Of a stretch of 48,622 nt of DNA, positions 1 through 48,622 are shown one piece after another. The number at the start of each line of letters is the position of its first letter. Positions within the stretch are counted from its first letter, which is position 1. A model generated the notes under the pieces. That model made no database searches. It worked only from the letters and a program-made list of their open reading frames with translations, and was not told the DNA's origin. This DNA is from Shigella phage vB_Shig_1KOFFS, in sequence record PV615260; one strand, 5' to 3'. Both the position numbers and the translations under genes were made by a program.

Positions 1-18
1 CGCTGAGTATTTTGCAAA

Positions 19-92
19 ACAGCACTAATTGCTAAATAATGCCCGCCGCGAGCGGGTATTATTACCCCATCAACCAATCAGGAGCTAACGCC
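19..92 (+). promoter_or_regulatory. Conserved promoter-like cassette (copy 1): CAGCAC-N5-TGCTAAA box, 22-bp GC hairpin spacer, TATTAT
   Basis: Dyad-like box followed by hairpin gcccgccgcgagcggg, -10-like TATTAT, then RBS GGAG and ATG at 93. Confidence 0.5.
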
Positions 93-329
93 ATGAACAC
101 CAAAACCATTGCAGACACCATCAAGATTGTACCAGCAAAAGCGCAAGTAGTATCGCGCCACCTGGTTAACCTTTCTCGCCTGTGCATGGCCGACTACATG
201 GCGAACCCTTCAGAGAATGGCCTTGATGGTGTAGTCGGTGAGATTTATTTTCGCGCAGGTTACGGCCTGGAAAGTGTGGCCATGTATGAGCAAATGGCCG
301 AAGGTTTTTGCATTTACGGTGACGAATGA
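93..329 (+). CDS. hypothetical protein (78 aa)
   Basis: ORF with ATG at 93 preceded by GGAG; the ORF-track start at 39 lies inside the upstream regulatory cassette. Confidence 0.55.
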   Translation: MNTKTIADTIKIVPAKAQVVSRHLVNLSRLCMADYMANPSENGLDGVVGEIYFRAGYGLESVAMYEQMAEGFCIYGDE

Positions 330-577
330 TGATTGTCGAGACTGGTCGCGCTGCCGTATGGCAGCACGCTAAAGAAGCAGGAATAAGTGATGATATCGTG
401 AAGATCGCAAAGTATTTCGATATAAAGGATATCTCCATCGTGTTCGGCGGGAAGTTTACTTACCTCCACGAGCGCCCGGTGAAGCGCACGCGAATAGCAG
501 TGGCAACGCGAGCGGAGGCGGACGCGCTGAAGATGTTCATCCACGAGTCGAAGCAGCAGAAGAAATATTACAAGTAG
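326..577 (+). CDS. hypothetical protein (83 aa)
   Basis: ORF whose ATG overlaps the upstream stop (ATGA coupling). Confidence 0.5.
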   Translation: MMIVETGRAAVWQHAKEAGISDDIVKIAKYFDIKDISIVFGGKFTYLHERPVKRTRIAVATRAEADALKMFIHESKQQKKYYK

Positions 578-672
578 CGGGGAGGTGAAGAATGCGATAT
601 ATTGCGATCTTATTTACGGCGATTCTATTCACGATCGCAATCATTAACTATGCAATTCAATTGGGATAAATT

Positions 673-1803
673 ATGTCACCTAAAATCACAGACGAAGAAT
701 TCCTGGCCGCCCGCGAAGAAGGTAAAACATACCGCGAGATCGCGGAAGAGTTCGGCATGAACATTCGAAGCGTTGAACGTCGCGGCGTTCGCCTGGCGCG
801 ACAAGGACACCTACACGGAAACGCCCACGTTGCGAAGCATATCCCGGACGGCTTCGGCGTCAAAGGCACGTCGACGATGATTCGCGCGGACGGCTCCGAG
901 GTCGTTCGGTGGGTCAAGTCGGAAGTAGACCGCGATCGCATGGTCGCGCTTATGGAGGCAGCGCAGGCGGCTTTCTGCGAAGACCTTCCGCGAGCCGAAC
1001 CGCAACCGCTGGATGAATCGAAGTTCTACATTGAAGATCAGCTTGCCCTGTACCCGATCTTCGACTTGCATATTGGGGCAATGGCGCATAAGCATGAATG
1101 CGGCGAGAACTATGATACCAGCACGGCAGAGAAGGTTCTAAACCGCTTCTTTGATTATTCCGTTTCGGTTGCTCCGCAATCACAAAAGGCGGTTTTGTTG
1201 GTCGGCGGTGACTTCCTTCACAGTGACGGCCTGGACGCAGTAACCCCGGCAAGCGGTCACGTTCTCGATCAGGACAGCCGATACGCAAAACTTGTTTATG
1301 TTGCCATTCGTTCGCTGCGTCGCGCCGTTTCGCTACTGCTTAACAATCATGCAGAAGTTGAAGTGCAGGTGATTGAAGGCAACCACGACCAGGCCGGGAT
1401 GATCTGGCTACGCGCAGCGCTGGCGGCGTTCTATGAGAATGAACCGCGCGTTTTCGTTGATGTTAGTCCGGCGATCCTGCATCGCACCTTGTGGGGCAAA
1501 ACCATGCTGGGATATACTCATGGCCACACGATGAAAAAGCCGGAAACGCGCCTTGCTGCGATGGCTACCGACTTCCGTAAGGAGTTCGGCCAGTGCGACT
1601 ACATTTACACGCATTCCGGCCACTGGCATCACCAGACTGTAACGGAACACTCGTTAGGCATTGACGAAGTGCATGGCCAGTTGGGCGCAAAAGATGCCTA
1701 CGCAGCACGCGGCGGATGGCGATCATATCGGCAGGCTGCGGTGATTCTGTACAGCAAAGAATATGGCGAAGTAGGTCGCTTTATCTATCGCCCGAACATG
1801 TAA
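673..1803 (+). CDS. Calcineurin-like metallophosphoesterase with N-terminal helix-turn-helix domain
   Basis: Phosphoesterase motifs DLHIG, GGDFLHSDG and GNHD in order; N-terminal segment TYREIAEEFGMNIRSVERR resembles a sigma region-4 type HTH. Confidence 0.6.
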   Translation: MSPKITDEEFLAAREEGKTYREIAEEFGMNIRSVERRGVRLARQGHLHGNAHVAKHIPDGFGVKGTSTMIRADGSEVVRWVKSEVDRDRMVALMEAAQAAFCEDLPRAEPQPLDESKFYIEDQLALYPIFDLHIGAMAHKHECGENYDTSTAEKVLNRFFDYSVSVAPQSQKAVLLVGGDFLHSDGLDAVTPASGHVLDQDSRYAKLVYVAIRSLRRAVSLLLNNHAEVEVQVIEGNHDQAGMIWLRAALAAFYENEPRVFVDVSPAILHRTLWGKTMLGYTHGHTMKKPETRLAAMATDFRKEFGQCDYIYTHSGHWHHQTVTEHSLGIDEVHGQLGAKDAYAARGGWRSYRQAAVILYSKEYGEVGRFIYRPNM

Positions 1804-1841
1804 CCACAACGGCCCCGCGAGGGGCCAACAAGGAAAAACCG

Positions 1842-2330
1842 ATGAATAGAAATATCTGCATTTTCGATCTCGATGGCACGCTTTCAGACGGAACCCACCG
1901 CTTGCACCTGCTGCCGAAAAAAGATCTCCACCTTACAGAAAGTTGGAGCGAATTTAATGGCGCGTCAATTGGAGACAGCCCAATCCAAAGCACTATTGAC
2001 GTGGCGAATGCGCTTTATCGATCCGGAATGACCGTTATCATCCTGACTGGCCGATCCGATGAGGTGAAGACCGAAACAATGATTTGGCTTGACCGCTACG
2101 GGGTGAAATATGACAGCCTAATCATGCGCCGCGCCATCGATAACCGTAAAGACACGGTAATCAAGGAGGAGGAGTTACGCAAAATCGGGCTTGATCGCAT
2201 TGTTGCGGCATGGGATGATTCACCAAATGTTATTGCGCACTTTCGCGGCCTGGGTATTACGACTTACCAGGTCTGCGACTACGGCGACAATCTTCAGGAT
2301 CATTTAAAATCTCACGGAGTAGACAAATGA
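1842..2330 (+). CDS. HAD-superfamily phosphatase (possible 5-prime deoxynucleotidase)
   Basis: N-terminal FDLDGTL (DxDxT) motif; ATG at 1842 preceded by AAGGA. Confidence 0.6.
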   Translation: MNRNICIFDLDGTLSDGTHRLHLLPKKDLHLTESWSEFNGASIGDSPIQSTIDVANALYRSGMTVIILTGRSDEVKTETMIWLDRYGVKYDSLIMRRAIDNRKDTVIKEEELRKIGLDRIVAAWDDSPNVIAHFRGLGITTYQVCDYGDNLQDHLKSHGVDK

Positions 2331-2908
2331 AAAATGTAATTATCCTCAACGGAGCGCCGGGCATCGGAAAGGACACTATCGCGGAAATCATCTCGCGGAA
2401 GTGGCAATACAAGAACCTTAGCTTCAAACAGCCGATGTTTGCCATTGCTCGTGCTGTGCTGGGATCGGCTGATTTTGCACGCTTTACTGCCCGATACCAC
2501 GACCGCAAGCACAAAGAAGTGAAATGCGATTTTTTGGGCGACCGTTCTCCGCGTGAATTCATGATTCACATTAGCGAAAATTTCGTCAAGCCGACCCTGG
2601 GCAAAAATCAGTTCGGCAAGTTGCTTTGCGATTCAGCGCTAACCTCGCCGTTTAACTGCATCGTCAGCGACGGCGGATTCGATGAGGAGGTGGAGCACGT
2701 CGCAGCGCATGAGGCGCTTAACGTGTTTGTCGTCCGCCTTCATCGTGACGGCATGACATTTGAGGGTGATAGCCGCAAGCATATTCGACGCCAGGATCTG
2801 ATTTGCGACACTTACCATGAACTCGATTTTGATATGACCACTGGCGAGCCGGAAGACGACGCGCAAAAAATCCTTGATATGGTGTCAGATGTTGCATTAA
2901 AATTATAA
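2327..2908 (+). CDS. P-loop kinase, dNMP kinase-like
   Basis: Walker A GAPGIGKDT at N-terminus; overall pattern resembles T4 gp1 dNMP kinase from memory; start overlaps upstream stop. Confidence 0.55.
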   Translation: MKNVIILNGAPGIGKDTIAEIISRKWQYKNLSFKQPMFAIARAVLGSADFARFTARYHDRKHKEVKCDFLGDRSPREFMIHISENFVKPTLGKNQFGKLLCDSALTSPFNCIVSDGGFDEEVEHVAAHEALNVFVVRLHRDGMTFEGDSRKHIRRQDLICDTYHELDFDMTTGEPEDDAQKILDMVSDVALKL

Positions 2909-2942
2909 AGTTAATGCCTTTATTATCACCACCTTAACGATT

Positions 2943-2970
2943 GGGAACCTTGATGGGTTCCCTTTTTTTT
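2943..2970 (+). terminator. Rho-independent terminator
   Basis: Stem GGGAACC / GGTTCCC with loop ttgat, followed by T8. Confidence 0.75.
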
Positions 2971-3034
2971 GTTCTTAATTTGGCCTAATGCATATATCAT
3001 CACCTTACCATTTAACTAACAGAGGTTGCATATC

Positions 3035-3250
3035 ATGCGAGAATTCATCAACGCGGCAACCAATAGCAGCGGTGGCGTTGCCCTCGCGGGATCTGCAACC
3101 GGGCAATTAATCATTGCTGCCATTGGCTTATTTTTCATGATTCTATTCGGCTCCTTCGGCGCGTGGTTGCGCTGGCGAGATTCAAAGGCGCTTCGTGAAG
3201 CGCTGGAAGTCGGGGATATCAAAACGGCGATGAAGATCAGGAGTAAATAA
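3035..3250 (+). CDS. Holin, probably pinholin
   Basis: 71-aa product with long hydrophobic N-terminal region and charged C-terminus, immediately upstream of a SAR endolysin; RBS AGAGG. Confidence 0.6.
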
Positions 3251-3251
3251 C

Positions 3252-3734
3252 ATGGGGATTAAAACGCGGGTTACATTCGCGGCGGCGGTGGCGATCGCGG
3301 TCGCGTTCCTCCCCGAAGTGGAGGACACGAAATACAATGTTTATATGGATATCGCTGGCGTCCCGACAGTATGCGAAGGCATCACAGGCCCGGACGTTAT
3401 CAAGGGGAAAACCTATACCCGGTCAGAGTGCGACGCGCTTTTAACCAAGCATATCCAGGTGGCGAAGCGAACCGTTGACAGCAAAATCAAAGTCGATGTT
3501 CCGGATACCTTCAGGGCGTCGATGTACAGCTTCACGTTCAACGTTGGCGGCGGCGCGTATTCTGGCAGCACCATGCTGAAATTAACGAACCAGGGCCGAT
3601 TGCGCGAGGCGTGCGAGCAGCTATATCGCTGGACGTACTACCGCAACCCGAAAACGGGAAAGATGGAGAAGTCGAAAGGCTTGTATAATCGCCGGGTTCA
3701 GGAATATCAACTATGCATTAAGGATCTGAAATGA
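3252..3734 (+). CDS. SAR endolysin (GH24 lysozyme)
   Basis: Hydrophobic N-terminal signal-anchor-release segment ([15 protein letters not shown]) followed by the canonical E-x8-D-x5-T catalytic triad ([16 protein letters not shown]). Confidence 0.8.
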
Positions 3735-4156
3735 GCACATTAAACTTTCAACGAGCGCTGGCCATCGGCTTTATCGTGTGGGCGGCTGCCGTTGTTTCCG
3801 GTTGCGCGTCAAGCGTCCCAATCCTTTCCGATCTGGTTGGTAGCAAGCCGGATATGACGGCGCAAGTAGGCGCGGAGAACGTGAAACAGGCGGTTGGCGT
3901 GACCAACAAAACGGACACGTCGAGCAGGCAGGAGACCACGTTTAAGGAGTCGGCTGTAGGTAAAGTTGACACGTCGAACAAGAAATCCGTAACGACCTCC
4001 AGCATTCACGCCAACCAGATCACGGCGGACAAGATCGAGATCCGTAATGATGAAAGCGGAAGCCTGGTTCCGTGGCTGATTGGTAGCATTGGGGTAGTAA
4101 TGCTGGCTATCGGGGTGTTCGGTATTTGGCGGGAACGAAAAAATAAAGGGGCGTAA
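3731..4156 (+). CDS. Unimolecular spanin (lipoprotein with C-terminal transmembrane domain)
   Basis: Signal peptide with lipobox VVSGC at N-terminus and hydrophobic helix [22 protein letters not shown] at C-terminus, as in T1 gp11. Confidence 0.75.
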
Positions 4157-4168
4157 TGCCCCTTTTTC
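4146..4168. terminator. Bidirectional rho-independent terminator
   Basis: Stem GGGGC/GCCCC with loop gtaat, flanked by an A-run upstream and a T-run downstream; ends the + lysis operon and the - accessory operon. Confidence 0.75.
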
Positions 4169-4690
4169 TATATGTACCGCTTGACGTGCAATAGCGCTAC
4201 TCCATCTTCATCGTTAAGACCATGTTCAACCGTGTTGGTTGCGGCCATTCCTTGATAGAGCAAGATGAGCGCGGCACGCAAGTAATTTTCTGGTGTGATC
4301 TGTTTCACGCAAACAAGCCTGTGAACTTCCGTTATCAGATCTTCCACCTGGTTTCCCGAAAAGCTGTTCATCACTGAGTTGGTCAAGGTGCATCATCTCC
4401 CACATATATCGGTTATTCATCCCTTCGAACGACCGGAAATCAAAGCCTATCTCCCTGTTATCCGGCCCCGTACACCACACAGCGCCGTTTTTTCCGTCAA
4501 GGTATCCATTCGTATAGCTTCGCGCTAAAAACTCCTTAGAGACCATTGAGGCGAACATACGTTGCGACACGTTGGCAGCTTTTGCCAGGCGAGGCGCTTC
4601 GCGGTGCATGTAAACGAACTTCGCAAAATCCTGCCGGGTGAACTCCCGGCGAGATTCGCAGAACTTGTAAATGTCAAGAATGAACATCAA
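4168..4690 (-). CDS. hypothetical protein with apparent frameshift
   Basis: ORF 4226-4690 and ORF 4168-4386 overlap in different frames; protein-like composition switches frame near the A4/T4 run at 4359-4362. Confidence 0.4.
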
Positions 4691-6259
4691 TTACCTCATG
4701 AACGACGGGTTGATAAAGACTTCGGAATCCATCACGCAGATAAAGCCTAATTCCTCCATCTTCGGCAATAAGCGTTCCTTAATCTTTTTGCTCACCCCAG
4801 CCTGGCCTTTGAAGATCTTCAGGTTGCGGCAGGCGTTATAAATGCCCTGGACGGTCATAACACCTTTTGCCTGCTTGCAACGACTGGCGATAACGTCATA
4901 CAGCGCTTTAATTTCCGCGCCCTCACCAGCAAATCCGGAAGAGTCAGCAGATGACAGGTAAGTTTTGCTCAACTCATGGAACATGATGATCGCTTCGTCA
5001 ATGGTTGCCGTGTCGATCTTCTTCGAACGCTTACCGCCGGGTTGCCAGTTCCGGATCGTGTGGATTACCGACGCCAGACGCATAACCTGCTTATCAAACT
5101 TACCCATCGCGCCGCGAAGCATAGTATGCGAATACTTGCCGCCGTCACCTAACTCAGGTTCTAATTCCTGGCGGGCCTTATTCAGTCTCCGCATTGCCGC
5201 GTCAGTAACCTGCAACTTAATGTTCGACTCGCTCATAATGTCATGAATCAGCCGGAAGTAATCCGCCTTCAGTGACTGGTCGATCGGCTCATAGGTCGAA
5301 TTCCCGTTTTCGTCGATGAACACGCGTTCGCCCAAACGTGTTTGCTCACGAACCAAAAGGAAACGCTCCGAGACACCGATCCCGCGAGAACCCGCTTGCA
5401 TGATGGCGTCGATGGTTTCATCCTGGGCAATTACGCAAATGCAGCCCAAAGCAACGAATGACATATTATTGCTAACGTCGGCACGAGCGATCGACACGTG
5501 GCCTTTATCCCATGCTTTGAGCACCAGTTCGCTGTTCGTCTTCTTGCCGCCATCGTTGCCATACGTGATCCCCAAAAGGCTGTTAACCGCAGTTGCCTCA
5601 TCGGAAATAACGGCAAAGTTTCCCTGGCGGTTGTTAATCTTCGCCAGACCTTCCGGGGTGGTATCGGATACCGGGAAAGTTAGGTCACACAATTTTTCAA
5701 GTTTCTCTTCCAGTTCGTCACGATCTTCGAAAAGTTTCACCATATCAGATTGCGACAACTCCCCTTTAAGCGCCTGCTTGTTGGCGGACAACTTCGCCAT
5801 GATTTTCTTACGCTCCTTCTTGCGCGACTCGTTAATGCGCTCGACTTCGGCCACGATCGGATCGATGGCCAGCGAGTTAATGGCAGACTTACCAGCGGAA
5901 GGCGGCTGCGACGTGATAACGTAAAGCGTCGTCGGTTGCTCACTGCCGTGATACTCGACCCAAAAGCGACCCATCATCGCGGCGGATACGGTTCCGAGAA
6001 AGTGCATGTAAGCGGATGATTCCGGGAACTGAACAGATCTGGCGGCATTGAGCGCCAGCTTGCCGACCACATCGTAATCATTGGCGATCGAGATTGTTGG
6101 GTATTTATCCGCGTTTACGTCGATATCTTTGGGCTTTGGCCAGAATGAAACGGAGTCACGATACCCGTTCGCACGAATCGCAACGCGCAGAGGACTGATC
6201 CCCTCCCTTTCTGCGATGGCGATAATATCTTGCGGTGATACGCGGTCATTTAAAAACAT
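4691..6259 (-). CDS. Large P-loop NTPase-like protein of unknown function (522 aa)
   Basis: Walker A-like PPSAGKS and Walker B-like AVISDEAT; RBS CAGGAGCAAGGG before ATG at 6259. Confidence 0.55.
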   Translation of the reverse strand: MFLNDRVSPQDIIAIAEREGISPLRVAIRANGYRDSVSFWPKPKDIDVNADKYPTISIANDYDVVGKLALNAARSVQFPESSAYMHFLGTVSAAMMGRFWVEYHGSEQPTTLYVITSQPPSAGKSAINSLAIDPIVAEVERINESRKKERKKIMAKLSANKQALKGELSQSDMVKLFEDRDELEEKLEKLCDLTFPVSDTTPEGLAKINNRQGNFAVISDEATAVNSLLGITYGNDGGKKTNSELVLKAWDKGHVSIARADVSNNMSFVALGCICVIAQDETIDAIMQAGSRGIGVSERFLLVREQTRLGERVFIDENGNSTYEPIDQSLKADYFRLIHDIMSESNIKLQVTDAAMRRLNKARQELEPELGDGGKYSHTMLRGAMGKFDKQVMRLASVIHTIRNWQPGGKRSKKIDTATIDEAIIMFHELSKTYLSSADSSGFAGEGAEIKALYDVIASRCKQAKGVMTVQGIYNACRNLKIFKGQAGVSKKIKERLLPKMEELGFICVMDSEVFINPSFMR

Positions 6260-6384
6260 GCCCTTGCTCCTGATTGGTTAATCGTTCGGCTAATCATATG
6301 CCGTATTAAATCCGAGATCCAGTGATAATCTAAACACGCTTGAAAAACGCGCTTGGATTATCGGGGCGCACGGCCCCGAACCAG

Positions 6385-6822
6385 TCACAGGTATTTAGCT
6401 TCGAAAGTCGTTCCGTCCGATACACTGAAGCCAACTTCCTCGCGGTACAGCGTCCAGCGGCATCCGTCACGGTCGAAGATGTATCCAGCAACCGCACCGA
6501 GCGCACGACCGCTTTCGACCTGGTAGCGCTTGCCGACGCTGAAGGATTTTTTCATCGGGTTGCTATGGTCAAGGCCGACGCATTTTAGCGTTTTGGTTTT
6601 GAGTTCGATGAACGTCGCAATCGCCGCTCCGCCGTCGCCAGCAATAAACAACTCACCGCTAACGCCTACCGACAAAATAATGCGCTTCTTCTTCAGTTCG
6701 ACGCTGTCATATACCATCATTGACACGTTGCCTTCATCGTCGACGCGGGCGGAATAAAGGTTGTTTTCATTGATGTTAACGGCACGGCTTGACGTGCATT
6801 TAATCTTGATTGACTTCGCCAT
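6385..6822 (-). CDS. hypothetical protein (145 aa)
   Basis: ORF in the leftward operon. Confidence 0.5.
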   Translation of the reverse strand: MAKSIKIKCTSSRAVNINENNLYSARVDDEGNVSMMVYDSVELKKKRIILSVGVSGELFIAGDGGAAIATFIELKTKTLKCVGLDHSNPMKKSFSVGKRYQVESGRALGAVAGYIFDRDGCRWTLYREEVGFSVSDGTTFEAKYL

Positions 6823-7005
6823 TTATTTTCTTTCTCCCATCTCGATATACAGGTTAACCAGATCCAGAAAGTCAGCTTTATTTCTGCAACTCAATTTAAA
6901 GCCAACGTGCGACTCAATTTTATTTTGCATCGCAGCCAGTGTTGCGCCGCCATTATTCATCCTGAGAACTTCGCGGCATACTTCGGCGAGTTTTTGAGAT
7001 ATCAT
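6823..7005 (-). CDS. hypothetical protein (60 aa)
   Basis: Small ORF whose ATG overlaps the upstream stop. Confidence 0.4.
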   Translation of the reverse strand: MISQKLAEVCREVLRMNNGGATLAAMQNKIESHVGFKLSCRNKADFLDLVNLYIEMGERK

Positions 7006-7205
7006 TTTTCAATCACCCTTATTTTGATTGTTTCGCAGGCGCTTTCTATTTCGCTGATAATTCGATTCACCCTTAAATCAATCATTGTTTTATGATGGTA
7101 AATGTCAACAATGCCGACAACCGCTAACACCATGATCGAAAAGATGAGCGCACCAACCCCGTGCATGGAAAAGAGTGTGGCCATTACTGCGATCGTGAAT
7201 TTCAT
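7002..7205 (-). CDS. small membrane protein (67 aa)
   Basis: Mostly hydrophobic product (MKFTIAVMATLFSMHGVGALIFSIMVLAVVGIV); ATG at 7205 preceded by GGAG within a regulatory cassette. Confidence 0.5.
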   Translation of the reverse strand: MKFTIAVMATLFSMHGVGALIFSIMVLAVVGIVDIYHHKTMIDLRVNRIISEIESACETIKIRVIEK

Positions 7206-7280
7206 TTTGGTTTTCTCCGTTGCGTTTCTATGGGGTAATGCTACCCGACTTTCGCCGGGTAGTTTTAGCAATTCGTGCTA
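7206..7280 (-). promoter_or_regulatory. Conserved promoter-like cassette (copy on - strand)
   Basis: Reverse complement reads TAGCACGAATTGCTAAAAC, then hairpin tacccggcgaaagtcgggta, then CCCCATAGAAAC, RBS and ATG; the TAG is the stop of the upstream gene. Confidence 0.5.
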
Positions 7281-7970
7281 TTCTAGATAATTCGCCTGGA
7301 ACACGGCGCGGGCAAAACCTCGCGGAGTAATGGAGCGCAGCATTTTAGTCCTTTCTGACCTTCCGCCTAAAAACTTCCAGGCCCAAAAGAAATTCACGCC
7401 TTCCACTCCATCCGGCGGAGGGAGCCGTTTCGGTTCGACAAAACCGTTTCCGTGCCATATGCACGTTTTCTTCGTGTAATTGTCACAGTTGGGCATTTTT
7501 GGATGCCACACAGGTTCGTTTGGAGAAACATAGCCGCCGAAGTCGCGCGGGTGAAAATAGAAGTCAGGCTTTCGCCATAGTGACGACAATTTTCCAACCG
7601 GGTTTTCGACCATCCAGGGGCAACCATACTTATTGCCTAATTGCTCGACCATCTTCGCATCCCCTGCTGCGGATAATACGTCATTATCTTCCCTTACGTG
7701 CTTGATTCCGCTATGCGCTAACAGCGTGCATGACGGGAAGGCAAAAATGAAGTCGGGATCTGGAATGCCGAGAATCGATCGCTTCACGTCAAAATCCTTG
7801 TCGATCCAAATGTTAACATACTGGATATTGGGGTGAACCATTCTAATGCTGTATTCTCCGTGGTCGCCGGAGTCGGCATTGAAACAATACACCTTGCATC
7901 CCTTGATGGCCCACGGCAGGCCCATGATGCCGGAGCCGTCGAACATGCAGTAAATAACCTTGTCTTTCAT
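7278..7970 (-). CDS. Short C5-cytosine methyltransferase-like protein (230 aa)
   Basis: Motif I-like FDGSGIMG, motif IV-like FPSC and motif VI-like MVENPVG in canonical order; too short to hold a normal target recognition domain. Confidence 0.45.
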   Translation of the reverse strand: MKDKVIYCMFDGSGIMGLPWAIKGCKVYCFNADSGDHGEYSIRMVHPNIQYVNIWIDKDFDVKRSILGIPDPDFIFAFPSCTLLAHSGIKHVREDNDVLSAAGDAKMVEQLGNKYGCPWMVENPVGKLSSLWRKPDFYFHPRDFGGYVSPNEPVWHPKMPNCDNYTKKTCIWHGNGFVEPKRLPPPDGVEGVNFFWAWKFLGGRSERTKMLRSITPRGFARAVFQANYLE

Positions 7971-8193
7971 ACTTTACACGCCCCAATGAACATTCTTTTC
8001 GATTCCAGCGTCAGCGTGACGCCATCCAGGGAGGACTGAATGAGGCGACTGCCAGGAACCGTCCCGATGATGTAGCGGCCTTTCGACTTCGTGATCGTGA
8101 TCTGAGTGAAGCCGGAGGCGCGTTTCATGCGGAGAACGACGCGGCCATGCGCGTTCAGGACGGAGAGAATGTAATCAGTCTTCGGATGGTTCA
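7967..8193 (-). CDS. hypothetical protein (about 75 aa)
   Basis: ATG at 8193 preceded by AAGGAG; ORF-track N-terminal extension lacks an RBS. Confidence 0.45.
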
Positions 8194-8265
8194 TTGTGTA
8201 GCTCCTTCGTTTGTTGGTGTGGGACAGTATGCCACTATCCAGCCATGTTGTTTTAGCAAAACGTG

Positions 8266-8643
8266 CTATGCCGGAACGCAGGTCGCGTAATCTTGGCTGA
8301 TGTAGATCGTGCGCTGAACGCGAGGTTCGAGATCTCCGAGTTCCTGGATGGTAACATCGTTGCTTCCTACCCGGCACGGAACCGATCCAAAGATAAACTC
8401 GCTAGTCTGCTTGTCGTTGATTTGCCATACATTACCGCCTTCCTTTTTGACAACCAGGAAAGGCGCACTGTCTGCACTGAACTCTTCCGGGCCACGACCG
8501 TAGTAATGCGTGATCGCAGCTTTGGCCGCAGCGCTGAAGGCATCGGTAACGTCATTGGTCGCCTTGTCGCGGATGGCCTTGATACGTTCTTCAGGCGATC
8601 CGATGATGTAGGAAAAGCTGTTCGAAATGGTAACTGTTCGCAT
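8266..8643 (-). CDS. hypothetical protein (125 aa)
   Basis: ORF with RBS GAGGT before ATG at 8643. Confidence 0.5.
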   Translation of the reverse strand: MRTVTISNSFSYIIGSPEERIKAIRDKATNDVTDAFSAAAKAAITHYYGRGPEEFSADSAPFLVVKKEGGNVWQINDKQTSEFIFGSVPCRVGSNDVTIQELGDLEPRVQRTIYISQDYATCVPA

Positions 8644-8882
8644 TATATTTTAACCTCGTTTTGGTGGATGAAGTCGGCGACGTAATGGCATTCGATCGGA
8701 TTCTCGATACCCGCCAGCACCTCGCACAACCCGTTATTCAGTAGCTGGCAATGCTGGCACTCCGCGCCGCCAACACTGGCAATGACAATGGCGATCCCGT
8801 TGCATGAACCGCCGAACATTCGATGAGGGAAGGGGTAAGCATCGCAGGTGCAAACCACCTCCCCGGCTCGCAGTTTCCTCAT
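8643..8882 (-). CDS. Cys-rich small protein (79 aa), possible zinc-binding
   Basis: Seven cysteines including CTC and CQHC clusters; ATG at 8882 overlaps upstream stop. Confidence 0.45.
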   Translation of the reverse strand: MRKLRAGEVVCTCDAYPFPHRMFGGSCNGIAIVIASVGGAECQHCQLLNNGLCEVLAGIENPIECHYVADFIHQNEVKI

Positions 8883-9073
8883 ACCTGACCCTTCTCGATG
8901 CAGAAAACCCAATCACGAGCGTCAACCGCAAAGCGTGCAACGCCGTCGAGCACCACGAAGACAGTAAACCAGTTGACGCCGCGACCCTTCTCGATATCGG
9001 TTACGGTACGGAACAGATCGCTTGCGCCATATTGAATTTTATCCCCGACGACTACATCCGCAAATGCTTTCAT
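8879..9073 (-). CDS. hypothetical protein (64 aa)
   Basis: ORF directly downstream of a regulatory cassette, RBS AGGAG. Confidence 0.5.
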   Translation of the reverse strand: MKAFADVVVGDKIQYGASDLFRTVTDIEKGRGVNWFTVFVVLDGVARFAVDARDWVFCIEKGQV

Positions 9074-9148
9074 GGTTAATCTCCTGACTGGTTTCGATGG
9101 GGTAACTATACCAGGCCTTTCGGCCCGGCGTTTAGCAATTCGTGCTTA
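9074..9148 (-). promoter_or_regulatory. Conserved promoter-like cassette (copy on - strand)
   Basis: Reverse complement reads TAAGCACGAATTGCTAAACG, hairpin ccgggccgaaaggcctgg, extended -10-like TGGTATAGT, then CCCCATCGAAAC. Confidence 0.5.
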
Positions 9149-9427
9149 TTTCACTGCTTTCTTCGCTGCCTTGTACGCCTCTTTGAAAGCCGGAACATCT
9201 TCGACCGGAATCCAGAAGCCGGAGCCATAGCCATCATCGTAGCAGGGGCATTGGTCGCAGTAGTCGCCCCAGGTTTTCTCTTCGCCGCCAACAGAGAAGC
9301 CAGTGGCCATTTCGCATAACGCCTCCTCAACCGCCTCGATCTTGTCGGCGTCGCTATCCATGATAACGAAGTTCCACTTGCCGTTATACTCGCTGCCAAG
9401 GTTGATTGATTCGCGTTGAAGTTTCAT
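9146..9427 (-). CDS. acidic small protein (93 aa), first gene of leftward operon
   Basis: Asp/Glu-rich composition with CDQCPC cluster. Confidence 0.5.
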   Translation of the reverse strand: MKLQRESINLGSEYNGKWNFVIMDSDADKIEAVEEALCEMATGFSVGGEEKTWGDYCDQCPCYDDGYGSGFWIPVEDVPAFKEAYKAAKKAVK

Positions 9428-9785
9428 AGCTTTAGACCCTTTGGCTCAATTCGTTTCGTTGAAGTCATCATAGCAAAGTCGATCGGGTGGCTTTTGACAA
9501 AAAATGCTATTCCTGCGATTGCTGATTATTCCACCGATTCGGAATAGTGGAATAGATGGTGATTGCACCTGATTCCCTGGTGATTAGTTTTGACGAATCA
9601 TGATTGCTTTTGATTGTTTCATTTTGCGCAATGACTTGGTGGAGTGTTTCATGATTTGCAACGAATTGCATAAATGTATGCACCATGCACGCAATTTGCC
9701 GATCGAAGCTGGCAGAACTGGAGTTGTGTTTCACCAACATTTACGCCGTGTGGGAGTGTGGGGGAGGGATAATCTTACCTAAAAA

Positions 9786-9897
9786 TTGCGCAAAAAGCGA
9801 CCAATATAAGCCCATATATAGATAGTAAGTATATGATAAATAATAATATTATTATTATTACTCTCTATCTTTATATATGTTTGGTAAGATTTCTCAG
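9786..9897. repeat. Inverted repeat copy A (about 110 bp, 47-bp AT-rich core at 9818-9864)
   Basis: Reverse-complement match to 42604-42715; the core atagatagtaagtatatgataaataa(t/c)aatattattattattactct differs at one position. Confidence 0.85.
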
Positions 9898-10014
9898 GGG
9901 AGGTTATGGATTCCTCTTGCGCAAGCCATAATTTTTAGATGTTCCGCCGCGAAAAAATGTATATATGGATATATGGGGGATGACAGCAAATCTTCCCAAA
10001 CACGCGCAAATCCT

Positions 10015-10043
10015 TTGACACCAAGGCTTGCGGCCAGTATTAT
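10015..10043 (+). promoter_or_regulatory. Sigma70 consensus-like promoter for the rightward early operon
   Basis: TTGACA at 10015-10020, 17-bp spacer, TATTAT at 10038-10043, about 50 bp upstream of ATG 10091. Confidence 0.6.
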
Positions 10044-10090
10044 CACCTTCCGAAACATTACCAAACGCCGTAAGTGTGGGGGAAACACAA

Positions 10091-10669
10091 ATGCAATACA
10101 AAGGCTATGAGTTCGAAGAAGTCGATGTGTCCGAGTGGATGCAGTACGACGCAGAAAAGCAGGCCGCGTACCATGAATGGCTGCAATCCATCACGTTTGG
10201 TGACACCACCAGGCCAGCAGGGCGGAGCCAGGAAGCCACTAAACCTGAAGGCACATTCACTGGCAACCGCTCTTCCGAGATCCGGCGCATGTTCCTGGAT
10301 GGCGGGCGGCGTATCCAGATGACGGCGGAGGAGTTCGCGGAGAAGTTCGGCGTTCATCCGGTCGACAACCATTTCCGCAGGCCGTTGCTGAAACTCCTGG
10401 AGCCGGGCGAGGTGTTGCGCGTGAGCCTGGGGGCGGGGTTAATCTCCGTCTTTACCGAGTTCGACGCAATGACTAGCTCAAACCTGGAGGTTGAGGCATA
10501 CAGGCGGCAGGGCGCTACCTCTGAGCGGGAAAGGATTAAGGGTTTAGTGGCCGCTCTTGCCGTAGACTTTGCCGGGGATGCTCTGGCCGGGATTTACAAG
10601 GCGAACTTGTTCGCGGCTATCGATCTTGGGTTGACCGCCAGCGATATCAGCCAGCACGGCAAGCAATAG
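10091..10669 (+). CDS. hypothetical early protein (192 aa)
   Basis: ATG at 10091 preceded by GGGGGA; ORF-track extension to 10028 would overlap the promoter. Confidence 0.55.
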   Translation: MQYKGYEFEEVDVSEWMQYDAEKQAAYHEWLQSITFGDTTRPAGRSQEATKPEGTFTGNRSSEIRRMFLDGGRRIQMTAEEFAEKFGVHPVDNHFRRPLLKLLEPGEVLRVSLGAGLISVFTEFDAMTSSNLEVEAYRRQGATSERERIKGLVAALAVDFAGDALAGIYKANLFAAIDLGLTASDISQHGKQ

Positions 10670-10741
10670 CACTTTTTGTTAAAACGCGATCGGGGTGGCT
10701 TGCTATAGTAACCCCATCGAAACGAACAACGGAGCACCACA
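10667..10741 (+). promoter_or_regulatory. Conserved promoter-like cassette
   Basis: TAGCACTTTTTGTTAAAAC, hairpin GGGGTggcttgctatagtaACCCC containing TGcTATAGT, then CCCCATCGAAAC and RBS GGAG. Confidence 0.55.
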
Positions 10742-11236
10742 ATGAAATCTCGCGAATACCTAAACACCCTTAATGGCCTTATCTACTGGCTGGAAGATGA
10801 CGCAGTGATGATGCGCAAGCGCGAAGGCAATATTGTGAAGAAGTCGAATATGGCAGCGGCGATCTTCTTTGCGATGGTCGGCAACGATACACTTCTGCTT
10901 GTCGAGGCGGAGCCGGAGCAAAAGAGCATGACCATGAACGAATTCTCTAACTTCCTGGCTGGCATCGACAAGAGCACCACGACTGCAACCGCACAGACGG
11001 CCATTCAGGGCGGAGCCACCCACATTGCCATCGACGGTAACGGCGACGTCTTCGCATTCAAGATGCGCCCGCGCCCCTGCCTGCCGGATGACGACGACGC
11101 GAATGACTACCTGGGCGAATGGCTTCGCGGGTCTGAGCAGTACGGCCACATTGCGCGAACAGTCTGCTTCCTTGGCAACACTGGCCGCGAGCACCGCAAC
11201 TGGCTGGAACTCTGCTTCCAGATCCCACAGCAATAG
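10742..11236 (+). CDS. hypothetical early protein (164 aa)
   Basis: ORF downstream of cassette; contains an acidic DDDDAND stretch. Confidence 0.55.
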   Translation: MKSREYLNTLNGLIYWLEDDAVMMRKREGNIVKKSNMAAAIFFAMVGNDTLLLVEAEPEQKSMTMNEFSNFLAGIDKSTTTATAQTAIQGGATHIAIDGNGDVFAFKMRPRPCLPDDDDANDYLGEWLRGSEQYGHIARTVCFLGNTGREHRNWLELCFQIPQQ

Positions 11237-11304
11237 CACTTTTTGCTAAAACACGATCGGGGTAACGCGGTATTATTACCCCATCGAAACAGAGGAGCAA
11301 AAAC
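11234..11304 (+). promoter_or_regulatory. Conserved promoter-like cassette
   Basis: TAGCACTTTTTGCTAAAAC, hairpin GGGGTAAcgcggtatTATTACCCC, CCCCATCGAAAC, RBS GAGGAG. Confidence 0.55.
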
Positions 11305-11517
11305 ATGATTGGCAACCACAACAACGAACTGAACGCAGCAGCACACCGTCGCGCAGTCGAGCAGAACTTCAACGCGCTTAAAGCAGCCTGCGATGAGATG
11401 AAAGCAATGCTTGAACTGCCGTCATGGGATCCCCAACTCGAAGACTACTATGACGGCCTCCGCGTCAAGCGTGACGATATCATCAACCGCCTGCGCCTGG
11501 CTGGAATGTTCCTGTAA
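11305..11517 (+). CDS. hypothetical early protein (70 aa)
   Basis: ORF downstream of cassette. Confidence 0.5.
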   Translation: MIGNHNNELNAAAHRRAVEQNFNALKAACDEMKAMLELPSWDPQLEDYYDGLRVKRDDIINRLRLAGMFL

Positions 11518-11527
11518 GGAGAACGCA

Positions 11528-11848
11528 ATGATTCACGAAGTTAAATCCGGCGAGCAAGTAGTGGCCACCATCACGCAGCGCCACGTTGTAGCCTTCCAGA
11601 TTAACATCCCTGGCACGTTCGATATGCAGTCGCTTGACGTGCCAGTTTGGGCCAACACGGTTGCCATTGATGCCGACGGCTCGATTTGGGCCTATGAGTC
11701 GACCGTTGAAAATGTTCGCCTGCTGAGTTACTCGCCTGATTCATGGGTGGATAAGGGGCCGGGCGGAAACAAAATGGTTCAGGTGGGCGAAATGGCTCGT
11801 TTCCCTGATTGGGCAAAATCGAAGATTGACCTTCGCGGCCTGAAATAG
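11528..11848 (+). CDS. hypothetical early protein (106 aa)
   Basis: ATG at 11528 preceded by GGAG. Confidence 0.5.
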   Translation: MIHEVKSGEQVVATITQRHVVAFQINIPGTFDMQSLDVPVWANTVAIDADGSIWAYESTVENVRLLSYSPDSWVDKGPGGNKMVQVGEMARFPDWAKSKIDLRGLK

Positions 11849-11934
11849 CACGCATTGCTAAACGCCAGGTCAGTGGATCGGGCATAATTATCACGAAGTC
11901 GATTAACGACCAAATTATGCAAGGAGACAGGATA
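11845..11934 (+). promoter_or_regulatory. Conserved promoter-like cassette
   Basis: TAGCACGCATTGCTAAAC, 22 bp, CATAAT, then RBS AGGAG before ATG 11935. Confidence 0.5.
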
Positions 11935-12192
11935 ATGCAGCAATTCAAATCTCGCGGCAGGGTATACAGCCTGCCAGATACCGCAACTCATGCCGCGCCA
12001 GGCGTATGCGTCGGCCTTTACTTCATGGATTGCGGCAAATGGTTCTTCATTGGCGACCTGGTGACGGATGATGTTAAGCCGCTACTTTGCGGCAAACATC
12101 GCGGATTCTTCGATCACGATATCGTGGAGCTGAAGCCGAAGCGCAATCCGTTTGGTTTCTGGAACAAAATCAAAGTGGCGATTTTCAAATGA
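11935..12192 (+). CDS. hypothetical early protein (85 aa)
   Basis: ATG at 11935 with RBS AAGGAG. Confidence 0.5.
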   Translation: MQQFKSRGRVYSLPDTATHAAPGVCVGLYFMDCGKWFFIGDLVTDDVKPLLCGKHRGFFDHDIVELKPKRNPFGFWNKIKVAIFK

Positions 12193-12386
12193 ACCAATTC
12201 GAATTCCTGGCGCGGGCGCACCGTGCGCTTGCAATGTACGCCTTCAGCAAGAACATGAAGATTATCAGTATTGAGGTTGAGTTCAACAATATCAGCATTT
12301 CCGGCTATGTTGGCGGCTCGTACCACGTTACAAAATTCAGCTTCCCATCGCTGGCCAGCCTGGAGCGTGAGGCGCTCGGTTTCTGA
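12189..12386 (+). CDS. hypothetical early protein (65 aa)
   Basis: ATG overlaps upstream stop. Confidence 0.45.
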   Translation: MNQFEFLARAHRALAMYAFSKNMKIISIEVEFNNISISGYVGGSYHVTKFSFPSLASLEREALGF

Positions 12387-12459
12387 ATAGCACTTTTTGC
12401 TAAACGCCCGGTCAGGAGATCGGGCATAATGGCCATACACCAAACAACGGAGATTAACC
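12387..12459 (+). promoter_or_regulatory. Conserved promoter-like cassette
   Basis: TAGCACTTTTTGCTAAAC directly after stop TGA, 22 bp, CATAAT, RBS GGAG. Confidence 0.5.
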
Positions 12460-12786
12460 ATGATTCGCACTACCAGGCCGCTACCCAATAACCTTTACGC
12501 CACGATTGGGATTCGCGCGGTGATACTGATTCACGTCAACGAAGTTGGCAACGTGGCTGTTTTGTGGTTTGAGCGCCACTCAAGCGGGGTTGGCCTGAGC
12601 ATTGAAAGAGTCGGGCGCTTTGACGGCAGATCACGAACTCATTCTCATTGGGTTGATGGCTCCTGCTGCTGGACGCACGTTAAGCACGCCGAGAACTTCG
12701 ACGCCAAATCACTGAGCGACGACGACGCCTGGAAGATGGTAACAGATCTCTTTGGTTATGATTCCTGCATGGAGGTAGTAGGATGA
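12460..12786 (+). CDS. hypothetical early protein (108 aa)
   Basis: ORF downstream of cassette. Confidence 0.5.
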   Translation: MIRTTRPLPNNLYATIGIRAVILIHVNEVGNVAVLWFERHSSGVGLSIERVGRFDGRSRTHSHWVDGSCCWTHVKHAENFDAKSLSDDDAWKMVTDLFGYDSCMEVVG

Positions 12787-13085
12787 TACGTTTATCAGAC
12801 TTCGATCGCCACTGCTTAACCGGGCAATTTGGCGAAAAGCCAGTGATGTGCAAGATCTCGAAGGTTAAGGGCGACCCCGTCGAGAAGGTCAATACGCTTA
12901 AAGGCCTGGCAATGCGCAACCGACTTTACATCCAGGTTCGCGGCGGACTGTTCGCAATGCAGGTTCATTTTTCGCATGGGACGTGGTTCTACACTGGCGG
13001 AGACGGGGTTGGCCCATCGCCGAAAAGGGTTATGCTGCGTGAGATAATCGAACGCGGCTACGTTTGGACTAACGGGATCTACTAA
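12783..13085 (+). CDS. hypothetical early protein (100 aa)
   Basis: RBS GGAGG; start overlaps upstream stop. Confidence 0.5.
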   Translation: MIRLSDFDRHCLTGQFGEKPVMCKISKVKGDPVEKVNTLKGLAMRNRLYIQVRGGLFAMQVHFSHGTWFYTGGDGVGPSPKRVMLREIIERGYVWTNGIY

Positions 13086-13330
13086 TGGAAACAGTAACAG
13101 TGATTTGCACCCATGCGGGTTACGGGCCACTTATTCCGCTGTTCACGGTGGGTAAGGAGTATCAAGCCAGGTTCGGCCCCGGCCTTGATGAAGTCTGGAT
13201 TTTGCAGGACGACAAGAAAACAACGGAGTTGGGAGAAAACTGGTTAGCGTGCCGTATGCCGGACGAAAAGATAGCGATGTTTCTTAACAGACCATATGAA
13301 AACAACGTTATATTTGAGGTGAAAGTATGA
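13085..13330 (+). CDS. hypothetical early protein (81 aa)
   Basis: ATG overlaps upstream stop (TAATG). Confidence 0.5.
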   Translation: METVTVICTHAGYGPLIPLFTVGKEYQARFGPGLDEVWILQDDKKTTELGENWLACRMPDEKIAMFLNRPYENNVIFEVKV

Positions 13331-13512
13331 AAGTAAGCAAAAAGAAACTCGCGCTGTATTGGGCCTTCTTCTTGGTTGGCCTGGCGCTGCATGATAATGT
13401 AGACTGGCATCCGGTCGGCATGATTTGCATCATCATCGGGTTATGCCGACTGTCAGAGATTGACGGGTTCCGCCGTGGATATAGGGCAGCGTTCAGCGGC
13501 GAAAAAAAATAG
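13327..13512 (+). CDS. small membrane protein (61 aa)
   Basis: Two hydrophobic segments (LALYWAFFLVGLAL and VGMICIIIGL). Confidence 0.45.
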   Translation: MKVSKKKLALYWAFFLVGLALHDNVDWHPVGMICIIIGLCRLSEIDGFRRGYRAAFSGEKK

Positions 13513-13591
13513 CACTTTTTGTTAAAACTGCCGTAACGTCATTTGATAAAGTGGCGTTACTGAAGTGAACAATCCAATCAGGAGCAACGCA
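13510..13591 (+). promoter_or_regulatory. Conserved promoter-like cassette (variant hairpin)
   Basis: TAGCACTTTTTGTTAAAAC, hairpin CGTAACG..CGTTAC, TGATAAAGT, RBS AGGAG. Confidence 0.45.
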
Positions 13592-13810
13592 ATGAACGAC
13601 AATTTAATCGCACTGCTGGAAGAACTGAATTCCTACGGCTGTGCATACATCGAGCTTTCGAGCGAGCAGGTTATTGAAGTCGCAATCGACGATGACGCCG
13701 GGTTCACCAGATTAAGGGTGGCGGCAGGGGCCGAAGAGGAATTCGAGGACTGCGGCATCCGTGAAGTAACTAACCTTCTCGAAGTTCACCAGGTGAAGGA
13801 GATCCGCTAA
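13592..13810 (+). CDS. hypothetical early protein (72 aa)
   Basis: ATG at 13592 after RBS CAGGAG. Confidence 0.5.
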   Translation: MNDNLIALLEELNSYGCAYIELSSEQVIEVAIDDDAGFTRLRVAAGAEEEFEDCGIREVTNLLEVHQVKEIR

Positions 13811-14298
13811 TGAACACCGTCAAACTTATGGTTGTCAACGTGGCCCGCGAACGTGAACGCCACCTTATCGGCTGCGTATTCGATGCCGTCGAGGTTCGCG
13901 ATCCGCTCGGAATGGCTCGCGTAATCAATGGCGGATACCTTAACGAATTCATCATCAACCCGCTTGATACTGACGAAGACTTGACCATCCGTGTTGGTGG
14001 CGAGCCGGAAAACGCGCTTTTCCACCTGCGGAAAGTATCGAAGGCGTCGCAGCGCAAGTTGCTGGTTCGCGCACTGAAGCGCATTGCGAAGGAGCGCGGT
14101 TACACCGACGCATACATCCGCAAGTTCGGCACGTTCGCTGGCGTCGGAGATTGGGCGCGATCCTGGGCCGACTTATACTTCGATAAATCCGGCAAATTCT
14201 GTTCCGCGCATACGGACTGGCTGCATGGAACCGAACACGATCCAGTTAGCGGCCACGAGTGGTACGAATTCATTGAGGATGGATTAGACGCCCTTTGA
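13810..14298 (+). CDS. hypothetical early protein (162 aa)
   Basis: ORF whose start overlaps upstream stop. Confidence 0.55.
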   Translation: MNTVKLMVVNVARERERHLIGCVFDAVEVRDPLGMARVINGGYLNEFIINPLDTDEDLTIRVGGEPENALFHLRKVSKASQRKLLVRALKRIAKERGYTDAYIRKFGTFAGVGDWARSWADLYFDKSGKFCSAHTDWLHGTEHDPVSGHEWYEFIEDGLDAL

Positions 14299-14373
14299 TA
14301 GCACGAATTGCTAAAACGAACGTCCGGGGATGGTGCATACTATCCCCACACCAACGAACAAAGGAACTCACAC
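14299..14373 (+). promoter_or_regulatory. Conserved promoter-like cassette
   Basis: TAGCACGAATTGCTAAAAC, hairpin GGGGAtggtgcatactATCCCC, RBS AAGGAA. Confidence 0.5.
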
Positions 14374-14976
14374 ATGAAAAGTCAGAAAATTACCCTGATC
14401 CCGTCCGTCGATTCCGTGGTTAATACTTACGCGAAATTCACCAAAGGCAAGCGCTATACCGCAACCGCATTTACCAAATGTTCAGGCGAAATGCTGTACA
14501 AGGTCAGCGATGACTACGGGCGCGAGTATCACGTAAACCCAATATCTTCGCAATATCTTGGTGGCCATCGCTTCGATATCGAGTATCCGATCGAGGATTG
14601 CAGCAAGCGCGAGTCGCTCACCATCAACGCGGCAACCATCGGGGACGGGTTCATTAGCCGTGCCTGCATCGTTGACCTGATCCCGTCCGACAATCACGCC
14701 AAAGACGACGCCGACCCGCTGTTAAAGGCAGTTGTTCGCGCCGGAATCGGCTGGGCGTTAAGTGATGCGTCGTGCGAATCATTCATGCGTGAACCGTTCT
14801 CACGAATCGCGGAGCTTGAAAAGCAGGTTGCGTTCCTGACTGGTGAACTTCAGGCGGCTATCGCCACGATCGAGAAGGTTCGGGAAATCATGCGCACCGA
14901 ACCTGGCTATGACGTTGAAGATCACGCGCGAGTTTTGCGCATGATGGCCGACGCCTTCGCAAAACTCCAGCAATAG
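14374..14976 (+). CDS. hypothetical early protein (200 aa)
   Basis: ATG at 14374; C-terminal region looks coiled-coil-like (ELEKQVAFLTGELQAAIATIEKVREIM). Confidence 0.55.
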   Translation: MKSQKITLIPSVDSVVNTYAKFTKGKRYTATAFTKCSGEMLYKVSDDYGREYHVNPISSQYLGGHRFDIEYPIEDCSKRESLTINAATIGDGFISRACIVDLIPSDNHAKDDADPLLKAVVRAGIGWALSDASCESFMREPFSRIAELEKQVAFLTGELQAAIATIEKVREIMRTEPGYDVEDHARVLRMMADAFAKLQQ

Positions 14977-15041
14977 CACGAACCACAAACACTAACCGGG
15001 TTTGCTGCATGGCTACCCCGCCAAAGACAAGGAAAAACATC
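14975..15041 (+). promoter_or_regulatory. Degenerate copy of the promoter-like cassette
   Basis: Starts TAGCACGAA and contains GGCTACCCC but lacks the TGCTAAA half. Confidence 0.3.
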
Positions 15042-15233
15042 ATGATTTACGCAATTATTGCCCTGGTGGTTCTTATTCTGGCCCTGTATGCGTGCGGCTG
15101 TTTCCTCATGCGGGCCTTCCTGAAATCTGCGGATTCTACCGACAAAGACGATCTTTATCCTGTGTTGTGCTGGCCATGGATTACACTTTCCTCCGTTGGC
15201 AGCGTGATCATTTCCCGCAATTTTAAATGGTGA
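15042..15233 (+). CDS. small membrane protein (63 aa)
   Basis: N-terminal hydrophobic helix IYAIIALVVLILALYACGCFL; RBS AAGGAAAAA. Confidence 0.5.
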   Translation: MIYAIIALVVLILALYACGCFLMRAFLKSADSTDKDDLYPVLCWPWITLSSVGSVIISRNFKW

Positions 15234-15269
15234 GATGGCGTTTGTGTTCCAAAGTGGATAGCCAGCAAA

Positions 15270-15343
15270 TAGCACGAATTGCTAAAACCGATCAGGGGTA
15301 AGCTGGTATAGTTACCCCATCGAAACGAAACGGAGTTACAGCA
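15270..15343 (+). promoter_or_regulatory. Conserved promoter-like cassette
   Basis: TAGCACGAATTGCTAAAAC, hairpin GGGGTAAgctggtatagTTACCCC with TGgTATAGT, CCCCATCGAAAC, RBS GGAG. Confidence 0.55.
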
Positions 15344-15556
15344 ATGAAAATCAAAATTACCAAAATCGACACTCTTAACGGCGACGGCTCAATTACCCTG
15401 GAAGAATGCGGCCTCAAAATCGGCGAAGTTCTTGAGGTCGACGGCCACTTCAACGACGGCTCCTACTGTGTGATCGCTCCGCGCAATAGCGAGTTTATCC
15501 AGGCTGGTGACAATATCAGCGTGAGCGCAGACGAATGCGAGGTTGTGGAAGAATGA
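15344..15556 (+). CDS. hypothetical early protein (70 aa)
   Basis: ORF downstream of cassette. Confidence 0.5.
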   Translation: MKIKITKIDTLNGDGSITLEECGLKIGEVLEVDGHFNDGSYCVIAPRNSEFIQAGDNISVSADECEVVEE

Positions 15557-16128
15557 GCAACAAAATTTGGGTACTGACCTACACTATCGGAACCAACGAG
15601 GGGCGCAAATCGCGCCGCCTCATCTGCGACACCAAAGAGCAGGCGATTATGCAGCAAACCGTTCTTGGTGGCGAGGTTGTCGAATATTTCCGCAAGCCTG
15701 AAGCGTTCAAGGTGAACTGGCCGGAAGGCATGGATATCAACGGAGCGTTAGCGAGCCTGCGTGAGATGCAGCACAACCCGAAGACGTGGAGCGACTTTCA
15801 ATGCCTGCGTGCGGAGCCGGAAGTGAAGGCCGACCCGTTCACCAATATTCGGGCGCAGCACGCGGAATGGTCGGATCGCCAGTTCGGTAACGTCGGGCCA
15901 GTAGGGCCACTCAAACACCTGGCGAAAGAGGCGATCGAGGCTGCCGAAGCGCCGGATGACATTAGCGAGTTCGCCGATATCCTCATGTTGGTATGGGACG
16001 CAATGCGCCGCGCCGGATTCAGCGATGAGCAGTTGGCTGAAGCGGTGGCGGAAAAGCTGGAACGGAACAAGCGTCGGGCGTGGGGTGAGGTCAAAGATGG
16101 CGAACCTTGCCACCACGTAAAAAATTAA
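15553..16128 (+). CDS. MazG-like nucleotide pyrophosphohydrolase domain protein (tentative)
   Basis: Glu/Asp-rich helical segment KEAIEAAEAPDDISEFADILMLVWDAMRRAG resembles the MazG EExxE/D metal-binding helices; from memory only. Confidence 0.4.
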   Translation: MSNKIWVLTYTIGTNEGRKSRRLICDTKEQAIMQQTVLGGEVVEYFRKPEAFKVNWPEGMDINGALASLREMQHNPKTWSDFQCLRAEPEVKADPFTNIRAQHAEWSDRQFGNVGPVGPLKHLAKEAIEAAEAPDDISEFADILMLVWDAMRRAGFSDEQLAEAVAEKLERNKRRAWGEVKDGEPCHHVKN

Positions 16129-16197
16129 CGAAATCTAATACCGTTTAAAGCGCCTGTAAGCCATTCTGGCGGGCGCAAATTTAAGGAGTGCGATTGT

Positions 16198-16434
16198 ATG
16201 CCTGAATACTCAAAAGTCGAAGATATGCCGATTGGCGCAACCATTACGGGAATTCGCATTGATGAATGGGTAGATGCCATCACCCCACTGGCGTTTCCGG
16301 TTACGCAGGTGGAGACTGACAGCGAAAAAGGGTTTATCTTCATCTACAAAAACCTCAATAGTCCGCTGCGTGTTGAAGTGTTCATTGCTCGCGGAACCTG
16401 GGTAGAATGGGAGAAGGCCAAATGTTCGGACTGA
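16198..16434 (+). CDS. hypothetical early protein (78 aa)
   Basis: ORF with RBS AAGGAG. Confidence 0.5.
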   Translation: MPEYSKVEDMPIGATITGIRIDEWVDAITPLAFPVTQVETDSEKGFIFIYKNLNSPLRVEVFIARGTWVEWEKAKCSD

Positions 16435-16655
16435 ATGAAGCGCAGTACAACGCCGTGAAGCGCATAGCAAAGCAGATGGCCGCAGAAACAAAAGACGCCA
16501 TCAAGAAGGACAAGAAGACCTACGATCAGGTCGCCGCGAAGATGATCGATAAACATTGGGCGCAAATCAACACGCTGGTTACTCGCGGCCAGTTTATCTG
16601 GATAGCTGGCTACCTGGAAGGCCGATTCGGTCGCAGGGATGGCGAGTATGAATAA
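16422..16655 (+). CDS. hypothetical early protein (77 aa)
   Basis: ATG at 16422 overlapping the end of the upstream gene. Confidence 0.45.
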   Translation: MFGLNEAQYNAVKRIAKQMAAETKDAIKKDKKTYDQVAAKMIDKHWAQINTLVTRGQFIWIAGYLEGRFGRRDGEYE

Positions 16656-16783
16656 AAAACAGCCAAACGATTCAGTGACCTATTGACGCAATCGCGCTGA
16701 CCGTGTAACGTGAACCACGTAGACGCAAGAGGCGGTAAACATCCGCAAGTCTGGCCCCGCTTAGGGGCATTTACAAAGGGGTT

Positions 16784-16978
16784 ATGATGCAGTACAAAAT
16801 CATACTCACGGCAAGAAAAATGGGCGGCTTTTGCAAGTCCTGCATTCAAGAGTTCAGCATGACGATTGAGGCGAACGACGCCGCCGACGCGGTAGAGAAA
16901 GCAAAAAAGCAATCCGGCGTTAATCTGGATACTCATAAAATCAACATCAACTACATAAGGGAAGTCAATCAATGTTAA
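16784..16978 (+). CDS. hypothetical protein (64 aa)
   Basis: ORF with RBS AAGGGG. Confidence 0.4.
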   Translation: MMQYKIILTARKMGGFCKSCIQEFSMTIEANDAADAVEKAKKQSGVNLDTHKININYIREVNQC

Positions 16979-17235
16979 CTCTGATTATTGCACTGTTAAT
17001 GCTGTTCATAGGCTATCATGTTGGCGCGGCTCATCTTGTCGAGCGCCTTTCAAAGCGGGTACATGAAGGCACCTTTGCTGCCATGTTCTACAATAAGAAA
17101 ACAGCACGTTGGGAAAAAATTGGCGATCCGGATGGTATCGCAAAACGAATTGCTTTTTCGCCGCTTCCGTATGTTGACTGCGAGCCATTTGTTAAACTCC
17201 AGAAGACGCTGAATCGGCGAAACAAACTGATATGA
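16972..17235 (+). CDS. hypothetical membrane protein (87 aa)
   Basis: N-terminal hydrophobic helix LTLIIALLMLFIGYHVGAA. Confidence 0.45.
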   Translation: MLTLIIALLMLFIGYHVGAAHLVERLSKRVHEGTFAAMFYNKKTARWEKIGDPDGIAKRIAFSPLPYVDCEPFVKLQKTLNRRNKLI

Positions 17236-17242
17236 CAAAAGA

Positions 17243-17267
17243 ACCCGCTTCGGCGGGTTTTTTTATG
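17243..17267 (+). terminator. Rho-independent terminator ending the early operon
   Basis: Stem AACCCGC / GCGGGTT with loop ttcg, followed by T7. Confidence 0.8.
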
Positions 17268-17314
17268 CCCGCGATCTGATATACTCGCAAATCAACATAG
17301 AAGGAGGGTACAAA

Positions 17315-17839
17315 ATGTCTGAAGAACGTAGAAAACGCGTAACGAAATCGCACTTTGCAGGCAACTTTAAAGCGCTATATGAAAAGGAGTTCGGCGTGGT
17401 ACTAGGGCGCACGGCAGAGATGACGCCGGAACAATTTTTTGATATCGCAAAGCGTTACTTCCAGTGGGCCGAAGATAACGCAATCAAGGCTGCGGAAACG
17501 GCAACGTTTCAGGGAGACGTTAACGAGTGGGGAGTGAACAAGCCGCGCATTTTTACTCTCACAGGGTTAAGCCTGTTTTGCGGCGTGAACCAGTCAACGC
17601 TTGGGCGCTACCGTCACGATCCCAACTATGCTCCCGTCATGGAGTTCATCGACTCCGTAATTTATGAGCAGAAATTTCAGCTTGCTGCCGTCGGCATGAT
17701 TAACGCTTCTTTCGTCGGAAAAGAGATGGGGATCGATAAGCCGCCAGTGCTTAACATCGACGCTATCGCCGGGGATAAGAACGAGATCACCGAGGAGAAG
17801 TTAGAGAAGGCAGTGACCAATATTCTTGATAAGCTGTAA
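17315..17839 (+). CDS. Terminase small subunit
   Basis: 174-aa ORF immediately upstream of the large terminase, first gene after the early terminator; RBS AAGGAGGG. Confidence 0.6.
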   Translation: MSEERRKRVTKSHFAGNFKALYEKEFGVVLGRTAEMTPEQFFDIAKRYFQWAEDNAIKAAETATFQGDVNEWGVNKPRIFTLTGLSLFCGVNQSTLGRYRHDPNYAPVMEFIDSVIYEQKFQLAAVGMINASFVGKEMGIDKPPVLNIDAIAGDKNEITEEKLEKAVTNILDKL

Positions 17840-17848
17840 GGGTCAACT

Positions 17849-19450
17849 ATGAACGAAATGATCATTTGGGAAGACTTATCGCCAGCCGATAAGCTGGCAA
17901 TTAAGGCGCTGAGTACGCGCAACTTTTCGCTGTTCCTGAAGATCTGGTTCCAGATTATCCAGGGCGAAAAGCTGATGTGGAACTGGCATCACTCTTACTT
18001 TTGCCACACGGTTGATGAAATTATCGCCGGGAAGCGCAAAAGCACGATCGTTAACGTTGCGCCAGGCTCAACAAAGACGGAGGCGTTTTCAATCCACCTC
18101 GCGCCGTATGCGTATCTGAAATGCCGGAAGGTTCGAAACCTTCAGATCTCGCAGGGTGACGCCCTGTCAAAAGGCAACTCGGATCGCGTGATTAAGATCT
18201 TCTCATCGAGCGAGTGGCAGGAGCTATGGCCATCAAGGTTCGGGCGCAAGCAGATCGATGAATTTCAGGTGATGGATGATAACGACCGCGTAAGGCTGGA
18301 AATGGTTTCCCGTTCGTCTGGCGGTCAGATTGTCGGTAAGCGTGGCGGGTACATGACGCCAGGGTTTAGCGGCCTTATCGCGCTGGATGATATCGACAAG
18401 CCGGATGATATGTTCTCGAAGGTGAAGCGTGAGAAAAACCACGTTCTGCTGAAGAACACCATTCGATCCCGTCGAGCGAAGAAGAAGAAGGGCGACGAAA
18501 CGCCAATCCTTTCCGTGCAGCAGAGATTGCACGCACAGGATTCGACCTGGTTCATGATGAGCGGAGGCATGGCGATTGACTTCAATCGAATTGTTATCCC
18601 GGCGATGGTAACGCGAGAATATGGCGAATCGCTTCCTGACTGGTTGCGACCTGAGTTCGAACGCGACGTGCTTTCCGGCCCGTCGGTGGTCATTGACGGC
18701 GTAGAATACTGGTCATTTTGGGAGGACAACGAATCGATCGAGAACCTGGTTGCCTTGCGCGAGGCCGATCTTTATACGTTCCTTTCGCAGTATCAGCAGG
18801 AGCCAATCGCCCTGGGTGGAAACGTGTTCAAGTCGGAGTGGTGGCGCTATTACGGCGATTCCGACAAGGCGCACGAGCCGCGCCCGGACAAGTTCGAATA
18901 TACGTTCATCACGGCGGACACCGCGCAGAAGGTCAAGGAGCTAAACGACTACTCTGTAATGTGCTATTGGGGCAAGTATCGGGATCGCGTCTACTTCATT
19001 GACGGAATTCGCGGAAAATGGGAAGCGCCAGATCTCCGCGTTCAGGCCGAAGCATTCATCAAGCAGTGCTGGCGTCGGAACAAGGAGTGCGGAAACCTTC
19101 GCCGGATCTACATCGAAGACAAGGCGAGCGGTACAGGTCTAATCCAGGATTTAACGAAGGCTGTAAACGGCATGGGCGAGATCGTCCCGGTGCAGCGCGA
19201 TAAAGATAAGGTCACTCGCGCTATGGATGCACAACCAATCATCAAGGGTGGGCGTGTCGTGCTGCCTGACAATCACCCATTCGTTGCAGAGCTTGAGGCG
19301 GAGATGAGCGCGTTTACATATGACGATTCTCATCCACACGATGATATTTGCGACAACGTGTTTGACGCCGCAAACCTGGAAATGAACCTGAGCGACGATC
19401 CGGTTGAGCGAATGAAACGCCTTGCGGGATTGAAAAAGCTGGGTCGCTAA
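17849..19450 (+). CDS. Terminase large subunit
   Basis: 533-aa ORF between small terminase and portal; acidic nuclease-like C-terminal half. Confidence 0.8.
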   Translation: MNEMIIWEDLSPADKLAIKALSTRNFSLFLKIWFQIIQGEKLMWNWHHSYFCHTVDEIIAGKRKSTIVNVAPGSTKTEAFSIHLAPYAYLKCRKVRNLQISQGDALSKGNSDRVIKIFSSSEWQELWPSRFGRKQIDEFQVMDDNDRVRLEMVSRSSGGQIVGKRGGYMTPGFSGLIALDDIDKPDDMFSKVKREKNHVLLKNTIRSRRAKKKKGDETPILSVQQRLHAQDSTWFMMSGGMAIDFNRIVIPAMVTREYGESLPDWLRPEFERDVLSGPSVVIDGVEYWSFWEDNESIENLVALREADLYTFLSQYQQEPIALGGNVFKSEWWRYYGDSDKAHEPRPDKFEYTFITADTAQKVKELNDYSVMCYWGKYRDRVYFIDGIRGKWEAPDLRVQAEAFIKQCWRRNKECGNLRRIYIEDKASGTGLIQDLTKAVNGMGEIVPVQRDKDKVTRAMDAQPIIKGGRVVLPDNHPFVAELEAEMSAFTYDDSHPHDDICDNVFDAANLEMNLSDDPVERMKRLAGLKKLGR

Positions 19451-19495
19451 TACATAATGTGGGCCTGACGGCCCACACTTAAACAAGGTTGAAAT

Positions 19496-20806
19496 ATGAA
19501 TAACATTAAGATGGACGACTATAATCAAATCTTTAATGGTGGCGCTGGTTATGCGTCAACCCTCGCGTCTATCGCGGCAAGATTTGGAACAATGTCGCAG
19601 GTTGAAGAGTTCTATCATGAAAACGGCATGGCGAAGAAAATCGTTGACGTGATCCCGGAAGAGATGGTCGCTCCCGGCTTCCAGCTAAACGGCATTTCAG
19701 ATAACACCAAGTTTCAATCGGAATGGGACGGGTTAAATCTGGAGCCGCAAATCACCGATGCTCTTTGCTGGGCGCGGCTGTATGGTGGCTCATACGTCCT
19801 GGCGATGGTTAACGATGGTCGCGCGTTGACTTCGGCAGCGAAGCGGGGTAAGCCGCTCGAATCGATCGTTGTTTACGACCATGATTCCGTTTCCGTCGCA
19901 GAGGAGGAAACCAGCCCACGAAGCCCACGATTCGGAAAGCCTAAAATGTACGAGGTGAAGCCGCTAAACGGTGGGCAACCGTTCAAGGTGCATTATACCC
20001 GGATGCACTACATCGACGGCGAGCGAGTAACAAACAAGGTGCGCCAGCTAAACAACGGCGCTGGTGGTTCGGTGCTGAACAAGTCGATCATTGAAGCGAT
20101 TCTTGACTACGACTATTCGGAATATCTGGCAACGCAGCTACTGAAGCGCAAGCAGCAGGGCGTTTGGAAGGCGAAAGGCCTGGCGCTAATCTGCGACGAC
20201 AAAGAAGGCGAGTACGCCGCCCGGTTGCGCATGGCGCAGGTTGATGCTAATTCCGGCGTCGGAAACACGATCGGCATTGATGCGGACGACGAAGAGTACA
20301 CCGTTATCAACTCCGATATTTCAGGCATCCCTGAGTTCCTTTCCGCCAAAATGGATCGGATTGTCGCCCTGTCAGGCATTCATGAGATCGTGCTAAAAAA
20401 CAAAAACACTGGTGGCGTAAGCGCAAGCCAGAACACGGCGCTACAGACGTTCTACAAACTGGTTGACCGCAAGCGCAATGACGATTACAAGCCGCTGTTA
20501 GAATTCCTGTTACAGTTCATCGTAACGGAGGAGGAATACAGCGTCGAGTTCGAACCGTTGTCGCTGCCTACCGATGCGGAGAAAGCGGATATCTTCCAGA
20601 AGAACGCCAACGCGGCTCGCGGCCTCGTTACCGACCAGGTTATCGACACCAACGAAGCGCGTGATACTCTGTCGGCGTTAATTCCAGAACTGAAGCTAAA
20701 AGGCAACGCTCCGAAACAGAAAAAACTTCCGGATCGCGCCGCTGGTTCAGGCAGTACGCAAAGCGCTGAGATCTTAAACAACACGGAGGCGGATGATGAA
20801 AGTTAA
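19496..20806 (+). CDS. Portal protein
   Basis: 436-aa ORF following terminase with acidic C-terminus, conserved gene order. Confidence 0.75.
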   Translation: MNNIKMDDYNQIFNGGAGYASTLASIAARFGTMSQVEEFYHENGMAKKIVDVIPEEMVAPGFQLNGISDNTKFQSEWDGLNLEPQITDALCWARLYGGSYVLAMVNDGRALTSAAKRGKPLESIVVYDHDSVSVAEEETSPRSPRFGKPKMYEVKPLNGGQPFKVHYTRMHYIDGERVTNKVRQLNNGAGGSVLNKSIIEAILDYDYSEYLATQLLKRKQQGVWKAKGLALICDDKEGEYAARLRMAQVDANSGVGNTIGIDADDEEYTVINSDISGIPEFLSAKMDRIVALSGIHEIVLKNKNTGGVSASQNTALQTFYKLVDRKRNDDYKPLLEFLLQFIVTEEEYSVEFEPLSLPTDAEKADIFQKNANAARGLVTDQVIDTNEARDTLSALIPELKLKGNAPKQKKLPDRAAGSGSTQSAEILNNTEADDES

Positions 20807-21563
20807 CGGCAGAATCCCAAACTGGCGTTATCCTGAAGCAAGCGAGCGGGATTTATCCCGCTCCATGCAGGACGCGGTGACAGAACTCGTGGTAGAAATG
20901 CGGGATCGCTTAGATCGCCTTAAATTTGACGCCACGGCGGAGGAAATCAGCCAGGCGGAAGACGATATCAGCGAATCGGCCATCGTGTTCTTTTCCGCCG
21001 TAATTGCGGCTCTTGCCTCCATTGGGTTGACCATCTATAGATTCAATTCTAAGCAGTGGCTTGCAATTGCGATCGCGGCTGGCGGGCGGAACAACGAATC
21101 AGTTATGCGCCTTAAAGAATTCGGCGCTGGTGGGTATGAAGACTGGTATCAGGAATCGCTGAGGAAGTGGGAAGATTCCGCCGAAGCGTCGATCAGGAAG
21201 TTAGCAAGCGATATCGTTGCTGACTGGACGACGAAAGTTAGAACCGCCAACAACATTGGCAAGTCTCGCCAGCAGATCGATGAAATCATCGAAGGGCGCT
21301 ACGCGATTTATGGTAGCTGGTCGCGCAACCGGGCAAGCGGAATCATCGGAACTTTTAACAGTATGTTGATGATGCAGCGCCTAAAAGATGCTAAAGTGTC
21401 GCATTACTTTTGGTTCGGTATGATGGACGACCGCGAGCGCGAAAGCCATATCAAGCTAGAAGGTAAGCGACGCCCTGTTAATGGTGATGGCATTTTCCCC
21501 GGCGAGGAGTACGGTTGCCGTTGCTGGGCGGTTCCAGATTTTAACAACGTAGAGGTATCATGA
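20793..21563 (+). CDS. Head morphogenesis / minor head protein
   Basis: 256-aa ORF directly after portal, overlapping its end. Confidence 0.5.
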   Translation: MMKVNGRIPNWRYPEASERDLSRSMQDAVTELVVEMRDRLDRLKFDATAEEISQAEDDISESAIVFFSAVIAALASIGLTIYRFNSKQWLAIAIAAGGRNNESVMRLKEFGAGGYEDWYQESLRKWEDSAEASIRKLASDIVADWTTKVRTANNIGKSRQQIDEIIEGRYAIYGSWSRNRASGIIGTFNSMLMMQRLKDAKVSHYFWFGMMDDRERESHIKLEGKRRPVNGDGIFPGEEYGCRCWAVPDFNNVEVS

Positions 21564-22693
21564 TGAAAAGAGTTCAAAGGTTCGACACTGTAAAGGTAAA
21601 GGCCCGATTTGATGAGAATGGCTTTCTGGTTGACACTCCGATCGTGGCGCGTATCGGTGCGCAGACGTACCAGACTCCAACCGGGCCGCGCGTCGAGTTC
21701 CGCCCGCGTTCTGAGGTGTTTGATGCTGAATCGCTGGTCTCATACCAGGGCAAGCCGATCACTTTAGGTCATAAGATGGTGAACGCACAGAACGCAAAAG
21801 GCCTGGTGGTAGGCTCTTGCTCCGGCCCTGGGAAAGAGGACGGGATCGGCGTTCTTGTTCCGGTGATGATTTACGATGGTGAGTCGATCGAGCAAGCCAA
21901 AAAGCGCGTAGCGGCTGAGTTATCCGTGGGCTACACTTCGGTCGATATCGATCGCAAAGGCTGGGGCAATAACGCAACTGGCGAATATTATTTCGACGAA
22001 GACCTACCGGAAAACTTCGAGGAGATGAAAAATGATTCCGTCTCTGATTGGGTTCGCTTTGATGCGGTGCAAACGAAGATTCGCGTGAATCACGTCGCGC
22101 TTGTTTTCCGTGGTCGTGCCGGGATTGCGAAATTAAATCTTGATAGCGAACAAGAATTCCCCTATGATGACGACTCAAACCACAAAGGAGCTAAAACAAT
22201 GATCATTAAAATTGACGGCGTAGATGTTGAAGTGGCCGATAACGTAGGCGCTTACATTGCAAAACTCGACGCACAAGTTGCATCGGCAACCAGTCAGGTA
22301 ACGAGCATCACCGCAGAGCGTGACGCGCTTCAGGCCAAAGTTGATGGCATTGAAGATGAAGTTGCCGCCCGCGTTGCTAAAATCAAAGCCGACGAAGACG
22401 CAAAACAGAAAGTTATCGCGGTGGTTTCTGCCGCTGGCGTCAAGTGCGACGGCCTGGATGTTAAGGCAATGAAAGTTGCTTACATCAAAGAGGTAGACGG
22501 TCGTGATCTGTCTGATAAAGAAGATTCGTACATCGACGCTTCTTTTGACTTTATCGCCAACTCTGATAAGATGGCTGGCAACCGCTCGAAAGTCTTTGGC
22601 AAGAAAGAAGACGGCGAGCAGAAAGATAAAGGCGGCTTACCGAAACTTGACGGAACCGAAATCATCGACCCGCAGGCAAAATTCCGCCGCTAA
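21560..22693 (+). CDS. Scaffolding / prohead core protein (possibly with protease)
   Basis: 377-aa ORF between head morphogenesis and capsid genes; C-terminal half Ala/Lys/Asp-rich and helical. Confidence 0.5.
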   Translation: MMKRVQRFDTVKVKARFDENGFLVDTPIVARIGAQTYQTPTGPRVEFRPRSEVFDAESLVSYQGKPITLGHKMVNAQNAKGLVVGSCSGPGKEDGIGVLVPVMIYDGESIEQAKKRVAAELSVGYTSVDIDRKGWGNNATGEYYFDEDLPENFEEMKNDSVSDWVRFDAVQTKIRVNHVALVFRGRAGIAKLNLDSEQEFPYDDDSNHKGAKTMIIKIDGVDVEVADNVGAYIAKLDAQVASATSQVTSITAERDALQAKVDGIEDEVAARVAKIKADEDAKQKVIAVVSAAGVKCDGLDVKAMKVAYIKEVDGRDLSDKEDSYIDASFDFIANSDKMAGNRSKVFGKKEDGEQKDKGGLPKLDGTEIIDPQAKFRR

Positions 22694-22744
22694 TAATTTG
22701 CGGCCTTCGGGCCGCTACCAGACCAAATAAACAGGAGATTCAAA

Positions 22745-23254
22745 ATGGCACAGATTCCAGCTTCTTATTCCCGCAAGCGTGATATTGCTGTAGCTGGGCA
22801 GATCGCTGATACGTCACTTTACAATATCGATGGCACTTGCGTTGCTGAAGGCGATATCCAAGCTGGCGTACTGGTGGCTTCCACTGGCGCGGTTTCCAAC
22901 GGCCACAAGGTCGTTAAGCCAGCGACAGCAGCGAGCGACGTTATTGTAGGTATCGCGCAGTTCTCGCAAGCCTACTCGCCTGAAGGCAAGTATGACGATG
23001 AGAGCGCGGTTAACGTTATGACTCATGGCCGCATTTGGGCGATCGCAGACGCCACTGTTACAGAAGCAGATTGCGCGTTCGGTTCTTTCGTTACCTTTAC
23101 CGCAACTGGCACCGTAGCGAAGGGTGATGCCGGGGTTATCAAAACTGGCTACAAACACACTGGCGAATACACAAAAAACGCAGATGGCACTGTTCTGGTG
23201 AAAGTGCAGGTGCTTCAGGGCGCAGTGGCCCCGGCGGCTGGCGCTGGTGTATAA
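22745..23254 (+). CDS. Putative head decoration / structural protein
   Basis: 169-aa Gly/Ala/Thr/Val-rich product just upstream of the major capsid gene. Confidence 0.4.
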   Translation: MAQIPASYSRKRDIAVAGQIADTSLYNIDGTCVAEGDIQAGVLVASTGAVSNGHKVVKPATAASDVIVGIAQFSQAYSPEGKYDDESAVNVMTHGRIWAIADATVTEADCAFGSFVTFTATGTVAKGDAGVIKTGYKHTGEYTKNADGTVLVKVQVLQGAVAPAAGAGV

Positions 23255-23261
23255 TAAGTAG

Positions 23262-23283
23262 TGGGGCTTCGGCCCCATTTTTG
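23262..23283 (+). terminator. Rho-independent terminator
   Basis: Stem GGGGC/GCCCC with loop ttcg, then T-run. Confidence 0.7.
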
Positions 23284-23366
23284 CACCAGAAAAAAACCTT
23301 TGACGGCTTAACGATTCGTGATATTCTTCATCTCGTTAAGCCAAATACACAAACAGGAGTTTTCAG

Positions 23367-24326
23367 ATGACTATGAAATTAGATGCATTCGAACAGAGTG
23401 CAATTAAGGTCGCAATGCAGGGCATGGGCGTCGATGCCGCAAAACTGGATGCTTACGGTATCTGGACTGTTAAGCAGATGACTCAATTACTGAATCGCCA
23501 GTATGAGCAGGCATACCCGCAGACCAGCGCACTTGAGCTTTTCCCGGTAACTACCGAGATCTCGCCGACCGCCCGCCGCTTTGAGTGGCTCGAATTCGAT
23601 GGCGTAACTTCTGCGAAAATTATCGCCGATTACACCGACGACCTGCCGACCGTTGAAGCGATGGCGAAAGAGAAGTCAGGTAAAGTTTTCCGCCTGGGTA
23701 ACGCGTGGTTTATTTCCATCGACGAAATTAAAACTGGCGCGGCGCTGGGTTCCAGCCTGAGCGATCGCAAAGCAACTCTGGCCCGCGAAGGTCATGAGAC
23801 GCTCGTAAACGATCTGGTGTTCAAGGGTTCCGCTCCTCACGGCATCGTGAGCGTTTTCGACCATCCGAACATTAACCGCATGACCGCCAGCGCGGCTTGG
23901 GGCGATGACGCAGCAGCGGCTGAAAAGGCATTCGAAGATCTGGAAGACCTGCTAAACATGATCGAAGAAACTACGCTGGGCCGCCATCACGCGACCAACA
24001 TCGTGATTCCTCCGTCTAAGCGTCGTCTTCTGACGAAAAAGATGCCGGACACTAGCGGCGACTCTTATCTGACCTGGTTCACCAAGAACCACCCGAACAT
24101 CACCATTACGGCGATGGCGGAGCTGGAAGATATTGACGGCGCAGGCACCAAAGGCGTGCTGGCATACGAAAAAGACCCAATGAACATGAGCATCGAGATC
24201 CCTGAGCGGTTCAACATGCTGCCGATGCAGCCGAAAGACCTGCATTTCAAAGTTCCGTGCACCTCCAAATGCACTGGTCTCATCGTTTACCGCCCGCTGA
24301 CTATTGCGATTCTCACCGGGATTTAA
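23367..24326 (+). CDS. Major capsid protein
   Basis: 319-aa ORF with strong RBS AGGAG, flanked by terminators. Confidence 0.75.
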   Translation: MTMKLDAFEQSAIKVAMQGMGVDAAKLDAYGIWTVKQMTQLLNRQYEQAYPQTSALELFPVTTEISPTARRFEWLEFDGVTSAKIIADYTDDLPTVEAMAKEKSGKVFRLGNAWFISIDEIKTGAALGSSLSDRKATLAREGHETLVNDLVFKGSAPHGIVSVFDHPNINRMTASAAWGDDAAAAEKAFEDLEDLLNMIEETTLGRHHATNIVIPPSKRRLLTKKMPDTSGDSYLTWFTKNHPNITITAMAELEDIDGAGTKGVLAYEKDPMNMSIEIPERFNMLPMQPKDLHFKVPCTSKCTGLIVYRPLTIAILTGI

Positions 24327-24330
24327 TCAA

Positions 24331-24354
24331 AAAGCGCCTTCGGGCGCTTTTTTA
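24331..24354 (+). terminator. Rho-independent terminator
   Basis: Stem AGCGCC/GGCGCT with loop ttcg, then T6. Confidence 0.8.
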
Positions 24355-24417
24355 TTGCATTGCATTCTACAATGTGCTTTAATTTGAAACCTAAAGTAAA
24401 CCAATGGAGCATTAACA

Positions 24418-24714
24418 ATGGCCAGTAAAAAAGAAACCGTAGAAACCGTCGGAACCGTAGAAACCACCAGTGCCGAACAGGCGTCGCAGGTTGTTCAACT
24501 ACAAAACGTTGGTGCATGTGCAATTCGCTATAAAGGCAAAAATTACGTCTATGAGCAGGTTTTTGAAGTGCCGGAAAACGAAATCGACCGCTTCCGCCAC
24601 GAAATCTTCAAAGGCCGGGTCGAATTCTACGACAACCCGAAACGCACGCGCGAATACATCGCAGCAGTGAAGGCGAAGGCGAAAGAGATCGTGCAGCCTA
24701 AAAGCGCGGAATAA
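24418..24714 (+). CDS. hypothetical structural-module protein (98 aa)
   Basis: ORF between two terminators after the capsid gene. Confidence 0.5.
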
Positions 24715-24726
24715 CAAAAACCAACA

Positions 24727-24750
24727 AAGGGCGCTTCGGCGTCCTTTTTC
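24727..24750 (+). terminator. Rho-independent terminator
   Basis: GGGCGC ttcg GCGTCC stem followed by T5. Confidence 0.6.
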
Positions 24751-24767
24751 ATATCAGGAGATCGACC

Positions 24768-25184
24768 ATGAGTTACACAATTCAAGATGTGATCGATAAA
24801 ATGCGCAGCCTTGCACCTCCGCTTAAAGAAGTTCCAGATGAACTGCTGTCTGCATGGGTTGTGCTTGCTGAAGAGTTCGTTTGCAAATCCAGGTTCGGAG
24901 ATTCCATTGTTACGGCGATCGCATTGATGACCATGCACCTAATGTTTTTGGATGGCGCGATGAAGCAAGAGGGCGAAAGCCTGGAATCTTATTCGCAGCG
25001 CGTGGCATCGTTCACCCTGACCGGGGAGTTTTCCCAAACCTTCGATCGCGTGTCGGCATCAAGCGACAACGAAATGCTTTCTACGCCGTGGGGCAAAATG
25101 TACTGGCGTATGCTCAAAATGCGAGGCGGTGGCTTCGGCCTGCTTACCGCTGGCAACGTTCGGCGTTGCGGAGTTGGGAGGTAA
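24768..25184 (+). CDS. Head-tail connector / adaptor protein
   Basis: 138-aa ORF first after the capsid block; position-based call. Confidence 0.45.
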
Positions 25185-25189
25185 TCGCA

Positions 25190-25567
25190 ATGAACTACAA
25201 AGCAATCCAGGCTCGCGCAAGCGCGGGCATTAAGTTCTTCAGCGACGCTGACGGCGTGTTCAACAAGTACACGAAAGGCGCTGGCGGTGGCATCGATCCG
25301 GAAACCGGGGCGGATATCATCCCCGGCGAGGTGGTGACGACAATCAAGGGCGCGATCAGGGATGTAAATGACCGTGACATTAACGGCGAAACCATCCTCG
25401 CTGGCGACAAGCGCGGGTTTTTCACTCATAATGTGCCAATCATGGAGGGTGACGAAATCGAAGTAGATGGCGAGCGCTACCGCGTGGTTAATGCCCGCCC
25501 GGTAAAACCAACCGGAACCGTTGTCGCCTACCGTCCAGTTTTACGCAGGGTGGCGACTTATGGCTAA
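25190..25567 (+). CDS. Head closure / head-tail joining protein
   Basis: ATG at 25190 with RBS GGAGG; position-based call. Confidence 0.45.
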   Translation: MNYKAIQARASAGIKFFSDADGVFNKYTKGAGGGIDPETGADIIPGEVVTTIKGAIRDVNDRDINGETILAGDKRGFFTHNVPIMEGDEIEVDGERYRVVNARPVKPTGTVVAYRPVLRRVATYG

Positions 25568-25997
25568 TTATACGATCCGGGAGTTCACAGGGGCTATTGA
25601 TGCATGGTGTAAGGCCGCTGGTGATGCGCTGGAGGACGTTGTAAGGTTTACGTGTGAAGATATTCACCGAGACCTTGTAATGCGTTCTCCGGTGGATACA
25701 GGGCGCTTCCGTGGTAACTGGCAAATCACCTTTAACCGCGCTCCGCTTTACGCGATTAACGCATATGACCAAACTGGCGAAAAGACGATCCAGAACGGCA
25801 AAGCCAACATTGCGCTATACGCAAAAGGGGCTGGGATCACTTCGATCTGGTTCAGTAACATGCTAATCTATGCGAACGCGCTGGAATACGGCCATTCAAA
25901 GCAGGCTCCCAATGGCGTTATGGGGGTTGTTGCGATCCGGTTGGGCGTTTATGTTACTGAGGCAATCAAGCGAGCGAGGGCTAAAAATGCATTATGA
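25560..25997 (+). CDS. Tail completion / neck protein
   Basis: ATG at 25560 overlapping upstream stop; position-based call. Confidence 0.4.
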   Translation: MANYTIREFTGAIDAWCKAAGDALEDVVRFTCEDIHRDLVMRSPVDTGRFRGNWQITFNRAPLYAINAYDQTGEKTIQNGKANIALYAKGAGITSIWFSNMLIYANALEYGHSKQAPNGVMGVVAIRLGVYVTEAIKRARAKNAL

Positions 25998-26418
25998 AAT
26001 GGCGTTAAAATGCAAGGCGGCAGCGGCTAAGTATGCCGCCGATATCGGACTACAGATCGCTGGTGATAACGTTGATTTTAAGCCACCAAAACACGGTGAA
26101 ACTTATCTCAAGTTCTCATACGTAGAGGCGGATTCCAGATCTGTCAGCCTTTCCAGAACTTGCCGCGTTTATCTGGCTATGGTGCAGATTGACGTTGTTT
26201 TCAAACCTGGGATCGGAACCGACGACGCGCGGCTAATCGCGCAAAACGTTGCAAAATCCTTCCCTGAAGGCAAGATTGTTGATCGTGACAGTAAGTTATA
26301 TGTGAGCGAGTGGGCGGAGGTACACGGCGTGCAGAAGCACGAAACGGGTTGGTTCTTTCCGGTTAGGTTCACAGTAAGATGCGAGAGCACGGAGGAGAGC
26401 GGCTATCCATCCAACTAG
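25987..26418 (+). CDS. Tail terminator-like protein
   Basis: ATG at 25987; last small ORF before the major tail protein. Confidence 0.4.
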   Translation: MHYEMALKCKAAAAKYAADIGLQIAGDNVDFKPPKHGETYLKFSYVEADSRSVSLSRTCRVYLAMVQIDVVFKPGIGTDDARLIAQNVAKSFPEGKIVDRDSKLYVSEWAEVHGVQKHETGWFFPVRFTVRCESTEESGYPSN

Positions 26419-26511
26419 CGGAACCTCACGTCGCTTATAATTTCTTGCCAGCCTGGAAATATGTAGGCATAATGGCGGTGTAAAACTTTCATTCAAACAG
26501 GAGTATTCAAC

Positions 26512-27168
26512 ATGCATTTACCAAACGGTGCTAAGGTCTTCTTTGAGAAGGCTCGCGGTGCGGCGATTCCGTTTACCGCAATGACCAATGACGCGAAAAA
26601 CCCAAAAATCACAGTAGCGGATGGCAAGCTGAAGGTGAAAGATATTGTGATCTTTACCGATTGCACCTGGGGCGACTTTGTTAACAAGGTGGCTCGCGTA
26701 AAAGCAGTGGCAGCAGGCGTGGCAACGCTGGAAGAGTTCGACACCTCCGACACGAACAAGTATCCCGGCGGCGCGGCCACTGGCAGCGTTACCGTGATCA
26801 CTGATTGGGTCGAATTGCCTTGCATTCAGGATTTAGGCAAAGACGGCAACGAACAGCAGTTCTATAACTATCAGTGCTTGGGCGATGAGCGCGAACAATC
26901 CGAACCTACTTACAAGTCGGCGGTGACGCTTAACTACACTTTTGCGCACGAGTACGATAACGCGATCTACCCTGTATTGCGTGCAGCCGACACCAGTAAG
27001 CAGGCGAAAGCGATGTACATGTATATCCCGCGAGCTTCCGAGGTTCGTTACTGGTCTGGAATTGCATCTTTCGATGACATTCCTTCCACGGCTGTTAACG
27101 AGATGGAAACGGTAACGCTTAACGTTGCGCTCAAAGGTTCTCACGTCTTCCTTCCGGTTGTCGCGTAA
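26512..27168 (+). CDS. Major tail protein
   Basis: 218-aa ORF with strong RBS AGGAG, followed by terminator and chaperone genes. Confidence 0.7.
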   Translation: MHLPNGAKVFFEKARGAAIPFTAMTNDAKNPKITVADGKLKVKDIVIFTDCTWGDFVNKVARVKAVAAGVATLEEFDTSDTNKYPGGAATGSVTVITDWVELPCIQDLGKDGNEQQFYNYQCLGDEREQSEPTYKSAVTLNYTFAHEYDNAIYPVLRAADTSKQAKAMYMYIPRASEVRYWSGIASFDDIPSTAVNEMETVTLNVALKGSHVFLPVVA

Positions 27169-27173
27169 TTAAA

Positions 27174-27207
27174 TGGCGGGGCTTGTGCCTCGCCTTTTTT
27201 TGTGCAT
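27174..27207 (+). terminator. Rho-independent terminator
   Basis: GGCGGGGC ttgt GCCTCGCC stem followed by T7. Confidence 0.7.
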
Positions 27208-27244
27208 AATAGCGAATAACACAAACCAATCAGGAGTTAACAAA

Positions 27245-27571
27245 ATGGCCAAGTTCAAAATTCAAATCGGCGGCAACCTCCCTTCTTTCAAGCTGCCCGT
27301 AACTTTCACTTGCCCGGATGGAAAAGAAGCAACCATCACCATGACCGTAAAACACCGCTCCACCGATGAGATGAAAGACTTTTATGAGAGCGAAGATAAA
27401 GCGCCAAAGGGTAACGCCGAGTTTATCCGCTTTATGGCCGAAGGCTGGGATCTTGATGATGAGTTCAACGACGAAAACATTTCCTGGCTTTGCTCACACT
27501 TCCCGGCATTTGTCATGGCGCTGCCGCAAACTTACATGGCCGCGCTTGCGGGCCACCGTGCAAAAGTTTAA
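27245..27571 (+). CDS. Tail assembly chaperone (gpG-like)
   Basis: 108-aa acidic ORF directly upstream of the tape measure gene with an overlapping -1 frame extension. Confidence 0.65.
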   Translation: MAKFKIQIGGNLPSFKLPVTFTCPDGKEATITMTVKHRSTDEMKDFYESEDKAPKGNAEFIRFMAEGWDLDDEFNDENISWLCSHFPAFVMALPQTYMAALAGHRAKV

Positions 27572-27885
27572 GGCGGGCTGTTTATCTCACGCTTCAGCCT
27601 GAGCTAACCGATCGCCAGCTTGCGGAGTACGGGTTAAGGCGATCGGATTATGAAGCAGATCTTGAAACGATCTATTTTGATGAACAGACCGCCCAAAGCT
27701 GGCAGCTATTCAAGGCCATGCAAACGCAATGGCGAATCGGGATGAATGGCCCGACGGGGCTTGACTATAATACGTTGCCACTGCTGTTCGAATTGTATAA
27801 AATCGACAATCGAGAAGCGGCATTACTTGACTTGCAAATCCTTGAGGGTGAATATCTGAAGGAGATTTACAAGAAATCCAAATAA
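27245..27885 (+). CDS. Tail assembly chaperone frameshift product (gpGT-like)
   Basis: ORF 27490-27885 is in the -1 frame relative to 27245-27571 and overlaps its 3-prime end; A4 run at 27562-27565 (GCAAAAG) is a possible slip site. Confidence 0.5.
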
Positions 27886-27907
27886 GCGCCTACGGGCGCT
27901 TTTTTCA
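27885..27907 (+). terminator. Rho-independent terminator
   Basis: AGCGCC tacg GGCGCT stem followed by T6. Confidence 0.7.
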
Positions 27908-27921
27908 TATGGGGGCTAAAC

Positions 27922-30888
27922 ATGGCTGATAAAGTAGCTGGGTTGACGTTTGGCGTTGACGTTTCGCAGGTTGATAAAGCGGTACGATCACTCGCAGAAC
28001 TGAAAAACCAAAGCCAGCAAACTGGCGCTGGCCTACAGTCACTTGCGGACGCTGAAAGGCGGGCCACGGCACAGACCGAGGAAATGAACCGCGCGTTGCA
28101 GCGCCAGAAGCAAGAGACTGACAAATCAAAAACCAGCTTTAGCAGGATCGCAAGCGCCATCGATCCAACGATCGCAAAAATGGCCAACTTGCGCAAAGCG
28201 ACGGAAGAACTTGATAAAGCATGGGCTTTGGGGCTTGTTCCAGATAAGGAATTTTTCCGCCTGGGCGCTATCATTGAATCAACAACCAATAAGCTGAGAC
28301 AGCAGCAGTTGGCTCTAACCGAAGAAGGCCGCGCAGCAATCGCAGAGGCGGAGGCAAAGCAGAAGGCGGCAAACGCCGGGCGTGATTTTGTAGCCAGCCT
28401 GAAACAGCAAGCGGACTCGATCGGAAAGACTCGCGCCGAACTGCTGGAAATGAAGGCGGCGCAATTGGGCGTATCTGCGGAAGCGGCCCCGTTCATTAAT
28501 GCCCTGAAGCAGCAAGAGCAGGCGTTAAAGAAACAGCAAAACGCTATGGGCCTGGCTGGCATTTCTGCCGGGCAATATAAAATGGCCATGCTCCAGTTAC
28601 CGATGCAGATTACTGACGTTGTAACGTCGCTCGCTTCAGGTATGCCAATCTGGCTGGTTGCGGTGCAGCAGGGCGGGCAAATCAAGGACAGCTTCGGAGG
28701 CTTGAGCAATACGTTTAAGGTGTTGTTGAGCTACATCAACCCGCTAACGGTTGGCGCTGCGTCGTTGGGTATCGCGCTGGCAGCAATCGCTAAAGCTGGT
28801 TATGACTCCTGGAAAGCGCAACGAGAACTGGCGAATGCGCTGGTGCTGACTGGTGGCTATGCTGCGACCACCACCGGGCAGATCACAGCCTTAACCGAAG
28901 AGATTAACAAAAACTCATCGGCCACGATTGGCAGCATTCAGGAAATCGCAACATCGCTCGCCAGTTCTGGTAAGTACACCATCAACCAGATTAAGCAGAT
29001 CACGAAGACTACGGCGGAATGGTCGGCGCAGACTGGTGAAAGCGAGAAGACGATCACAGGGTATTTTGATGCCATCGTAAAAGACCCTGTTAAGGGGCTT
29101 GCCGATCTCAATGAGCAGTTTAATTTCCTGAAGGAAGGGCAGTTAACCTACATCGAATCTTTGCGCAAAACCAAAGGTGAGACGGCAGCAGCAGATGCGG
29201 CTACAAAACTGTTTGCTGACACTATGGATAAGCGCCTTAAAGATATCGCGGACAGCGCAACGCCGCTCGAAACGATGTGGATGGATATTAAAAAATGGTC
29301 GGCTGACTCGTGGAAATGGGTAGGCGATCACACGGTAGGGGCGCTAAACCTTATCGTTGACACGGTTTCCGCAATCATCAACACGATCAGGAAGCTGATT
29401 GCCGACGGCGACGCCATGATCGCGCAGTTCATCGTTGACGCTGGCAGACAGCTACAAAAAATCCCCGGAATGGGAGACTTTGGGAATGATTTTCTGGCGC
29501 AGCAGGAGCAGCTAATCAAGGACTCGAAAGCCAAATCCGCTACGCTTGCAAAAACCATTGCGGAACAGCAGGCAAGGATCGCAAAAGGCGAAATGGGTTA
29601 CATTGATGCCGCGAAGGATAAAACCCTTTCCGGTGGGTACAGCAGCAAAACGAAGGATCGCGTAAATCAGGAAGAAAAAGATATCCTGAAAAACCGCAAC
29701 GCCAGGAAGCAGCAGGTAGACGCGGGCGTTAAAATTGATGAGCAGTATCAGGCTGAACTGCTATCGCTACAGGCGCAGTTAAAGGTTTTGCAGCAGCACA
29801 AAGGGCTTGACGACAAGATCAGCCAGCAGCGCAAGGACTACTTCGAGACGGTTGCTAAATTCCAGGTTTTGGAAGAGGCAAGCCAGAAGCGAAAACTGAC
29901 CCAAAGCGAACAGCAGATGCTGGCGAACAAAAAGAATATCCTGTACATGGCGGAACAAAAGGCCATCGTGGGAGATCAGATTGTTCAGCAGCAGCGACTG
30001 AACGCCTTGCTTGACAAGTCGACCAAGTATCAAAACCAGATGGCGGAGAAAACCAAAGCGCTACAGGATACCGCCGGAATGGGTAGCAAGGAGCAGGAGA
30101 GATACCGGGCCAATGCGCAGATGGCGGCTGACTGGAAAAACAGCGGCGGATCTTTAAGTGACCCTGGATTTAAAGCGATGCAGGCCGCAAGCGATAAATT
30201 CTACGCACAGCAAGATGCGCAAATGATGAACTGGAAGGCCGGGTTTACTCACGCGTGGGCTGACATTGGCGACGAAGTTAATGACGTATACACCAACGTC
30301 GGGGATATTACTAAAAACGCATTTAACGGCATGGCGAGCGTGCTGACTGATTTTGTTATGACTGGTAAGGCCAGCTTTAGCGACTTCGCAAGAAGCGTTA
30401 TCGGTGACATTACCAACATGCTTATCAAGATGGCGCTGTTTAACTCGCTTTCTGCCGCGTTTGGTGGTGGTGGTACGTTCAGCTTCGCCAACATGTTCAG
30501 CAAGGGATTTTCTGGCGGCGGTTACACTGGCGACGGCGGGAAGTATGAGCCAAAAGGTGTTGTTCACGGCGGGGAATTCGTGTTCACGAAGGAGGCGACG
30601 CAAAGGTTAGGCCCGGAAAACCTATACCGACTAATGCGCGGCTATGCAAGTGGCGGCCTGGTTGGAGGTAACGCAAGTTCAGGATCTGGAATTACCAACG
30701 GCGGCAACGTTGCGGCATCGGCTGCGATGGTGTTCACTATCGGTGATATTAACATCACGATGGGTTCCGGTCAGGATAGCAAGGGGTTAGAGCAGGGCGT
30801 AAGGCAGATCGTGAACGATATGTTCACCGAGGCTTTGAGCCAAAACGGGCGCATTGCGAAGTTCGTCAATGAGAAAACGAGGAGGTAG
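27922..30888 (+). CDS. Tape measure protein
   Basis: 988-aa ORF, Ala/Gln/Lys-rich helical body with Gly-rich C-terminal region, between chaperone and minor tail genes. Confidence 0.9.
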   Translation: MADKVAGLTFGVDVSQVDKAVRSLAELKNQSQQTGAGLQSLADAERRATAQTEEMNRALQRQKQETDKSKTSFSRIASAIDPTIAKMANLRKATEELDKAWALGLVPDKEFFRLGAIIESTTNKLRQQQLALTEEGRAAIAEAEAKQKAANAGRDFVASLKQQADSIGKTRAELLEMKAAQLGVSAEAAPFINALKQQEQALKKQQNAMGLAGISAGQYKMAMLQLPMQITDVVTSLASGMPIWLVAVQQGGQIKDSFGGLSNTFKVLLSYINPLTVGAASLGIALAAIAKAGYDSWKAQRELANALVLTGGYAATTTGQITALTEEINKNSSATIGSIQEIATSLASSGKYTINQIKQITKTTAEWSAQTGESEKTITGYFDAIVKDPVKGLADLNEQFNFLKEGQLTYIESLRKTKGETAAADAATKLFADTMDKRLKDIADSATPLETMWMDIKKWSADSWKWVGDHTVGALNLIVDTVSAIINTIRKLIADGDAMIAQFIVDAGRQLQKIPGMGDFGNDFLAQQEQLIKDSKAKSATLAKTIAEQQARIAKGEMGYIDAAKDKTLSGGYSSKTKDRVNQEEKDILKNRNARKQQVDAGVKIDEQYQAELLSLQAQLKVLQQHKGLDDKISQQRKDYFETVAKFQVLEEASQKRKLTQSEQQMLANKKNILYMAEQKAIVGDQIVQQQRLNALLDKSTKYQNQMAEKTKALQDTAGMGSKEQERYRANAQMAADWKNSGGSLSDPGFKAMQAASDKFYAQQDAQMMNWKAGFTHAWADIGDEVNDVYTNVGDITKNAFNGMASVLTDFVMTGKASFSDFARSVIGDITNMLIKMALFNSLSAAFGGGGTFSFANMFSKGFSGGGYTGDGGKYEPKGVVHGGEFVFTKEATQRLGPENLYRLMRGYASGGLVGGNASSGSGITNGGNVAASAAMVFTIGDINITMGSGQDSKGLEQGVRQIVNDMFTEALSQNGRIAKFVNEKTRR

Positions 30889-30890
30889 TA

Positions 30891-31235
30891 GTGGATTCCT
30901 TTAAATGGTGTACGCAGATTCAAGGAGGGGCGGCGAAAGTCGCCGTATCCAATAACGTTAGGGCGATCAGCTTCGGAAACGGCTACATCCAAACGGCATC
31001 GAGCGGAATTAACACGAAGCGCCGGACGGTTCCGATCGTTTATGGCGGTTCGGACTGGCAGGCGGTTTATGACTTCTGCCAGGAGCACGTAACAAAGCCT
31101 TTTGTGTGGAAGGCACCGGATGGAAGAATGGGCGTATTCGTCGTAACTGCCGACTCCGTTAACCTTGCGCCGCAGGGTGGCGGAGTGTTTGAGGTAACGG
31201 CTGAATTCGCCGAACGCTTCACTTCAGCCGGATAA
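30891..31235 (+). CDS. Minor tail protein (gpM-like)
   Basis: 114-aa ORF with GTG start after RBS AGGAGG, directly after tape measure. Confidence 0.6.
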   Translation: MDSFKWCTQIQGGAAKVAVSNNVRAISFGNGYIQTASSGINTKRRTVPIVYGGSDWQAVYDFCQEHVTKPFVWKAPDGRMGVFVVTADSVNLAPQGGGVFEVTAEFAERFTSAG

Positions 31236-31239
31236 TCAA

Positions 31240-31269
31240 AAAGCGCCCTTTACGGGTGCTTTTTTTTGG
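31240..31269 (+). terminator. Rho-independent terminator
   Basis: AGCGCCC ttta CGGGTGCT stem followed by T9. Confidence 0.65.
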
Positions 31270-31304
31270 CCTATGATCTGGAGTCAATTAGAGGAGGGCT
31301 TACG

Positions 31305-32057
31305 ATGACAGCCAATGTTTCAAAAGAGTTTGCGAACTGCTTACAAAAACTTTTCCCCGGCGAGATCCTAACGCTGATCGATATCGACGCCACAAAGTTC
31401 GGCGGGCAGGTCTACCGATTCCATAACGAGAACGTCGCCTATACAACCGAGGAGCTTTTGGCAGCGGTTAACGGCGGGACGCTTCAGCCAAAGATGATCA
31501 CGTTTCGCGGTGAGCAGTACGGCCCGCGCCCGTTCGGCCTGGGAGGGATCGCAATGTCGAGCGATGGCACAGTGGAAAAGCCAACGCTGACGGTTAGTAA
31601 TATCGATGCGCAGGCGAGTGCTCTTATTCGCGCCTACAATGGCCTCATGCAAGCCAAGGTTACGGTATGGGTTTTGGTCAAGGAATTGCTACAAAACGAC
31701 GGCAGCGTTAAAGAGGGCGATTTTAGGCGATTTGTCTACTACATCGAGCGCCCAAAACAGGTCGACCCGCAAAAGGCAACGTTCGAATTAACATCCGTGT
31801 TTGATATGGATGGATTAATGATCCCGGCACGCCTAACGCAAACCGTTTGTTATTGGGCGCAGCGTGGGTGGTACAAGTCTGGCAAAGGCTGCGACTACAA
31901 CGGGCAGAACGGATACTTCGACAAGTTAGGAAACAGGGTTGACGACCCGGCGCAAGATGTTTGTGGTGGCCTGGTTTCTTCCTGTAGGCTTCGTTTTGGT
32001 AATGAGCCGTTGAGTTTCGGCGGTTGTGCGACAGCAACGTTAAAGAGTGGTAGCTAA
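31305..32057 (+). CDS. Minor tail protein (gpL-like) with C-terminal Cys cluster
   Basis: Position after gpM-like gene; C-terminal cysteines (CYWAQ, GCDYN, CGGLVSSC) resemble the Fe-S ligands of lambda gpL. Confidence 0.65.
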   Translation: MTANVSKEFANCLQKLFPGEILTLIDIDATKFGGQVYRFHNENVAYTTEELLAAVNGGTLQPKMITFRGEQYGPRPFGLGGIAMSSDGTVEKPTLTVSNIDAQASALIRAYNGLMQAKVTVWVLVKELLQNDGSVKEGDFRRFVYYIERPKQVDPQKATFELTSVFDMDGLMIPARLTQTVCYWAQRGWYKSGKGCDYNGQNGYFDKLGNRVDDPAQDVCGGLVSSCRLRFGNEPLSFGGCATATLKSGS

Positions 32058-32058
32058 T

Positions 32059-32796
32059 ATGTTGACTCCGAAAATCAAAATGCAGATCATGCAGCACGCG
32101 AAAGAAGTTTACCCGCATGAGTGCGCAGGTCTGGTAACGCAAAAATCACGCGTGCAAAAATATCACCGACTCGACAACGTTTCACCAGATCCTGAGAACG
32201 AGTCAATGCCGGACGAAACGCAGTATGCGCTGGCATCAATGGATGGTGAGCCGATCGCGTTCGTTCATTCTCACACTGGCGACGGAGCAACCACGATCCC
32301 AAGCGCTACAGATTTGTGCTTTTGCGATGAGTCTGGCTTGTCTTGGGTTATCGTCTCCATCCCGGAAGGTGACATGCGAATCATTGAGCCGAAACGCCGT
32401 CCGCTGATTGGTCGCCCCTGGGCTTTGGGTGCTTATGATTGCTATGGCCTTATTATGGATTTTCACAAGCGCCACGGCGTCACGCTAAAAGATCGGCGGG
32501 TTCCGTTCGAATGGTGGAAGCCGGAATACAAAGAGAATCTTTACCAGGATTACTGGCAAGAGGACGGATTCATTGAAAACACTGGCGATCCTGAAGTTGG
32601 CGATATGATCATCTTCCAGCTTCAGGCGGAGAAGTGGAATCACGCTGGGATTTACGTTGGAAATAACAACATCCTTCATCATGCATATGGCAAGCTGTCT
32701 CGCCGGGATATCTATTCTGGATGGTACGAGCAGCATAAGGTTTTAATTTGCAGGCACAAGGAGCTTAAACATGGCATCACATACAAAGACGATTAA
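32059..32796 (+). CDS. Tail assembly protein (gpK-like, JAMM/MPN plus NlpC/P60-like)
   Basis: HSHTGDGATTIPSATD metalloprotease-like motif and downstream Cys/His segment YDCYG. Confidence 0.7.
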   Translation: MLTPKIKMQIMQHAKEVYPHECAGLVTQKSRVQKYHRLDNVSPDPENESMPDETQYALASMDGEPIAFVHSHTGDGATTIPSATDLCFCDESGLSWVIVSIPEGDMRIIEPKRRPLIGRPWALGAYDCYGLIMDFHKRHGVTLKDRRVPFEWWKPEYKENLYQDYWQEDGFIENTGDPEVGDMIIFQLQAEKWNHAGIYVGNNNILHHAYGKLSRRDIYSGWYEQHKVLICRHKELKHGITYKDD

Positions 32797-33373
32797 ACTT
32801 TCTGGTTCCCTGGGGCGTCGGTTCGGCGTATTCCACAAACTTGCGGTTGATTCGGTTGCTGAATGTATCCGGGCGCTGTCTTACCAGGTGGAAGGGTTTA
32901 AGCCTTTCATGCAGAGCAAAGTTGGTTCAAACATGCGCTTTGGTATCATCGCAGACGGAAAGCCAATCAGCACGGACGACTTTGCTACTTTCGCCGTGGC
33001 GAGGGAGATCAGAATCATCCCGATCCCAAAAGCCAGAAAGAACGGCGGGTTGTTGCAGGTCGTTATCGGAGCGGCGATTATGGTTGCGGCCTTCTTTACT
33101 GGCGGCGGTTCGCTGGCGGCTATGGGCGCTTTTTCATCCGCTGCATTTATGGCTGGTGGCTCAATGGTTTTGGGTGGCGTAATGCAGATGATCGCCCCGC
33201 AGATGGGCGGCAACATGCGGGCGAGCGAATCACCTGAGAATAAACCATCGTATGCGTTCGGCGGGCCGATTAACACCACGGCGGCTGGGTATCCAATCCA
33301 ATTGCCATACGGTTACAGATTGGCTGGCGGTGCGTTGTTCGGTTCGGGATCTTACGCAGAAGACAACAACTAA
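32771..33373 (+). CDS. Tail assembly protein (gpI-like)
   Basis: 200-aa ORF with Gly/Ala-rich hydrophobic C-terminal half, directly upstream of the J-like gene. Confidence 0.65.
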   Translation: MASHTKTIKLSGSLGRRFGVFHKLAVDSVAECIRALSYQVEGFKPFMQSKVGSNMRFGIIADGKPISTDDFATFAVAREIRIIPIPKARKNGGLLQVVIGAAIMVAAFFTGGGSLAAMGAFSSAAFMAGGSMVLGGVMQMIAPQMGGNMRASESPENKPSYAFGGPINTTAAGYPIQLPYGYRLAGGALFGSGSYAEDNN

Positions 33374-33460
33374 TTAATCCATTCGCTTTTTAGCCTGGGG
33401 GCGTAGCCTCCGGGCTTTTTGTCGTGTACAATTGCGATACTATTAACAGGAGGCTAAACG

Positions 33461-36400
33461 ATGAATAATATCAAGGCCCGAAAGGGCGGTTCAAGCAAGC
33501 CACGTACTCCCGTAGAAATGCCAGATAACCTGATCTCAAAAGATAAGATCAAGTTGTTGCTTGCTGTTTCAGATGGCGAGGTAGTTAACGACTTCAGCCT
33601 GAAGCAGTTGCATTTTGGCGGCGTCCCGGTTCAGAACGAGGATGGAACATTCAACTATGAGGGCGTGATTGCAGAGTTCCGCCCCGGCACGCAAACGCAG
33701 GACTACATTCAGGGCTTCAGCGAGTCAAGCGCTGAGTTCCAGGTTGCTCGTGAAGTCACTCGCAACACGCCTTATACGCTTACCGTATCGAACAAAAATC
33801 TTTCTGCTATTCGCTTTCGCCTGTTATGGCCGCGCGTGCTGACTCAAAAAGATAACGGCGATATGGTCGGATCGGTTGTTGAGTACAAGATCGAGATGGC
33901 GGTAGATGGTGCAAGTTACCAGACCTACCTAACTGGCAAGATTGACGGTAAGAACACGACTGGCGGTTACGATCGGAGCATTCGCGTTAACCTGCCGCAA
34001 AACTTCACGTCGCAGGTGCTTATCCGCGTTAGTCGAGTAACGCCGGACGCTGACGGGGTGAAAGTTGTCGACGCTTTCCGGGTTGAATCCTACGCTGAAG
34101 TTATTGATGCAAAATTCCGCTACCCGTTAACGGCCATGCTTTACGTTGAGTTCGATAGCGATCTGTTCCAGAACCAGATCCCCACCATCTCACTCAAAAA
34201 GAAATGGAAGATTATCCAGGTTCCGAGAAACTACGATCCGATTAATCGCACGTACTCCGGAACGTGGGACGGTGTTTTCAAGTGGGCGTGGAGCAATAAC
34301 CCGGCCTGGGTTCTTTATGATCTGATCATGAATCAGCGCTATGGTTTAGACCAGCGTGAGTTAGGAATCCCGGTTGATAAGTGGTCGCTGTATGAGGTGG
34401 CGCAATATTGTGATGAACTTGTTCCTGACAATCGCGGCGGGATGGAACCGCGCTATTTAATTGATGTAATTGTTCAGTCGCAGGTTGAGGCGTTCCAGTT
34501 GGTAAGGGATATTTGTTCCGCATTCCGTGGAATGACGTTCTACAACGGTGAAAGCCTATCGATCATCGTCGATAAGCCGCGCGATCCTGTGTACCTGTTT
34601 ACGGCTGATAACGTCGTTGATGGCGTTTTCGTTCGGACGTTCCCAAGCGAAAAGACGATGTACACGTCGTGCAACGTCATGTTCGACGACGAAGAAAACC
34701 AGTACGAACAGGATGTTGAGCCAGTATTCAACCCTGACGCAGCCATGCGATTTGGCCACAACCCAACGAGCATTACAGCGATCGGGTGTACCAGAAGGAC
34801 GGAGGCGAACCGCCGTGGGCGTTGGATTTTGCAAACGAACCTAAGCGCTACAACCGTTTCGTTTTCTACTGGCCTGGAAGGTATGATTCCTTCTTGCGGA
34901 GATGTAATTTACGTTGCAGATCCGCACTGGCAATCGGCCTTTAACCTGGTGCTATCAGGCCGCGTTATGGAAGTGTCTGGCGTGCAGGTGTTCCTGGCCT
35001 ACCGCTGCGATGCGAAGGCTGGCGACACTCTAATCCTGAATACCGACGACGGAAAGCCTGTGCGCCGCACAATCGCCAGCGTTTCGGCGGACGGTAAAAC
35101 CCTAACGCTAAACGTGGGATTTAATTTTGACGTTGCGCCGGACAGTGTATTCCTGATCGAGAGCGATCAGCTTGCAGCGGAACAGTATGTAGTAACCCGG
35201 ATTGAAAAGGGTAGTGATGACGACGAATTCACCTTTGCCATCACGGCTACGCAGTACGATCCGAACAAGTATGACGCGATCGACAACGGGGTAATTACCG
35301 ATAGCCGACCAACTTCGATTGTAGACCCGGATTCATTGGGCGCTCCGAAAGACTTAACGATTAGCTCGTTTTCTCGCATTGTTCAGGGAATGAGCGTCGA
35401 AACGATGGTGATCGGCTGGTCTGCTGTACAGTATGCCAAACTGTACGAGGTACAATGGCGCAAGGATGGAGGTAACTGGAACAACGTTCCGCGCACTGCG
35501 ACAACGCAGGTTGATATCGAAGGCATCTATGCTGGCGAGTATCAGGCCCGCGTTAGGTGCATTAGCGGCGGGAATGTAGCGTCTCCGTGGTCTGCATTGG
35601 CAACCGCCACACTGACCGGGAAAGTCGGAGCGCCGAAAGGCCCGATTAACCTTTTTGCGTCGGATGATGAGATCTTCGGTATTCGCGTTAAGTGGGCTAT
35701 GCCAGAAGGAGCGGAAGACACGGCATACATTGAGCTTTACCAGTCGCAAAGCGGAACCGATCAGGACGCAAGCCTGCTTACTCTGATTCCTTACCCGGCG
35801 GCTGAATACTGGCACTCAATTTTGCCAGCTGGCTACGTGAACTTCTACAAAGCCAGAAGCGTAGACCGGATCGGCAACGTTTCAGCGTGGACTGATTACG
35901 CTCGCGGCATGTCGTCGACTGACGTTAACGCCATCACAGATACGATCCTGGATGAGATCCTCGATAGCGACGCGATGAAAGAAATTCAGGAGAGTGCGCA
36001 GGATAGCGCGGCAAAACTCAATGAATACGCGAACAGTATCATTCAAAACGCATTAGCGAATGATGGCGATGTTAGAATAATGAGAAAGGAGAATGGCAAG
36101 AGGAAAGCTGAAATTAAACACGCAGAAGTTCTAATAGCAAATGAGACGGAAGCTAGGGTGCAGCAGGTCAACCAGATCTCGGCAGAGTTCAACGAAAACC
36201 TCAATGCTGGATTAACTCAAGTTAACGAGGCGCTGGCCAATGAAACTGAGGCACGCGTTACTTCTGAGGAGGCTCTATCAGCAAGGATTGGCCAGAACTC
36301 CGCAGCGCTAGACCAGAAGCTCGACTCATGGGCTGACGTTAATGGAGTTGGCTCCATGTATACAATGAAGTTGGGCTTGAGGTACAACGGGCAGGAGTAC

Positions 36401-37165
36401 AATTCTGGTATGGCGCTACAGCTTACCGCGAGTGGTGGAGGCGTTGTTTCCCAGGTGCTATTTATTGCTGATAGATTCGCTATCATCCGAAATGCGGAGT
36501 CTGGAGCGTACACGTTGCCGTTTGTTGTGCAGAATGACCAGGTTTTCATGAATAACGCGCTTATTCAGGATGGTTCGATTACCAACGCGAAGATCGGCAA
36601 CTTTATTCAGTCCAACAACTATGTTTCAGGTAGTCGAGGATGGTCAATAGACAAAAACGGGAATGCTGAGTTCAGCGGCGTAACTGTAAGGGGGCACATT
36701 GAGGCTGATAGCGGTTCATTTCATGGCACCATCGACGCAACCGATGGGATATTCCGCGGCTCGGTTGAAGCAAATAGTTTTGTGGGAGATATCGCGGCAA
36801 TGGGGCCATTCCCGACGAGAGTTGGGTCGACATGGAAATCACGAGTCGTGCACCATGATTCAAGTGAAAAAGGAGGGAAAAACTACGCAATTCTCGGACT
36901 AATTCGCTGGGATGCTGGCGACAAGACTGGCTCGGTTATCGTTGAGTGTTATGTTAATGGCGTAAGGGTATCTTCTCAAACGTATAATGGCAGAGATGCA
37001 GGGGAATCAACCCGTGCTCGCCTAACTGCTGTAGGTGTTGCGACGGGAATCAACACGAAGGATACTTTGGTTGAGATTGTCGTAAGTGGGACTGGCACCA
37101 GCTCCCTTGAGGCTGGTTACTGCATTATGTCTCGAGGCTCCGGATCGTGGGAGGTGGTAGCATAA
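33461..37165 (+). CDS. Tail tip / host specificity protein (gpJ-like central fibre)
   Basis: 1234-aa ORF at the end of the tail module, conserved position after K and I homologues; RBS AGGAGG. Confidence 0.85.
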   Translation: MNNIKARKGGSSKPRTPVEMPDNLISKDKIKLLLAVSDGEVVNDFSLKQLHFGGVPVQNEDGTFNYEGVIAEFRPGTQTQDYIQGFSESSAEFQVAREVTRNTPYTLTVSNKNLSAIRFRLLWPRVLTQKDNGDMVGSVVEYKIEMAVDGASYQTYLTGKIDGKNTTGGYDRSIRVNLPQNFTSQVLIRVSRVTPDADGVKVVDAFRVESYAEVIDAKFRYPLTAMLYVEFDSDLFQNQIPTISLKKKWKIIQVPRNYDPINRTYSGTWDGVFKWAWSNNPAWVLYDLIMNQRYGLDQRELGIPVDKWSLYEVAQYCDELVPDNRGGMEPRYLIDVIVQSQVEAFQLVRDICSAFRGMTFYNGESLSIIVDKPRDPVYLFTADNVVDGVFVRTFPSEKTMYTSCNVMFDDEENQYEQDVEPVFNPDAAMRFGHNPTSITAIGCTRRTEANRRGRWILQTNLSATTVSFSTGLEGMIPSCGDVIYVADPHWQSAFNLVLSGRVMEVSGVQVFLAYRCDAKAGDTLILNTDDGKPVRRTIASVSADGKTLTLNVGFNFDVAPDSVFLIESDQLAAEQYVVTRIEKGSDDDEFTFAITATQYDPNKYDAIDNGVITDSRPTSIVDPDSLGAPKDLTISSFSRIVQGMSVETMVIGWSAVQYAKLYEVQWRKDGGNWNNVPRTATTQVDIEGIYAGEYQARVRCISGGNVASPWSALATATLTGKVGAPKGPINLFASDDEIFGIRVKWAMPEGAEDTAYIELYQSQSGTDQDASLLTLIPYPAAEYWHSILPAGYVNFYKARSVDRIGNVSAWTDYARGMSSTDVNAITDTILDEILDSDAMKEIQESAQDSAAKLNEYANSIIQNALANDGDVRIMRKENGKRKAEIKHAEVLIANETEARVQQVNQISAEFNENLNAGLTQVNEALANETEARVTSEEALSARIGQNSAALDQKLDSWADVNGVGSMYTMKLGLRYNGQEYNSGMALQLTASGGGVVSQVLFIADRFAIIRNAESGAYTLPFVVQNDQVFMNNALIQDGSITNAKIGNFIQSNNYVSGSRGWSIDKNGNAEFSGVTVRGHIEADSGSFHGTIDATDGIFRGSVEANSFVGDIAAMGPFPTRVGSTWKSRVVHHDSSEKGGKNYAILGLIRWDAGDKTGSVIVECYVNGVRVSSQTYNGRDAGESTRARLTAVGVATGINTKDTLVEIVVSGTGTSSLEAGYCIMSRGSGSWEVVA

Positions 37166-37262
37166 AGCAATTCACCACCACGCTCTTGGTGATATTATTT
37201 TATCAGAGAGAGGGCATACATATCTGCGTACAGAAAAGGAAATAGAATAGTAGTCTAGTGAC

Positions 37263-37290
37263 AAAAGCGCCCGGCTGGGCGCTTTATTTT
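37263..37290 (+). terminator. Rho-independent terminator ending the structural operon
   Basis: GCGCCC ggct GGGCGC stem followed by TTTATTTT. Confidence 0.75.
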
Positions 37291-37310
37291 AATATGAATA
37301 ATAGATGTGG

Positions 37311-37336
37311 AAAAGGGGCCGAATGGCCCCTTTTTC
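37311..37336. terminator. Bidirectional rho-independent terminator
   Basis: GGGGCC gaat GGCCCC stem flanked by an A-run and a T-run; can terminate the convergent - strand operon. Confidence 0.75.
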
Positions 37337-37492
37337 TTATGTTGTATTGATATACTTATATTTCATATCGCAAAAATGTGGATGTTTTTTCGTCAACTCC
37401 TGTTTTTTCGGCCTGCGCTAACCGTTGCAGGCCGTAGTTTGTGTGAATTGTTGCGTATGCTATTATTTTTACCAATAAATTTATAAAATTGA

Positions 37493-37708
37493 TTATTCGC
37501 TGTAAAGTCCGTTTCCACCTTCGCACATGATGTAATAACCACCAGGTTGTGGGTCATATTTTTGCATATACTCTTCTGTCACAACAATAGGGTCTGAAAT
37601 CTCCTGACCACTTTCCAGAATTAACGTACACTGACCATCTGTGACATCACCTACACTTGCAATTTTTAATGAAAATACTGGTGTAATTTTTTCAACGTTG
37701 CTTTCCAT
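37493..37708 (-). CDS. hypothetical protein (71 aa) downstream of tail fibre
   Basis: Small ORF immediately after the fibre gene on the - strand. Confidence 0.45.
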   Translation of the reverse strand: MESNVEKITPVFSLKIASVGDVTDGQCTLILESGQEISDPIVVTEEYMQKYDPQPGGYYIMCEGGNGLYSE

Positions 37709-39997
37709 TTAAAGTACCTCTATCTCAACAGAATAAGGGGTGGTTGTAGTTGCCCCTGGGTTCGCAGGAAGAATAAAACGAATCTTGCGACCTGAGTTCA
37801 CAGCATAGGATAAGCTGTTATCATCATTCGCATTTTTTACAGTAAGACCATAGTTCTGGCCGATGAAGTTTCTGGCCTGAGTGGGTGTTACTGTTTTAAG
37901 GAACGTCGCTGTTTGTACTGGACTGGTGTTGGTAACAGCCAACCCATCGGTAGTTGCAATATTTGCACCGCCAGACATAGGGACGACTATACATGGGAAG
38001 TTAGTGCTACGAACGAACACATTCCACTCCTGAACAACAGCGTCACCAAGGTCGTTTCCGTTGCGAGATGTTAGCTTGACTCTCAACGTCATTCCAGGAA
38101 TTAGCCCGTTAAGGGTGTAAACCTTACCAGACTGCCGCTCATCAACAGTGAACGTACCGTTAAATCGTATTTTCATCCCTACAGGGTTAATAGTCGGCAG
38201 CGCGTCAAAATCAGACTCATAAAAAGTCATGGCGTTAGTGTACATGCTGGACTGGAAGATGATGTTCAGGAAATCCAGACCCCAACCACCAGCCTGATTC
38301 GACCAGTTTTCCACTCTACTCCGGAACCGGGCATTGAGTCCACGCACGTTAATGGAGTGAACAACCTCAGTTGCCGGTACAGTAGTTTTGGATATACCGT
38401 AACCATCCGCAACTATTTTTATTACACCAGTTTCAGCAATAATGCTATGGTCTTCCAGACGAACAATGTCATGCCAGGAACCAGCGCTCATCCACTGAGT
38501 AAGCTTAATATCGTGCCCGTACACGAGACATTCACCAGCAGCAGTCCCGTCACCGACAACCATTACCTGCGTTGCTTGTCCAGGAACGCCAGCATTAAAT
38601 GATAGGTCAACCACCGTTCGGAAGAAGCTATCAGTTGCAATGCCGTTGTGGTTACGCAAGAATGTAATCCCTCGCCGAGATTTGCGAACCATAACATTTT
38701 CAACGGTACATCCTTCCGTCCACGCAAACTCGTTATACAGGGACACTACTGCACCATTAGAATTCCCGGTATACCCAGTAACCCACAAGTTAGACGCATC
38801 ACCTTCCCACATATCAGACAGACGAACTGGTGTAGCATCTACACCATCATTCCCTTCGACAAGGTAAGATGCAGCACCCCAAAAACGGAATCCGTTGATT
38901 CCGCCGCCAGACCATGCCTGCTGCGAAGTGCCATCTTCTTTGAAGCGGGAGAATGTAATTCCAACATTATTACCGGTGTGCCAAAGGTTTGGGCCGCGCA
39001 GAGTCCCTACCGAATAGGATAGGATGTAGAAAGGCTTATCACCACAGTAAAACCGCAAACCACCCTGCAAGACATAACCCTTATCAAATCCGGGGTTTTC
39101 AATCTTGGCCTCATAAATGTTAAATGTACGCGAAGCCTTGTACATGTTAAGGAGAACAGGATCAATGGTATCTCCGGCTCGTAATCCGAAGTAACTTGAG
39201 GTTAACTCTTTAACACCTTTACGGCGGATGACCTGTCCATAATCATTGATAATCTGGCACCCATTATCATCAGTATAAGTGGTGTCTGATGTAAGCGAAT
39301 GGCAGTACCAAATACCGCCTCCGGCATTTTGTCCAGAAGTATGTTCTTTCAGAAACACTTGTTGACCAACAGATGAAAACTGCAAAGACCTTAAAGCTGT
39401 GAGATTAGCACACTGACCGATATTTTTCAGCCCTGAACTTTGAGCGAGAACAGCTAGAGTCGACTGATCGCCAGCGTTATCAATGATGTGCTGAACTTGG
39501 TCTCTTGCAGTCTCTACTGCCACCTCGGACGCTTTGGCGTTGGTCTCTGAAGTTTTTGCAGCGGTTTCAGACGCCGCAGCAGCCGCAGCGCTCGTGCCTG
39601 CGGATTGTGAATCATCCTTTACCTGGTTGGCAAGATTTTGCAGCGACTCAAAATCGAACGTCTTAAAGAAATCGACTGCATCCGCAATTACGGTTTCCTG
39701 CGACTGGTAGTAGCGCAGCGTTTCAGCAACATCTTGCGCCAGGCCGTCAACGGTTAGCGAGTCGCTTAAAAGGATCGCGTAGTCGCTAGACGCTACGACA
39801 GCGCCTTTTGTGGTGATAGCTTTAATTTCAGTATCGCTAACCACCTTGTTTACGACGGCCATTTGAATTGGTGACGACAAAAACATAATCGTTGCGCCGG
39901 GGCGAATAAGCGAAAGCGAAGATTGCCATTTTGTGCCAGTCCCGGTAACGGTTCCGTCTGCGGCCATAGCCGCTTTGCCTTCTCTGTATAGTGCCAT
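37709..39997 (-). CDS. Lateral tail fibre / tailspike protein
   Basis: 762-aa ORF; N-terminal Ala/Ser/Thr/Glu-rich segment with [11 protein letters not shown]-type repeat as in side tail fibres; long Gly/Asn/Thr/Val-rich beta-type body. Confidence 0.7.
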
Positions 39998-40053
39998 TTT
40001 AAAAGCCTCTTATGTTGGTTGAGTAACGCAGATAATAGCATCAATGAACAGAT

Positions 40054-40076
40054 AAAAAAAGGAGCCTTTCGGCTCC
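40054..40076 (-). terminator. Rho-independent terminator (- strand) after ssb
   Basis: On the - strand: stem GGAGCC gaaa GGCTCC followed by T7. Confidence 0.7.
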
Positions 40077-40089
40077 TTTAGTTGTCAAA

Positions 40090-40551
40090 TTAGAACGGGA
40101 TATCATCATCGAAATCCATCCCCGTATTCCCTCCGCTGTTTTGCGTCTTAGGCGCTTGTTGCGGCTTGGGTTGTTGAGGCTGCCCCCACCCGGATTGCTG
40201 ATTGCCGCCGTTTTGCGAAGGCTCGCGCTGGCTGAATTCGAGTTGTGGCATAATCATTTCATTGTGGCTGTAAATTGTGCCGTTGTGCTCGCGGTTCACG
40301 ATCTGAAGCGTCCGGCAGGTGACGCTGATCACCTTATCCATTTGCAGCGCTTCGTCGTACCACTTAATCATGTTTTCTTTTGCAAAGAAAACGGCGCGGT
40401 AGTTCGTGTAAATTGTTTCGTCCTCGCCATCACGATTGCGGATCTTCATCCGCTCCGACAGGTCTACGGCGTACATTTTCCACGGCCCGTTATTATTACT
40501 GCCTTCCTTGATGTACGGTTCTTTTCGGATTACACCTGTTACAACATGCAT
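40090..40551 (-). CDS. ssb: Single-stranded DNA-binding protein
   Basis: Gly/Gln-rich linker and acidic C-terminal tail MDFDDDIPF typical of SSB; start probably the second ATG (40551). Confidence 0.85.
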   Translation of the reverse strand: MHVVTGVIRKEPYIKEGSNNNGPWKMYAVDLSERMKIRNRDGEDETIYTNYRAVFFAKENMIKWYDEALQMDKVISVTCRTLQIVNREHNGTIYSHNEMIMPQLEFSQREPSQNGGNQQSGWGQPQQPKPQQAPKTQNSGGNTGMDFDDDIPF

Positions 40552-40587
40552 TGTCATTCCTATGGGGCGGTTTCCCGCCCGGTTAAA

Positions 40588-41244
40588 TTAATTGAAAGAT
40601 GAAATATCTTGTGCTTCTGGTTCAGGTTTTGATTCTACCTTTTCCGGCTCGCGCTTCGCAACCTCTTGCGGTTTACCAGGGTTAAAGCCGTTAGCCGGGG
40701 TGACTTTCAGTTCTGCCTGGCGTTTGGTGATATCGTCTTCAGTCATTTTCCACTCCGCAGGCGTTAACGTTTGTTTCGCCATCTTATAGATCTCACGAAG
40801 CGATTCGAGATCTTCGCACGCGTCAATGCGTTTTTTGAAGTCTTTCGGTGTCATTTTCGTAATTTCTGCATCATCATCCGCCTGCTTGATGCCGAGCGCT
40901 GCGGCTAGTGCATAGCGGCGGGCGTAAGATGTTGTTGAACCGTATGCTTGTTCGACTGTTTTGCTGATCGGCATGTTGTACTGAAACGCCATGAACTCGC
41001 CGCTTTCATGCAAAAACATAGTTTCGAGGTGCATAACCTTTTCGGTGCTGGTATCCATCATGGATTGAATGACCATAATTTTATTCTTCTCCAGCGCCGG
41101 GGAAATAGCGTCGAGGATATCCCCAAGATTCGCATAGGTGTTCCCAAGATGGTTGTTCTTCCCGCTTTTCTTCGCGGCCACGAAGCCAGATTTTGCCTTG
41201 ATTAATGCGGCTGCGATGGTGGTAAATTTTTCAGATGTACGCAT
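40588..41244 (-). CDS. erf: Erf-family single-strand annealing protein
   Basis: Segment YGSTTSYARRYALAAALGI typical of Erf recombinases; sits between exonuclease and SSB. Confidence 0.65.
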   Translation of the reverse strand: MRTSEKFTTIAAALIKAKSGFVAAKKSGKNNHLGNTYANLGDILDAISPALEKNKIMVIQSMMDTSTEKVMHLETMFLHESGEFMAFQYNMPISKTVEQAYGSTTSYARRYALAAALGIKQADDDAEITKMTPKDFKKRIDACEDLESLREIYKMAKQTLTPAEWKMTEDDITKRQAELKVTPANGFNPGKPQEVAKREPEKVESKPEPEAQDISSFN

Positions 41245-41303
41245 GATAAAGTTTCCTTTTCCTGATTGGTAATGCGCACTATATCACAAGTGCGCACCAG
41301 TGT

Positions 41304-42350
41304 TTAGCTATTTGTGCCGTATACGTCCGGGAACATGTATTTCACAAACTGCGGAGTAGGCAAAACGACTTCCGCCGCGTTTGACTCATATGATGGCCAT
41401 GAATCGTGCTTCACGCATTCCGCATACTGATGAATCACGCTTTGATACTGCTTGCGACCGATCTCGATCTGCTTGCTGGTCAGGGTGAACGCCAGCGGAG
41501 CAAACGGTGATTTTTTCTCCTGCGTTAGCAGTCTGACAACTACCGGGCGTTTTTCGTTGTAGGTCTTCACGAACAGATCGCGCTGCAATGCCATCTTGAG
41601 ATAGTAGCCCAAATTGAAGGCGAGTCGCCCGAAATCGTCCGGCTTGGAAGATTGCGTGGTTTTGTAGTCGGTAATCACCACGACCTCGAAAACCTCATCC
41701 GGGTTGAACCCCCACTCCTTGATGAGTTCGGGATCGGAAACAACGTCAACATGATCGAGTCGAACCTTAACCTTGACGCCGAAGATCTCACCGAAGATTG
41801 ACAATTCACGCTGTGCGGTAGGCGATTCGATACATGCGGCGTGTCGCGGGTTAGCCAGCATCACGCTGCGCATTTGAACAACGGCATCGAAATCAACATC
41901 CTTAACCAGCTTGCGCCCGGAGTTCATCGCGGCGCTTTCGTCGCACAGTTCAATCGCCCACCAAACATTTACGTCAATCCCGGCGCGATATGCCATTTCC
42001 AGAAGTTCCGGGTAATCCTTGTTGGACGTCCCAATCAGGCCACACGCTTTCAGCTTCGCAGACAATGCCGACTTCGACGTAATCAGATCTTTAACCTCGC
42101 CAGGAGAAGTCGCCCGCAGATACTCGCCATTAAATTTTGCCGTCTCAAGCATACAGGTATGCGAACAGGTTCCGAACGCCAGCGCGGCGGTTTCCTCACG
42201 CACCTTGTATTTCCAGTGCGCCGGGGATGTTGCGTAAATCTCGCCGAGGCTTGAGCCGCTAACGTACTCCGCGCACCAGGAATCAGGATCGTGATATTGC
42301 TCGTTAGTCAATTCACTGCTTGTGTATGCCCTGAAAATTGCTTCAGCCAT
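41304..42350 (-). CDS. Recombination exonuclease (PD-(D/E)xK family)
   Basis: 348-aa ORF upstream of erf and ssb; D..E.K-like segment VVITDYKTTQ; position in recombination module. Confidence 0.55.
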   Translation of the reverse strand: MAEAIFRAYTSSELTNEQYHDPDSWCAEYVSGSSLGEIYATSPAHWKYKVREETAALAFGTCSHTCMLETAKFNGEYLRATSPGEVKDLITSKSALSAKLKACGLIGTSNKDYPELLEMAYRAGIDVNVWWAIELCDESAAMNSGRKLVKDVDFDAVVQMRSVMLANPRHAACIESPTAQRELSIFGEIFGVKVKVRLDHVDVVSDPELIKEWGFNPDEVFEVVVITDYKTTQSSKPDDFGRLAFNLGYYLKMALQRDLFVKTYNEKRPVVVRLLTQEKKSPFAPLAFTLTSKQIEIGRKQYQSVIHQYAECVKHDSWPSYESNAAEVVLPTPQFVKYMFPDVYGTNS

Positions 42351-42383
42351 TGATATTGCTCCATTTGTGGTTTCGTTGCGTTA

Positions 42384-42425
42384 AGTATACGCATGACGAT
42401 TCCCGGCGCAAGTCAAAAAGTGCTA
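42384..42425 (-). promoter_or_regulatory. Promoter-like cassette variant upstream of the exonuclease operon
   Basis: On the - strand: TAGCACTTTTTGACT, 21-bp spacer, TATACT. Confidence 0.4.
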
Positions 42426-42468
42426 TCTGCGGTTGGTCAAAAAATGAGCGAAATTTACGTAAGATTTA

Positions 42469-42484
42469 GTAAGATGCATCTTAC
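42469..42484. promoter_or_regulatory. Perfect 16-bp palindrome GTAAGATGCATCTTAC (operator-like)
   Basis: Exact self-complementary sequence read directly. Confidence 0.7.
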
Positions 42485-42603
42485 GTGGTTTTTTCCATAT
42501 ATTTCATAAAGTTAACGCAAATCGGTAAGATGGTAAGATCCCTATAGGTAAATATCCATGAAAAAACTGGCGCGAAATCCAGCGAAAAAAGACACGTACC
42601 ACG

Positions 42604-42715
42604 GAGAAATCTTACCAAGATAAGTATAGAGAGATAGAGTAATAATAATAATATTGTTATTTATCATATACTTACTATCTATGTATCGCGGTTAATTGGT
42701 TAAATTTTGCGCGAA
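42604..42715. repeat. Inverted repeat copy B (about 110 bp, 47-bp core at 42636-42682)
   Basis: Reverse complement of 9786-9897; core identical apart from one base. Confidence 0.85.
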
Positions 42716-42721
42716 ATTTAC

Positions 42722-42737
42722 GTAAGATTAATCTTAC
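42722..42737. promoter_or_regulatory. Perfect 16-bp palindrome GTAAGATTAATCTTAC (operator-like)
   Basis: Exact self-complementary sequence; shares the GTAAGAT half-site with 42469-42484. Confidence 0.7.
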
Positions 42738-42796
42738 TAAATCTTACCTAAAGTGGTTCGACCAGTTGCAAGCCACTGAATTTCAGGCATAAAAAA

Positions 42797-42825
42797 AGGT
42801 AAGACTGATTTTCTCAATCTTACCT
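42797..42825. promoter_or_regulatory. Inverted repeat AGGTAAGA-N13-TCTTACCT (operator-like)
   Basis: Same GTAAGA half-site in a wider-spaced inverted arrangement. Confidence 0.55.
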
Positions 42826-42845
42826 AAATTCTGGTCAATATTTAA

Positions 42846-43805
42846 TCATAGAAGAGATGATGCCTTGTATAACTTACGCTCAAAGCCGAGCTTGAAGTTG
42901 TCACCGTTCGGAACGATAACCTTTAGATCCCGATCGTCTGCGGCTGCCAGCATATCCCGATCTCCACGACGGCAAACTACACGCATTTCTCGCTTACCTT
43001 CTCCGCCCTTGCCTTTATACCTGTACGCCACGATCTCGACGTTTGAAGGTATGATGCAGGCCCAAACGTCGCACTTGAACGAACTGGCAATATTGAAGTG
43101 CATCGCCTCAATCCAGGATCGAGCAAGGTAAATCGGCCCGTTACCGTCGTCGCTCTGATTGGTCACTATCACCGATCCGAAGGTCAGATCTCCAGCTAAC
43201 ATCTTCTCCCGGCCTTCTTCATCAATGAACAGGATATTGCAATACTCATCATCCAGCCCATCTTCATGCACGAGTTGCATCGGTAGCGCGTGAATTAGCT
43301 CCTGTCTGCCGTTCTCGTGAGTTTTTACGCCAACCTGATATGATTTGATATGCTCATTTTCAATGCCCTCATAGAGCGTTACAGGCGTGCTATCGACGGC
43401 CTCCGTTCTGTTTAAAACTGCCAGCACTCTTTCATGATCTGCCATCTTGCCGTAGTCATACCCGTTATCACGAGCTACCTGCTTGTTTCTCTTGACTACG
43501 TATTCTTGCGGAACCTTGCCGAGATAGCGCCCAAGAATGTTGATGCACTCGCTATACGGCTGGCCGCTTAACTTCATTAACCAGCCGATCCCCTTATCAG
43601 CACCGCAGCCGCCACAGTATGCGCCGCCGTCGCCGCGCGTTTCTAATTTGTCAGTCCAGCGGAATCTGTCTTTGCCGCCGCAGTTCGGGCAGTCCTGATG
43701 CTTGCCGTTGAAGTATCGAGAGTGTATGCCGCAAATGTTCTGCAACGCCTCGCGCCACATGCCAGCCATGTACGGCAAAACCTCTTTTTCATCGTAAAAA
43801 TCCAC
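42846..43805 (-). CDS. DNA primase (zinc-ribbon type)
   Basis: N-terminal zinc-binding motif CPNCGGKDRFRW..CGGCG typical of phage/plasmid primases; GTG start after RBS GGAGGT. Confidence 0.7.
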   Translation of the reverse strand: MDFYDEKEVLPYMAGMWREALQNICGIHSRYFNGKHQDCPNCGGKDRFRWTDKLETRGDGGAYCGGCGADKGIGWLMKLSGQPYSECINILGRYLGKVPQEYVVKRNKQVARDNGYDYGKMADHERVLAVLNRTEAVDSTPVTLYEGIENEHIKSYQVGVKTHENGRQELIHALPMQLVHEDGLDDEYCNILFIDEEGREKMLAGDLTFGSVIVTNQSDDGNGPIYLARSWIEAMHFNIASSFKCDVWACIIPSNVEIVAYRYKGKGGEGKREMRVVCRRGDRDMLAAADDRDLKVIVPNGDNFKLGFERKLYKASSLL

Positions 43806-43883
43806 GTCGTTACCTCCAAATAAAAAACGCCTACACGAGAATGATAACCCGGCAGGCGTTTAGTGTTTAGACAAATTGTGCTA
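43806..43883 (-). promoter_or_regulatory. Conserved promoter-like cassette (- strand) upstream of primase
   Basis: Reverse complement reads TAGCACAATTTGTCTAAAC, then hairpin and TATCAT-like element, then RBS. Confidence 0.45.
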
Positions 43884-44282
43884 TCGGACTACGCGGAGCA
43901 TTTCCCGGCGGTCGCATCGGCGCGTAACTGGCTTGCCGTTGCTGTCAAACCTTAAATCTGGTCGGCAGAATGAGGCGCGGAAACCTTTGCAATTGTTCCG
44001 GCGGTAGCTCTTGTGTACGAGATAAGCGCCATCGGCTGAGATCATGCCTCGCTTGCGCCACTGCTGAACGACCTGGATGCTAACCCCCAACTCTTTTGCC
44101 GTTCCAGCGATGCCACCGAAGGCATCAATAACAAGCTCCATCCGCGCAGTCAACCCGGCGCGAACCTCATCCTTCAGTACGTAGTAACCAGTCGGGCGTT
44201 TGCGCTTCTTCTTGTCCTTTCCGCGAGATGTTCCATTGTTGCCGTTCAAAGTTCGCTTGTCTACCTTTGCCATTTGTTCCAT
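43881..44282 (-). CDS. HTH DNA-binding protein (Cro/YdaS-like), candidate transcription regulator
   Basis: Segment GTAKELGVSIQVVQQWRKRGMIS resembles Cro/YdaS-type helix-turn-helix; basic N-terminus. Confidence 0.55.
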   Translation of the reverse strand: MEQMAKVDKRTLNGNNGTSRGKDKKKRKRPTGYYVLKDEVRAGLTARMELVIDAFGGIAGTAKELGVSIQVVQQWRKRGMISADGAYLVHKSYRRNNCKGFRASFCRPDLRFDSNGKPVTRRCDRREMLRVVR

Positions 44283-44295
44283 AATTTAGCCCTCA

Positions 44296-44373
44296 TAGCA
44301 CTTTTTGTTAAACATGATAAAATATGCTATGTATTATACACGCAACCATGCTAATGACAAATTAGGATTGCAC
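44296..44373 (+). promoter_or_regulatory. Conserved promoter-like cassette
   Basis: TAGCACTTTTTGTTAAAC followed about 22 bp later by TATTAT, with an extended -10-like TGATAAAAT nearer the box. Confidence 0.45.
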
Positions 44374-44886
44374 ATGGCAAGCACAGAAGAAGACGTAGCA
44401 TATTTTAAGCGACTATTTCGTTATGAAGGCGGAACACTGATTCGCAAAGTTACAACCAGTAGTCGTGCATTCGCTGGCGACTCCGTAGGGTGCGAGAACA
44501 ACGCTGGGTATTTACAGGTAAGCGTAAAAAGCAAACCCCTATACGTTCACCGAATCATTTGGGAAATGCATAATGGGCCGATCCCAGAAGGAATGGAGAT
44601 AGATCATATCAATCAGGTCAGAACAGATAACAGAATCGAAAACCTGCGACTGGTAAGCCACAAAGGAAACCTTAAAAACCAATCAATGAACAGTGGCAAT
44701 ACTAGCGGGCAATCTGGCGTAAGCTGGTTTAAGCGAGGCGGGAAGTGGAGGGCAACAATAAAGGTTGACAGAAGGCAAATACACATTGGTTACTTCGCGT
44801 CGTTTGATTCGGCAGTTGCCGCACGAAAAGCAGCAGAAAAACAATACGGTTTTCATGATAACCACGGAGCAGAGAAAAAGAAATGA
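44374..44886 (+). CDS. HNH homing endonuclease with AP2-type DNA-binding domain
   Basis: HNH motif EIDHINQVRTDNRIENLRLVSHKGN and C-terminal AP2-like SGVSWFKRGGKWRATIKVDRRQIHIGYF. Confidence 0.75.
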   Translation: MASTEEDVAYFKRLFRYEGGTLIRKVTTSSRAFAGDSVGCENNAGYLQVSVKSKPLYVHRIIWEMHNGPIPEGMEIDHINQVRTDNRIENLRLVSHKGNLKNQSMNSGNTSGQSGVSWFKRGGKWRATIKVDRRQIHIGYFASFDSAVAARKAAEKQYGFHDNHGAEKKK

Positions 44887-46922
44887 GCTTATCGATTGAG
44901 CAACAAATAGATCTATACGCAGACAAAATACCGGCAATCCAAAAGAGATTTACCGTTGGAAATATCGTTCCGTATCCATATCAGGCTGTGGCTTATATTG
45001 AGACCGCCAAAAGAATAGCAAACTACACCGCACCGTTTTACATTAAGGCTTCGGTTTCCGCCGGGAAAACCATCATGATCGCCATGCTCGCGGCGCAGTG
45101 CAAAGCAATGAACTTACCCATGATGGTTCTAGCTCGCCAGGCTGAGATCGTGAAGCAGGATTCCGAGGAGATCAGTAACCTCGATGTTCCCAACTCCGTT
45201 TATTGCGCCGGGTTAGGAACGAAGGCCGCATACTTCCCGATTGTCGTCGGATCTGAAGGGACGGTGGTTAATGGCCTGTTTAAAATGCTGGGCGACTACG
45301 TGCCTTCAGTTCTGGCCATTGATGAATGCCACCAGGTTGACTGGCAAGATTTGGCGGAAGCGATCGCCAACAATGAATCGTTCGAGTACATGAGCCGACC
45401 GAAGGATAAGCCGTATCGCGTGAACGGGGAACTGGTCGATGCCGACCACCCCTACGACGAAAAATTCGACGACGTGGAATTCGGCGGCGGGCGCACTCAA
45501 TACACCATCGTAATCATTGAGTTAATGCGCCGTTGCCTTCAGAAGACTGGGCGCGAGCTTCGCATTGTTGGCTATACGGGTTCGGAGTTTCGCGGAGTCA
45601 TTCCGATCTTACAGGAAGACAAGAGCCAGCCGGGTTTCTGGCGCGAGCAGATCACCGACATTAACACAAACTATCTTGTCGAGTTCGGATCGGTTGTTCC
45701 CACCATTTTCGGCGATACCGAGGCGGATGGGTTGGGGTATGATCTTTCAGAATTCCACGGCTCCAGTCAGGACGGTACGCAGGATTTTAGCGCGGAAGAC
45801 TTGCGCAAGATGGAGAAGAAAATCCATGAATCCGGCGAAATGACGAAGCTGATTATGCAAAAGGTCGTTGAGCGTGCGAAAACCCGAAACGGTGTTCTGA
45901 TAACTTGCGCTGGACAGCGGCATTGCAAGGAGGCGGCGAGCTATCTACCGCCGGACGCAACATACGCGATCATCACCGAGAAGACCAACTCAAAGAAACG
46001 CGGCGAAATTTTGGATAAGGCGAATCGCGGGGAGATTAAATACATCTTCCAGGTGATGGCCCTAACCACTGGCGTTAACGTTCCGTTTTGGGATTTTTCG
46101 GTGATATTGCGCAAGATTGGATCGCTTACGTTGCTTATTCAGCTTTTGGGGCGCGGTATGCGACTTCTGAAGGACTGGCAAAAACAGCCACCTTACTCGT
46201 GGGTGAAAGAAGATCACCTTGTCTGGGATTTTGCCGGAACAATGGATGACCTGGGCCAGTTGTATTTCGATCCGATTTTGGAGCAGGCGCAATACCAAAG
46301 ACGCAAGAGCAGCAAGAACGGCCCGAAAATTTGCCCGGTATGCAAGGGCGAAAATAGCGAGTACGCCCGCCGATGCATTCATAAGGACAGTAACGGCAAT
46401 CGGTGCGAATACTTCTGGATCTCGCAGCGCTGCGAAGACCAGAAAGACCCACGAACAGGGAAGATTAAAGTAAAAGGGTGTTACGCTGAAAACGATATTG
46501 TTGCTCGCCAGTGCAGATGCTGCGGTGTTCAGCTTAAAGACCCAAATGACAATCTCACCGGGAAGCACTATACGCAAAATGACTGGTATGATGTTGTCGG
46601 GTTCGATATCGGCTTGACTCGCAATCAGTCCGGGATAATCTTCAATTACGTGTTACTGAACCATGACGGCGAGCGATTCACCGCAAGGGAAAAGTTCTTC
46701 CCGGAATCAGAGAATCAGATTTGCGGCAAGTTGTGGCGGCAAAAGGCAGTCTTCCAGCACGTTAGCGACGCGGTAATGCGCGGCAAGTTGGGTGGCATGA
46801 AAAACGCCCGCAAGATCCTTGAGTATGCGGAATACTTCCGCGCTCCGAAGCGTGTAACGCATCGCATCAACGGCAAGAAGGAGGACATTATTTCCCGCAA
46901 AGACTTTGGAGGCGAGGAGTGA
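44883..46922 (+). CDS. SF2 DEAD/DEAH-box helicase
   Basis: Walker A VSAGKT and DEAH-type motif DECHQV; C-terminal Cys clusters (CPVCKG, CRCC). Confidence 0.8.
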   Translation: MSLSIEQQIDLYADKIPAIQKRFTVGNIVPYPYQAVAYIETAKRIANYTAPFYIKASVSAGKTIMIAMLAAQCKAMNLPMMVLARQAEIVKQDSEEISNLDVPNSVYCAGLGTKAAYFPIVVGSEGTVVNGLFKMLGDYVPSVLAIDECHQVDWQDLAEAIANNESFEYMSRPKDKPYRVNGELVDADHPYDEKFDDVEFGGGRTQYTIVIIELMRRCLQKTGRELRIVGYTGSEFRGVIPILQEDKSQPGFWREQITDINTNYLVEFGSVVPTIFGDTEADGLGYDLSEFHGSSQDGTQDFSAEDLRKMEKKIHESGEMTKLIMQKVVERAKTRNGVLITCAGQRHCKEAASYLPPDATYAIITEKTNSKKRGEILDKANRGEIKYIFQVMALTTGVNVPFWDFSVILRKIGSLTLLIQLLGRGMRLLKDWQKQPPYSWVKEDHLVWDFAGTMDDLGQLYFDPILEQAQYQRRKSSKNGPKICPVCKGENSEYARRCIHKDSNGNRCEYFWISQRCEDQKDPRTGKIKVKGCYAENDIVARQCRCCGVQLKDPNDNLTGKHYTQNDWYDVVGFDIGLTRNQSGIIFNYVLLNHDGERFTAREKFFPESENQICGKLWRQKAVFQHVSDAVMRGKLGGMKNARKILEYAEYFRAPKRVTHRINGKKEDIISRKDFGGEE

Positions 46923-47326
46923 TTACAGATAAAGGGGATTACCTCGAATATTACGGCGGGCCTGTAAAGGCTTGCCCGCTTGAGAAAATCGACCAGATGA
47001 ACAGCGTTTCGTGGCTGCGGCATGAATATCCTGATTATCTGTTTTGGCATACGGTTAACGAAGGGAGCAAGCACAAAGCGAGCGCGGTTATCGATCATCA
47101 AATGGGGTTGCTGAAGGGTGTTAGCGACATTCTGATCCTGATTGGGTTCGGTGGCAAATACCCGTTCGCAGCCATTGAGCTAAAGCGCCAGGGTAAGGCG
47201 CAGGCGTCGCCAGTGAGCAAGGAGCAAAGGGAATTCCTTGCTGCCGTCCGGCGTCGCGGCGGATTCGCCGCCGTGGCCTATGGCTTCGAGCAATTCAAGA
47301 TCGCTTTCTGCGATGCCATAAAATAG
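46919..47326 (+). CDS. VRR-NUC domain nuclease
   Basis: PD-(D/E)xK-like segments GVSDILIL and AIELK; GTG start after RBS GAGGAG overlapping helicase stop. Confidence 0.55.
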   Translation: MITDKGDYLEYYGGPVKACPLEKIDQMNSVSWLRHEYPDYLFWHTVNEGSKHKASAVIDHQMGLLKGVSDILILIGFGGKYPFAAIELKRQGKAQASPVSKEQREFLAAVRRRGGFAAVAYGFEQFKIAFCDAIK

Positions 47327-47399
47327 CACTTTTTGTTAAAACCGCCCGGCGAAAGCCGGGTATCATTTCCACATCGAAACAAAGAACGGAGTGTTGAAA
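47324..47399 (+). promoter_or_regulatory. Conserved promoter-like cassette
   Basis: TAGCACTTTTTGTTAAAAC, hairpin CCCGGCgaaaGCCGGG, TATCAT, CATCGAAAC, RBS GGAG. Confidence 0.5.
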
Positions 47400-47678
47400 A
47401 TGAAAAAGATGCTGGCTTTAGTTGTTCTGTCTCTTGGTCTTATTGGTTGCAGCGAAAAACCAAAAACATATGATTGCGGTGGTGAAGCGTTCGAGGTAAC
47501 TAGCAACTATATGAAAGTTGTAAAGGGTAAGAACTCTGGCGTTGTAATTGATGGCGCTGGCGAAAATCAATATAAACTGCTTACTCCTTTTGGGTACGCT
47601 CATTATGAAGTAAACAAAAACACTATTGATGTTAGTGTGGGCGCTTTTCATAATACCTTAACCTGCGAGGTTAAATAA
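47400..47678 (+). CDS. Small lipoprotein, candidate superinfection-exclusion protein
   Basis: Signal peptide with lipobox LIGC (MKKMLALVVLSLGLIGCSE); 92 aa. Confidence 0.5.
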   Translation: MKKMLALVVLSLGLIGCSEKPKTYDCGGEAFEVTSNYMKVVKGKNSGVVIDGAGENQYKLLTPFGYAHYEVNKNTIDVSVGAFHNTLTCEVK

Positions 47679-47680
47679 TA

Positions 47681-48412
47681 ATGGCAAAAGATATCACAGA
47701 CAAAGACACTCGTGACGCATTCATCACGTTTGAGCAATTGGAGCGCGAAACGTTTATTGGCAATGCCCTTGCCACTGGCGGACACTATCAGGCTGTCAGG
47801 CCCGACAAGTTTTACCAGGTAACAGGCAACCGATACGCCGGGAGCAAAACGCCTGATATTGTGCGCGATAAGTGGGCGACCGATCGCAGCCTGATCGCAT
47901 ACATGGAAGAGCGTTATGGCCCTTACGACCTCGACGCCGCCGCAGACAGAAGCAACGCAGTTTGCCCGAAGTTCTACGACGAAAAAACGGATTGCCTTAA
48001 ACGCTGGTGGGGTAAAAACAAGCACATCTGGCTAAATCCCCCTTACTCGTTTCCAGATCCGTTTATTCTCAAGGCCATTGAGCAAATGGAGCACGACAAC
48101 CAGATCGACATTCTGCTACCCGGCGACAATTCTACTGCCTGGTTCCGTGACGCGCAGAAAATGGCAGCCGAAATTATCTGGATTGTTGCAGATGTTGAAG
48201 AGGATGATGACGGGAACCAGTTAAGCCGATCCGGTCGCCTCGCATTCATCAATGGATTAAGCGGGAAGCCAGTCGACAACAACAATAAAGGAAGTGTTAT
48301 TTTCATCATGCGCAAGCTCAAGCCGGGAGAGGAGCAAAAGACGCTTTACATTCCGGTAAGCGAGATTTGCCCGTCATTAGCTAAAAAGCGTATGCGCAAA
48401 CGTGGGGTTTAA
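47681..48412 (+). CDS. dam: DNA N6-adenine methyltransferase (phage Dam-like)
   Basis: NPPY catalytic motif (WLNPPYSF). Confidence 0.75.
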   Translation: MAKDITDKDTRDAFITFEQLERETFIGNALATGGHYQAVRPDKFYQVTGNRYAGSKTPDIVRDKWATDRSLIAYMEERYGPYDLDAAADRSNAVCPKFYDEKTDCLKRWWGKNKHIWLNPPYSFPDPFILKAIEQMEHDNQIDILLPGDNSTAWFRDAQKMAAEIIWIVADVEEDDDGNQLSRSGRLAFINGLSGKPVDNNNKGSVIFIMRKLKPGEEQKTLYIPVSEICPSLAKKRMRKRGV

Positions 48413-48414
48413 AA

Positions 48415-48622
48415 TGGAACAGATCGAGTCTTTTGCTGAATATCTTCGAATCGTTGTTGAGTTGCTTAATAAATATGGCTTCATCGGAACAGACGAGGAG
48501 AAGTTAGCCTTTGCGGATACTATTGACGGAACTTACATTGAGTTCATGGATAACGGAATCCCGATGGCTGACTGGCCAGCCATCCTTGAACGCGAGCTAC
48601 TGGAATTCAGGTCGCACGAAGG
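48415..48622 (+). CDS. hypothetical protein, 3-prime truncated by window end
   Basis: ORF starting at ATG 48415 runs off the window. Confidence 0.4.

What the first reader, a model, noticed from the sequence alone, without database searches (positions are those of the whole stretch)
42351..42845. Operator-like array: two perfect 16-bp palindromes and a third inverted repeat sharing GTAAGAT half-sites
The gene-free gap between primase and exonuclease holds GTAAGATGCATCTTAC (42469-42484), GTAAGATTAATCTTAC (42722-42737) and AGGTAAGA-N13-TCTTACCT (42797-42825), plus a 19-bp direct repeat GCGAAATTTACGTAAGATT (42448 and 42711) and three AATCTTACCTAAA 13-mers (also at 9771). This looks like a multi-operator site for a dimeric DNA-binding protein, unexpected in a phage with no repressor or integrase; the Cro/YdaS-like HTH protein (43881-44282) is a candidate binder.
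Basis: partly seen in the sequence, partly recalled or inferred. Interest (0 to 1): 0.65.

Follow-up and report, generated by a model that had tools for sequence, protein, structure and literature searches.

The report
Candidate replication origin of a T1-like phage
The gap after the primase gene of this T1-like Klebsiella phage holds eleven conserved copies of a 7-base motif around one of the two most AT-rich stretches of the genome, which looks most like a replication origin, something not yet identified for the T1 phage family, rather than a repressor's operator array.

Summary
GTAAGAT occurs 17 times in the window (3.7 expected). Ten copies plus one GTAAGAC lie in the 495-bp gap, the most significant k-mer cluster in the genome (p about 6e-15).

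Across 28 distinct relatives the 7-mers are 98% conserved and the spacers 72%. The central 2 bp of the second palindrome vary freely, which marks protein-binding half-sites.

The third inverted repeat is the primase gene's intrinsic terminator.

The motifs flank a 20%-GC core, and a paralogous copy of that core lies at 9770-9895. These are the two most AT-rich spots in the genome. The same holds in T1, Rtp and K50, each with its own short repeat.

No site overlaps a promoter. The Cro-like protein proposed as binder is not supported.

The layout matches phage P4 (primase, terminator, crr iterons, distant ori) and SaPI origins. The phage encodes an MCM-like DUF3987 helicase with a predicted C-terminal winged helix, a plausible initiator.

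Best reading: an iteron-plus-unwinding-element origin (confidence about 0.55). This is a new member of a known kind. T1-family origins are reported as not found.

The parts
42459..42484 (.). Site cluster A: GTAAGAT at 42459(+), 42469(+) and 42478(-). This is a direct pair 10 bp apart plus the 7-2-7 palindrome GTAAGATGCATCTTAC.
   Evidence: The sites are kept in 26-27 of 28 distinct relatives.
42525..42539 (+). Site cluster B: tandem GGTAAGATGGTAAGAT (8-bp spacing), followed by the invariant CCTATAGGTAAATA.
   Evidence: kept in 27-28 of 28.
42609..42615 (-). Site flanking the low-coordinate side of the AT core (AATCTTACC on the + strand).
   Evidence: 28 of 28. It has a counterpart in the paralog at 9772.
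42607..42686 (.). AT-rich core (20% GC against 50.5% for the genome), proposed DNA-unwinding element. Within it, TAATAATAATAATAT...TATCATATACTTAC is nearly invariant.
   Evidence: second-lowest GC window of the genome; core 89% conserved.
42722..42747 (.). Site cluster D: GTAAGAT at 42722(+), 42731(-) and 42741(-). This is the mirror image of cluster A. The palindrome centre is variable in relatives.
42790..42825 (-). Intrinsic terminator of the primase gene. Its stem is built from two motif copies (GTAAGAC at 42799(+), GTAAGAT at 42817(-)) and is followed by seven T on the - strand.
   Evidence: Annotated as a terminator in phages Smiley and KP36. Stem kept and loop varied in relatives.
42433..42466 (+). 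34-bp direct-repeat unit TTGGTY-N-GCGAAATTTACGTAAGATT. The second copy is at 42696-42729 and a third, inverted copy lies in the paralog (about 9770-9803).
   Evidence: (D2).
42384..42426 (-). Promoter-type 21-nt family repeat (ATAGCACTTTTTGAC...) with the -10-like TATACT, upstream of the exonuclease gene. It is not part of the array but bounds it.
   Evidence: The repeat is described for TLS and T1 in PMC11447400.
9770..9895 (+). Paralogous module: ATCTTAC, AT core (16% GC, the lowest in the genome), GTAAGAT. It lies in the divergent intergenic region that corresponds to the left end of the T1 genome.
   Evidence: Position relative to T1.
4691..6259 (-). DUF3987 (SF6, MCM-like) helicase with Walker A and B motifs and a predicted C-terminal winged helix (about aa 446-519). 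Candidate initiator and iteron binder.
   Evidence: Literature: PMC4889955, PMC11724360.
42846..43805 (-). P4-alpha-type primase (Zn-ribbon) lying immediately upstream of the terminator and array.
43881..44282 (-). Not supported as the GTAAGAT binder.

Best explanation
The gap holds a replication-origin-type element. A roughly 80-bp AT-rich unwinding core (about 42607-42686) is flanked on both sides by eleven copies of the heptamer GTAAGAT, in both orientations. The element is insulated from upstream transcription by the primase terminator and ends before the exonuclease promoter. A shorter paralog at 9770-9895 (AT core with one inverted pair of sites) is a second copy of the same element.

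Proposed mechanism:
1. A phage-encoded initiator binds the heptamers as dimers or arrays. The most likely candidate is the MCM-like DUF3987 helicase (4691-6259), acting through its C-terminal winged helix.
2. It assembles on each side of the AT core and melts it.
3. It loads itself as the replicative helicase, and the adjacent P4-alpha-type primase then primes synthesis.
4. The two modules act either as two origins or as a cooperating pair, like P4 ori and crr.

Shown: the array, its statistics, its conservation footprint, the AT extremes, the paralogy, the terminator, the equivalent elements in other Drexlerviridae, and the predicted fold of the helicase.

Inferred: that the sites are bound by that helicase, and that replication starts here.
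For: 1. The motif cluster is far beyond chance.
2. Sites are 98% conserved against 72% for spacers in divergent relatives. Palindrome centres are free, and 11 sites are kept in 24 of 28 sequences.
3. The two lowest-GC 80-bp windows of the whole genome are this core and its paralog. The same holds in T1, Rtp and K50. In five further contigs the lowest-GC window lies in the divergent (left-end) intergenic region, which in the distant L053 is the region directly upstream of the helicase gene.
4. Within each genome the two modules are paralogs in the same orientation relative to the downstream operon.
5. Each lineage has its own short repeat concentrated there. This window: TCTTAC, 13 of 24 (0.57 expected). 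T1: GTTACA, 9 of 24 (0.52 expected). Contig L052: one inverted copy plus three GTAACA copies at 10-bp spacing beside the core. The distant relative L053: TGGGGA/TCCCCA inverted pairs on both sides of the core, directly upstream of its DUF3987 helicase and primase genes.
6. No site overlaps a promoter-like element. The array lies between a terminator and a promoter.
7. The layout equals P4: alpha primase, terminator, crr with ten 8-mer iterons in both orientations, and a second iteron set 4.7 kb away. It also matches the published SaPI ori: 6-12 short iterons, a central AT-rich region, opposite orientations, and Rep binding through a C-terminal winged helix (PMC9371898).
8. The DUF3987 protein models with pLDDT 89.6. 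All 50 top PDB matches are MCM subunits (best E = 8e-6). It ends in a winged helix, in agreement with PMC4889955.
9. That C-terminal domain evolves faster than the rest of the protein (39-55% against 56-73% identity). It groups by motif type: this window with P0003 (TCTTACC), and T1 with P0106 (GTAACA).
10. Origins of T1-like phages are reported as not found (PMC7718038; PMC11447400).
Against: - There are no experimental data. Nothing shows that replication starts here or that any protein binds.
- The AT core is conserved in exact sequence (89%), more than simple meltability needs. This could equally reflect a promoter, an IHF or H-NS site, or another specific recognition.
- In T1, Rtp, K50 and Stevie the equivalent element sits upstream of the exonuclease operon, not next to the primase. 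Primase adjacency is therefore specific to weberviruses.
- Repeats are weak in K50, Stevie and L050.
- The grouping of the winged helix with motif type is confounded by overall relatedness.
- T1 and Rtp share a GTTAC-type motif but differ in the putative recognition helix.
- The isolated C-terminal domain gives only weak, generic winged-helix matches (best E = 0.06). It has no sequence similarity to the P4 alpha origin-binding domain.
Confidence: 0.55

Rival explanations
1. Transcriptional control region. The heptamers are operator or activator sites for a phage (or host) regulator. This regulator controls the exonuclease-Erf-SSB operon and, through the paralog, the left early operon. The AT core acts as an UP element, bent DNA or a promoter.
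For: - Both modules lie upstream of operons, in a fixed orientation relative to them.
- The 7-2-7 palindromes with a free centre are typical of dimeric helix-turn-helix proteins.
- The AT core is conserved in sequence, not only in composition.
- TAAGAT resembles a -10 hexamer (sequence).
Against: - No site overlaps the promoter-like elements. The nearest site is about 36 bp from the exonuclease promoter motif, and 125 bp and 260 bp from the promoters around the paralog.
- The scan finds no sigma-70 promoter in the gap.
- The TG of the apparent extended -10 (TGGTAAGAT) is not conserved in the Domnhall group.
- Neither recognisable HTH protein tracks the motif.
- The regulator's own promoter region lacks the motif.
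- Eleven sites in mixed spacing and orientation on both sides of a 20%-GC core are unusual for an operator.
Confidence: 0.2
2. Packaging-related or architectural site. The heptamers bind the small terminase subunit or a nucleoid-type protein (a secondary pac-like site, or a DNA-condensation or looping site).
For: - The paralog lies about 100-200 bp from where related records and T1 place the genome left end and pac.
- pac sites of some phages are arrays of short repeats around AT-rich or bent DNA (own knowledge: P1, SPP1).
Against: - The large array is about 33 kb from the pac-end region, and the pac-side copy has only two sites.
- A separate set of repeats (a TGCGCAA cluster, with GATTGC/TGATT seen by eye) lies nearer the terminus position.
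- Nothing indicates a second set of genome termini.
Confidence: 0.07
3. RNA-level hairpins only. The palindromes act as terminators or RNA structures, and the shared heptamer is a by-product of duplication.
For: - The third inverted repeat is a good terminator.
- Palindrome 1 is followed by GTGG and a T run on the + strand.
Against: - The 16-bp palindromes fold weakly (-5.5 to -6.1 kcal/mol).
- Single and tandem direct copies cannot form hairpins.
- Two single half-site changes break the palindrome without compensation.
- Rfam gives no match.
- The candidate short transcript with a terminator at 42583-42566 is not conserved.
Confidence: 0.05
4. Host response-regulator sites. Both palindromes fit the RcsB-box pattern TNRGA-N4-TCYNA. 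That consensus is recalled from memory, not checked against a paper. On this reading the phage reads the host's capsule or envelope-stress state.
For: TAAGA-TGCA-TCTTA and TAAGA-TTAA-TCTTA both fit the remembered consensus (sequence). The host is a capsulated Klebsiella.
Against: - K50, which also infects Klebsiella/Raoultella, has the homologous modules but no GTAAGAT.
- T1 and Rtp (E. coli, which also has RcsB) carry other motifs.
- The tandem direct copies at 8- and 10-bp spacing do not fit a dimer box.
Confidence: 0.04

Closest known systems
Satellite phage P4 ori and crr (alpha protein type-I iterons TGTTCACC)
   Same: - Same gene layout: a P4-alpha-type primase gene, then a rho-independent terminator, then about 300 bp holding ten short (8-bp) repeats in both orientations at 9-10 bp and larger spacings.
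- A second iteron set elsewhere in the genome.
- The primase of this phage shares the Zn-ribbon region with P4 alpha.
- Relatives (Stevie, K50) carry TGTTCAC beside their AT cores.
   Different: - The motif here is GTAAGAT/ATCTTAC, not TGTTCACC.
- Primase and helicase are separate proteins here, and the helicase is DUF3987/MCM-like rather than the helicase of P4 alpha.
- There is no sequence similarity to the alpha origin-binding domain.
- P4 crr is two 120-bp direct repeats, whereas this array is mirror-symmetric around an extreme AT core.
SaPI (staphylococcal pathogenicity island) replication origins with self-loading Rep helicases
   Same: - Published description: pri, then rep, then ori.
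- 6-12 penta- or hexamer iterons, with an AT-rich centre and half the iterons on each side.
- At least two iterons on each side pointing in opposite directions.
- Rep is an SF3 or MCM-type helicase that binds the iterons through a C-terminal winged helix (PMC9371898).
- Here there are 11 heptamers, an AT centre, opposite orientations, and an MCM-like helicase with a predicted C-terminal winged helix.
   Different: - The helicase gene is about 12 kb from the array going round the circular map (36 kb within the window), not adjacent to it.
- There are two paralogous modules per genome.
- The host and element type differ (a virulent enterobacterial siphovirus).
- Binding and melting are untested.
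Bacillus phage SPP1 oriL and oriR (own knowledge, not checked with tools)
   Same: A pac-type siphovirus with two distant origin copies. Each has initiator-binding repeats next to an AT-rich region. It also has an exonuclease, annealing-protein and SSB recombination module.
   Different: The SPP1 initiator G38P is a different protein family. oriL lies inside the initiator gene. The repeats are longer direct boxes.
Lambda-type operator arrays (OR/OL) bound by Cro/CI
   Same: Several inverted-repeat sites with conserved half-sites and a variable centre. A Cro-like gene is present in the phage.
   Different: Lambda operators overlap the promoters they control and sit next to the regulator genes. 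Here no site overlaps a promoter, the Cro-like gene's own control region lacks the motif, and the sites surround an AT core.
The 21-nt intergenic repeat aaATAGCACnnnTTGnTAAAA of T1-like phages (TLS paper)
   Same: It is another family-wide repeated non-coding element of unknown function. One copy bounds the gap.
   Different: It is a different sequence, with single copies about 76 nt upstream of start codons in the direction of transcription. It is conserved across all genera, whereas the GTAAGAT-type repeats are lineage-specific and clustered.

Membership tests
Iteron-plus-DUE replication origin (P4 ori/crr and SaPI ori type) | A cluster of many short repeats in non-coding DNA, far above chance. 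| tested here: met
   11 sites in 495 bp against 1.2 expected. Top k-mer cluster of the genome, p = 6e-15.
Iteron-plus-DUE replication origin (P4 ori/crr and SaPI ori type) | An AT-rich, easily melted segment with repeats on both sides in opposite orientations. | tested here: met
   The 20%-GC core at 42607-42686 is flanked by ATCTTAC (42609) and GTAAGAT (42722), with further sites on both sides. It is the second-lowest GC window of the genome, and the lowest is its paralog.
Iteron-plus-DUE replication origin (P4 ori/crr and SaPI ori type) | Repeats conserved as footprints, and lineage-specific in sequence among related replicons. | tested here: met
   98% against 72% conservation. TCTTAC, GTTACA, GTAACA and TCCCCA types occur in different lineages.
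Iteron-plus-DUE replication origin (P4 ori/crr and SaPI ori type) | Location next to the replication genes (primase or initiator-helicase). | tested here: inconclusive
   Directly downstream of the primase in weberviruses and SXFY507. Next to the DUF3987 helicase and primase genes in L053. Upstream of the exonuclease operon and away from the primase in T1, Rtp, K50 and Stevie.
Iteron-plus-DUE replication origin (P4 ori/crr and SaPI ori type) | A cognate initiator with a sequence-specific DNA-binding domain that binds the repeats. | tested here: inconclusive
   An MCM-like DUF3987 helicase with a predicted C-terminal winged helix exists. That domain diverges faster than the rest of the protein. 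Binding itself is not testable here.
Iteron-plus-DUE replication origin (P4 ori/crr and SaPI ori type) | Replication starts there, and the fragment confers initiator-dependent replication. | not testable with these tools
   This needs marker-frequency sequencing, ori cloning and melting assays.
   The palindrome-2 centre is TA, TC, GC or GA while the half-sites stay fixed.
   No sigma-70-like promoter in the gap. The exonuclease promoter motif at 42426-42384 is free of sites. Around the paralog, the promoters at 10015-10043 and about 9512-9465 are 125-260 bp from the sites.
   The recognition helix of the Cro-like protein differs between two phages that share the motif. There is no GTAAGAT in 44283-44374. 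The HTH of the 673-1803 product has an identical recognition helix in K50, which lacks the motif.
Intrinsic (rho-independent) terminator (third inverted repeat only) | A stable stem-loop followed at once by a U run, downstream of a stop codon on the coding strand. | tested here: met
   12-bp stem, 5-nt loop, seven U, -16.8 kcal/mol, z = -5.4. It starts about 20 nt after the primase stop. The stem is kept and the loop varies in the Domnhall group. SXFY507 lacks the U run.
pac site (headful packaging recognition site) | Lies at or near the first-cut terminus or the terminase genes. | tested here: not met
   The gap is about 33 kb from the region that corresponds to the T1 left end, and about 25 kb from the inferred terminase position. 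Only the small paralog is near that end.

The most novel reading that the evidence does not exclude
The two paralogous AT-core and heptamer modules (42.4-42.8 kb and 9.77-9.90 kb) are the undiscovered replication origins of the T1 family. They work as a cooperating pair, like P4 ori and crr. The MCM-like SF6 (DUF3987) helicase recognises the heptamers through its winged helix and loads itself head-to-head on either side of the AT core. This would be a bacterial-virus counterpart of MCM double-hexamer loading at a sequence-defined origin. Iteron and winged helix would co-evolve lineage by lineage across Drexlerviridae.
Probability: 0.25. Interest if true: 0.75.

Novelty: new member of a known kind. 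Interest (0 to 1): 0.58.

Why it matters
T1 is one of the classical T phages, and Drexlerviridae, including the weberviruses used against Klebsiella, are among the most often isolated therapeutic phages. Even so, two genome papers state that no origin of replication could be found (PMC7718038; PMC11447400). This analysis gives precise candidate origins that are conserved across the family. There are two per genome, and in every genome examined they are the most AT-rich spots. It also names the repeats and a candidate initiator, the MCM-like DUF3987 helicase. That makes the open question directly testable. It would also help with engineering (minimal replicons, phage-dependent plasmids, and sites to avoid when inserting payloads) and with annotation of more than 340 deposited genomes in which the region is unannotated or carries spurious small ORFs.

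Tried and rejected
- **Rfam, permissive threshold, on 42000-43200:** no match.
- **Small RNA.** An apparent extended -10 (TGGTAAGAT) is followed by a terminator-like hairpin at 42583-42566. The hairpin is no better than shuffles (z = -0.75). That stretch is the least conserved of the gap, and the TG is lost in the Domnhall group.
- **Small ORFs** (42542-42667 and 42481-42618, annotated in some records). Both fall largely within the least conserved stretch of the gap, where relatives carry indels.
- **Miniature transposon.** The 125-bp module has 9-13-bp inverted ends, but it sits at the same two genomic positions across genera.
- **Sequence similarity of any window protein to the P4 alpha origin-binding domain.** None was found; only the primase Zn-ribbon matches.
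- **Cro-like HTH as binder.** No covariation, and no sites at its own promoter.
- **HTH of the metallophosphoesterase 673-1803 as binder.** Its recognition helix is identical in K50, which lacks the motif.
- **Apparent symmetric change in palindrome 1.** The two changes turned out to be in two different sequences, so there is no compensation.
- **Record ends falling inside the AT core of the paralog** (Roth47, cp25). These are judged to be assembly breaks, not termini (inference).
- **Literature searches** for GTAAGAT, for transcription start sites in Drexlerviridae, and for webervirus transcriptomes gave nothing relevant.
Full report
**Identity and setting.** The window is a Webervirus, a T1-like Klebsiella siphovirus of the Drexlerviridae. 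The 1-kb region around the gap matches 344 phage records, 339 of them Klebsiella phages, at 80-98% identity. On the - strand the gene order is:
- Cro-like regulator (43881-44282)
- Zn-ribbon primase (42846-43805)
- the 495-bp gap
- PD-(D/E)XK exonuclease (41304-42350)
- Erf
- SSB
- tail spike

The gap is therefore downstream of the primase and upstream of the recombination operon.

**Checking the observation.**
- GTAAGAT occurs 17 times in the window against 3.68 +/- 1.83 in shuffles.
- Ten exact copies and one GTAAGAC lie in the gap, and two more lie in a second locus.
- In an unbiased scan of all 6- and 7-mers for clustering, ATCTTAC/GTAAGAT is the top cluster of the genome (p = 6e-15). The next unrelated k-mers are CAG repeats inside a gene.
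- The window has only three perfect 16-bp palindromes. Two are the reported ones, and the third lies in the AT core of the second locus.

**Anatomy.** Read along the + strand, the gap contains the following.
1. The promoter-type family repeat ATAGCACTTTTTG with a -10-like TATACT on the - strand (42426-42384). It serves the exonuclease gene.
2. Cluster A at 42459(+), 42469(+), 42478(-).
3. Cluster B at 42525(+), 42533(+).
4. A single site at 42609(-).
5. An AT core with 20% GC over 42607-42686.
6. Cluster D at 42722(+), 42731(-), 42741(-), the mirror image of cluster A.
7. A hairpin at 42797-42825 whose arms are two more motif copies.

On the - strand that hairpin is a 12-bp stem with a 5-nt loop, followed by seven U. 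Its energy is -16.8 kcal/mol and z = -5.4. It is the primase terminator, and phages Smiley and KP36 annotate it as such. The 16-bp palindromes themselves fold weakly, at -5.5 to -6.1 kcal/mol.

**A paralog.** The central 125 bp (42604-42730) recurs at 9770-9895 on the other strand, at 86-90% identity: ATCTTAC, the same AT core, then GTAAGAT. It lies in the 660-bp divergent intergenic region between the leftward genes and the small rightward early genes. In T1 that region holds the genome's left end and terminal repeat, and the pac site is said to lie there in T1-like phages. Several webervirus records start within about 60-250 bp of it. A near-consensus sigma-70 promoter (TTGACA-17-TATTAT, 10015-10043) and a leftward ATAGCA-type promoter (about 9512-9465) flank it at a distance.

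**Conservation footprint.** I collected 28 distinct versions of the gap, with 58-98% identity to the window. They came from GenBank and from 25 IMG/VR contigs found with the pattern GGTAAGATGGTAANNNNCCTATAG.
- In the 15 divergent sequences, the 77 site positions are 98.2% identical to the window. The 321 other positions between 42433 and 42830 are 71.8% identical (Mann-Whitney p = 5e-11). The AT core is 88.7% identical.
- Each site is kept in 26-28 of 28 sequences, and 24 of 28 sequences keep all 11.
- The centre of palindrome 2 is TA here but TC, GC or GA in relatives, while both half-sites stay fixed. Two single half-site changes, in different sequences, are uncompensated.

This is the pattern of protein-binding half-sites, not of a base-paired structure. 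The stretch 42556-42606, which falls within the small ORFs some records annotate, is the least conserved and carries indels.

**The same element across the family.**
- In the window, T1, Rtp and K50, the two lowest-GC 80-bp windows of the entire genome are the left-end module and the module upstream of the exonuclease operon. The values are 10-21% GC in genomes of 44-50% GC.
- Within each genome the two modules are paralogs in the same orientation relative to the downstream operon. Local alignment scores are 146, 141 and 66 in the same orientation, against 48, 28 and 36 inverted. Similarity between genera is low.
- Each lineage concentrates its own short repeat there:
  - window: TCTTAC, 13 of 24 genome-wide, 0.57 expected
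  - T1: GTTACA, 9 of 24, 0.52 expected
  - Rtp: GTTAC[AGC], 7 of 81, 1.55 expected
  - K50 and Stevie: only two GTTCAC each
- In five further contigs recovered through the helicase, the lowest-GC window again lies in the divergent region.
- Contig L052 has TGTTAC followed by three GTAACA copies at 10-bp spacing beside the core.
- Contig L049 has CTTACC/GTAAGA sites on both sides of the core.
- The distant L053 has TGGGGA-N-TCCCCA pairs on both sides of its core, directly upstream of its DUF3987 helicase and next to the primase.

**Operators.** The consensus scan finds no sigma-70 promoter in the gap. None of the 11 sites overlaps the exonuclease promoter motif, and the sites of the paralog are 125-260 bp from the promoters around it. 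An apparent extended -10 (TGGTAAGAT) loses its TG in the Domnhall group.

The Cro-like protein is 54-71% identical across genera with different motifs. Its recognition helix also differs between this phage (SIQVVQQW) and SXFY507 (TYQALQNW), which share GTAAGAT. Its own 90-bp control region has no GTAAGAT. Instead it holds an inverted pair of ATAGCA motifs. That pair belongs to the 21-nt repeat known from TLS, T1 and Rtp, whose function is an open question (PMC11447400). I infer that this regulator more probably reads that family-wide repeat.

The 673-1803 product is a metallophosphoesterase with an N-terminal region-4/LuxR-like HTH. Its recognition helix is identical in K50, which lacks the motif.

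I also considered a host factor. The RcsB-box pattern, which I recalled from memory, fits both palindromes. This reading is disfavoured because K50 also infects Klebsiella/Raoultella and lacks the motif.

**Origin-type comparison.** In the annotated P4 genome, the alpha primase gene is followed by its terminator and then by crr. The crr region is 300 bp with ten type-1 8-mers (TGTTCACC and variants) in both orientations. The ori, with six more, lies 4.7 kb away. This is the same layout as primase, terminator, GTAAGAT array and distant second module. The window's primase shares the Zn-ribbon region with P4 alpha (E = 1.6e-4; T1: 3e-10).

SaPI origins are described as follows (PMC9371898):
- 6-12 penta- or hexamer iterons
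- an AT-rich centre, with at least two iterons on each side in opposite directions
- binding by the C-terminal winged helix of a self-loading SF3 or MCM-type Rep helicase

**A candidate initiator.** The 522-aa product of 4691-6259 carries DUF3987 and Walker A and B motifs.
- With a 31-sequence alignment it models at pLDDT 89.6 and pTM 0.86.
- All 50 top PDB matches are MCM2-7 subunits, with a best E of 8e-6 and 29 matches at E <= 1e-3.
- Its C-terminus is a helix-strand-helix-helix-hairpin winged helix at pLDDT about 86-91.
- On its own, the C-terminal domain gives only weak, generic winged-helix, ORC, MCM8 and RuvB matches, with a best E of 0.06.

This agrees with the literature. DUF3987 proteins are SF6 helicases distantly related to MCM. 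They are associated with primases, end in a winged helix-turn-helix, and are presumed to be replicative helicases (PMC4889955). One member has demonstrated helicase activity (PMC11724360).

Residues 440-522 diverge faster than residues 1-439: Rtp 39% against 71%, K50 43% against 67%, and P0002-P0004 53-55% against 72-73%. The domain also groups with motif type:
- window and P0003 with TCTTACC (the left-end module of the P0002 contig has only one copy of each orientation)
- T1, P0093 and P0106 with GTAACA

The grouping is suggestive only, because it is confounded by relatedness.

**Conclusion.** The array is real, strongly selected and almost certainly protein-bound. One of the three inverted repeats is a terminator.

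The best-supported reading is a replication-origin-type element, with iterons around an unwinding core. It is present twice per genome and conserved in architecture across Drexlerviridae. The MCM-like DUF3987 helicase is the most plausible binder. A transcriptional control region bound by an unidentified regulator remains the main rival.

Two genome papers state that no origin could be identified in T1-like phages, and I found no description of these modules. This is therefore an undescribed member of a known kind of element, and it is directly testable.

Noticed in passing
window 10666, 11233, 12387, 13509, 44295, 47323 (+) and 42426 (-): There are seven copies of ATAGCACTTTTTG(N)TAAAA. Each has a -10-like hexamer (TATAGT, TATTAT, CATAAT, TATCAT, TATACT and similar) 20-22 nt after the TTGnTA, often with a hairpin in between and a shared leader (CATCGAAAC...GGAG). 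This is the 21-nt repeat published for TLS, T1 and Rtp with unknown function. The 20-22 nt spacing is too long for a normal -35 element, which suggests an activator-dependent promoter class.
   Followed up: partly
window 44283-44374: An inverted pair of ATAGCA motifs (CATAGCACTTTTT / AAAATATGCTATG) lies between the Cro-like regulator gene and the rightward operon. This looks like the regulator's own control site. It hints that the regulator reads the 21-nt family repeat.
   Followed up: partly
window 44305-44886 (+; probable ATG at 44375): An ORF with HNH-endonuclease-like motifs (seen by eye in the translation; no family scan was run) is inserted between the regulator and the SF2 helicase gene. 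In phage Smiley the helicase follows the regulator directly.
   Followed up: no
window 9520-9700: Between the leftward promoter and the paralogous module there is a cluster of TGCGCAA (6 of 23 genome-wide), with GATTGC/TGATT seen by eye. It lies at the position that corresponds to position 1 of the T1 sequence and to the start of several webervirus records. These repeats are candidate pac or terminase recognition repeats.
   Followed up: partly
window 10015-10043 (+): A near-consensus sigma-70 promoter (TTGACA-17-TATTAT) lies upstream of the first small early gene (start about 10092). It is one of very few consensus promoters in the genome.
   Followed up: no
window 673-1803 (+): The product annotated as 'sigma-70 region 4 protein' or 'DNA repair exonuclease' is a calcineurin-type metallophosphoesterase (motifs DLHIG, GGDFLH, GNHD, HGH, GHWH). 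It carries a 40-aa N-terminal LuxR/region-4-like HTH and is 65-66% identical in T1, Rtp and K50.
   Followed up: partly
PLSDB record CP124687.1 (hit H171): A 49,647-bp 'plasmid' of Paraclostridium bifermentans matches the gap at 94.5% identity over its full length. It is evidently a webervirus genome misassigned or carried as a contaminant in that assembly.
   Followed up: no
L053 9307-9782 (ENA metagenome contig, helicase 39% identical): A distant relative with a different gene order has the AT core and inverted TGGGGA/TCCCCA pairs directly upstream of its DUF3987 helicase and next to the primase, SF2 helicase, exonuclease, Erf and SSB. This is a compact replication-recombination module with its putative origin.
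   Followed up: partly
L048 6353-6400 (contig carrying P0002): Beside the AT core of this SXFY507-like phage there are three direct ATGAACA repeats (TGTTCAT on the other strand, close to the P4 iteron TGTTCACC), in addition to one GTAAGAT and one TCTTACC. This is possibly a mixed or transitional iteron set.
   Followed up: no

What the first reader, a model, noticed from the sequence alone, without database searches (positions are those of the whole stretch)
43881..44886. HNH-AP2 homing endonuclease wedged between the primase operon and the helicase
A free-standing HNH gene with an AP2 DNA-binding domain sits just upstream of, and translationally coupled to, the helicase gene, beside a divergent HTH gene. 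Such endonucleases are mobile and can mediate marker exclusion between co-infecting phages.
Basis: partly seen in the sequence, partly recalled or inferred. Interest (0 to 1): 0.4.

Follow-up and report, generated by a model that had tools for sequence, protein, structure and literature searches.

The report
Mobile HNH-AP2 endonuclease gene before helicase
A small selfish nuclease gene sits directly in front of the helicase gene of this Klebsiella phage; it is missing from about 95% of close relatives and travels with a rewritten start of the helicase gene, which marks it as an ordinary free-standing homing endonuclease.

Summary
Window 44374-44886 (+) encodes a 170-aa protein with an N-terminal HNH_3 nuclease domain and a C-terminal AP2-type DNA-binding domain. 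Its stop overlaps the helicase start (ATGA, 44883-44886). A divergent HTH regulator gene lies at 43881-44282 (-).

The window is a T1-like Klebsiella phage (Webervirus). Of 358 database phages that have this helicase start, 20 carry the HNH gene and 338 do not. The insert begins exactly at the helicase ATG of HNH-less phages, so it uses that gene's promoter and ribosome-binding site.

The HNH gene is completely linked to a recoded version of helicase codons 1-50. Synonymous divergence from the empty allele is 0.78 there, against 0.20 from codon 51 on. All 31 fixed differences between carriers and non-carriers in about 9 kb lie in those 150 bp.

Inside carriers the cassette is three to four times younger than its flanks (pS 0.05-0.06 against 0.16-0.22). 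The gene is under purifying selection (pN/pS 0.22).

This is a free-standing HNH-AP2 homing endonuclease gene, a known kind. Cleavage and target site remain untested. Interest is low to moderate.

The parts
44374..44886 (+). HNH-AP2 (HNN-AP2 type) homing endonuclease gene, 170 aa plus stop
   Evidence: Pfam HNH_3 at E 3e-23 and a weak AP2 hit. phrog_99 'HNH endonuclease' at E 5e-69. AlphaFold model pLDDT 93.7. Best solved-structure match is I-HmuI 1u3e. Present in 20 phage records only.
44542..44670 (+). HNH_3 catalytic core (residues 57-99): beta-beta-alpha-metal motif with D77, H78, N86, N90, N99
   Evidence: Pfam match covers residues 57-99. D77, N86, N90 and N99 are invariant and H78 is at least 90% conserved among 56 homologues. 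Model elements are E74-78, E91-95 and H96-100. The residues align to the D-H...N of I-HmuI.
44713..44847 (+). AP2-type DNA-binding domain (residues 114-158)
   Evidence: Pfam AP2 at E 7e-4, below the cut-off. 44 of 56 homologues match AP2. The model shows a three-stranded sheet plus a helix. Foldseek finds WRINKLED1, TEM1 and AtERF1 AP2 domains.
44883..45032 (+). Recoded helicase codons 1-50, the second half of the mobile cassette and probably the region that holds or shields the cleavage target
   Evidence: All 31 fixed differences between HNH-plus and HNH-less genomes lie at 44889-45032. dxy here is 0.25-0.28 against a background of 0.02-0.06. pS against the empty allele is 0.78 here and 0.20 for codons 51-119. 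The allele occurs at 96.8% identity or more only in the 20 HNH-bearing records.
44883..44886 (+). ATGA overlap: HNH stop codon and helicase start codon
   Evidence: Read from the sequence. The same '...HGAEKK*' end with an ATGA junction is seen in a paralogous element in front of the primase gene of phage VLCpiD7c.
44283..44373 (.). Divergent promoter region and ribosome-binding site (AGGA 44364-44367), shared with HNH-less phages and taken over from the helicase gene by the HNH gene
   Evidence: The alignment shows this stretch conserved in HNH-plus and HNH-less genomes up to and including the ATG. Promoter-like sites: minus strand TTGTCA-16-TATAAT at 44360..44333 (11/12 matches), plus strand TAAACA-17-TATTAT at 44309..44337.
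44883..46922 (+). RadD-like SF2 helicase gene (679 aa), the gene invaded at its 5' end
   Evidence: Pfam ResIII and Helicase_C. phrog_16 DNA helicase. Partial NCBIfam RadD match.
43881..44282 (-). Divergent HTH regulator gene: a conserved neighbour, not part of the mobile unit
   Evidence: phrog_2856 at E 2e-75. Weak P22_Cro/YdaS HTH match. Present in HNH-plus and HNH-less genomes with no fixed differences.

Best explanation
This is a free-standing homing endonuclease gene of the HNH(HNN)-AP2 type, lodged in the replication module of a T1-like Klebsiella phage (Webervirus).

Shown:
- The gene is inserted exactly at the helicase start codon. It therefore uses the helicase promoter and ribosome-binding site, and it hands translation on to the helicase through an ATGA overlap.
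- It is present in about 6% of sequenced relatives.
- It always travels with a heavily recoded version of helicase codons 1-50.
- The cassette is much younger than the genome backbones that carry it.
- The ORF is under purifying selection and its catalytic residues are intact.

Inferred:
- During co-infection the protein binds through its AP2 domain to the 'empty' helicase 5' sequence of an HNH-less phage.
- Its HNH domain then nicks or cuts there.
- Recombinational repair from the HNH-bearing genome copies in the gene together with the recoded helicase start. The recoding makes the carrier allele uncuttable.
- The result is super-Mendelian spread and local marker exclusion.
- Four HNH-less phages carry only cassette-type codons 22-50. 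This suggests the break or recognition site lies in that part, which encodes the conserved PYPYQ (Q-motif) region just before Walker A. Such alleles would then be resistant empty sites.
For: - Domains and fold.
- Presence/absence: 20 records with the gene, about 305 with a roughly 510-bp gap in otherwise ~95% identical DNA, and 20 against 338 by helicase-start allele.
- Exact junctions: left at the shared ATG, right at 45032-45035.
- All 31 fixed differences in about 9 kb lie at 44889-45032.
- Synonymous divergence from the empty allele is 0.78 in codons 2-50 and 0.20 after.
- Within carriers, pS is 0.060 (HNH) and 0.051 (helicase codons 1-50), against 0.22 (helicase codons 51-679) and 0.16 (HTH). 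HNH pN/pS is 0.22.
- Carriers are not a clade in the flanks. Several have an HNH-less nearest neighbour, and the nearest neighbour shares the HNH state in 13-17 of 21 genomes.
- Carriers come from Kenya, China, Spain, Australia and the USA.
- Paralogues sit at other intergenic sites of the replication module in relatives, one with the same ATGA junction.
- Two independent frameshifted copies fit the decay phase of a homing cycle.
- The HNH-AP2 architecture is a described homing endonuclease family (PMC10448857, PMC2248197).
Against: - No cleavage, nicking or biased inheritance has been measured, and the target site is inferred only.
- Prevalence is low (about 6%), so any drive is weak, recent, or balanced by cost or resistance.
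- The same pattern could follow from one import event spread by ordinary recombination.
- The HNH-less genomes in the detailed alignment were chosen from the best matches to the window and are not a random sample.
- The two frameshifts could be sequencing errors; one is in an A5/A6 run.
- AP2 is below Pfam's cut-off in this protein.
Confidence: 0.8

Rival explanations
1. Passive accessory gene. The HNH gene and the foreign helicase start were imported once by illegitimate recombination and have since moved among Webervirus genomes only by ordinary homologous recombination. The nuclease plays no part in its own spread, and is either inactive or used for something else.
For: Flanks recombine freely, with zero fixed differences outside the cassette. 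Prevalence is only 20 of 358. Two copies are frameshifted. pN/pS of 0.22 is higher than the 0.03-0.07 of neighbouring genes.
Against: A neutral 660-bp insert would not be expected to stay three to four times younger than its flanks across diverse backbones on several continents. The catalytic residues are conserved and the ORF is still under purifying selection. The saturated recoding sits exactly in the adjacent conserved coding sequence, which is the classic signature of target immunity.
Confidence: 0.12
2. Domesticated factor. The HNH-AP2 protein serves the phage itself, for example as a helicase-associated repair or replication nuclease, as a transcription factor acting through AP2, or as a terminase-associated HNH needed for packaging.
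For: The gene is translationally coupled to a replication helicase and sits in the replication/recombination module. AP2 domains act as transcription factors elsewhere. Some phage HNH proteins assist terminases (own knowledge).
Against: About 94% of close relatives lack the gene and encode an otherwise intact helicase, so it is dispensable. It is not next to the terminase genes. Its family is HNH_3, typical of homing enzymes, and its closest solved relative is I-HmuI. Paralogues occur at varying sites.
Confidence: 0.05
3. Decaying remnant. The element once homed but the protein in this window is no longer active, so the gene is on its way to loss.
For: Constraint is relaxed relative to its neighbours. 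Frameshifted copies exist in two relatives. The window and phage 1KM2 carry lineage-specific amino-acid changes, for example Q97K, H113Q and G132D/G133R.
Against: The ORF is intact in the window, all invariant family residues are kept, and the model is confident throughout.
Confidence: 0.1

Closest known systems
HNN/HNH-AP2 free-standing endonucleases of phages: Xanthomonas phages Xp10/OP1/Xop411; multiple copies noted in T1, Rtp and T5 (PMC2248197); 'IPA-HNH' homing endonuclease genes of Vibrio phage ICP1 (PMC10448857); family defined by Magnani et al. 2004, cited there
   Same: The architecture is the same: an N-terminal HNH/HNN nuclease and a C-terminal AP2 domain. The conserved boxes match (DH, DNR, NLR, N). 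The gene is free-standing and intergenic, its distribution among relatives is sporadic, and frameshift-split decaying copies occur.
   Different: This copy sits at a different site, the start codon of a RadD-like helicase in Webervirus. It carries a cleanly delimited, fully linked recoded tract of 50 codons. PMC2248197 found no conserved flanking sequences for the Xanthomonas phage copies.
I-HmuI (Bacillus phage SPO1, PDB 1u3e)
   Same: It is the closest solved structure by sequence (E 0.025) and by fold. The D-H...N catalytic arrangement is the same. It is a phage homing enzyme.
   Different: I-HmuI is encoded in a group I intron, acts as a strand-specific nicking enzyme, and has different C-terminal DNA-binding modules rather than AP2. 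Identity is about 19%.
Free-standing homing endonucleases of T-even phages (SegA-G, MobA-E; own knowledge)
   Same: The genes lie between conserved genes, cut the neighbouring gene in phages that lack them, are protected by sequence differences in the carrier, co-convert flanking markers, and cause localized marker exclusion.
   Different: Most Seg enzymes are GIY-YIG, and the Mob enzymes are HNH without AP2. Those cases have experimental proof of cleavage, which is lacking here.
Paralogues in Drexlerviridae: Tls EndY, the MezzoGao gp38 type and the VLCpiD7c D7c_00002 type
   Same: They are 50-61% identical proteins of the same length and architecture, located in the same replication/repair module. 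VLCpiD7c has the same C-terminal '...HGAEKK*' end and ATGA junction with the downstream gene.
   Different: The insertion sites differ: before the repair exonuclease, after the DUF3987 helicase, and before the primase. Their targets are presumably different too.

Membership tests
HNH / His-Me finger nuclease, Pfam HNH_3 (PF13392) | Sequence match above the curated cut-off | tested here: met
   81.6 bits against a cut-off of 24.8, E 3e-23, residues 57-99. All 56 aligned homologues also match.
HNH / His-Me finger nuclease, Pfam HNH_3 (PF13392) | Beta-beta-alpha-metal fold with a catalytic His and metal-binding Asp/Asn | tested here: met
   The model has E74-78, E91-95 and H96-100. D77, N86, N90 and N99 are invariant and H78 is at least 90% conserved. 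The residues align to the DH...N of I-HmuI. The top Foldseek hit is 1u3e.
HNH / His-Me finger nuclease, Pfam HNH_3 (PF13392) | Metal-dependent DNA nicking or cleavage | not testable with these tools
   This needs purified protein and a DNA substrate.
AP2/ERF DNA-binding domain (PF00847) | Sequence match above the curated cut-off | tested here: not met
   20.3 bits against a cut-off of 33.3, E 7e-4. However, 44 of 56 full-length homologues match at E<=0.01, best 1.4e-7, and 16 of the 120 listed hits carry a precomputed PF00847 hit.
AP2/ERF DNA-binding domain (PF00847) | Three-stranded antiparallel sheet packed on one alpha helix | tested here: met
   The model has strands 116-119, 124-131 and 134-141 and helix 144-158, at pLDDT 94-98. 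Foldseek matches WRINKLED1, TEM1 and AtERF1 AP2 domains with probability 0.99-1.00, and 1gcc at rmsd 1.3 A over 48 columns. E-values are weak (0.06-0.25) because the domain is small.
Free-standing homing endonuclease gene | Presence/absence polymorphism at one precise site among close relatives | tested here: met
   20 carriers against 338 non-carriers. The junctions are identical in all 12 carriers aligned.
Free-standing homing endonuclease gene | Sequence differences in the carrier at or next to the insertion site, in a conserved gene (target immunity) | tested here: met
   31 fixed differences lie in helicase codons 1-50 and none elsewhere in about 9 kb. pS is 0.78 in that tract against 0.20 after it.
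Free-standing homing endonuclease gene | The element's history is decoupled from that of its host genomes (horizontal spread) | tested here: met
   Cassette pS is 0.05-0.06 against 0.16-0.22 in the adjacent genes of the same genomes. Carriers are interleaved with non-carriers in the flanks.
Free-standing homing endonuclease gene | Site-specific cleavage of the empty allele and super-Mendelian inheritance in mixed infection | not testable with these tools
   This needs a cleavage assay and phage crosses.

The most novel reading that the evidence does not exclude
Natural Webervirus populations may show a live homing cycle at single-site resolution. In this reading the enzyme's target is the sequence encoding the helicase Q-motif (codons 22-50). 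The four HNH-less phages that carry only that part of the cassette allele (RCIP0065, RCIP0051, RCIP0013, VLCpiD7c) would be naturally selected cleavage-resistant empty sites. HNH-plus phages would then actively exclude the helicase region of HNH-less relatives during co-infection. That would matter for Klebsiella therapy cocktails that mix such phages.
Probability: 0.3. Interest if true: 0.45.

Novelty: new member of a known kind. Interest (0 to 1): 0.3.

Why it matters
The element is an ordinary selfish gene of a known family, and it is already annotated as 'HNH endonuclease' in related GenBank records. It has two practical uses.

First, it offers a clean natural system for studying free-standing HNH-AP2 homing, a family whose targets are largely unmapped. 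The system comprises 20 carriers, 338 empty sites, 4 recombinant alleles and sharp junctions. The candidate target is narrowed to 150 bp.

Second, Webervirus phages are widely isolated for Klebsiella therapy. A homing nuclease that cuts the helicase gene of co-infecting relatives would cause interference and directed recombination inside phage cocktails.

Tried and rejected
- The TTG start at 44305 from the mechanical ORF list was rejected in favour of ATG 44374.
- Other copies were sought in the window with tblastn. None were found; the next best hit has E 0.27.
- NCBIfam gave no match for the HNH protein.
- A donor of the recoded helicase tract was sought outside the carriers with blastn in distant mode. 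Nothing above 90.4% identity was found, and the four best non-carrier hits are recombinants, so the source lineage is not in the collection.
- A hitch-hiking trough in the flanks of carriers was looked for. Diversity just outside the cassette is similar in carriers and non-carriers, so no co-conversion gradient is visible.
- The terminase-cofactor reading and the essential-gene reading were rejected because about 94% of relatives lack the gene.
- Literature searches for this locus (Webervirus or Drexlerviridae with HNH or homing endonuclease) found only genome descriptions and no study of this element.
- Magnani et al. 2004 is not in the held library, so it is cited only through PMC10448857 and PMC2248197.

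Full report
**What is at the coordinates.** The given range 43881-44886 holds three features:
- a minus-strand ORF at 43881-44282 (133 aa);
- a 91-bp intergenic region at 44283-44373;
- a plus-strand ORF that ends at 44886.

The mechanical ORF call starts the plus-strand ORF at a TTG (44305). The biological start is ATG 44374. It is preceded by AGGA at 44364-44367, it is the same ATG that HNH-less relatives use for their helicase, and homologues begin at that position. The product is 170 aa. Its stop overlaps the start of the next gene (ATGA, 44883-44886). That next gene is a 679-aa RadD-like SF2 helicase with ResIII and Helicase_C domains.

The wider neighbourhood is a T1-type replication and recombination module:
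- ERF recombinase at 40588-41244 (-);
- PD-(D/E)XK exonuclease at 41304-42350 (-);
- zinc-ribbon primase at 42846-43805 (-);
- HTH regulator, HNH gene and helicase;
- VRR-NUC nuclease at 46919-47326;
- Dam methylase at 47681-48412.

Megablast places the window in the genus Webervirus (Drexlerviridae, Klebsiella phages). The closest record is vB_Kpn_1KM2 at 98.5% over the locus.

**Domain content.**
- The HNH_3 match is strong (E 3e-23), as is phrog_99 'HNH endonuclease' (5e-69).
- The AP2 match in this protein is below Pfam's cut-off (20.3 against 33.3 bits).
- AP2 is supported at family level: 44 of 56 full-length homologues match it (best 1.4e-7).
- An AlphaFold model built on that alignment is confident (pLDDT 93.7). 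It shows a beta-beta-alpha core at residues 74-100, followed by three strands and a helix at residues 116-158.
- Foldseek against the PDB ranks I-HmuI (1u3e) first and then plant AP2 domains (WRINKLED1, TEM1, AtERF1). AtERF1 superposes at 1.3 A over 48 columns. E-values are weak because the domains are small, but the ranking is what the two-domain reading predicts.
- By sequence, I-HmuI is also the only meaningful solved relative. The alignment runs through the D-H...N catalytic residues.
- D77, N86, N90 and N99 are invariant and H78 is nearly invariant in the family.

The protein is therefore an HNH(HNN)-AP2 enzyme. This architecture is already described as a homing endonuclease family in phages, cyanobacteria and protists (PMC10448857, PMC2248197, both citing Magnani et al. 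2004).

**Presence/absence.**
- The 510-bp coding sequence occurs in only 20 phage records, all Webervirus, at 96.7-99.8% identity and always at this locus.
- The 4.6-kb region around it matches 424 records. About 305 of them cover 89% of the query in two pieces at about 95% identity, which means everything except the HNH gene.
- A search with the first 158 nt of the helicase gene finds 358 records. The window's allele (96.8% or more) is found in the same 20 records. 323 records have an allele that is 60-80% identical (about 79-80% in the listed records), and 15 are intermediate.
- The gene is therefore an accessory present in about 6% of sequenced relatives.

**Exact anatomy of the insert.** Alignments of carriers and non-carriers show the following.
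- The two kinds of genome are collinear and nearly identical up to and including the ATG at 44374-44376.
- In non-carriers this ATG starts the helicase. In carriers it starts the HNH gene.
- The HNH gene has thus taken over the helicase promoter and ribosome-binding site. It left intact the divergent promoter region, which carries a strong minus-strand TTGTCA-16-TATAAT for the HTH gene at 44360..44333.
- At its 3' end the insert supplies a new helicase start through the ATGA overlap.
- The right junction is not at the end of the HNH gene. Helicase codons 1-50 (44883-45032) differ massively between carriers and non-carriers, and the sequences become identical again from about 45036. That point is just before the Walker A motif (ASVSAGKT).

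**Population-genetic tests.** I aligned 12 carriers (the window and L004-L014) with 9 non-carriers (L015-L023) over window 39800-48622.
- All 31 fixed differences between the two groups lie at 44889-45032, and there are none elsewhere in about 9 kb.
- Between-group divergence is 0.25-0.28 there, against 0.02-0.06 elsewhere.
- Between a carrier and a non-carrier, synonymous divergence is saturated in codons 2-50 (pS 0.78, with 26 synonymous and 13 non-synonymous differences). It drops to 0.20, with no amino-acid change, in codons 51-119.
- Codons 20-46, which include the PYPYQ Q-motif region, encode the same amino acids in both alleles although the DNA is recoded.
- Within carriers the cassette is young. 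pS is 0.060 in the HNH gene and 0.051 in helicase codons 1-50, against 0.22 in the rest of the helicase and 0.16 in the HTH gene of the same genomes.
- Carriers are not a clade in the flanks. Several have a non-carrier as nearest neighbour on one or both sides.
- Carriers were isolated in Kenya, China, Spain, Australia and the USA.
- The HNH ORF is under purifying selection, but less tightly than its neighbours: pN/pS is 0.22 against 0.03-0.07.

Taken together, a 656-bp cassette (44377-45032) has spread among diverged backbones more recently than those backbones diverged.

**Recombinant and decaying alleles.**
- Four HNH-less phages (RCIP0065, RCIP0051, RCIP0013, VLCpiD7c) have a mosaic helicase start. 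In RCIP0065, codons 2-21 are of the empty type and codons 22-50 of the cassette type, with pS of 0.05 and 0.08 to the respective parents.
- These could be products of loss of the gene by crossover inside the tract. They could also be partial conversion tracts from a break that lay downstream of the insertion site.
- Two carriers have independent one-base frameshifts in the linker between the HNH and AP2 domains. RCIP0079 has an extra A in an A5 run, and CAVLHI020000002 has lost one A. In both, the gene is annotated as split or truncated. Sequencing error cannot be excluded.

**Family context.**
- The protein family is large: 3841 phage records have a tblastn match.
- Its members occupy varying intergenic sites. 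Within Drexlerviridae, 50-61% identical paralogues sit after the DUF3987 helicase (MezzoGao and F13), before the repair exonuclease (Tls EndY), and directly before the primase (VLCpiD7c).
- The VLCpiD7c element ends with the same '...HGAEKK*' sequence and the same ATGA junction to the downstream gene.
- The window itself has only this one copy.
- The HNH gene is AT-richer (45% GC) than the genome (50.5%).

**Mechanism.**
- Shown: architecture, conserved catalytic residues, precise insertion, complete linkage to a recoded adjacent coding tract, youth of the cassette, and sporadic distribution.
- Inferred from what is known of free-standing phage homing endonucleases (the T-even Seg and Mob enzymes, and I-HmuI): in a mixed infection the enzyme recognises the empty helicase 5' sequence through AP2 and nicks or cuts it. 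The break is then repaired from the carrier genome, which copies in the gene and the recoded tract. The carrier itself is protected by that recoding.
- Whether the enzyme makes a nick, like I-HmuI, or a double-strand break is unknown.
- The position of the target is unknown within the 150 bp. The recombinant alleles weakly favour codons 22-50.

**Rivals.**
- Passive spread of a once-imported moron by ordinary recombination fits the free recombination of the flanks and the low prevalence. It does not explain the youth of the cassette, the purifying selection, or the placement of saturated recoding exactly in the neighbouring conserved sequence.
- A domesticated role (replication, regulation or packaging) is unlikely because about 94% of relatives lack the gene.
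- A decaying but still intact copy cannot be excluded for this particular window.

**Verdict.** The element is a new, uncharacterised member of a known kind. It is already annotated as 'HNH endonuclease' in related records, for example PhiKpNIH-2 gp63. I found no paper dealing with this locus. Interest is low to moderate. Its value is as a well-delimited natural system for mapping an HNH-AP2 target, and as a warning about interference between related phages in Klebsiella cocktails.

Noticed in passing
L025 (Klebsiella phage VLCpiD7c, ON602735.1) 403-924, minus strand in the locus: A paralogous HNH-AP2 gene is inserted directly upstream of the primase gene. It has the same C-terminal '...HGAEKK*' end and ATGA junction, giving a new ATG in place of the usual GTG primase start. 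It also brings a replaced upstream terminator-like hairpin. About 7 clustered synonymous differences lie roughly 90-140 bp into the primase gene, just upstream of the zinc-ribbon CPNCGG codons.
   Followed up: partly
L006 (phage F13) 35330-35872; L028 (MezzoGao) 1986-2528: A third HNH-AP2 gene, about 60% identical, sits between the DUF3987 helicase gene and a hypothetical gene in some Webervirus genomes. F13 carries both this element and the helicase-start element.
   Followed up: partly
L007 (CAVLHI020000002.1) 4530-5099; L029 (RCIP0079) 301-811: Two carriers have independent one-base frameshifts in the linker between the HNH and AP2 domains. They represent either decay of the gene or sequencing errors.
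   Followed up: partly
window 47331-47730: This is a hypervariable stretch between the VRR-NUC and Dam genes, with nucleotide diversity of 0.15-0.25 in both groups. In the window it encodes a 95-aa protein with a lipoprotein-like signal (MLKMKKMLALVVLSLGLIGC). The gene at this position (288 nt) is annotated 'Cor superinfection exclusion protein' in K64PH164C4, and other phages have a 105-nt ORF instead.
   Followed up: no
L002 (K64PH164C4) 4113-4238: An extra 126-nt ORF lies between the helicase and VRR-NUC genes. It is absent from the window and from most relatives.
   Followed up: no
L011 (K2064PH2) 3047-4133: The primase gene is annotated as two overlapping CDS, and the locus is about 118 bp longer than in relatives. 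This suggests an insertion or duplication inside the primase gene.
   Followed up: no
window 43881-44282 (-): Besides a weak Cro/YdaS HTH match, the HTH regulator gives a sub-threshold match to the NCBIfam 'carph-isopro' domain (E 5e-7, 29.9 against 38 bits). A terminator-like hairpin lies between this gene and the primase gene (about 43822-43862), so the two may not form one operon.
   Followed up: no
L026 (phage P700603) 1492-1650: This is a third, more divergent HNH-less allele of the helicase start, 74.8% identical to the window's tract. It shows that this 150-bp stretch is unusually polymorphic in the genus beyond the two main alleles.
   Followed up: no

What the first reader, a model, noticed from the sequence alone, without database searches (positions are those of the whole stretch)
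47400..47678. Small secreted lipoprotein: candidate superinfection-exclusion factor
A 92-aa product with a clear lipobox (LIGC) and no obvious enzymatic motif is expressed from its own cassette promoter. T1- and T5-type phages are known to encode small lipoproteins that block their own outer-membrane receptor; this ORF has the right size and architecture.
Basis: inference. Interest (0 to 1): 0.45.

Follow-up and report, generated by a model that had tools for sequence, protein, structure and literature searches.

The report
Conserved phage lipoprotein in accessory slot
The 92-residue lipoprotein gene is real and conserved in hundreds of T1-like phages, sitting in a swap-prone slot that in sister phages holds a proven superinfection-exclusion lipoprotein, but it belongs to no known exclusion family and does not track the phage's own receptor, so its target is unknown.

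Summary
The ORF at 47400-47678 is real: 92 aa, signal peptide, lipobox LIGC (Cys17), two invariant further cysteines, dN/dS about 0.2. The window is a near-complete Klebsiella Webervirus (T1-like). The gene sits between the VRR-NUC nuclease and Dam methylase genes. No sigma-70 promoter match lies upstream; a conserved hairpin does, and its last codons carry dam's ribosome-binding site.

It is an uncharacterised family (phrog_7420) in at least 272 phage genomes, always in this slot. The AF2 model is an eight-stranded beta-barrel. It is not Cor, Llp, Rtp45 or MliC: the Cor hit disappears once the signal peptide is removed, and profile comparisons are non-significant.

The slot is hypervariable and holds almost only envelope proteins. 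In some near-identical weberviruses it holds a homologue of Rtp45, the structurally proven LptD-blocking exclusion lipoprotein. That supports an exclusion-type role by position.

The protein does not follow the phage's receptor. It is 88% identical in a TolC phage (Bas08) and a YncD phage (Bas10), and is present in OmpC-dependent GH-K3. It also coexists with receptor-locus lipoproteins or secreted proteins.

Verdict: an envelope-acting accessory lipoprotein, probably an exclusion or protection factor with a receptor-independent target. The "blocks its own receptor" reading is unlikely.

The parts
47400..47678 (+). Coding sequence of the 92-aa lipoprotein (family phrog_7420), stop codon included
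   Evidence: ORF list and sequence. phrog_7420 E 9.9e-51. 272 phage records hold it. dN/dS about 0.2.
47400..47450 (+). Lipoprotein signal peptide, residues 1-17. Lipobox LIGC is at 47439-47450 and Cys17 is the predicted lipid-attachment site.
   Evidence: Read from the sequence. G16 and C17 are invariant in 22 diverse members. The lipobox variants across the family all fit the consensus. The residue after the Cys is not Asp in 68 of 73 distinct sequences, which predicts outer-membrane sorting.
47451..47675 (+). Mature periplasmic domain, predicted eight-stranded beta-barrel. Invariant Cys26 (47475-47477) and Cys89 (47664-47666) probably form a disulfide linking the first and last strands.
   Evidence: AF2 model: pLDDT about 95 over residues 21-92, eight strands. 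Invariant Y24, C26, G27, Y58, C89. The disulfide is inferred.
47388..47391 (+). Shine-Dalgarno GGAG, 8 nt before the ATG
   Evidence: Read from the sequence. Conserved in front of every slot occupant, and in T1 in front of dam itself.
47344..47361 (+). Conserved hairpin (7-bp stem, GAAA loop) between VRR-NUC and the slot gene. Likely a leaky terminator or RNA-processing element, not a promoter.
   Evidence: Fold -22 kcal/mol, z -3.3. The same position is annotated as a rho-independent terminator in T1. Stem sequences differ between genera while pairing is kept.
47667..47670 (+). GAGG inside codons E90-V91 that serves as Shine-Dalgarno for dam (ATG 47681), giving translational coupling
   Evidence: Read from the sequence. 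The same arrangement occurs in distant family members and in other slot occupants.
46919..47326 (+). VRR-NUC nuclease gene, left border of the variable slot (context)
   Evidence: Pfam VRR_NUC E 4.6e-10. Homologue of T1 gp21.
47681..48412 (+). Dam methyltransferase gene, right border of the variable slot (context)
   Evidence: Pfam Dam E 4.7e-55. Homologue of T1 gp20.
36761..37165 (+). Distal domain of the central tail fibre gpJ (context). This is the phage's probable receptor-binding part, 97% identical to that of OmpC-dependent phage GH-K3. No separate receptor-binding locus or lipoprotein follows it.
   Evidence: tblastn. GH-K3 requires OmpC (Cai 2018, as cited in PMC6546894). No lipoprotein lies within 3.5 kb downstream of gpJ.

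Best explanation
The gene encodes a small accessory lipoprotein. It is made from the replication-gene operon (helicase, VRR-NUC, this gene, dam). It is exported by Sec, lipidated at Cys17, and sent by Lol to the inner leaflet of the outer membrane. There a disulfide-stapled eight-stranded beta-barrel sits on a tether of about 5 residues.

It has no catalytic motif. Its fold class is that of periplasmic protein-binding inhibitors. I propose it binds a conserved envelope component of the infected enterobacterial cell. This would close the cell to further attack, either by a superinfecting phage at or after adsorption or by other periplasm-acting agents.

The target is NOT the phage's own terminal receptor.

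Shown: the gene is real, conserved, under purifying but relaxed selection, carries lipoprotein signals, and has a beta-barrel model. The slot is a hotspot for envelope proteins, including a proven exclusion lipoprotein family. The protein is independent of receptor type.

Inferred: localisation, the disulfide, expression timing, and the exclusion or protection function and its target.
For: (1) Lipoprotein features are invariant across the family.

(3) The VRR-NUC|Dam slot is empty in T1-likes. In the sampled loci its occupants were almost all lipoproteins, secreted proteins or small membrane proteins; two occupants (L052, L082) had no export signal.

(4) In weberviruses L019, L035 and L074, and in L070, the slot holds an Rtp45 homologue (phrog_4281; 9RPS chain D E 5.5e-24). 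The matching LptD-type receptor-binding gene lies beside gpJ, about 10 kb away. So this slot does house exclusion genes. Rtp45 is a structurally proven exclusion lipoprotein (PMC12685063).

(5) No webervirus has any lipoprotein near gpJ.

(6) Non-synonymous change is about 5 times faster than in the flanking genes (dN/dS 0.22 against 0.04). Discrete allele classes at about 75% identity sit in backbones that are 95% or more identical. This is typical of host-interaction genes.

(7) The operon position, shared ribosome-binding site logic and coupling to dam suggest expression with the replication genes.
Against: There is no functional data for any family member (paper searches). Positional replacement shows only that the slot accepts envelope genes, not that they share a function.

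The family does not follow receptor type. It is 88% identical between Bas08 (TolC) and Bas10 (YncD). It is present in OmpC-dependent GH-K3. One allele class accompanies at least four different gpJ ends.

It coexists with a receptor-locus Rtp45-like lipoprotein in 50EP and with a receptor-locus secreted protein in Bas10.

One subclade carries Cys-Asp-Asn, which predicts inner-membrane retention. T1-like phages manage without it, and one contig carries it broken in two.
Confidence: 0.4

Rival explanations
1. Strict first-reader model. An Llp/Cor/Rtp45-style lipoprotein binds the periplasmic face of the phage's own terminal receptor and allosterically or sterically prevents binding by the same phage type.
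For: The size, lipobox, disulfide and lytic T1-like context are right. It is the positional alternate of the Rtp45-like gene. In the sampled loci it was present in nearly all phages whose gpJ carries a distal receptor domain and which lack a separate receptor-binding locus: 22 of 22 weberviruses, and 20 of 22.
Against: It is 88% identical in a TolC phage and a YncD phage, while their gpJ proteins are 67% identical. It is also in an OmpC phage. It coexists with receptor-locus accessory proteins. The same gpJ distal type (C) goes with family members only 31% identical. There is no homology to Cor, Llp or Rtp45.
Confidence: 0.08
2. An MliC/PliC-like or immunity-like inhibitor of a periplasm-acting peptidoglycan hydrolase. 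Candidates are host-environment lysozyme, leaked SAR endolysin (lysis timing), or another agent's muramidase. The effect would be to protect the sacculus rather than block entry.
Against: There is no Pfam MliC hit in any of 22 members, even at E 10. Mature-domain hhalign gives P 0.26. I saw no counterpart of the MliC loop SASGARY, which is invariant in the MliC alignment A3. The fold scores are only at generic small-barrel level: avidins and lipocalins score the same.
Confidence: 0.2
3. An envelope-remodelling or other accessory role unrelated to exclusion or hydrolase inhibition. Examples: stabilising the outer membrane or reducing vesiculation during infection, or countering an envelope-based host defence.
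For: The slot holds a miscellany of envelope proteins with no common family. The gene is dispensable in many relatives. It is receptor-independent.
Against: Nothing specific points to it. No PADLOC or NCBIfam match.
Confidence: 0.2
4. Not a functional gene, only a chance ORF with a lipobox-like string.
For: None beyond its small size. One metagenomic contig has it split into two ORFs.
Against: It is intact, of constant length and syntenic in 272 records across five or more genera. dN/dS is 0.2. The structure prediction is confident.
Confidence: 0.01

Closest known systems
Rtp45 / phrog_4281 exclusion lipoproteins of LptD-targeting small siphophages (PDB 9RPS; PMC12685063)
   Same: A small outer-membrane lipoprotein of a T1-like phage with an internal disulfide. 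In weberviruses an Rtp45 homologue occupies exactly the same VRR-NUC|Dam slot as this gene.
   Different: No sequence similarity: the family profile finds nothing significant among PDB chain sequences, and 9RPS is not among the weak matches. The predicted fold differs: a 75-residue closed barrel, against about 6 kDa with a long hairpin for Rtp45. Rtp45-like genes strictly accompany LptD-type receptor-binding genes. This family is receptor-independent.
Cor (phrog_1119) of T1, phi80, N15 and HK022, the FhuA-blocking exclusion lipoprotein
   Same: A lipoprotein of similar size, with one Cys shortly after the lipid Cys and another three residues from the C-terminus. The phage family is the same.
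   Different: The mature domains are unrelated. Cor lies in the receptor-binding locus beside gpJ on the opposite strand, and in my sample was found only with T1 gp32/gp31-type (FhuA-type) loci (PMC13164509). T1-like phages that carry Cor have this slot empty.
Llp of phage T5 (FhuA-Llp complex, PDB 8A60; PMC9586334)
   Same: A small, early-expressed periplasmic lipoprotein of a lytic siphophage (established knowledge).
MliC/PliC family (PF09864) lysozyme-inhibitor lipoproteins
   Same: An outer-membrane lipoprotein with an eight-stranded beta-barrel and a disulfide joining the first and last strands. It is the best characterised structural neighbour.
   Different: No sequence or profile similarity outside the signal peptide and Y-x-C. 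The inhibitory loop motifs are absent. The tether is much shorter.
T4 Spackle (Sp), a periplasmic exclusion protein that inhibits the incoming phage's tail lysozyme
   Same: A conceptual analogue for receptor-independent, post-adsorption exclusion carried out in the periplasm (own knowledge).
   Different: No similarity was tested or expected. Sp is a soluble helical protein, not a lipoprotein.

Membership tests
Bacterial lipoproteins (signal peptidase II substrates) | Positive n-region, hydrophobic core, and lipobox [LVI][ASTVI][GAS]C with the Cys at about position 15-25 | tested here: met
   MKK / MLALVVLSLG / LIGC, Cys17. G16 and C17 invariant. Lipobox variants LIGC, LVGC, LTGC, IVGC and others in 73 distinct sequences. 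Pfam LPAM_1 is hit by 9 of 22 members.
Bacterial lipoproteins (signal peptidase II substrates) | Actual lipidation, cleavage and outer-membrane localisation | not testable with these tools
   Outer-membrane sorting is predicted from a non-Asp residue after the Cys (Ser here; 68 of 73 sequences). One subclade has Cys-Asp-Asn, which predicts inner-membrane retention.
Cor exclusion proteins (phrog_1119) | Sequence homology of the mature domain | tested here: not met
   The full-length hit (E 2.9e-5) disappears when residues 1-17 are removed (E > 1). The T1 Cor mature domain scores 3e-19 as a control. hhalign of mature domains gives P 0.33.
Cor exclusion proteins (phrog_1119) | Encoded in the receptor-binding locus downstream of gpJ, with FhuA-type receptor-binding genes | tested here: not met
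   The gene is 10 kb from gpJ. No lipoprotein lies downstream of gpJ in the window. The window has no T1 gp31/gp32 homologues.
T5 Llp | Llp-like fold, and a gene adjacent to the receptor-binding gene | tested here: not met
Rtp45-like exclusion lipoproteins (phrog_4281) | Sequence homology to Rtp45 (9RPS chain D) | tested here: not met
   The family profile against PDB sequences finds no 9RPS hit. The slot alternative from L019 hits it at 5.5e-24.
Rtp45-like exclusion lipoproteins (phrog_4281) | Strict co-occurrence with the cognate (LptD-type) receptor-binding gene | tested here: not met
   This family occurs with OmpC-, TolC-, YncD-, FhuA-type and LptD-type recognition modules.
MliC/PliC lysozyme inhibitors (PF09864) | Pfam or profile match, including the conserved inhibitory loop motifs | tested here: not met
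   No PF09864 hit in 22 members at E up to 10. hhalign aligns only the signal peptide and Y-x-C. Mature domains give P 0.26.
MliC/PliC lysozyme inhibitors (PF09864) | Eight-stranded beta-barrel lipoprotein fold | tested here: inconclusive
Superinfection-exclusion factors (functional class) | Expression alone reduces adsorption or DNA entry of a phage | not testable with these tools
   Only indirect support exists: positional replacement by an Rtp45 homologue.

The most novel reading that the evidence does not exclude
The family is a receptor-independent exclusion system of T1-like phages. An outer-membrane-tethered beta-barrel would block a lineage-specific post-adsorption step shared by phages that use different receptors (OmpC, TolC, YncD, LptD). 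One candidate step is the periplasmic or inner-membrane factors that recent screens show some siphophage subgroups need (DcrB, SdaC, MetQ; bioRxiv 10.64898/2026.04.02.716166). Another is the incoming tail tip or tape-measure protein. It would act alongside receptor-specific exclusion proteins where those exist.
Probability: 0.2. Interest if true: 0.7.

Novelty: new variant of a known kind. Interest (0 to 1): 0.5.

Why it matters
Weberviruses are among the most frequently isolated Klebsiella phages and are candidates for therapy cocktails. A gene that shuts the infected cell to other phages would affect how cocktail members interfere with each other.

The analysis also shows that exclusion genes in T1-like phages need not sit beside the receptor-binding gene. 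An Rtp45 homologue lies 10 kb away in this slot. Genome-based receptor and exclusion predictions that look only downstream of gpJ will therefore miss them.

If this family acts independently of the receptor, it would point to a shared, still unknown vulnerable step in siphophage entry.

Tried and rejected
(1) Cor membership. The PHROG hit looked promising and 18 of 22 members show it. It is a signal-peptide artefact.

(2) MliC membership. I built an MliC profile from E. coli mliC relatives. hhalign matches only the signal peptide and Y-x-C.

(3) A 3231-aa hit in the representative search is a LapA repeat adhesin. I judged it repeat-driven similarity and dropped it.

(4) 'TolC-specific exclusion factor'. 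This was suggested because Tlsviruses have the gene and lack a receptor-binding locus (PMC8594841). It was rejected because the window's gpJ distal domain is unrelated to the Tlsvirus one and matches OmpC-dependent GH-K3. Bas10 (YncD) also has an 88% identical copy.

(5) 'Cognate to gpJ distal-extension architecture'. There is a strong association in two samples, but exceptions exist: Sweeny/L020, 50EP/L006/L136, Bas10, L111, L135. Shared ancestry is not excluded.

(6) Own promoter. No sigma-70 match was found. The conserved TTGTTA and TATCAT boxes are 22 nt apart.

(7) The afdb50 fold library was unavailable. The BFVD search returned only family members.

(8) The weak HMM hits that seemed to put the family in Cor-carrying phages were signal-peptide matches to Cor or Rtp45-like genes.

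Full report
WHAT IS THERE

The window is an almost complete genome of a Klebsiella Webervirus (Drexlerviridae, T1-like). The last 1.7 kb are 97% identical to phage KLPN1 and match 394 phage records. The ORF named in the finding exists exactly as described: ATG 47400 to stop 47676-47678, 92 aa, MKKMLALVVLSLGLIGCSEKPK....

It has a textbook lipoprotein signal: MKK, a hydrophobic core, and lipobox L-I-G-C with Cys17. A GGAG ribosome-binding site lies 8 nt upstream. A strict lipoprotein pattern over all six frames picked up this ORF (three in-frame starts) and one other hit at 31606-31791, which I took to be chance and did not check. The u-spanin at 3731-4156 is the only other lipoprotein I identified; that pattern missed it. 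No Pfam, NCBIfam or PADLOC family matches. GenBank records call it 'hypothetical protein'.

IS IT A REAL GENE?

Yes.
- tblastn finds it intact in 272 phage records.
- A search of 5.8 billion proteins finds 33 clusters. Most are about 92 aa, and many sit on contigs of about 50 kb.
- A profile search of 1.8 billion representatives adds only a handful of similar 88-96-aa lipoproteins.
- Across members down to 32% identity, the invariant residues are M1, K2, G16, C17, Y24, C26, G27, Y58 and C89.
- Among 27 weberviruses dN/dS is 0.22. That is purifying selection, but about five times more relaxed than in the neighbouring VRR-NUC (0.04) and Dam (0.04) genes. Mean protein identity is 84%, against 95-96% for the neighbours.
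- Three allele classes about 75% identical to each other sit in backbones that are 95% or more identical.

STRUCTURE

AlphaFold2 with the family alignment gives a confident model: pLDDT about 95 for residues 21-92, pTM 0.71. It has eight beta-strands.

Cys26 lies just after the first strand and Cys89 just after the last. A disulfide stapling the barrel is likely (inference). The residue after the lipid Cys is Ser, and is non-Asp in 68 of 73 distinct sequences. This predicts outer-membrane sorting. One subclade has Cys-Asp-Asn, an inner-membrane retention signal.

MEMBERSHIP TESTS

PHROGs gave a tempting second hit to 'Cor superinfection exclusion protein' (E 2.9e-5), seen in 18 of 22 members. 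With the signal peptide removed the hit vanishes (E > 1). The mature T1 Cor control still scores 3e-19.

Profile-profile comparison of mature domains gives P = 0.33 against Cor and P = 0.26 against MliC. The full-length comparison with an MliC profile aligns only the signal peptide and the Y-x-C motif. The family profile finds nothing significant among all PDB sequences, including Rtp45 (9RPS) and Llp.

It is therefore a separate family (phrog_7420, 'unknown function'). It is not a Cor, Llp, Rtp45 or MliC member.

EXPRESSION

No sigma-70-like site lies between VRR-NUC and the ATG. The promoter-like sites on this strand lie upstream of the helicase at 44257-44574.

The 73-bp spacer holds a hairpin (47344-47361; -22 kcal/mol, z -3.3). 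It is conserved in position in T1, where it is annotated as a terminator. It is also conserved in Tlsviruses and others, with different stem sequences that keep pairing.

In T1 the same spacer and ribosome-binding site lead straight into dam. In the window the lipoprotein gene has been inserted between that site and dam. Its final codons (GAG GTT) provide dam's new Shine-Dalgarno sequence. The gene is thus embedded in, and translationally coupled within, the helicase / VRR-NUC / dam operon.

THE SLOT

I fetched 79 related loci through the helicase and 80 through the primase; the two sets overlap. The interval between VRR-NUC and dam is a hotspot.
- In T1-like phages it is empty (74 bp).
- Elsewhere it holds this family, or a 34-aa transmembrane peptide, or various secreted, lipo- or membrane proteins. 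Two occupants (L052, L082) show no export signal.
- Within weberviruses whose helicases are 92-99% identical to the window's, the family is replaced by the transmembrane peptide in L013, L014, L017, L025 and L033.
- In L019, L035 and L074 it is replaced by a different 75-aa lipoprotein.

That second lipoprotein belongs to phrog_4281. It is 59% identical to Rtp45 of phage Rtp and hits PDB 9RPS chain D at E 5.5e-24. Rtp45 is a structurally characterised exclusion lipoprotein. It binds LptDE at the periplasmic face and prevents binding of the receptor-binding protein (PMC12685063).

The weberviruses that carry it in the slot have an LptD-type receptor-binding gene next to gpJ, about 10 kb away, and no lipoprotein there. 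In other genera the same lipoprotein sits in the receptor-binding locus itself (50EP, L051, L054, L056, L062).

So in weberviruses this slot is where a bona fide exclusion lipoprotein lives, unlinked from its receptor-binding partner.

DOES THE FAMILY TRACK THE RECEPTOR?

No.

The window has no receptor-binding locus after gpJ. Its gpJ distal 134 residues are 97% identical to those of GH-K3. GH-K3 requires OmpC (Cai 2018, cited in PMC6546894) and carries the same lipoprotein allele class as gp24.

The family is also present in the following phages.
- TLS and DanielBernoulli/Bas08, which use TolC through a different gpJ distal domain: 66-68% identity (PMC8594841).
- IsaakIselin/Bas10, which uses YncD through a separate receptor-binding locus that includes a secreted accessory protein: 65% identity (PMC8594841).
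- Sweeny, with a T1 gp32/gp31-type locus.
- 50EP and ESCO41, with an LptD-type locus plus its own Rtp45-like lipoprotein: 40% identity.

Bas08 and Bas10 have copies that are 88% identical and 98% similar, while their gpJ proteins are only 67% identical. Within weberviruses one allele class accompanies gpJ end types A, B and C and the FhuA type. Conversely, gpJ type C occurs with family members only 31% identical.

A protein this conserved cannot be binding OmpC in one phage, TolC in another and YncD in a third. The strict 'blocks its own receptor' model is therefore unlikely.

There is a statistical association with phages whose gpJ carries a distal extension: 22 of 22 weberviruses, and 20 of 22 after removing signal-peptide artefacts. 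The exceptions above, and shared ancestry, limit what can be read into it.

MOST LIKELY MECHANISM

- Shown: it is a real, conserved, exported-looking lipoprotein with a small beta-barrel and no enzymatic signature. It is encoded in an operon with replication genes, in a slot specialised for envelope-acting accessory genes that includes a proven exclusion family. It is faster-evolving than its neighbours and dispensable in some relatives.
- Inferred: it is tethered to the inner face of the outer membrane. It acts as a binder or blocker of a conserved envelope component, protecting the infected cell from secondary attack. Its target is independent of the phage's terminal receptor.

I put this at about 0.4. 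The rivals:
- An MliC-like inhibitor of a peptidoglycan hydrolase: 0.2.
- Another envelope role: 0.2.
- The strict own-receptor blocker: 0.08.
- A non-gene: 0.01.

No paper in the library discusses this gene.

NOVELTY AND VALUE

The family is unannotated and uncharacterised, yet widespread in phages used against Klebsiella, E. coli, Salmonella, Citrobacter and Enterobacter.

If it is an exclusion factor, it is a new structural family of a known kind, with the unusual property of being receptor-independent. If it is not, it is still a conserved envelope effector of unknown role.

The by-product is directly useful for genome-based prediction: Rtp45-type exclusion genes can sit 10 kb from their receptor-binding partner, in the VRR-NUC|dam slot.

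Noticed in passing
window 47344-47361 (and the equivalent sites in L003, L004, L005, L006, L070): A hairpin between VRR-NUC and the slot is conserved in position across Drexlerviridae genera. Stem sequences differ but pairing is kept. It is flanked by conserved TTGTTAAAAC and TATCAT-like boxes 22 nt apart. T1 annotates it as a terminator. Its real role (leaky terminator, processing site, or unusual promoter) is open.
   Followed up: partly
L019:12511-12735, L035:12526-12750, L074:12517-12741, L070:12525-12749: An Rtp45-type exclusion lipoprotein (E 5.5e-24 to PDB 9RPS chain D) is encoded in the VRR-NUC|dam slot. The LptD-type receptor-binding gene sits beside gpJ about 10 kb away. Exclusion gene and receptor-binding gene are therefore unlinked in these weberviruses (TAH8, FZ10, Domnhall and F20 type; 53 Klebsiella phage records hold the protein).
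   Followed up: yes
L013:3953-4054, L014, L017, L025, L033 (slot); a 50%-identical copy in L049: A 34-aa single-pass membrane peptide (MKNFLWVIASIGFGIVATGFGLWVITLAGHFKGF) is a third alternative occupant of the slot. It is seen with FhuA-type, YncD-type and other gpJ ends. It matches no PHROG.
   Followed up: partly
window 36761-37165: The distal 134 residues of gpJ occur only in Klebsiella phages (49 records) and are 97% identical to GH-K3, which needs OmpC. The window phage therefore probably uses OmpK36 as its terminal receptor. No receptor-binding locus follows gpJ.
   Followed up: partly
window 47667-47670 / 47681: Codons E90-V91 of the lipoprotein contain dam's Shine-Dalgarno sequence. 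The near-invariant C-E-V-K ending may be partly constrained by this dual use.
   Followed up: partly
L043-L045, L047 (slot); P0038, P0042: A subclade of the family has Cys-Asp-Asn after the lipobox, a strong inner-membrane retention signal. These phages have gpJ type C.
   Followed up: no
L012:12470-12790 (same contig as L096): In one metagenomic webervirus contig the lipoprotein gene is split into two ORFs (45 and 55 aa). This is either a sequencing error or a natural knockout.
   Followed up: no
L168:4367-4699 (-), phage IsaakIselin bas10_0024: The YncD-type receptor-binding locus ends with a 110-aa protein that has a signal-peptidase-I type signal (MKKIMLAMALVAPLNAMA). It is a candidate soluble periplasmic exclusion factor for YncD. 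K50PH164C1 has a comparable 88-aa secreted protein after gpJ (L005:4551-4817).
   Followed up: no
L016:12435-13122: In one webervirus contig the interval to the main dam match is 687 bp, and a 113-aa ORF carries the Dam N-terminus. dam appears interrupted or frameshifted there.
   Followed up: no
window 37493-37708 (-): A 71-aa ORF lies immediately downstream of the 762-aa tail-spike gene. It has no signal peptide and I did not characterise it.
   Followed up: no
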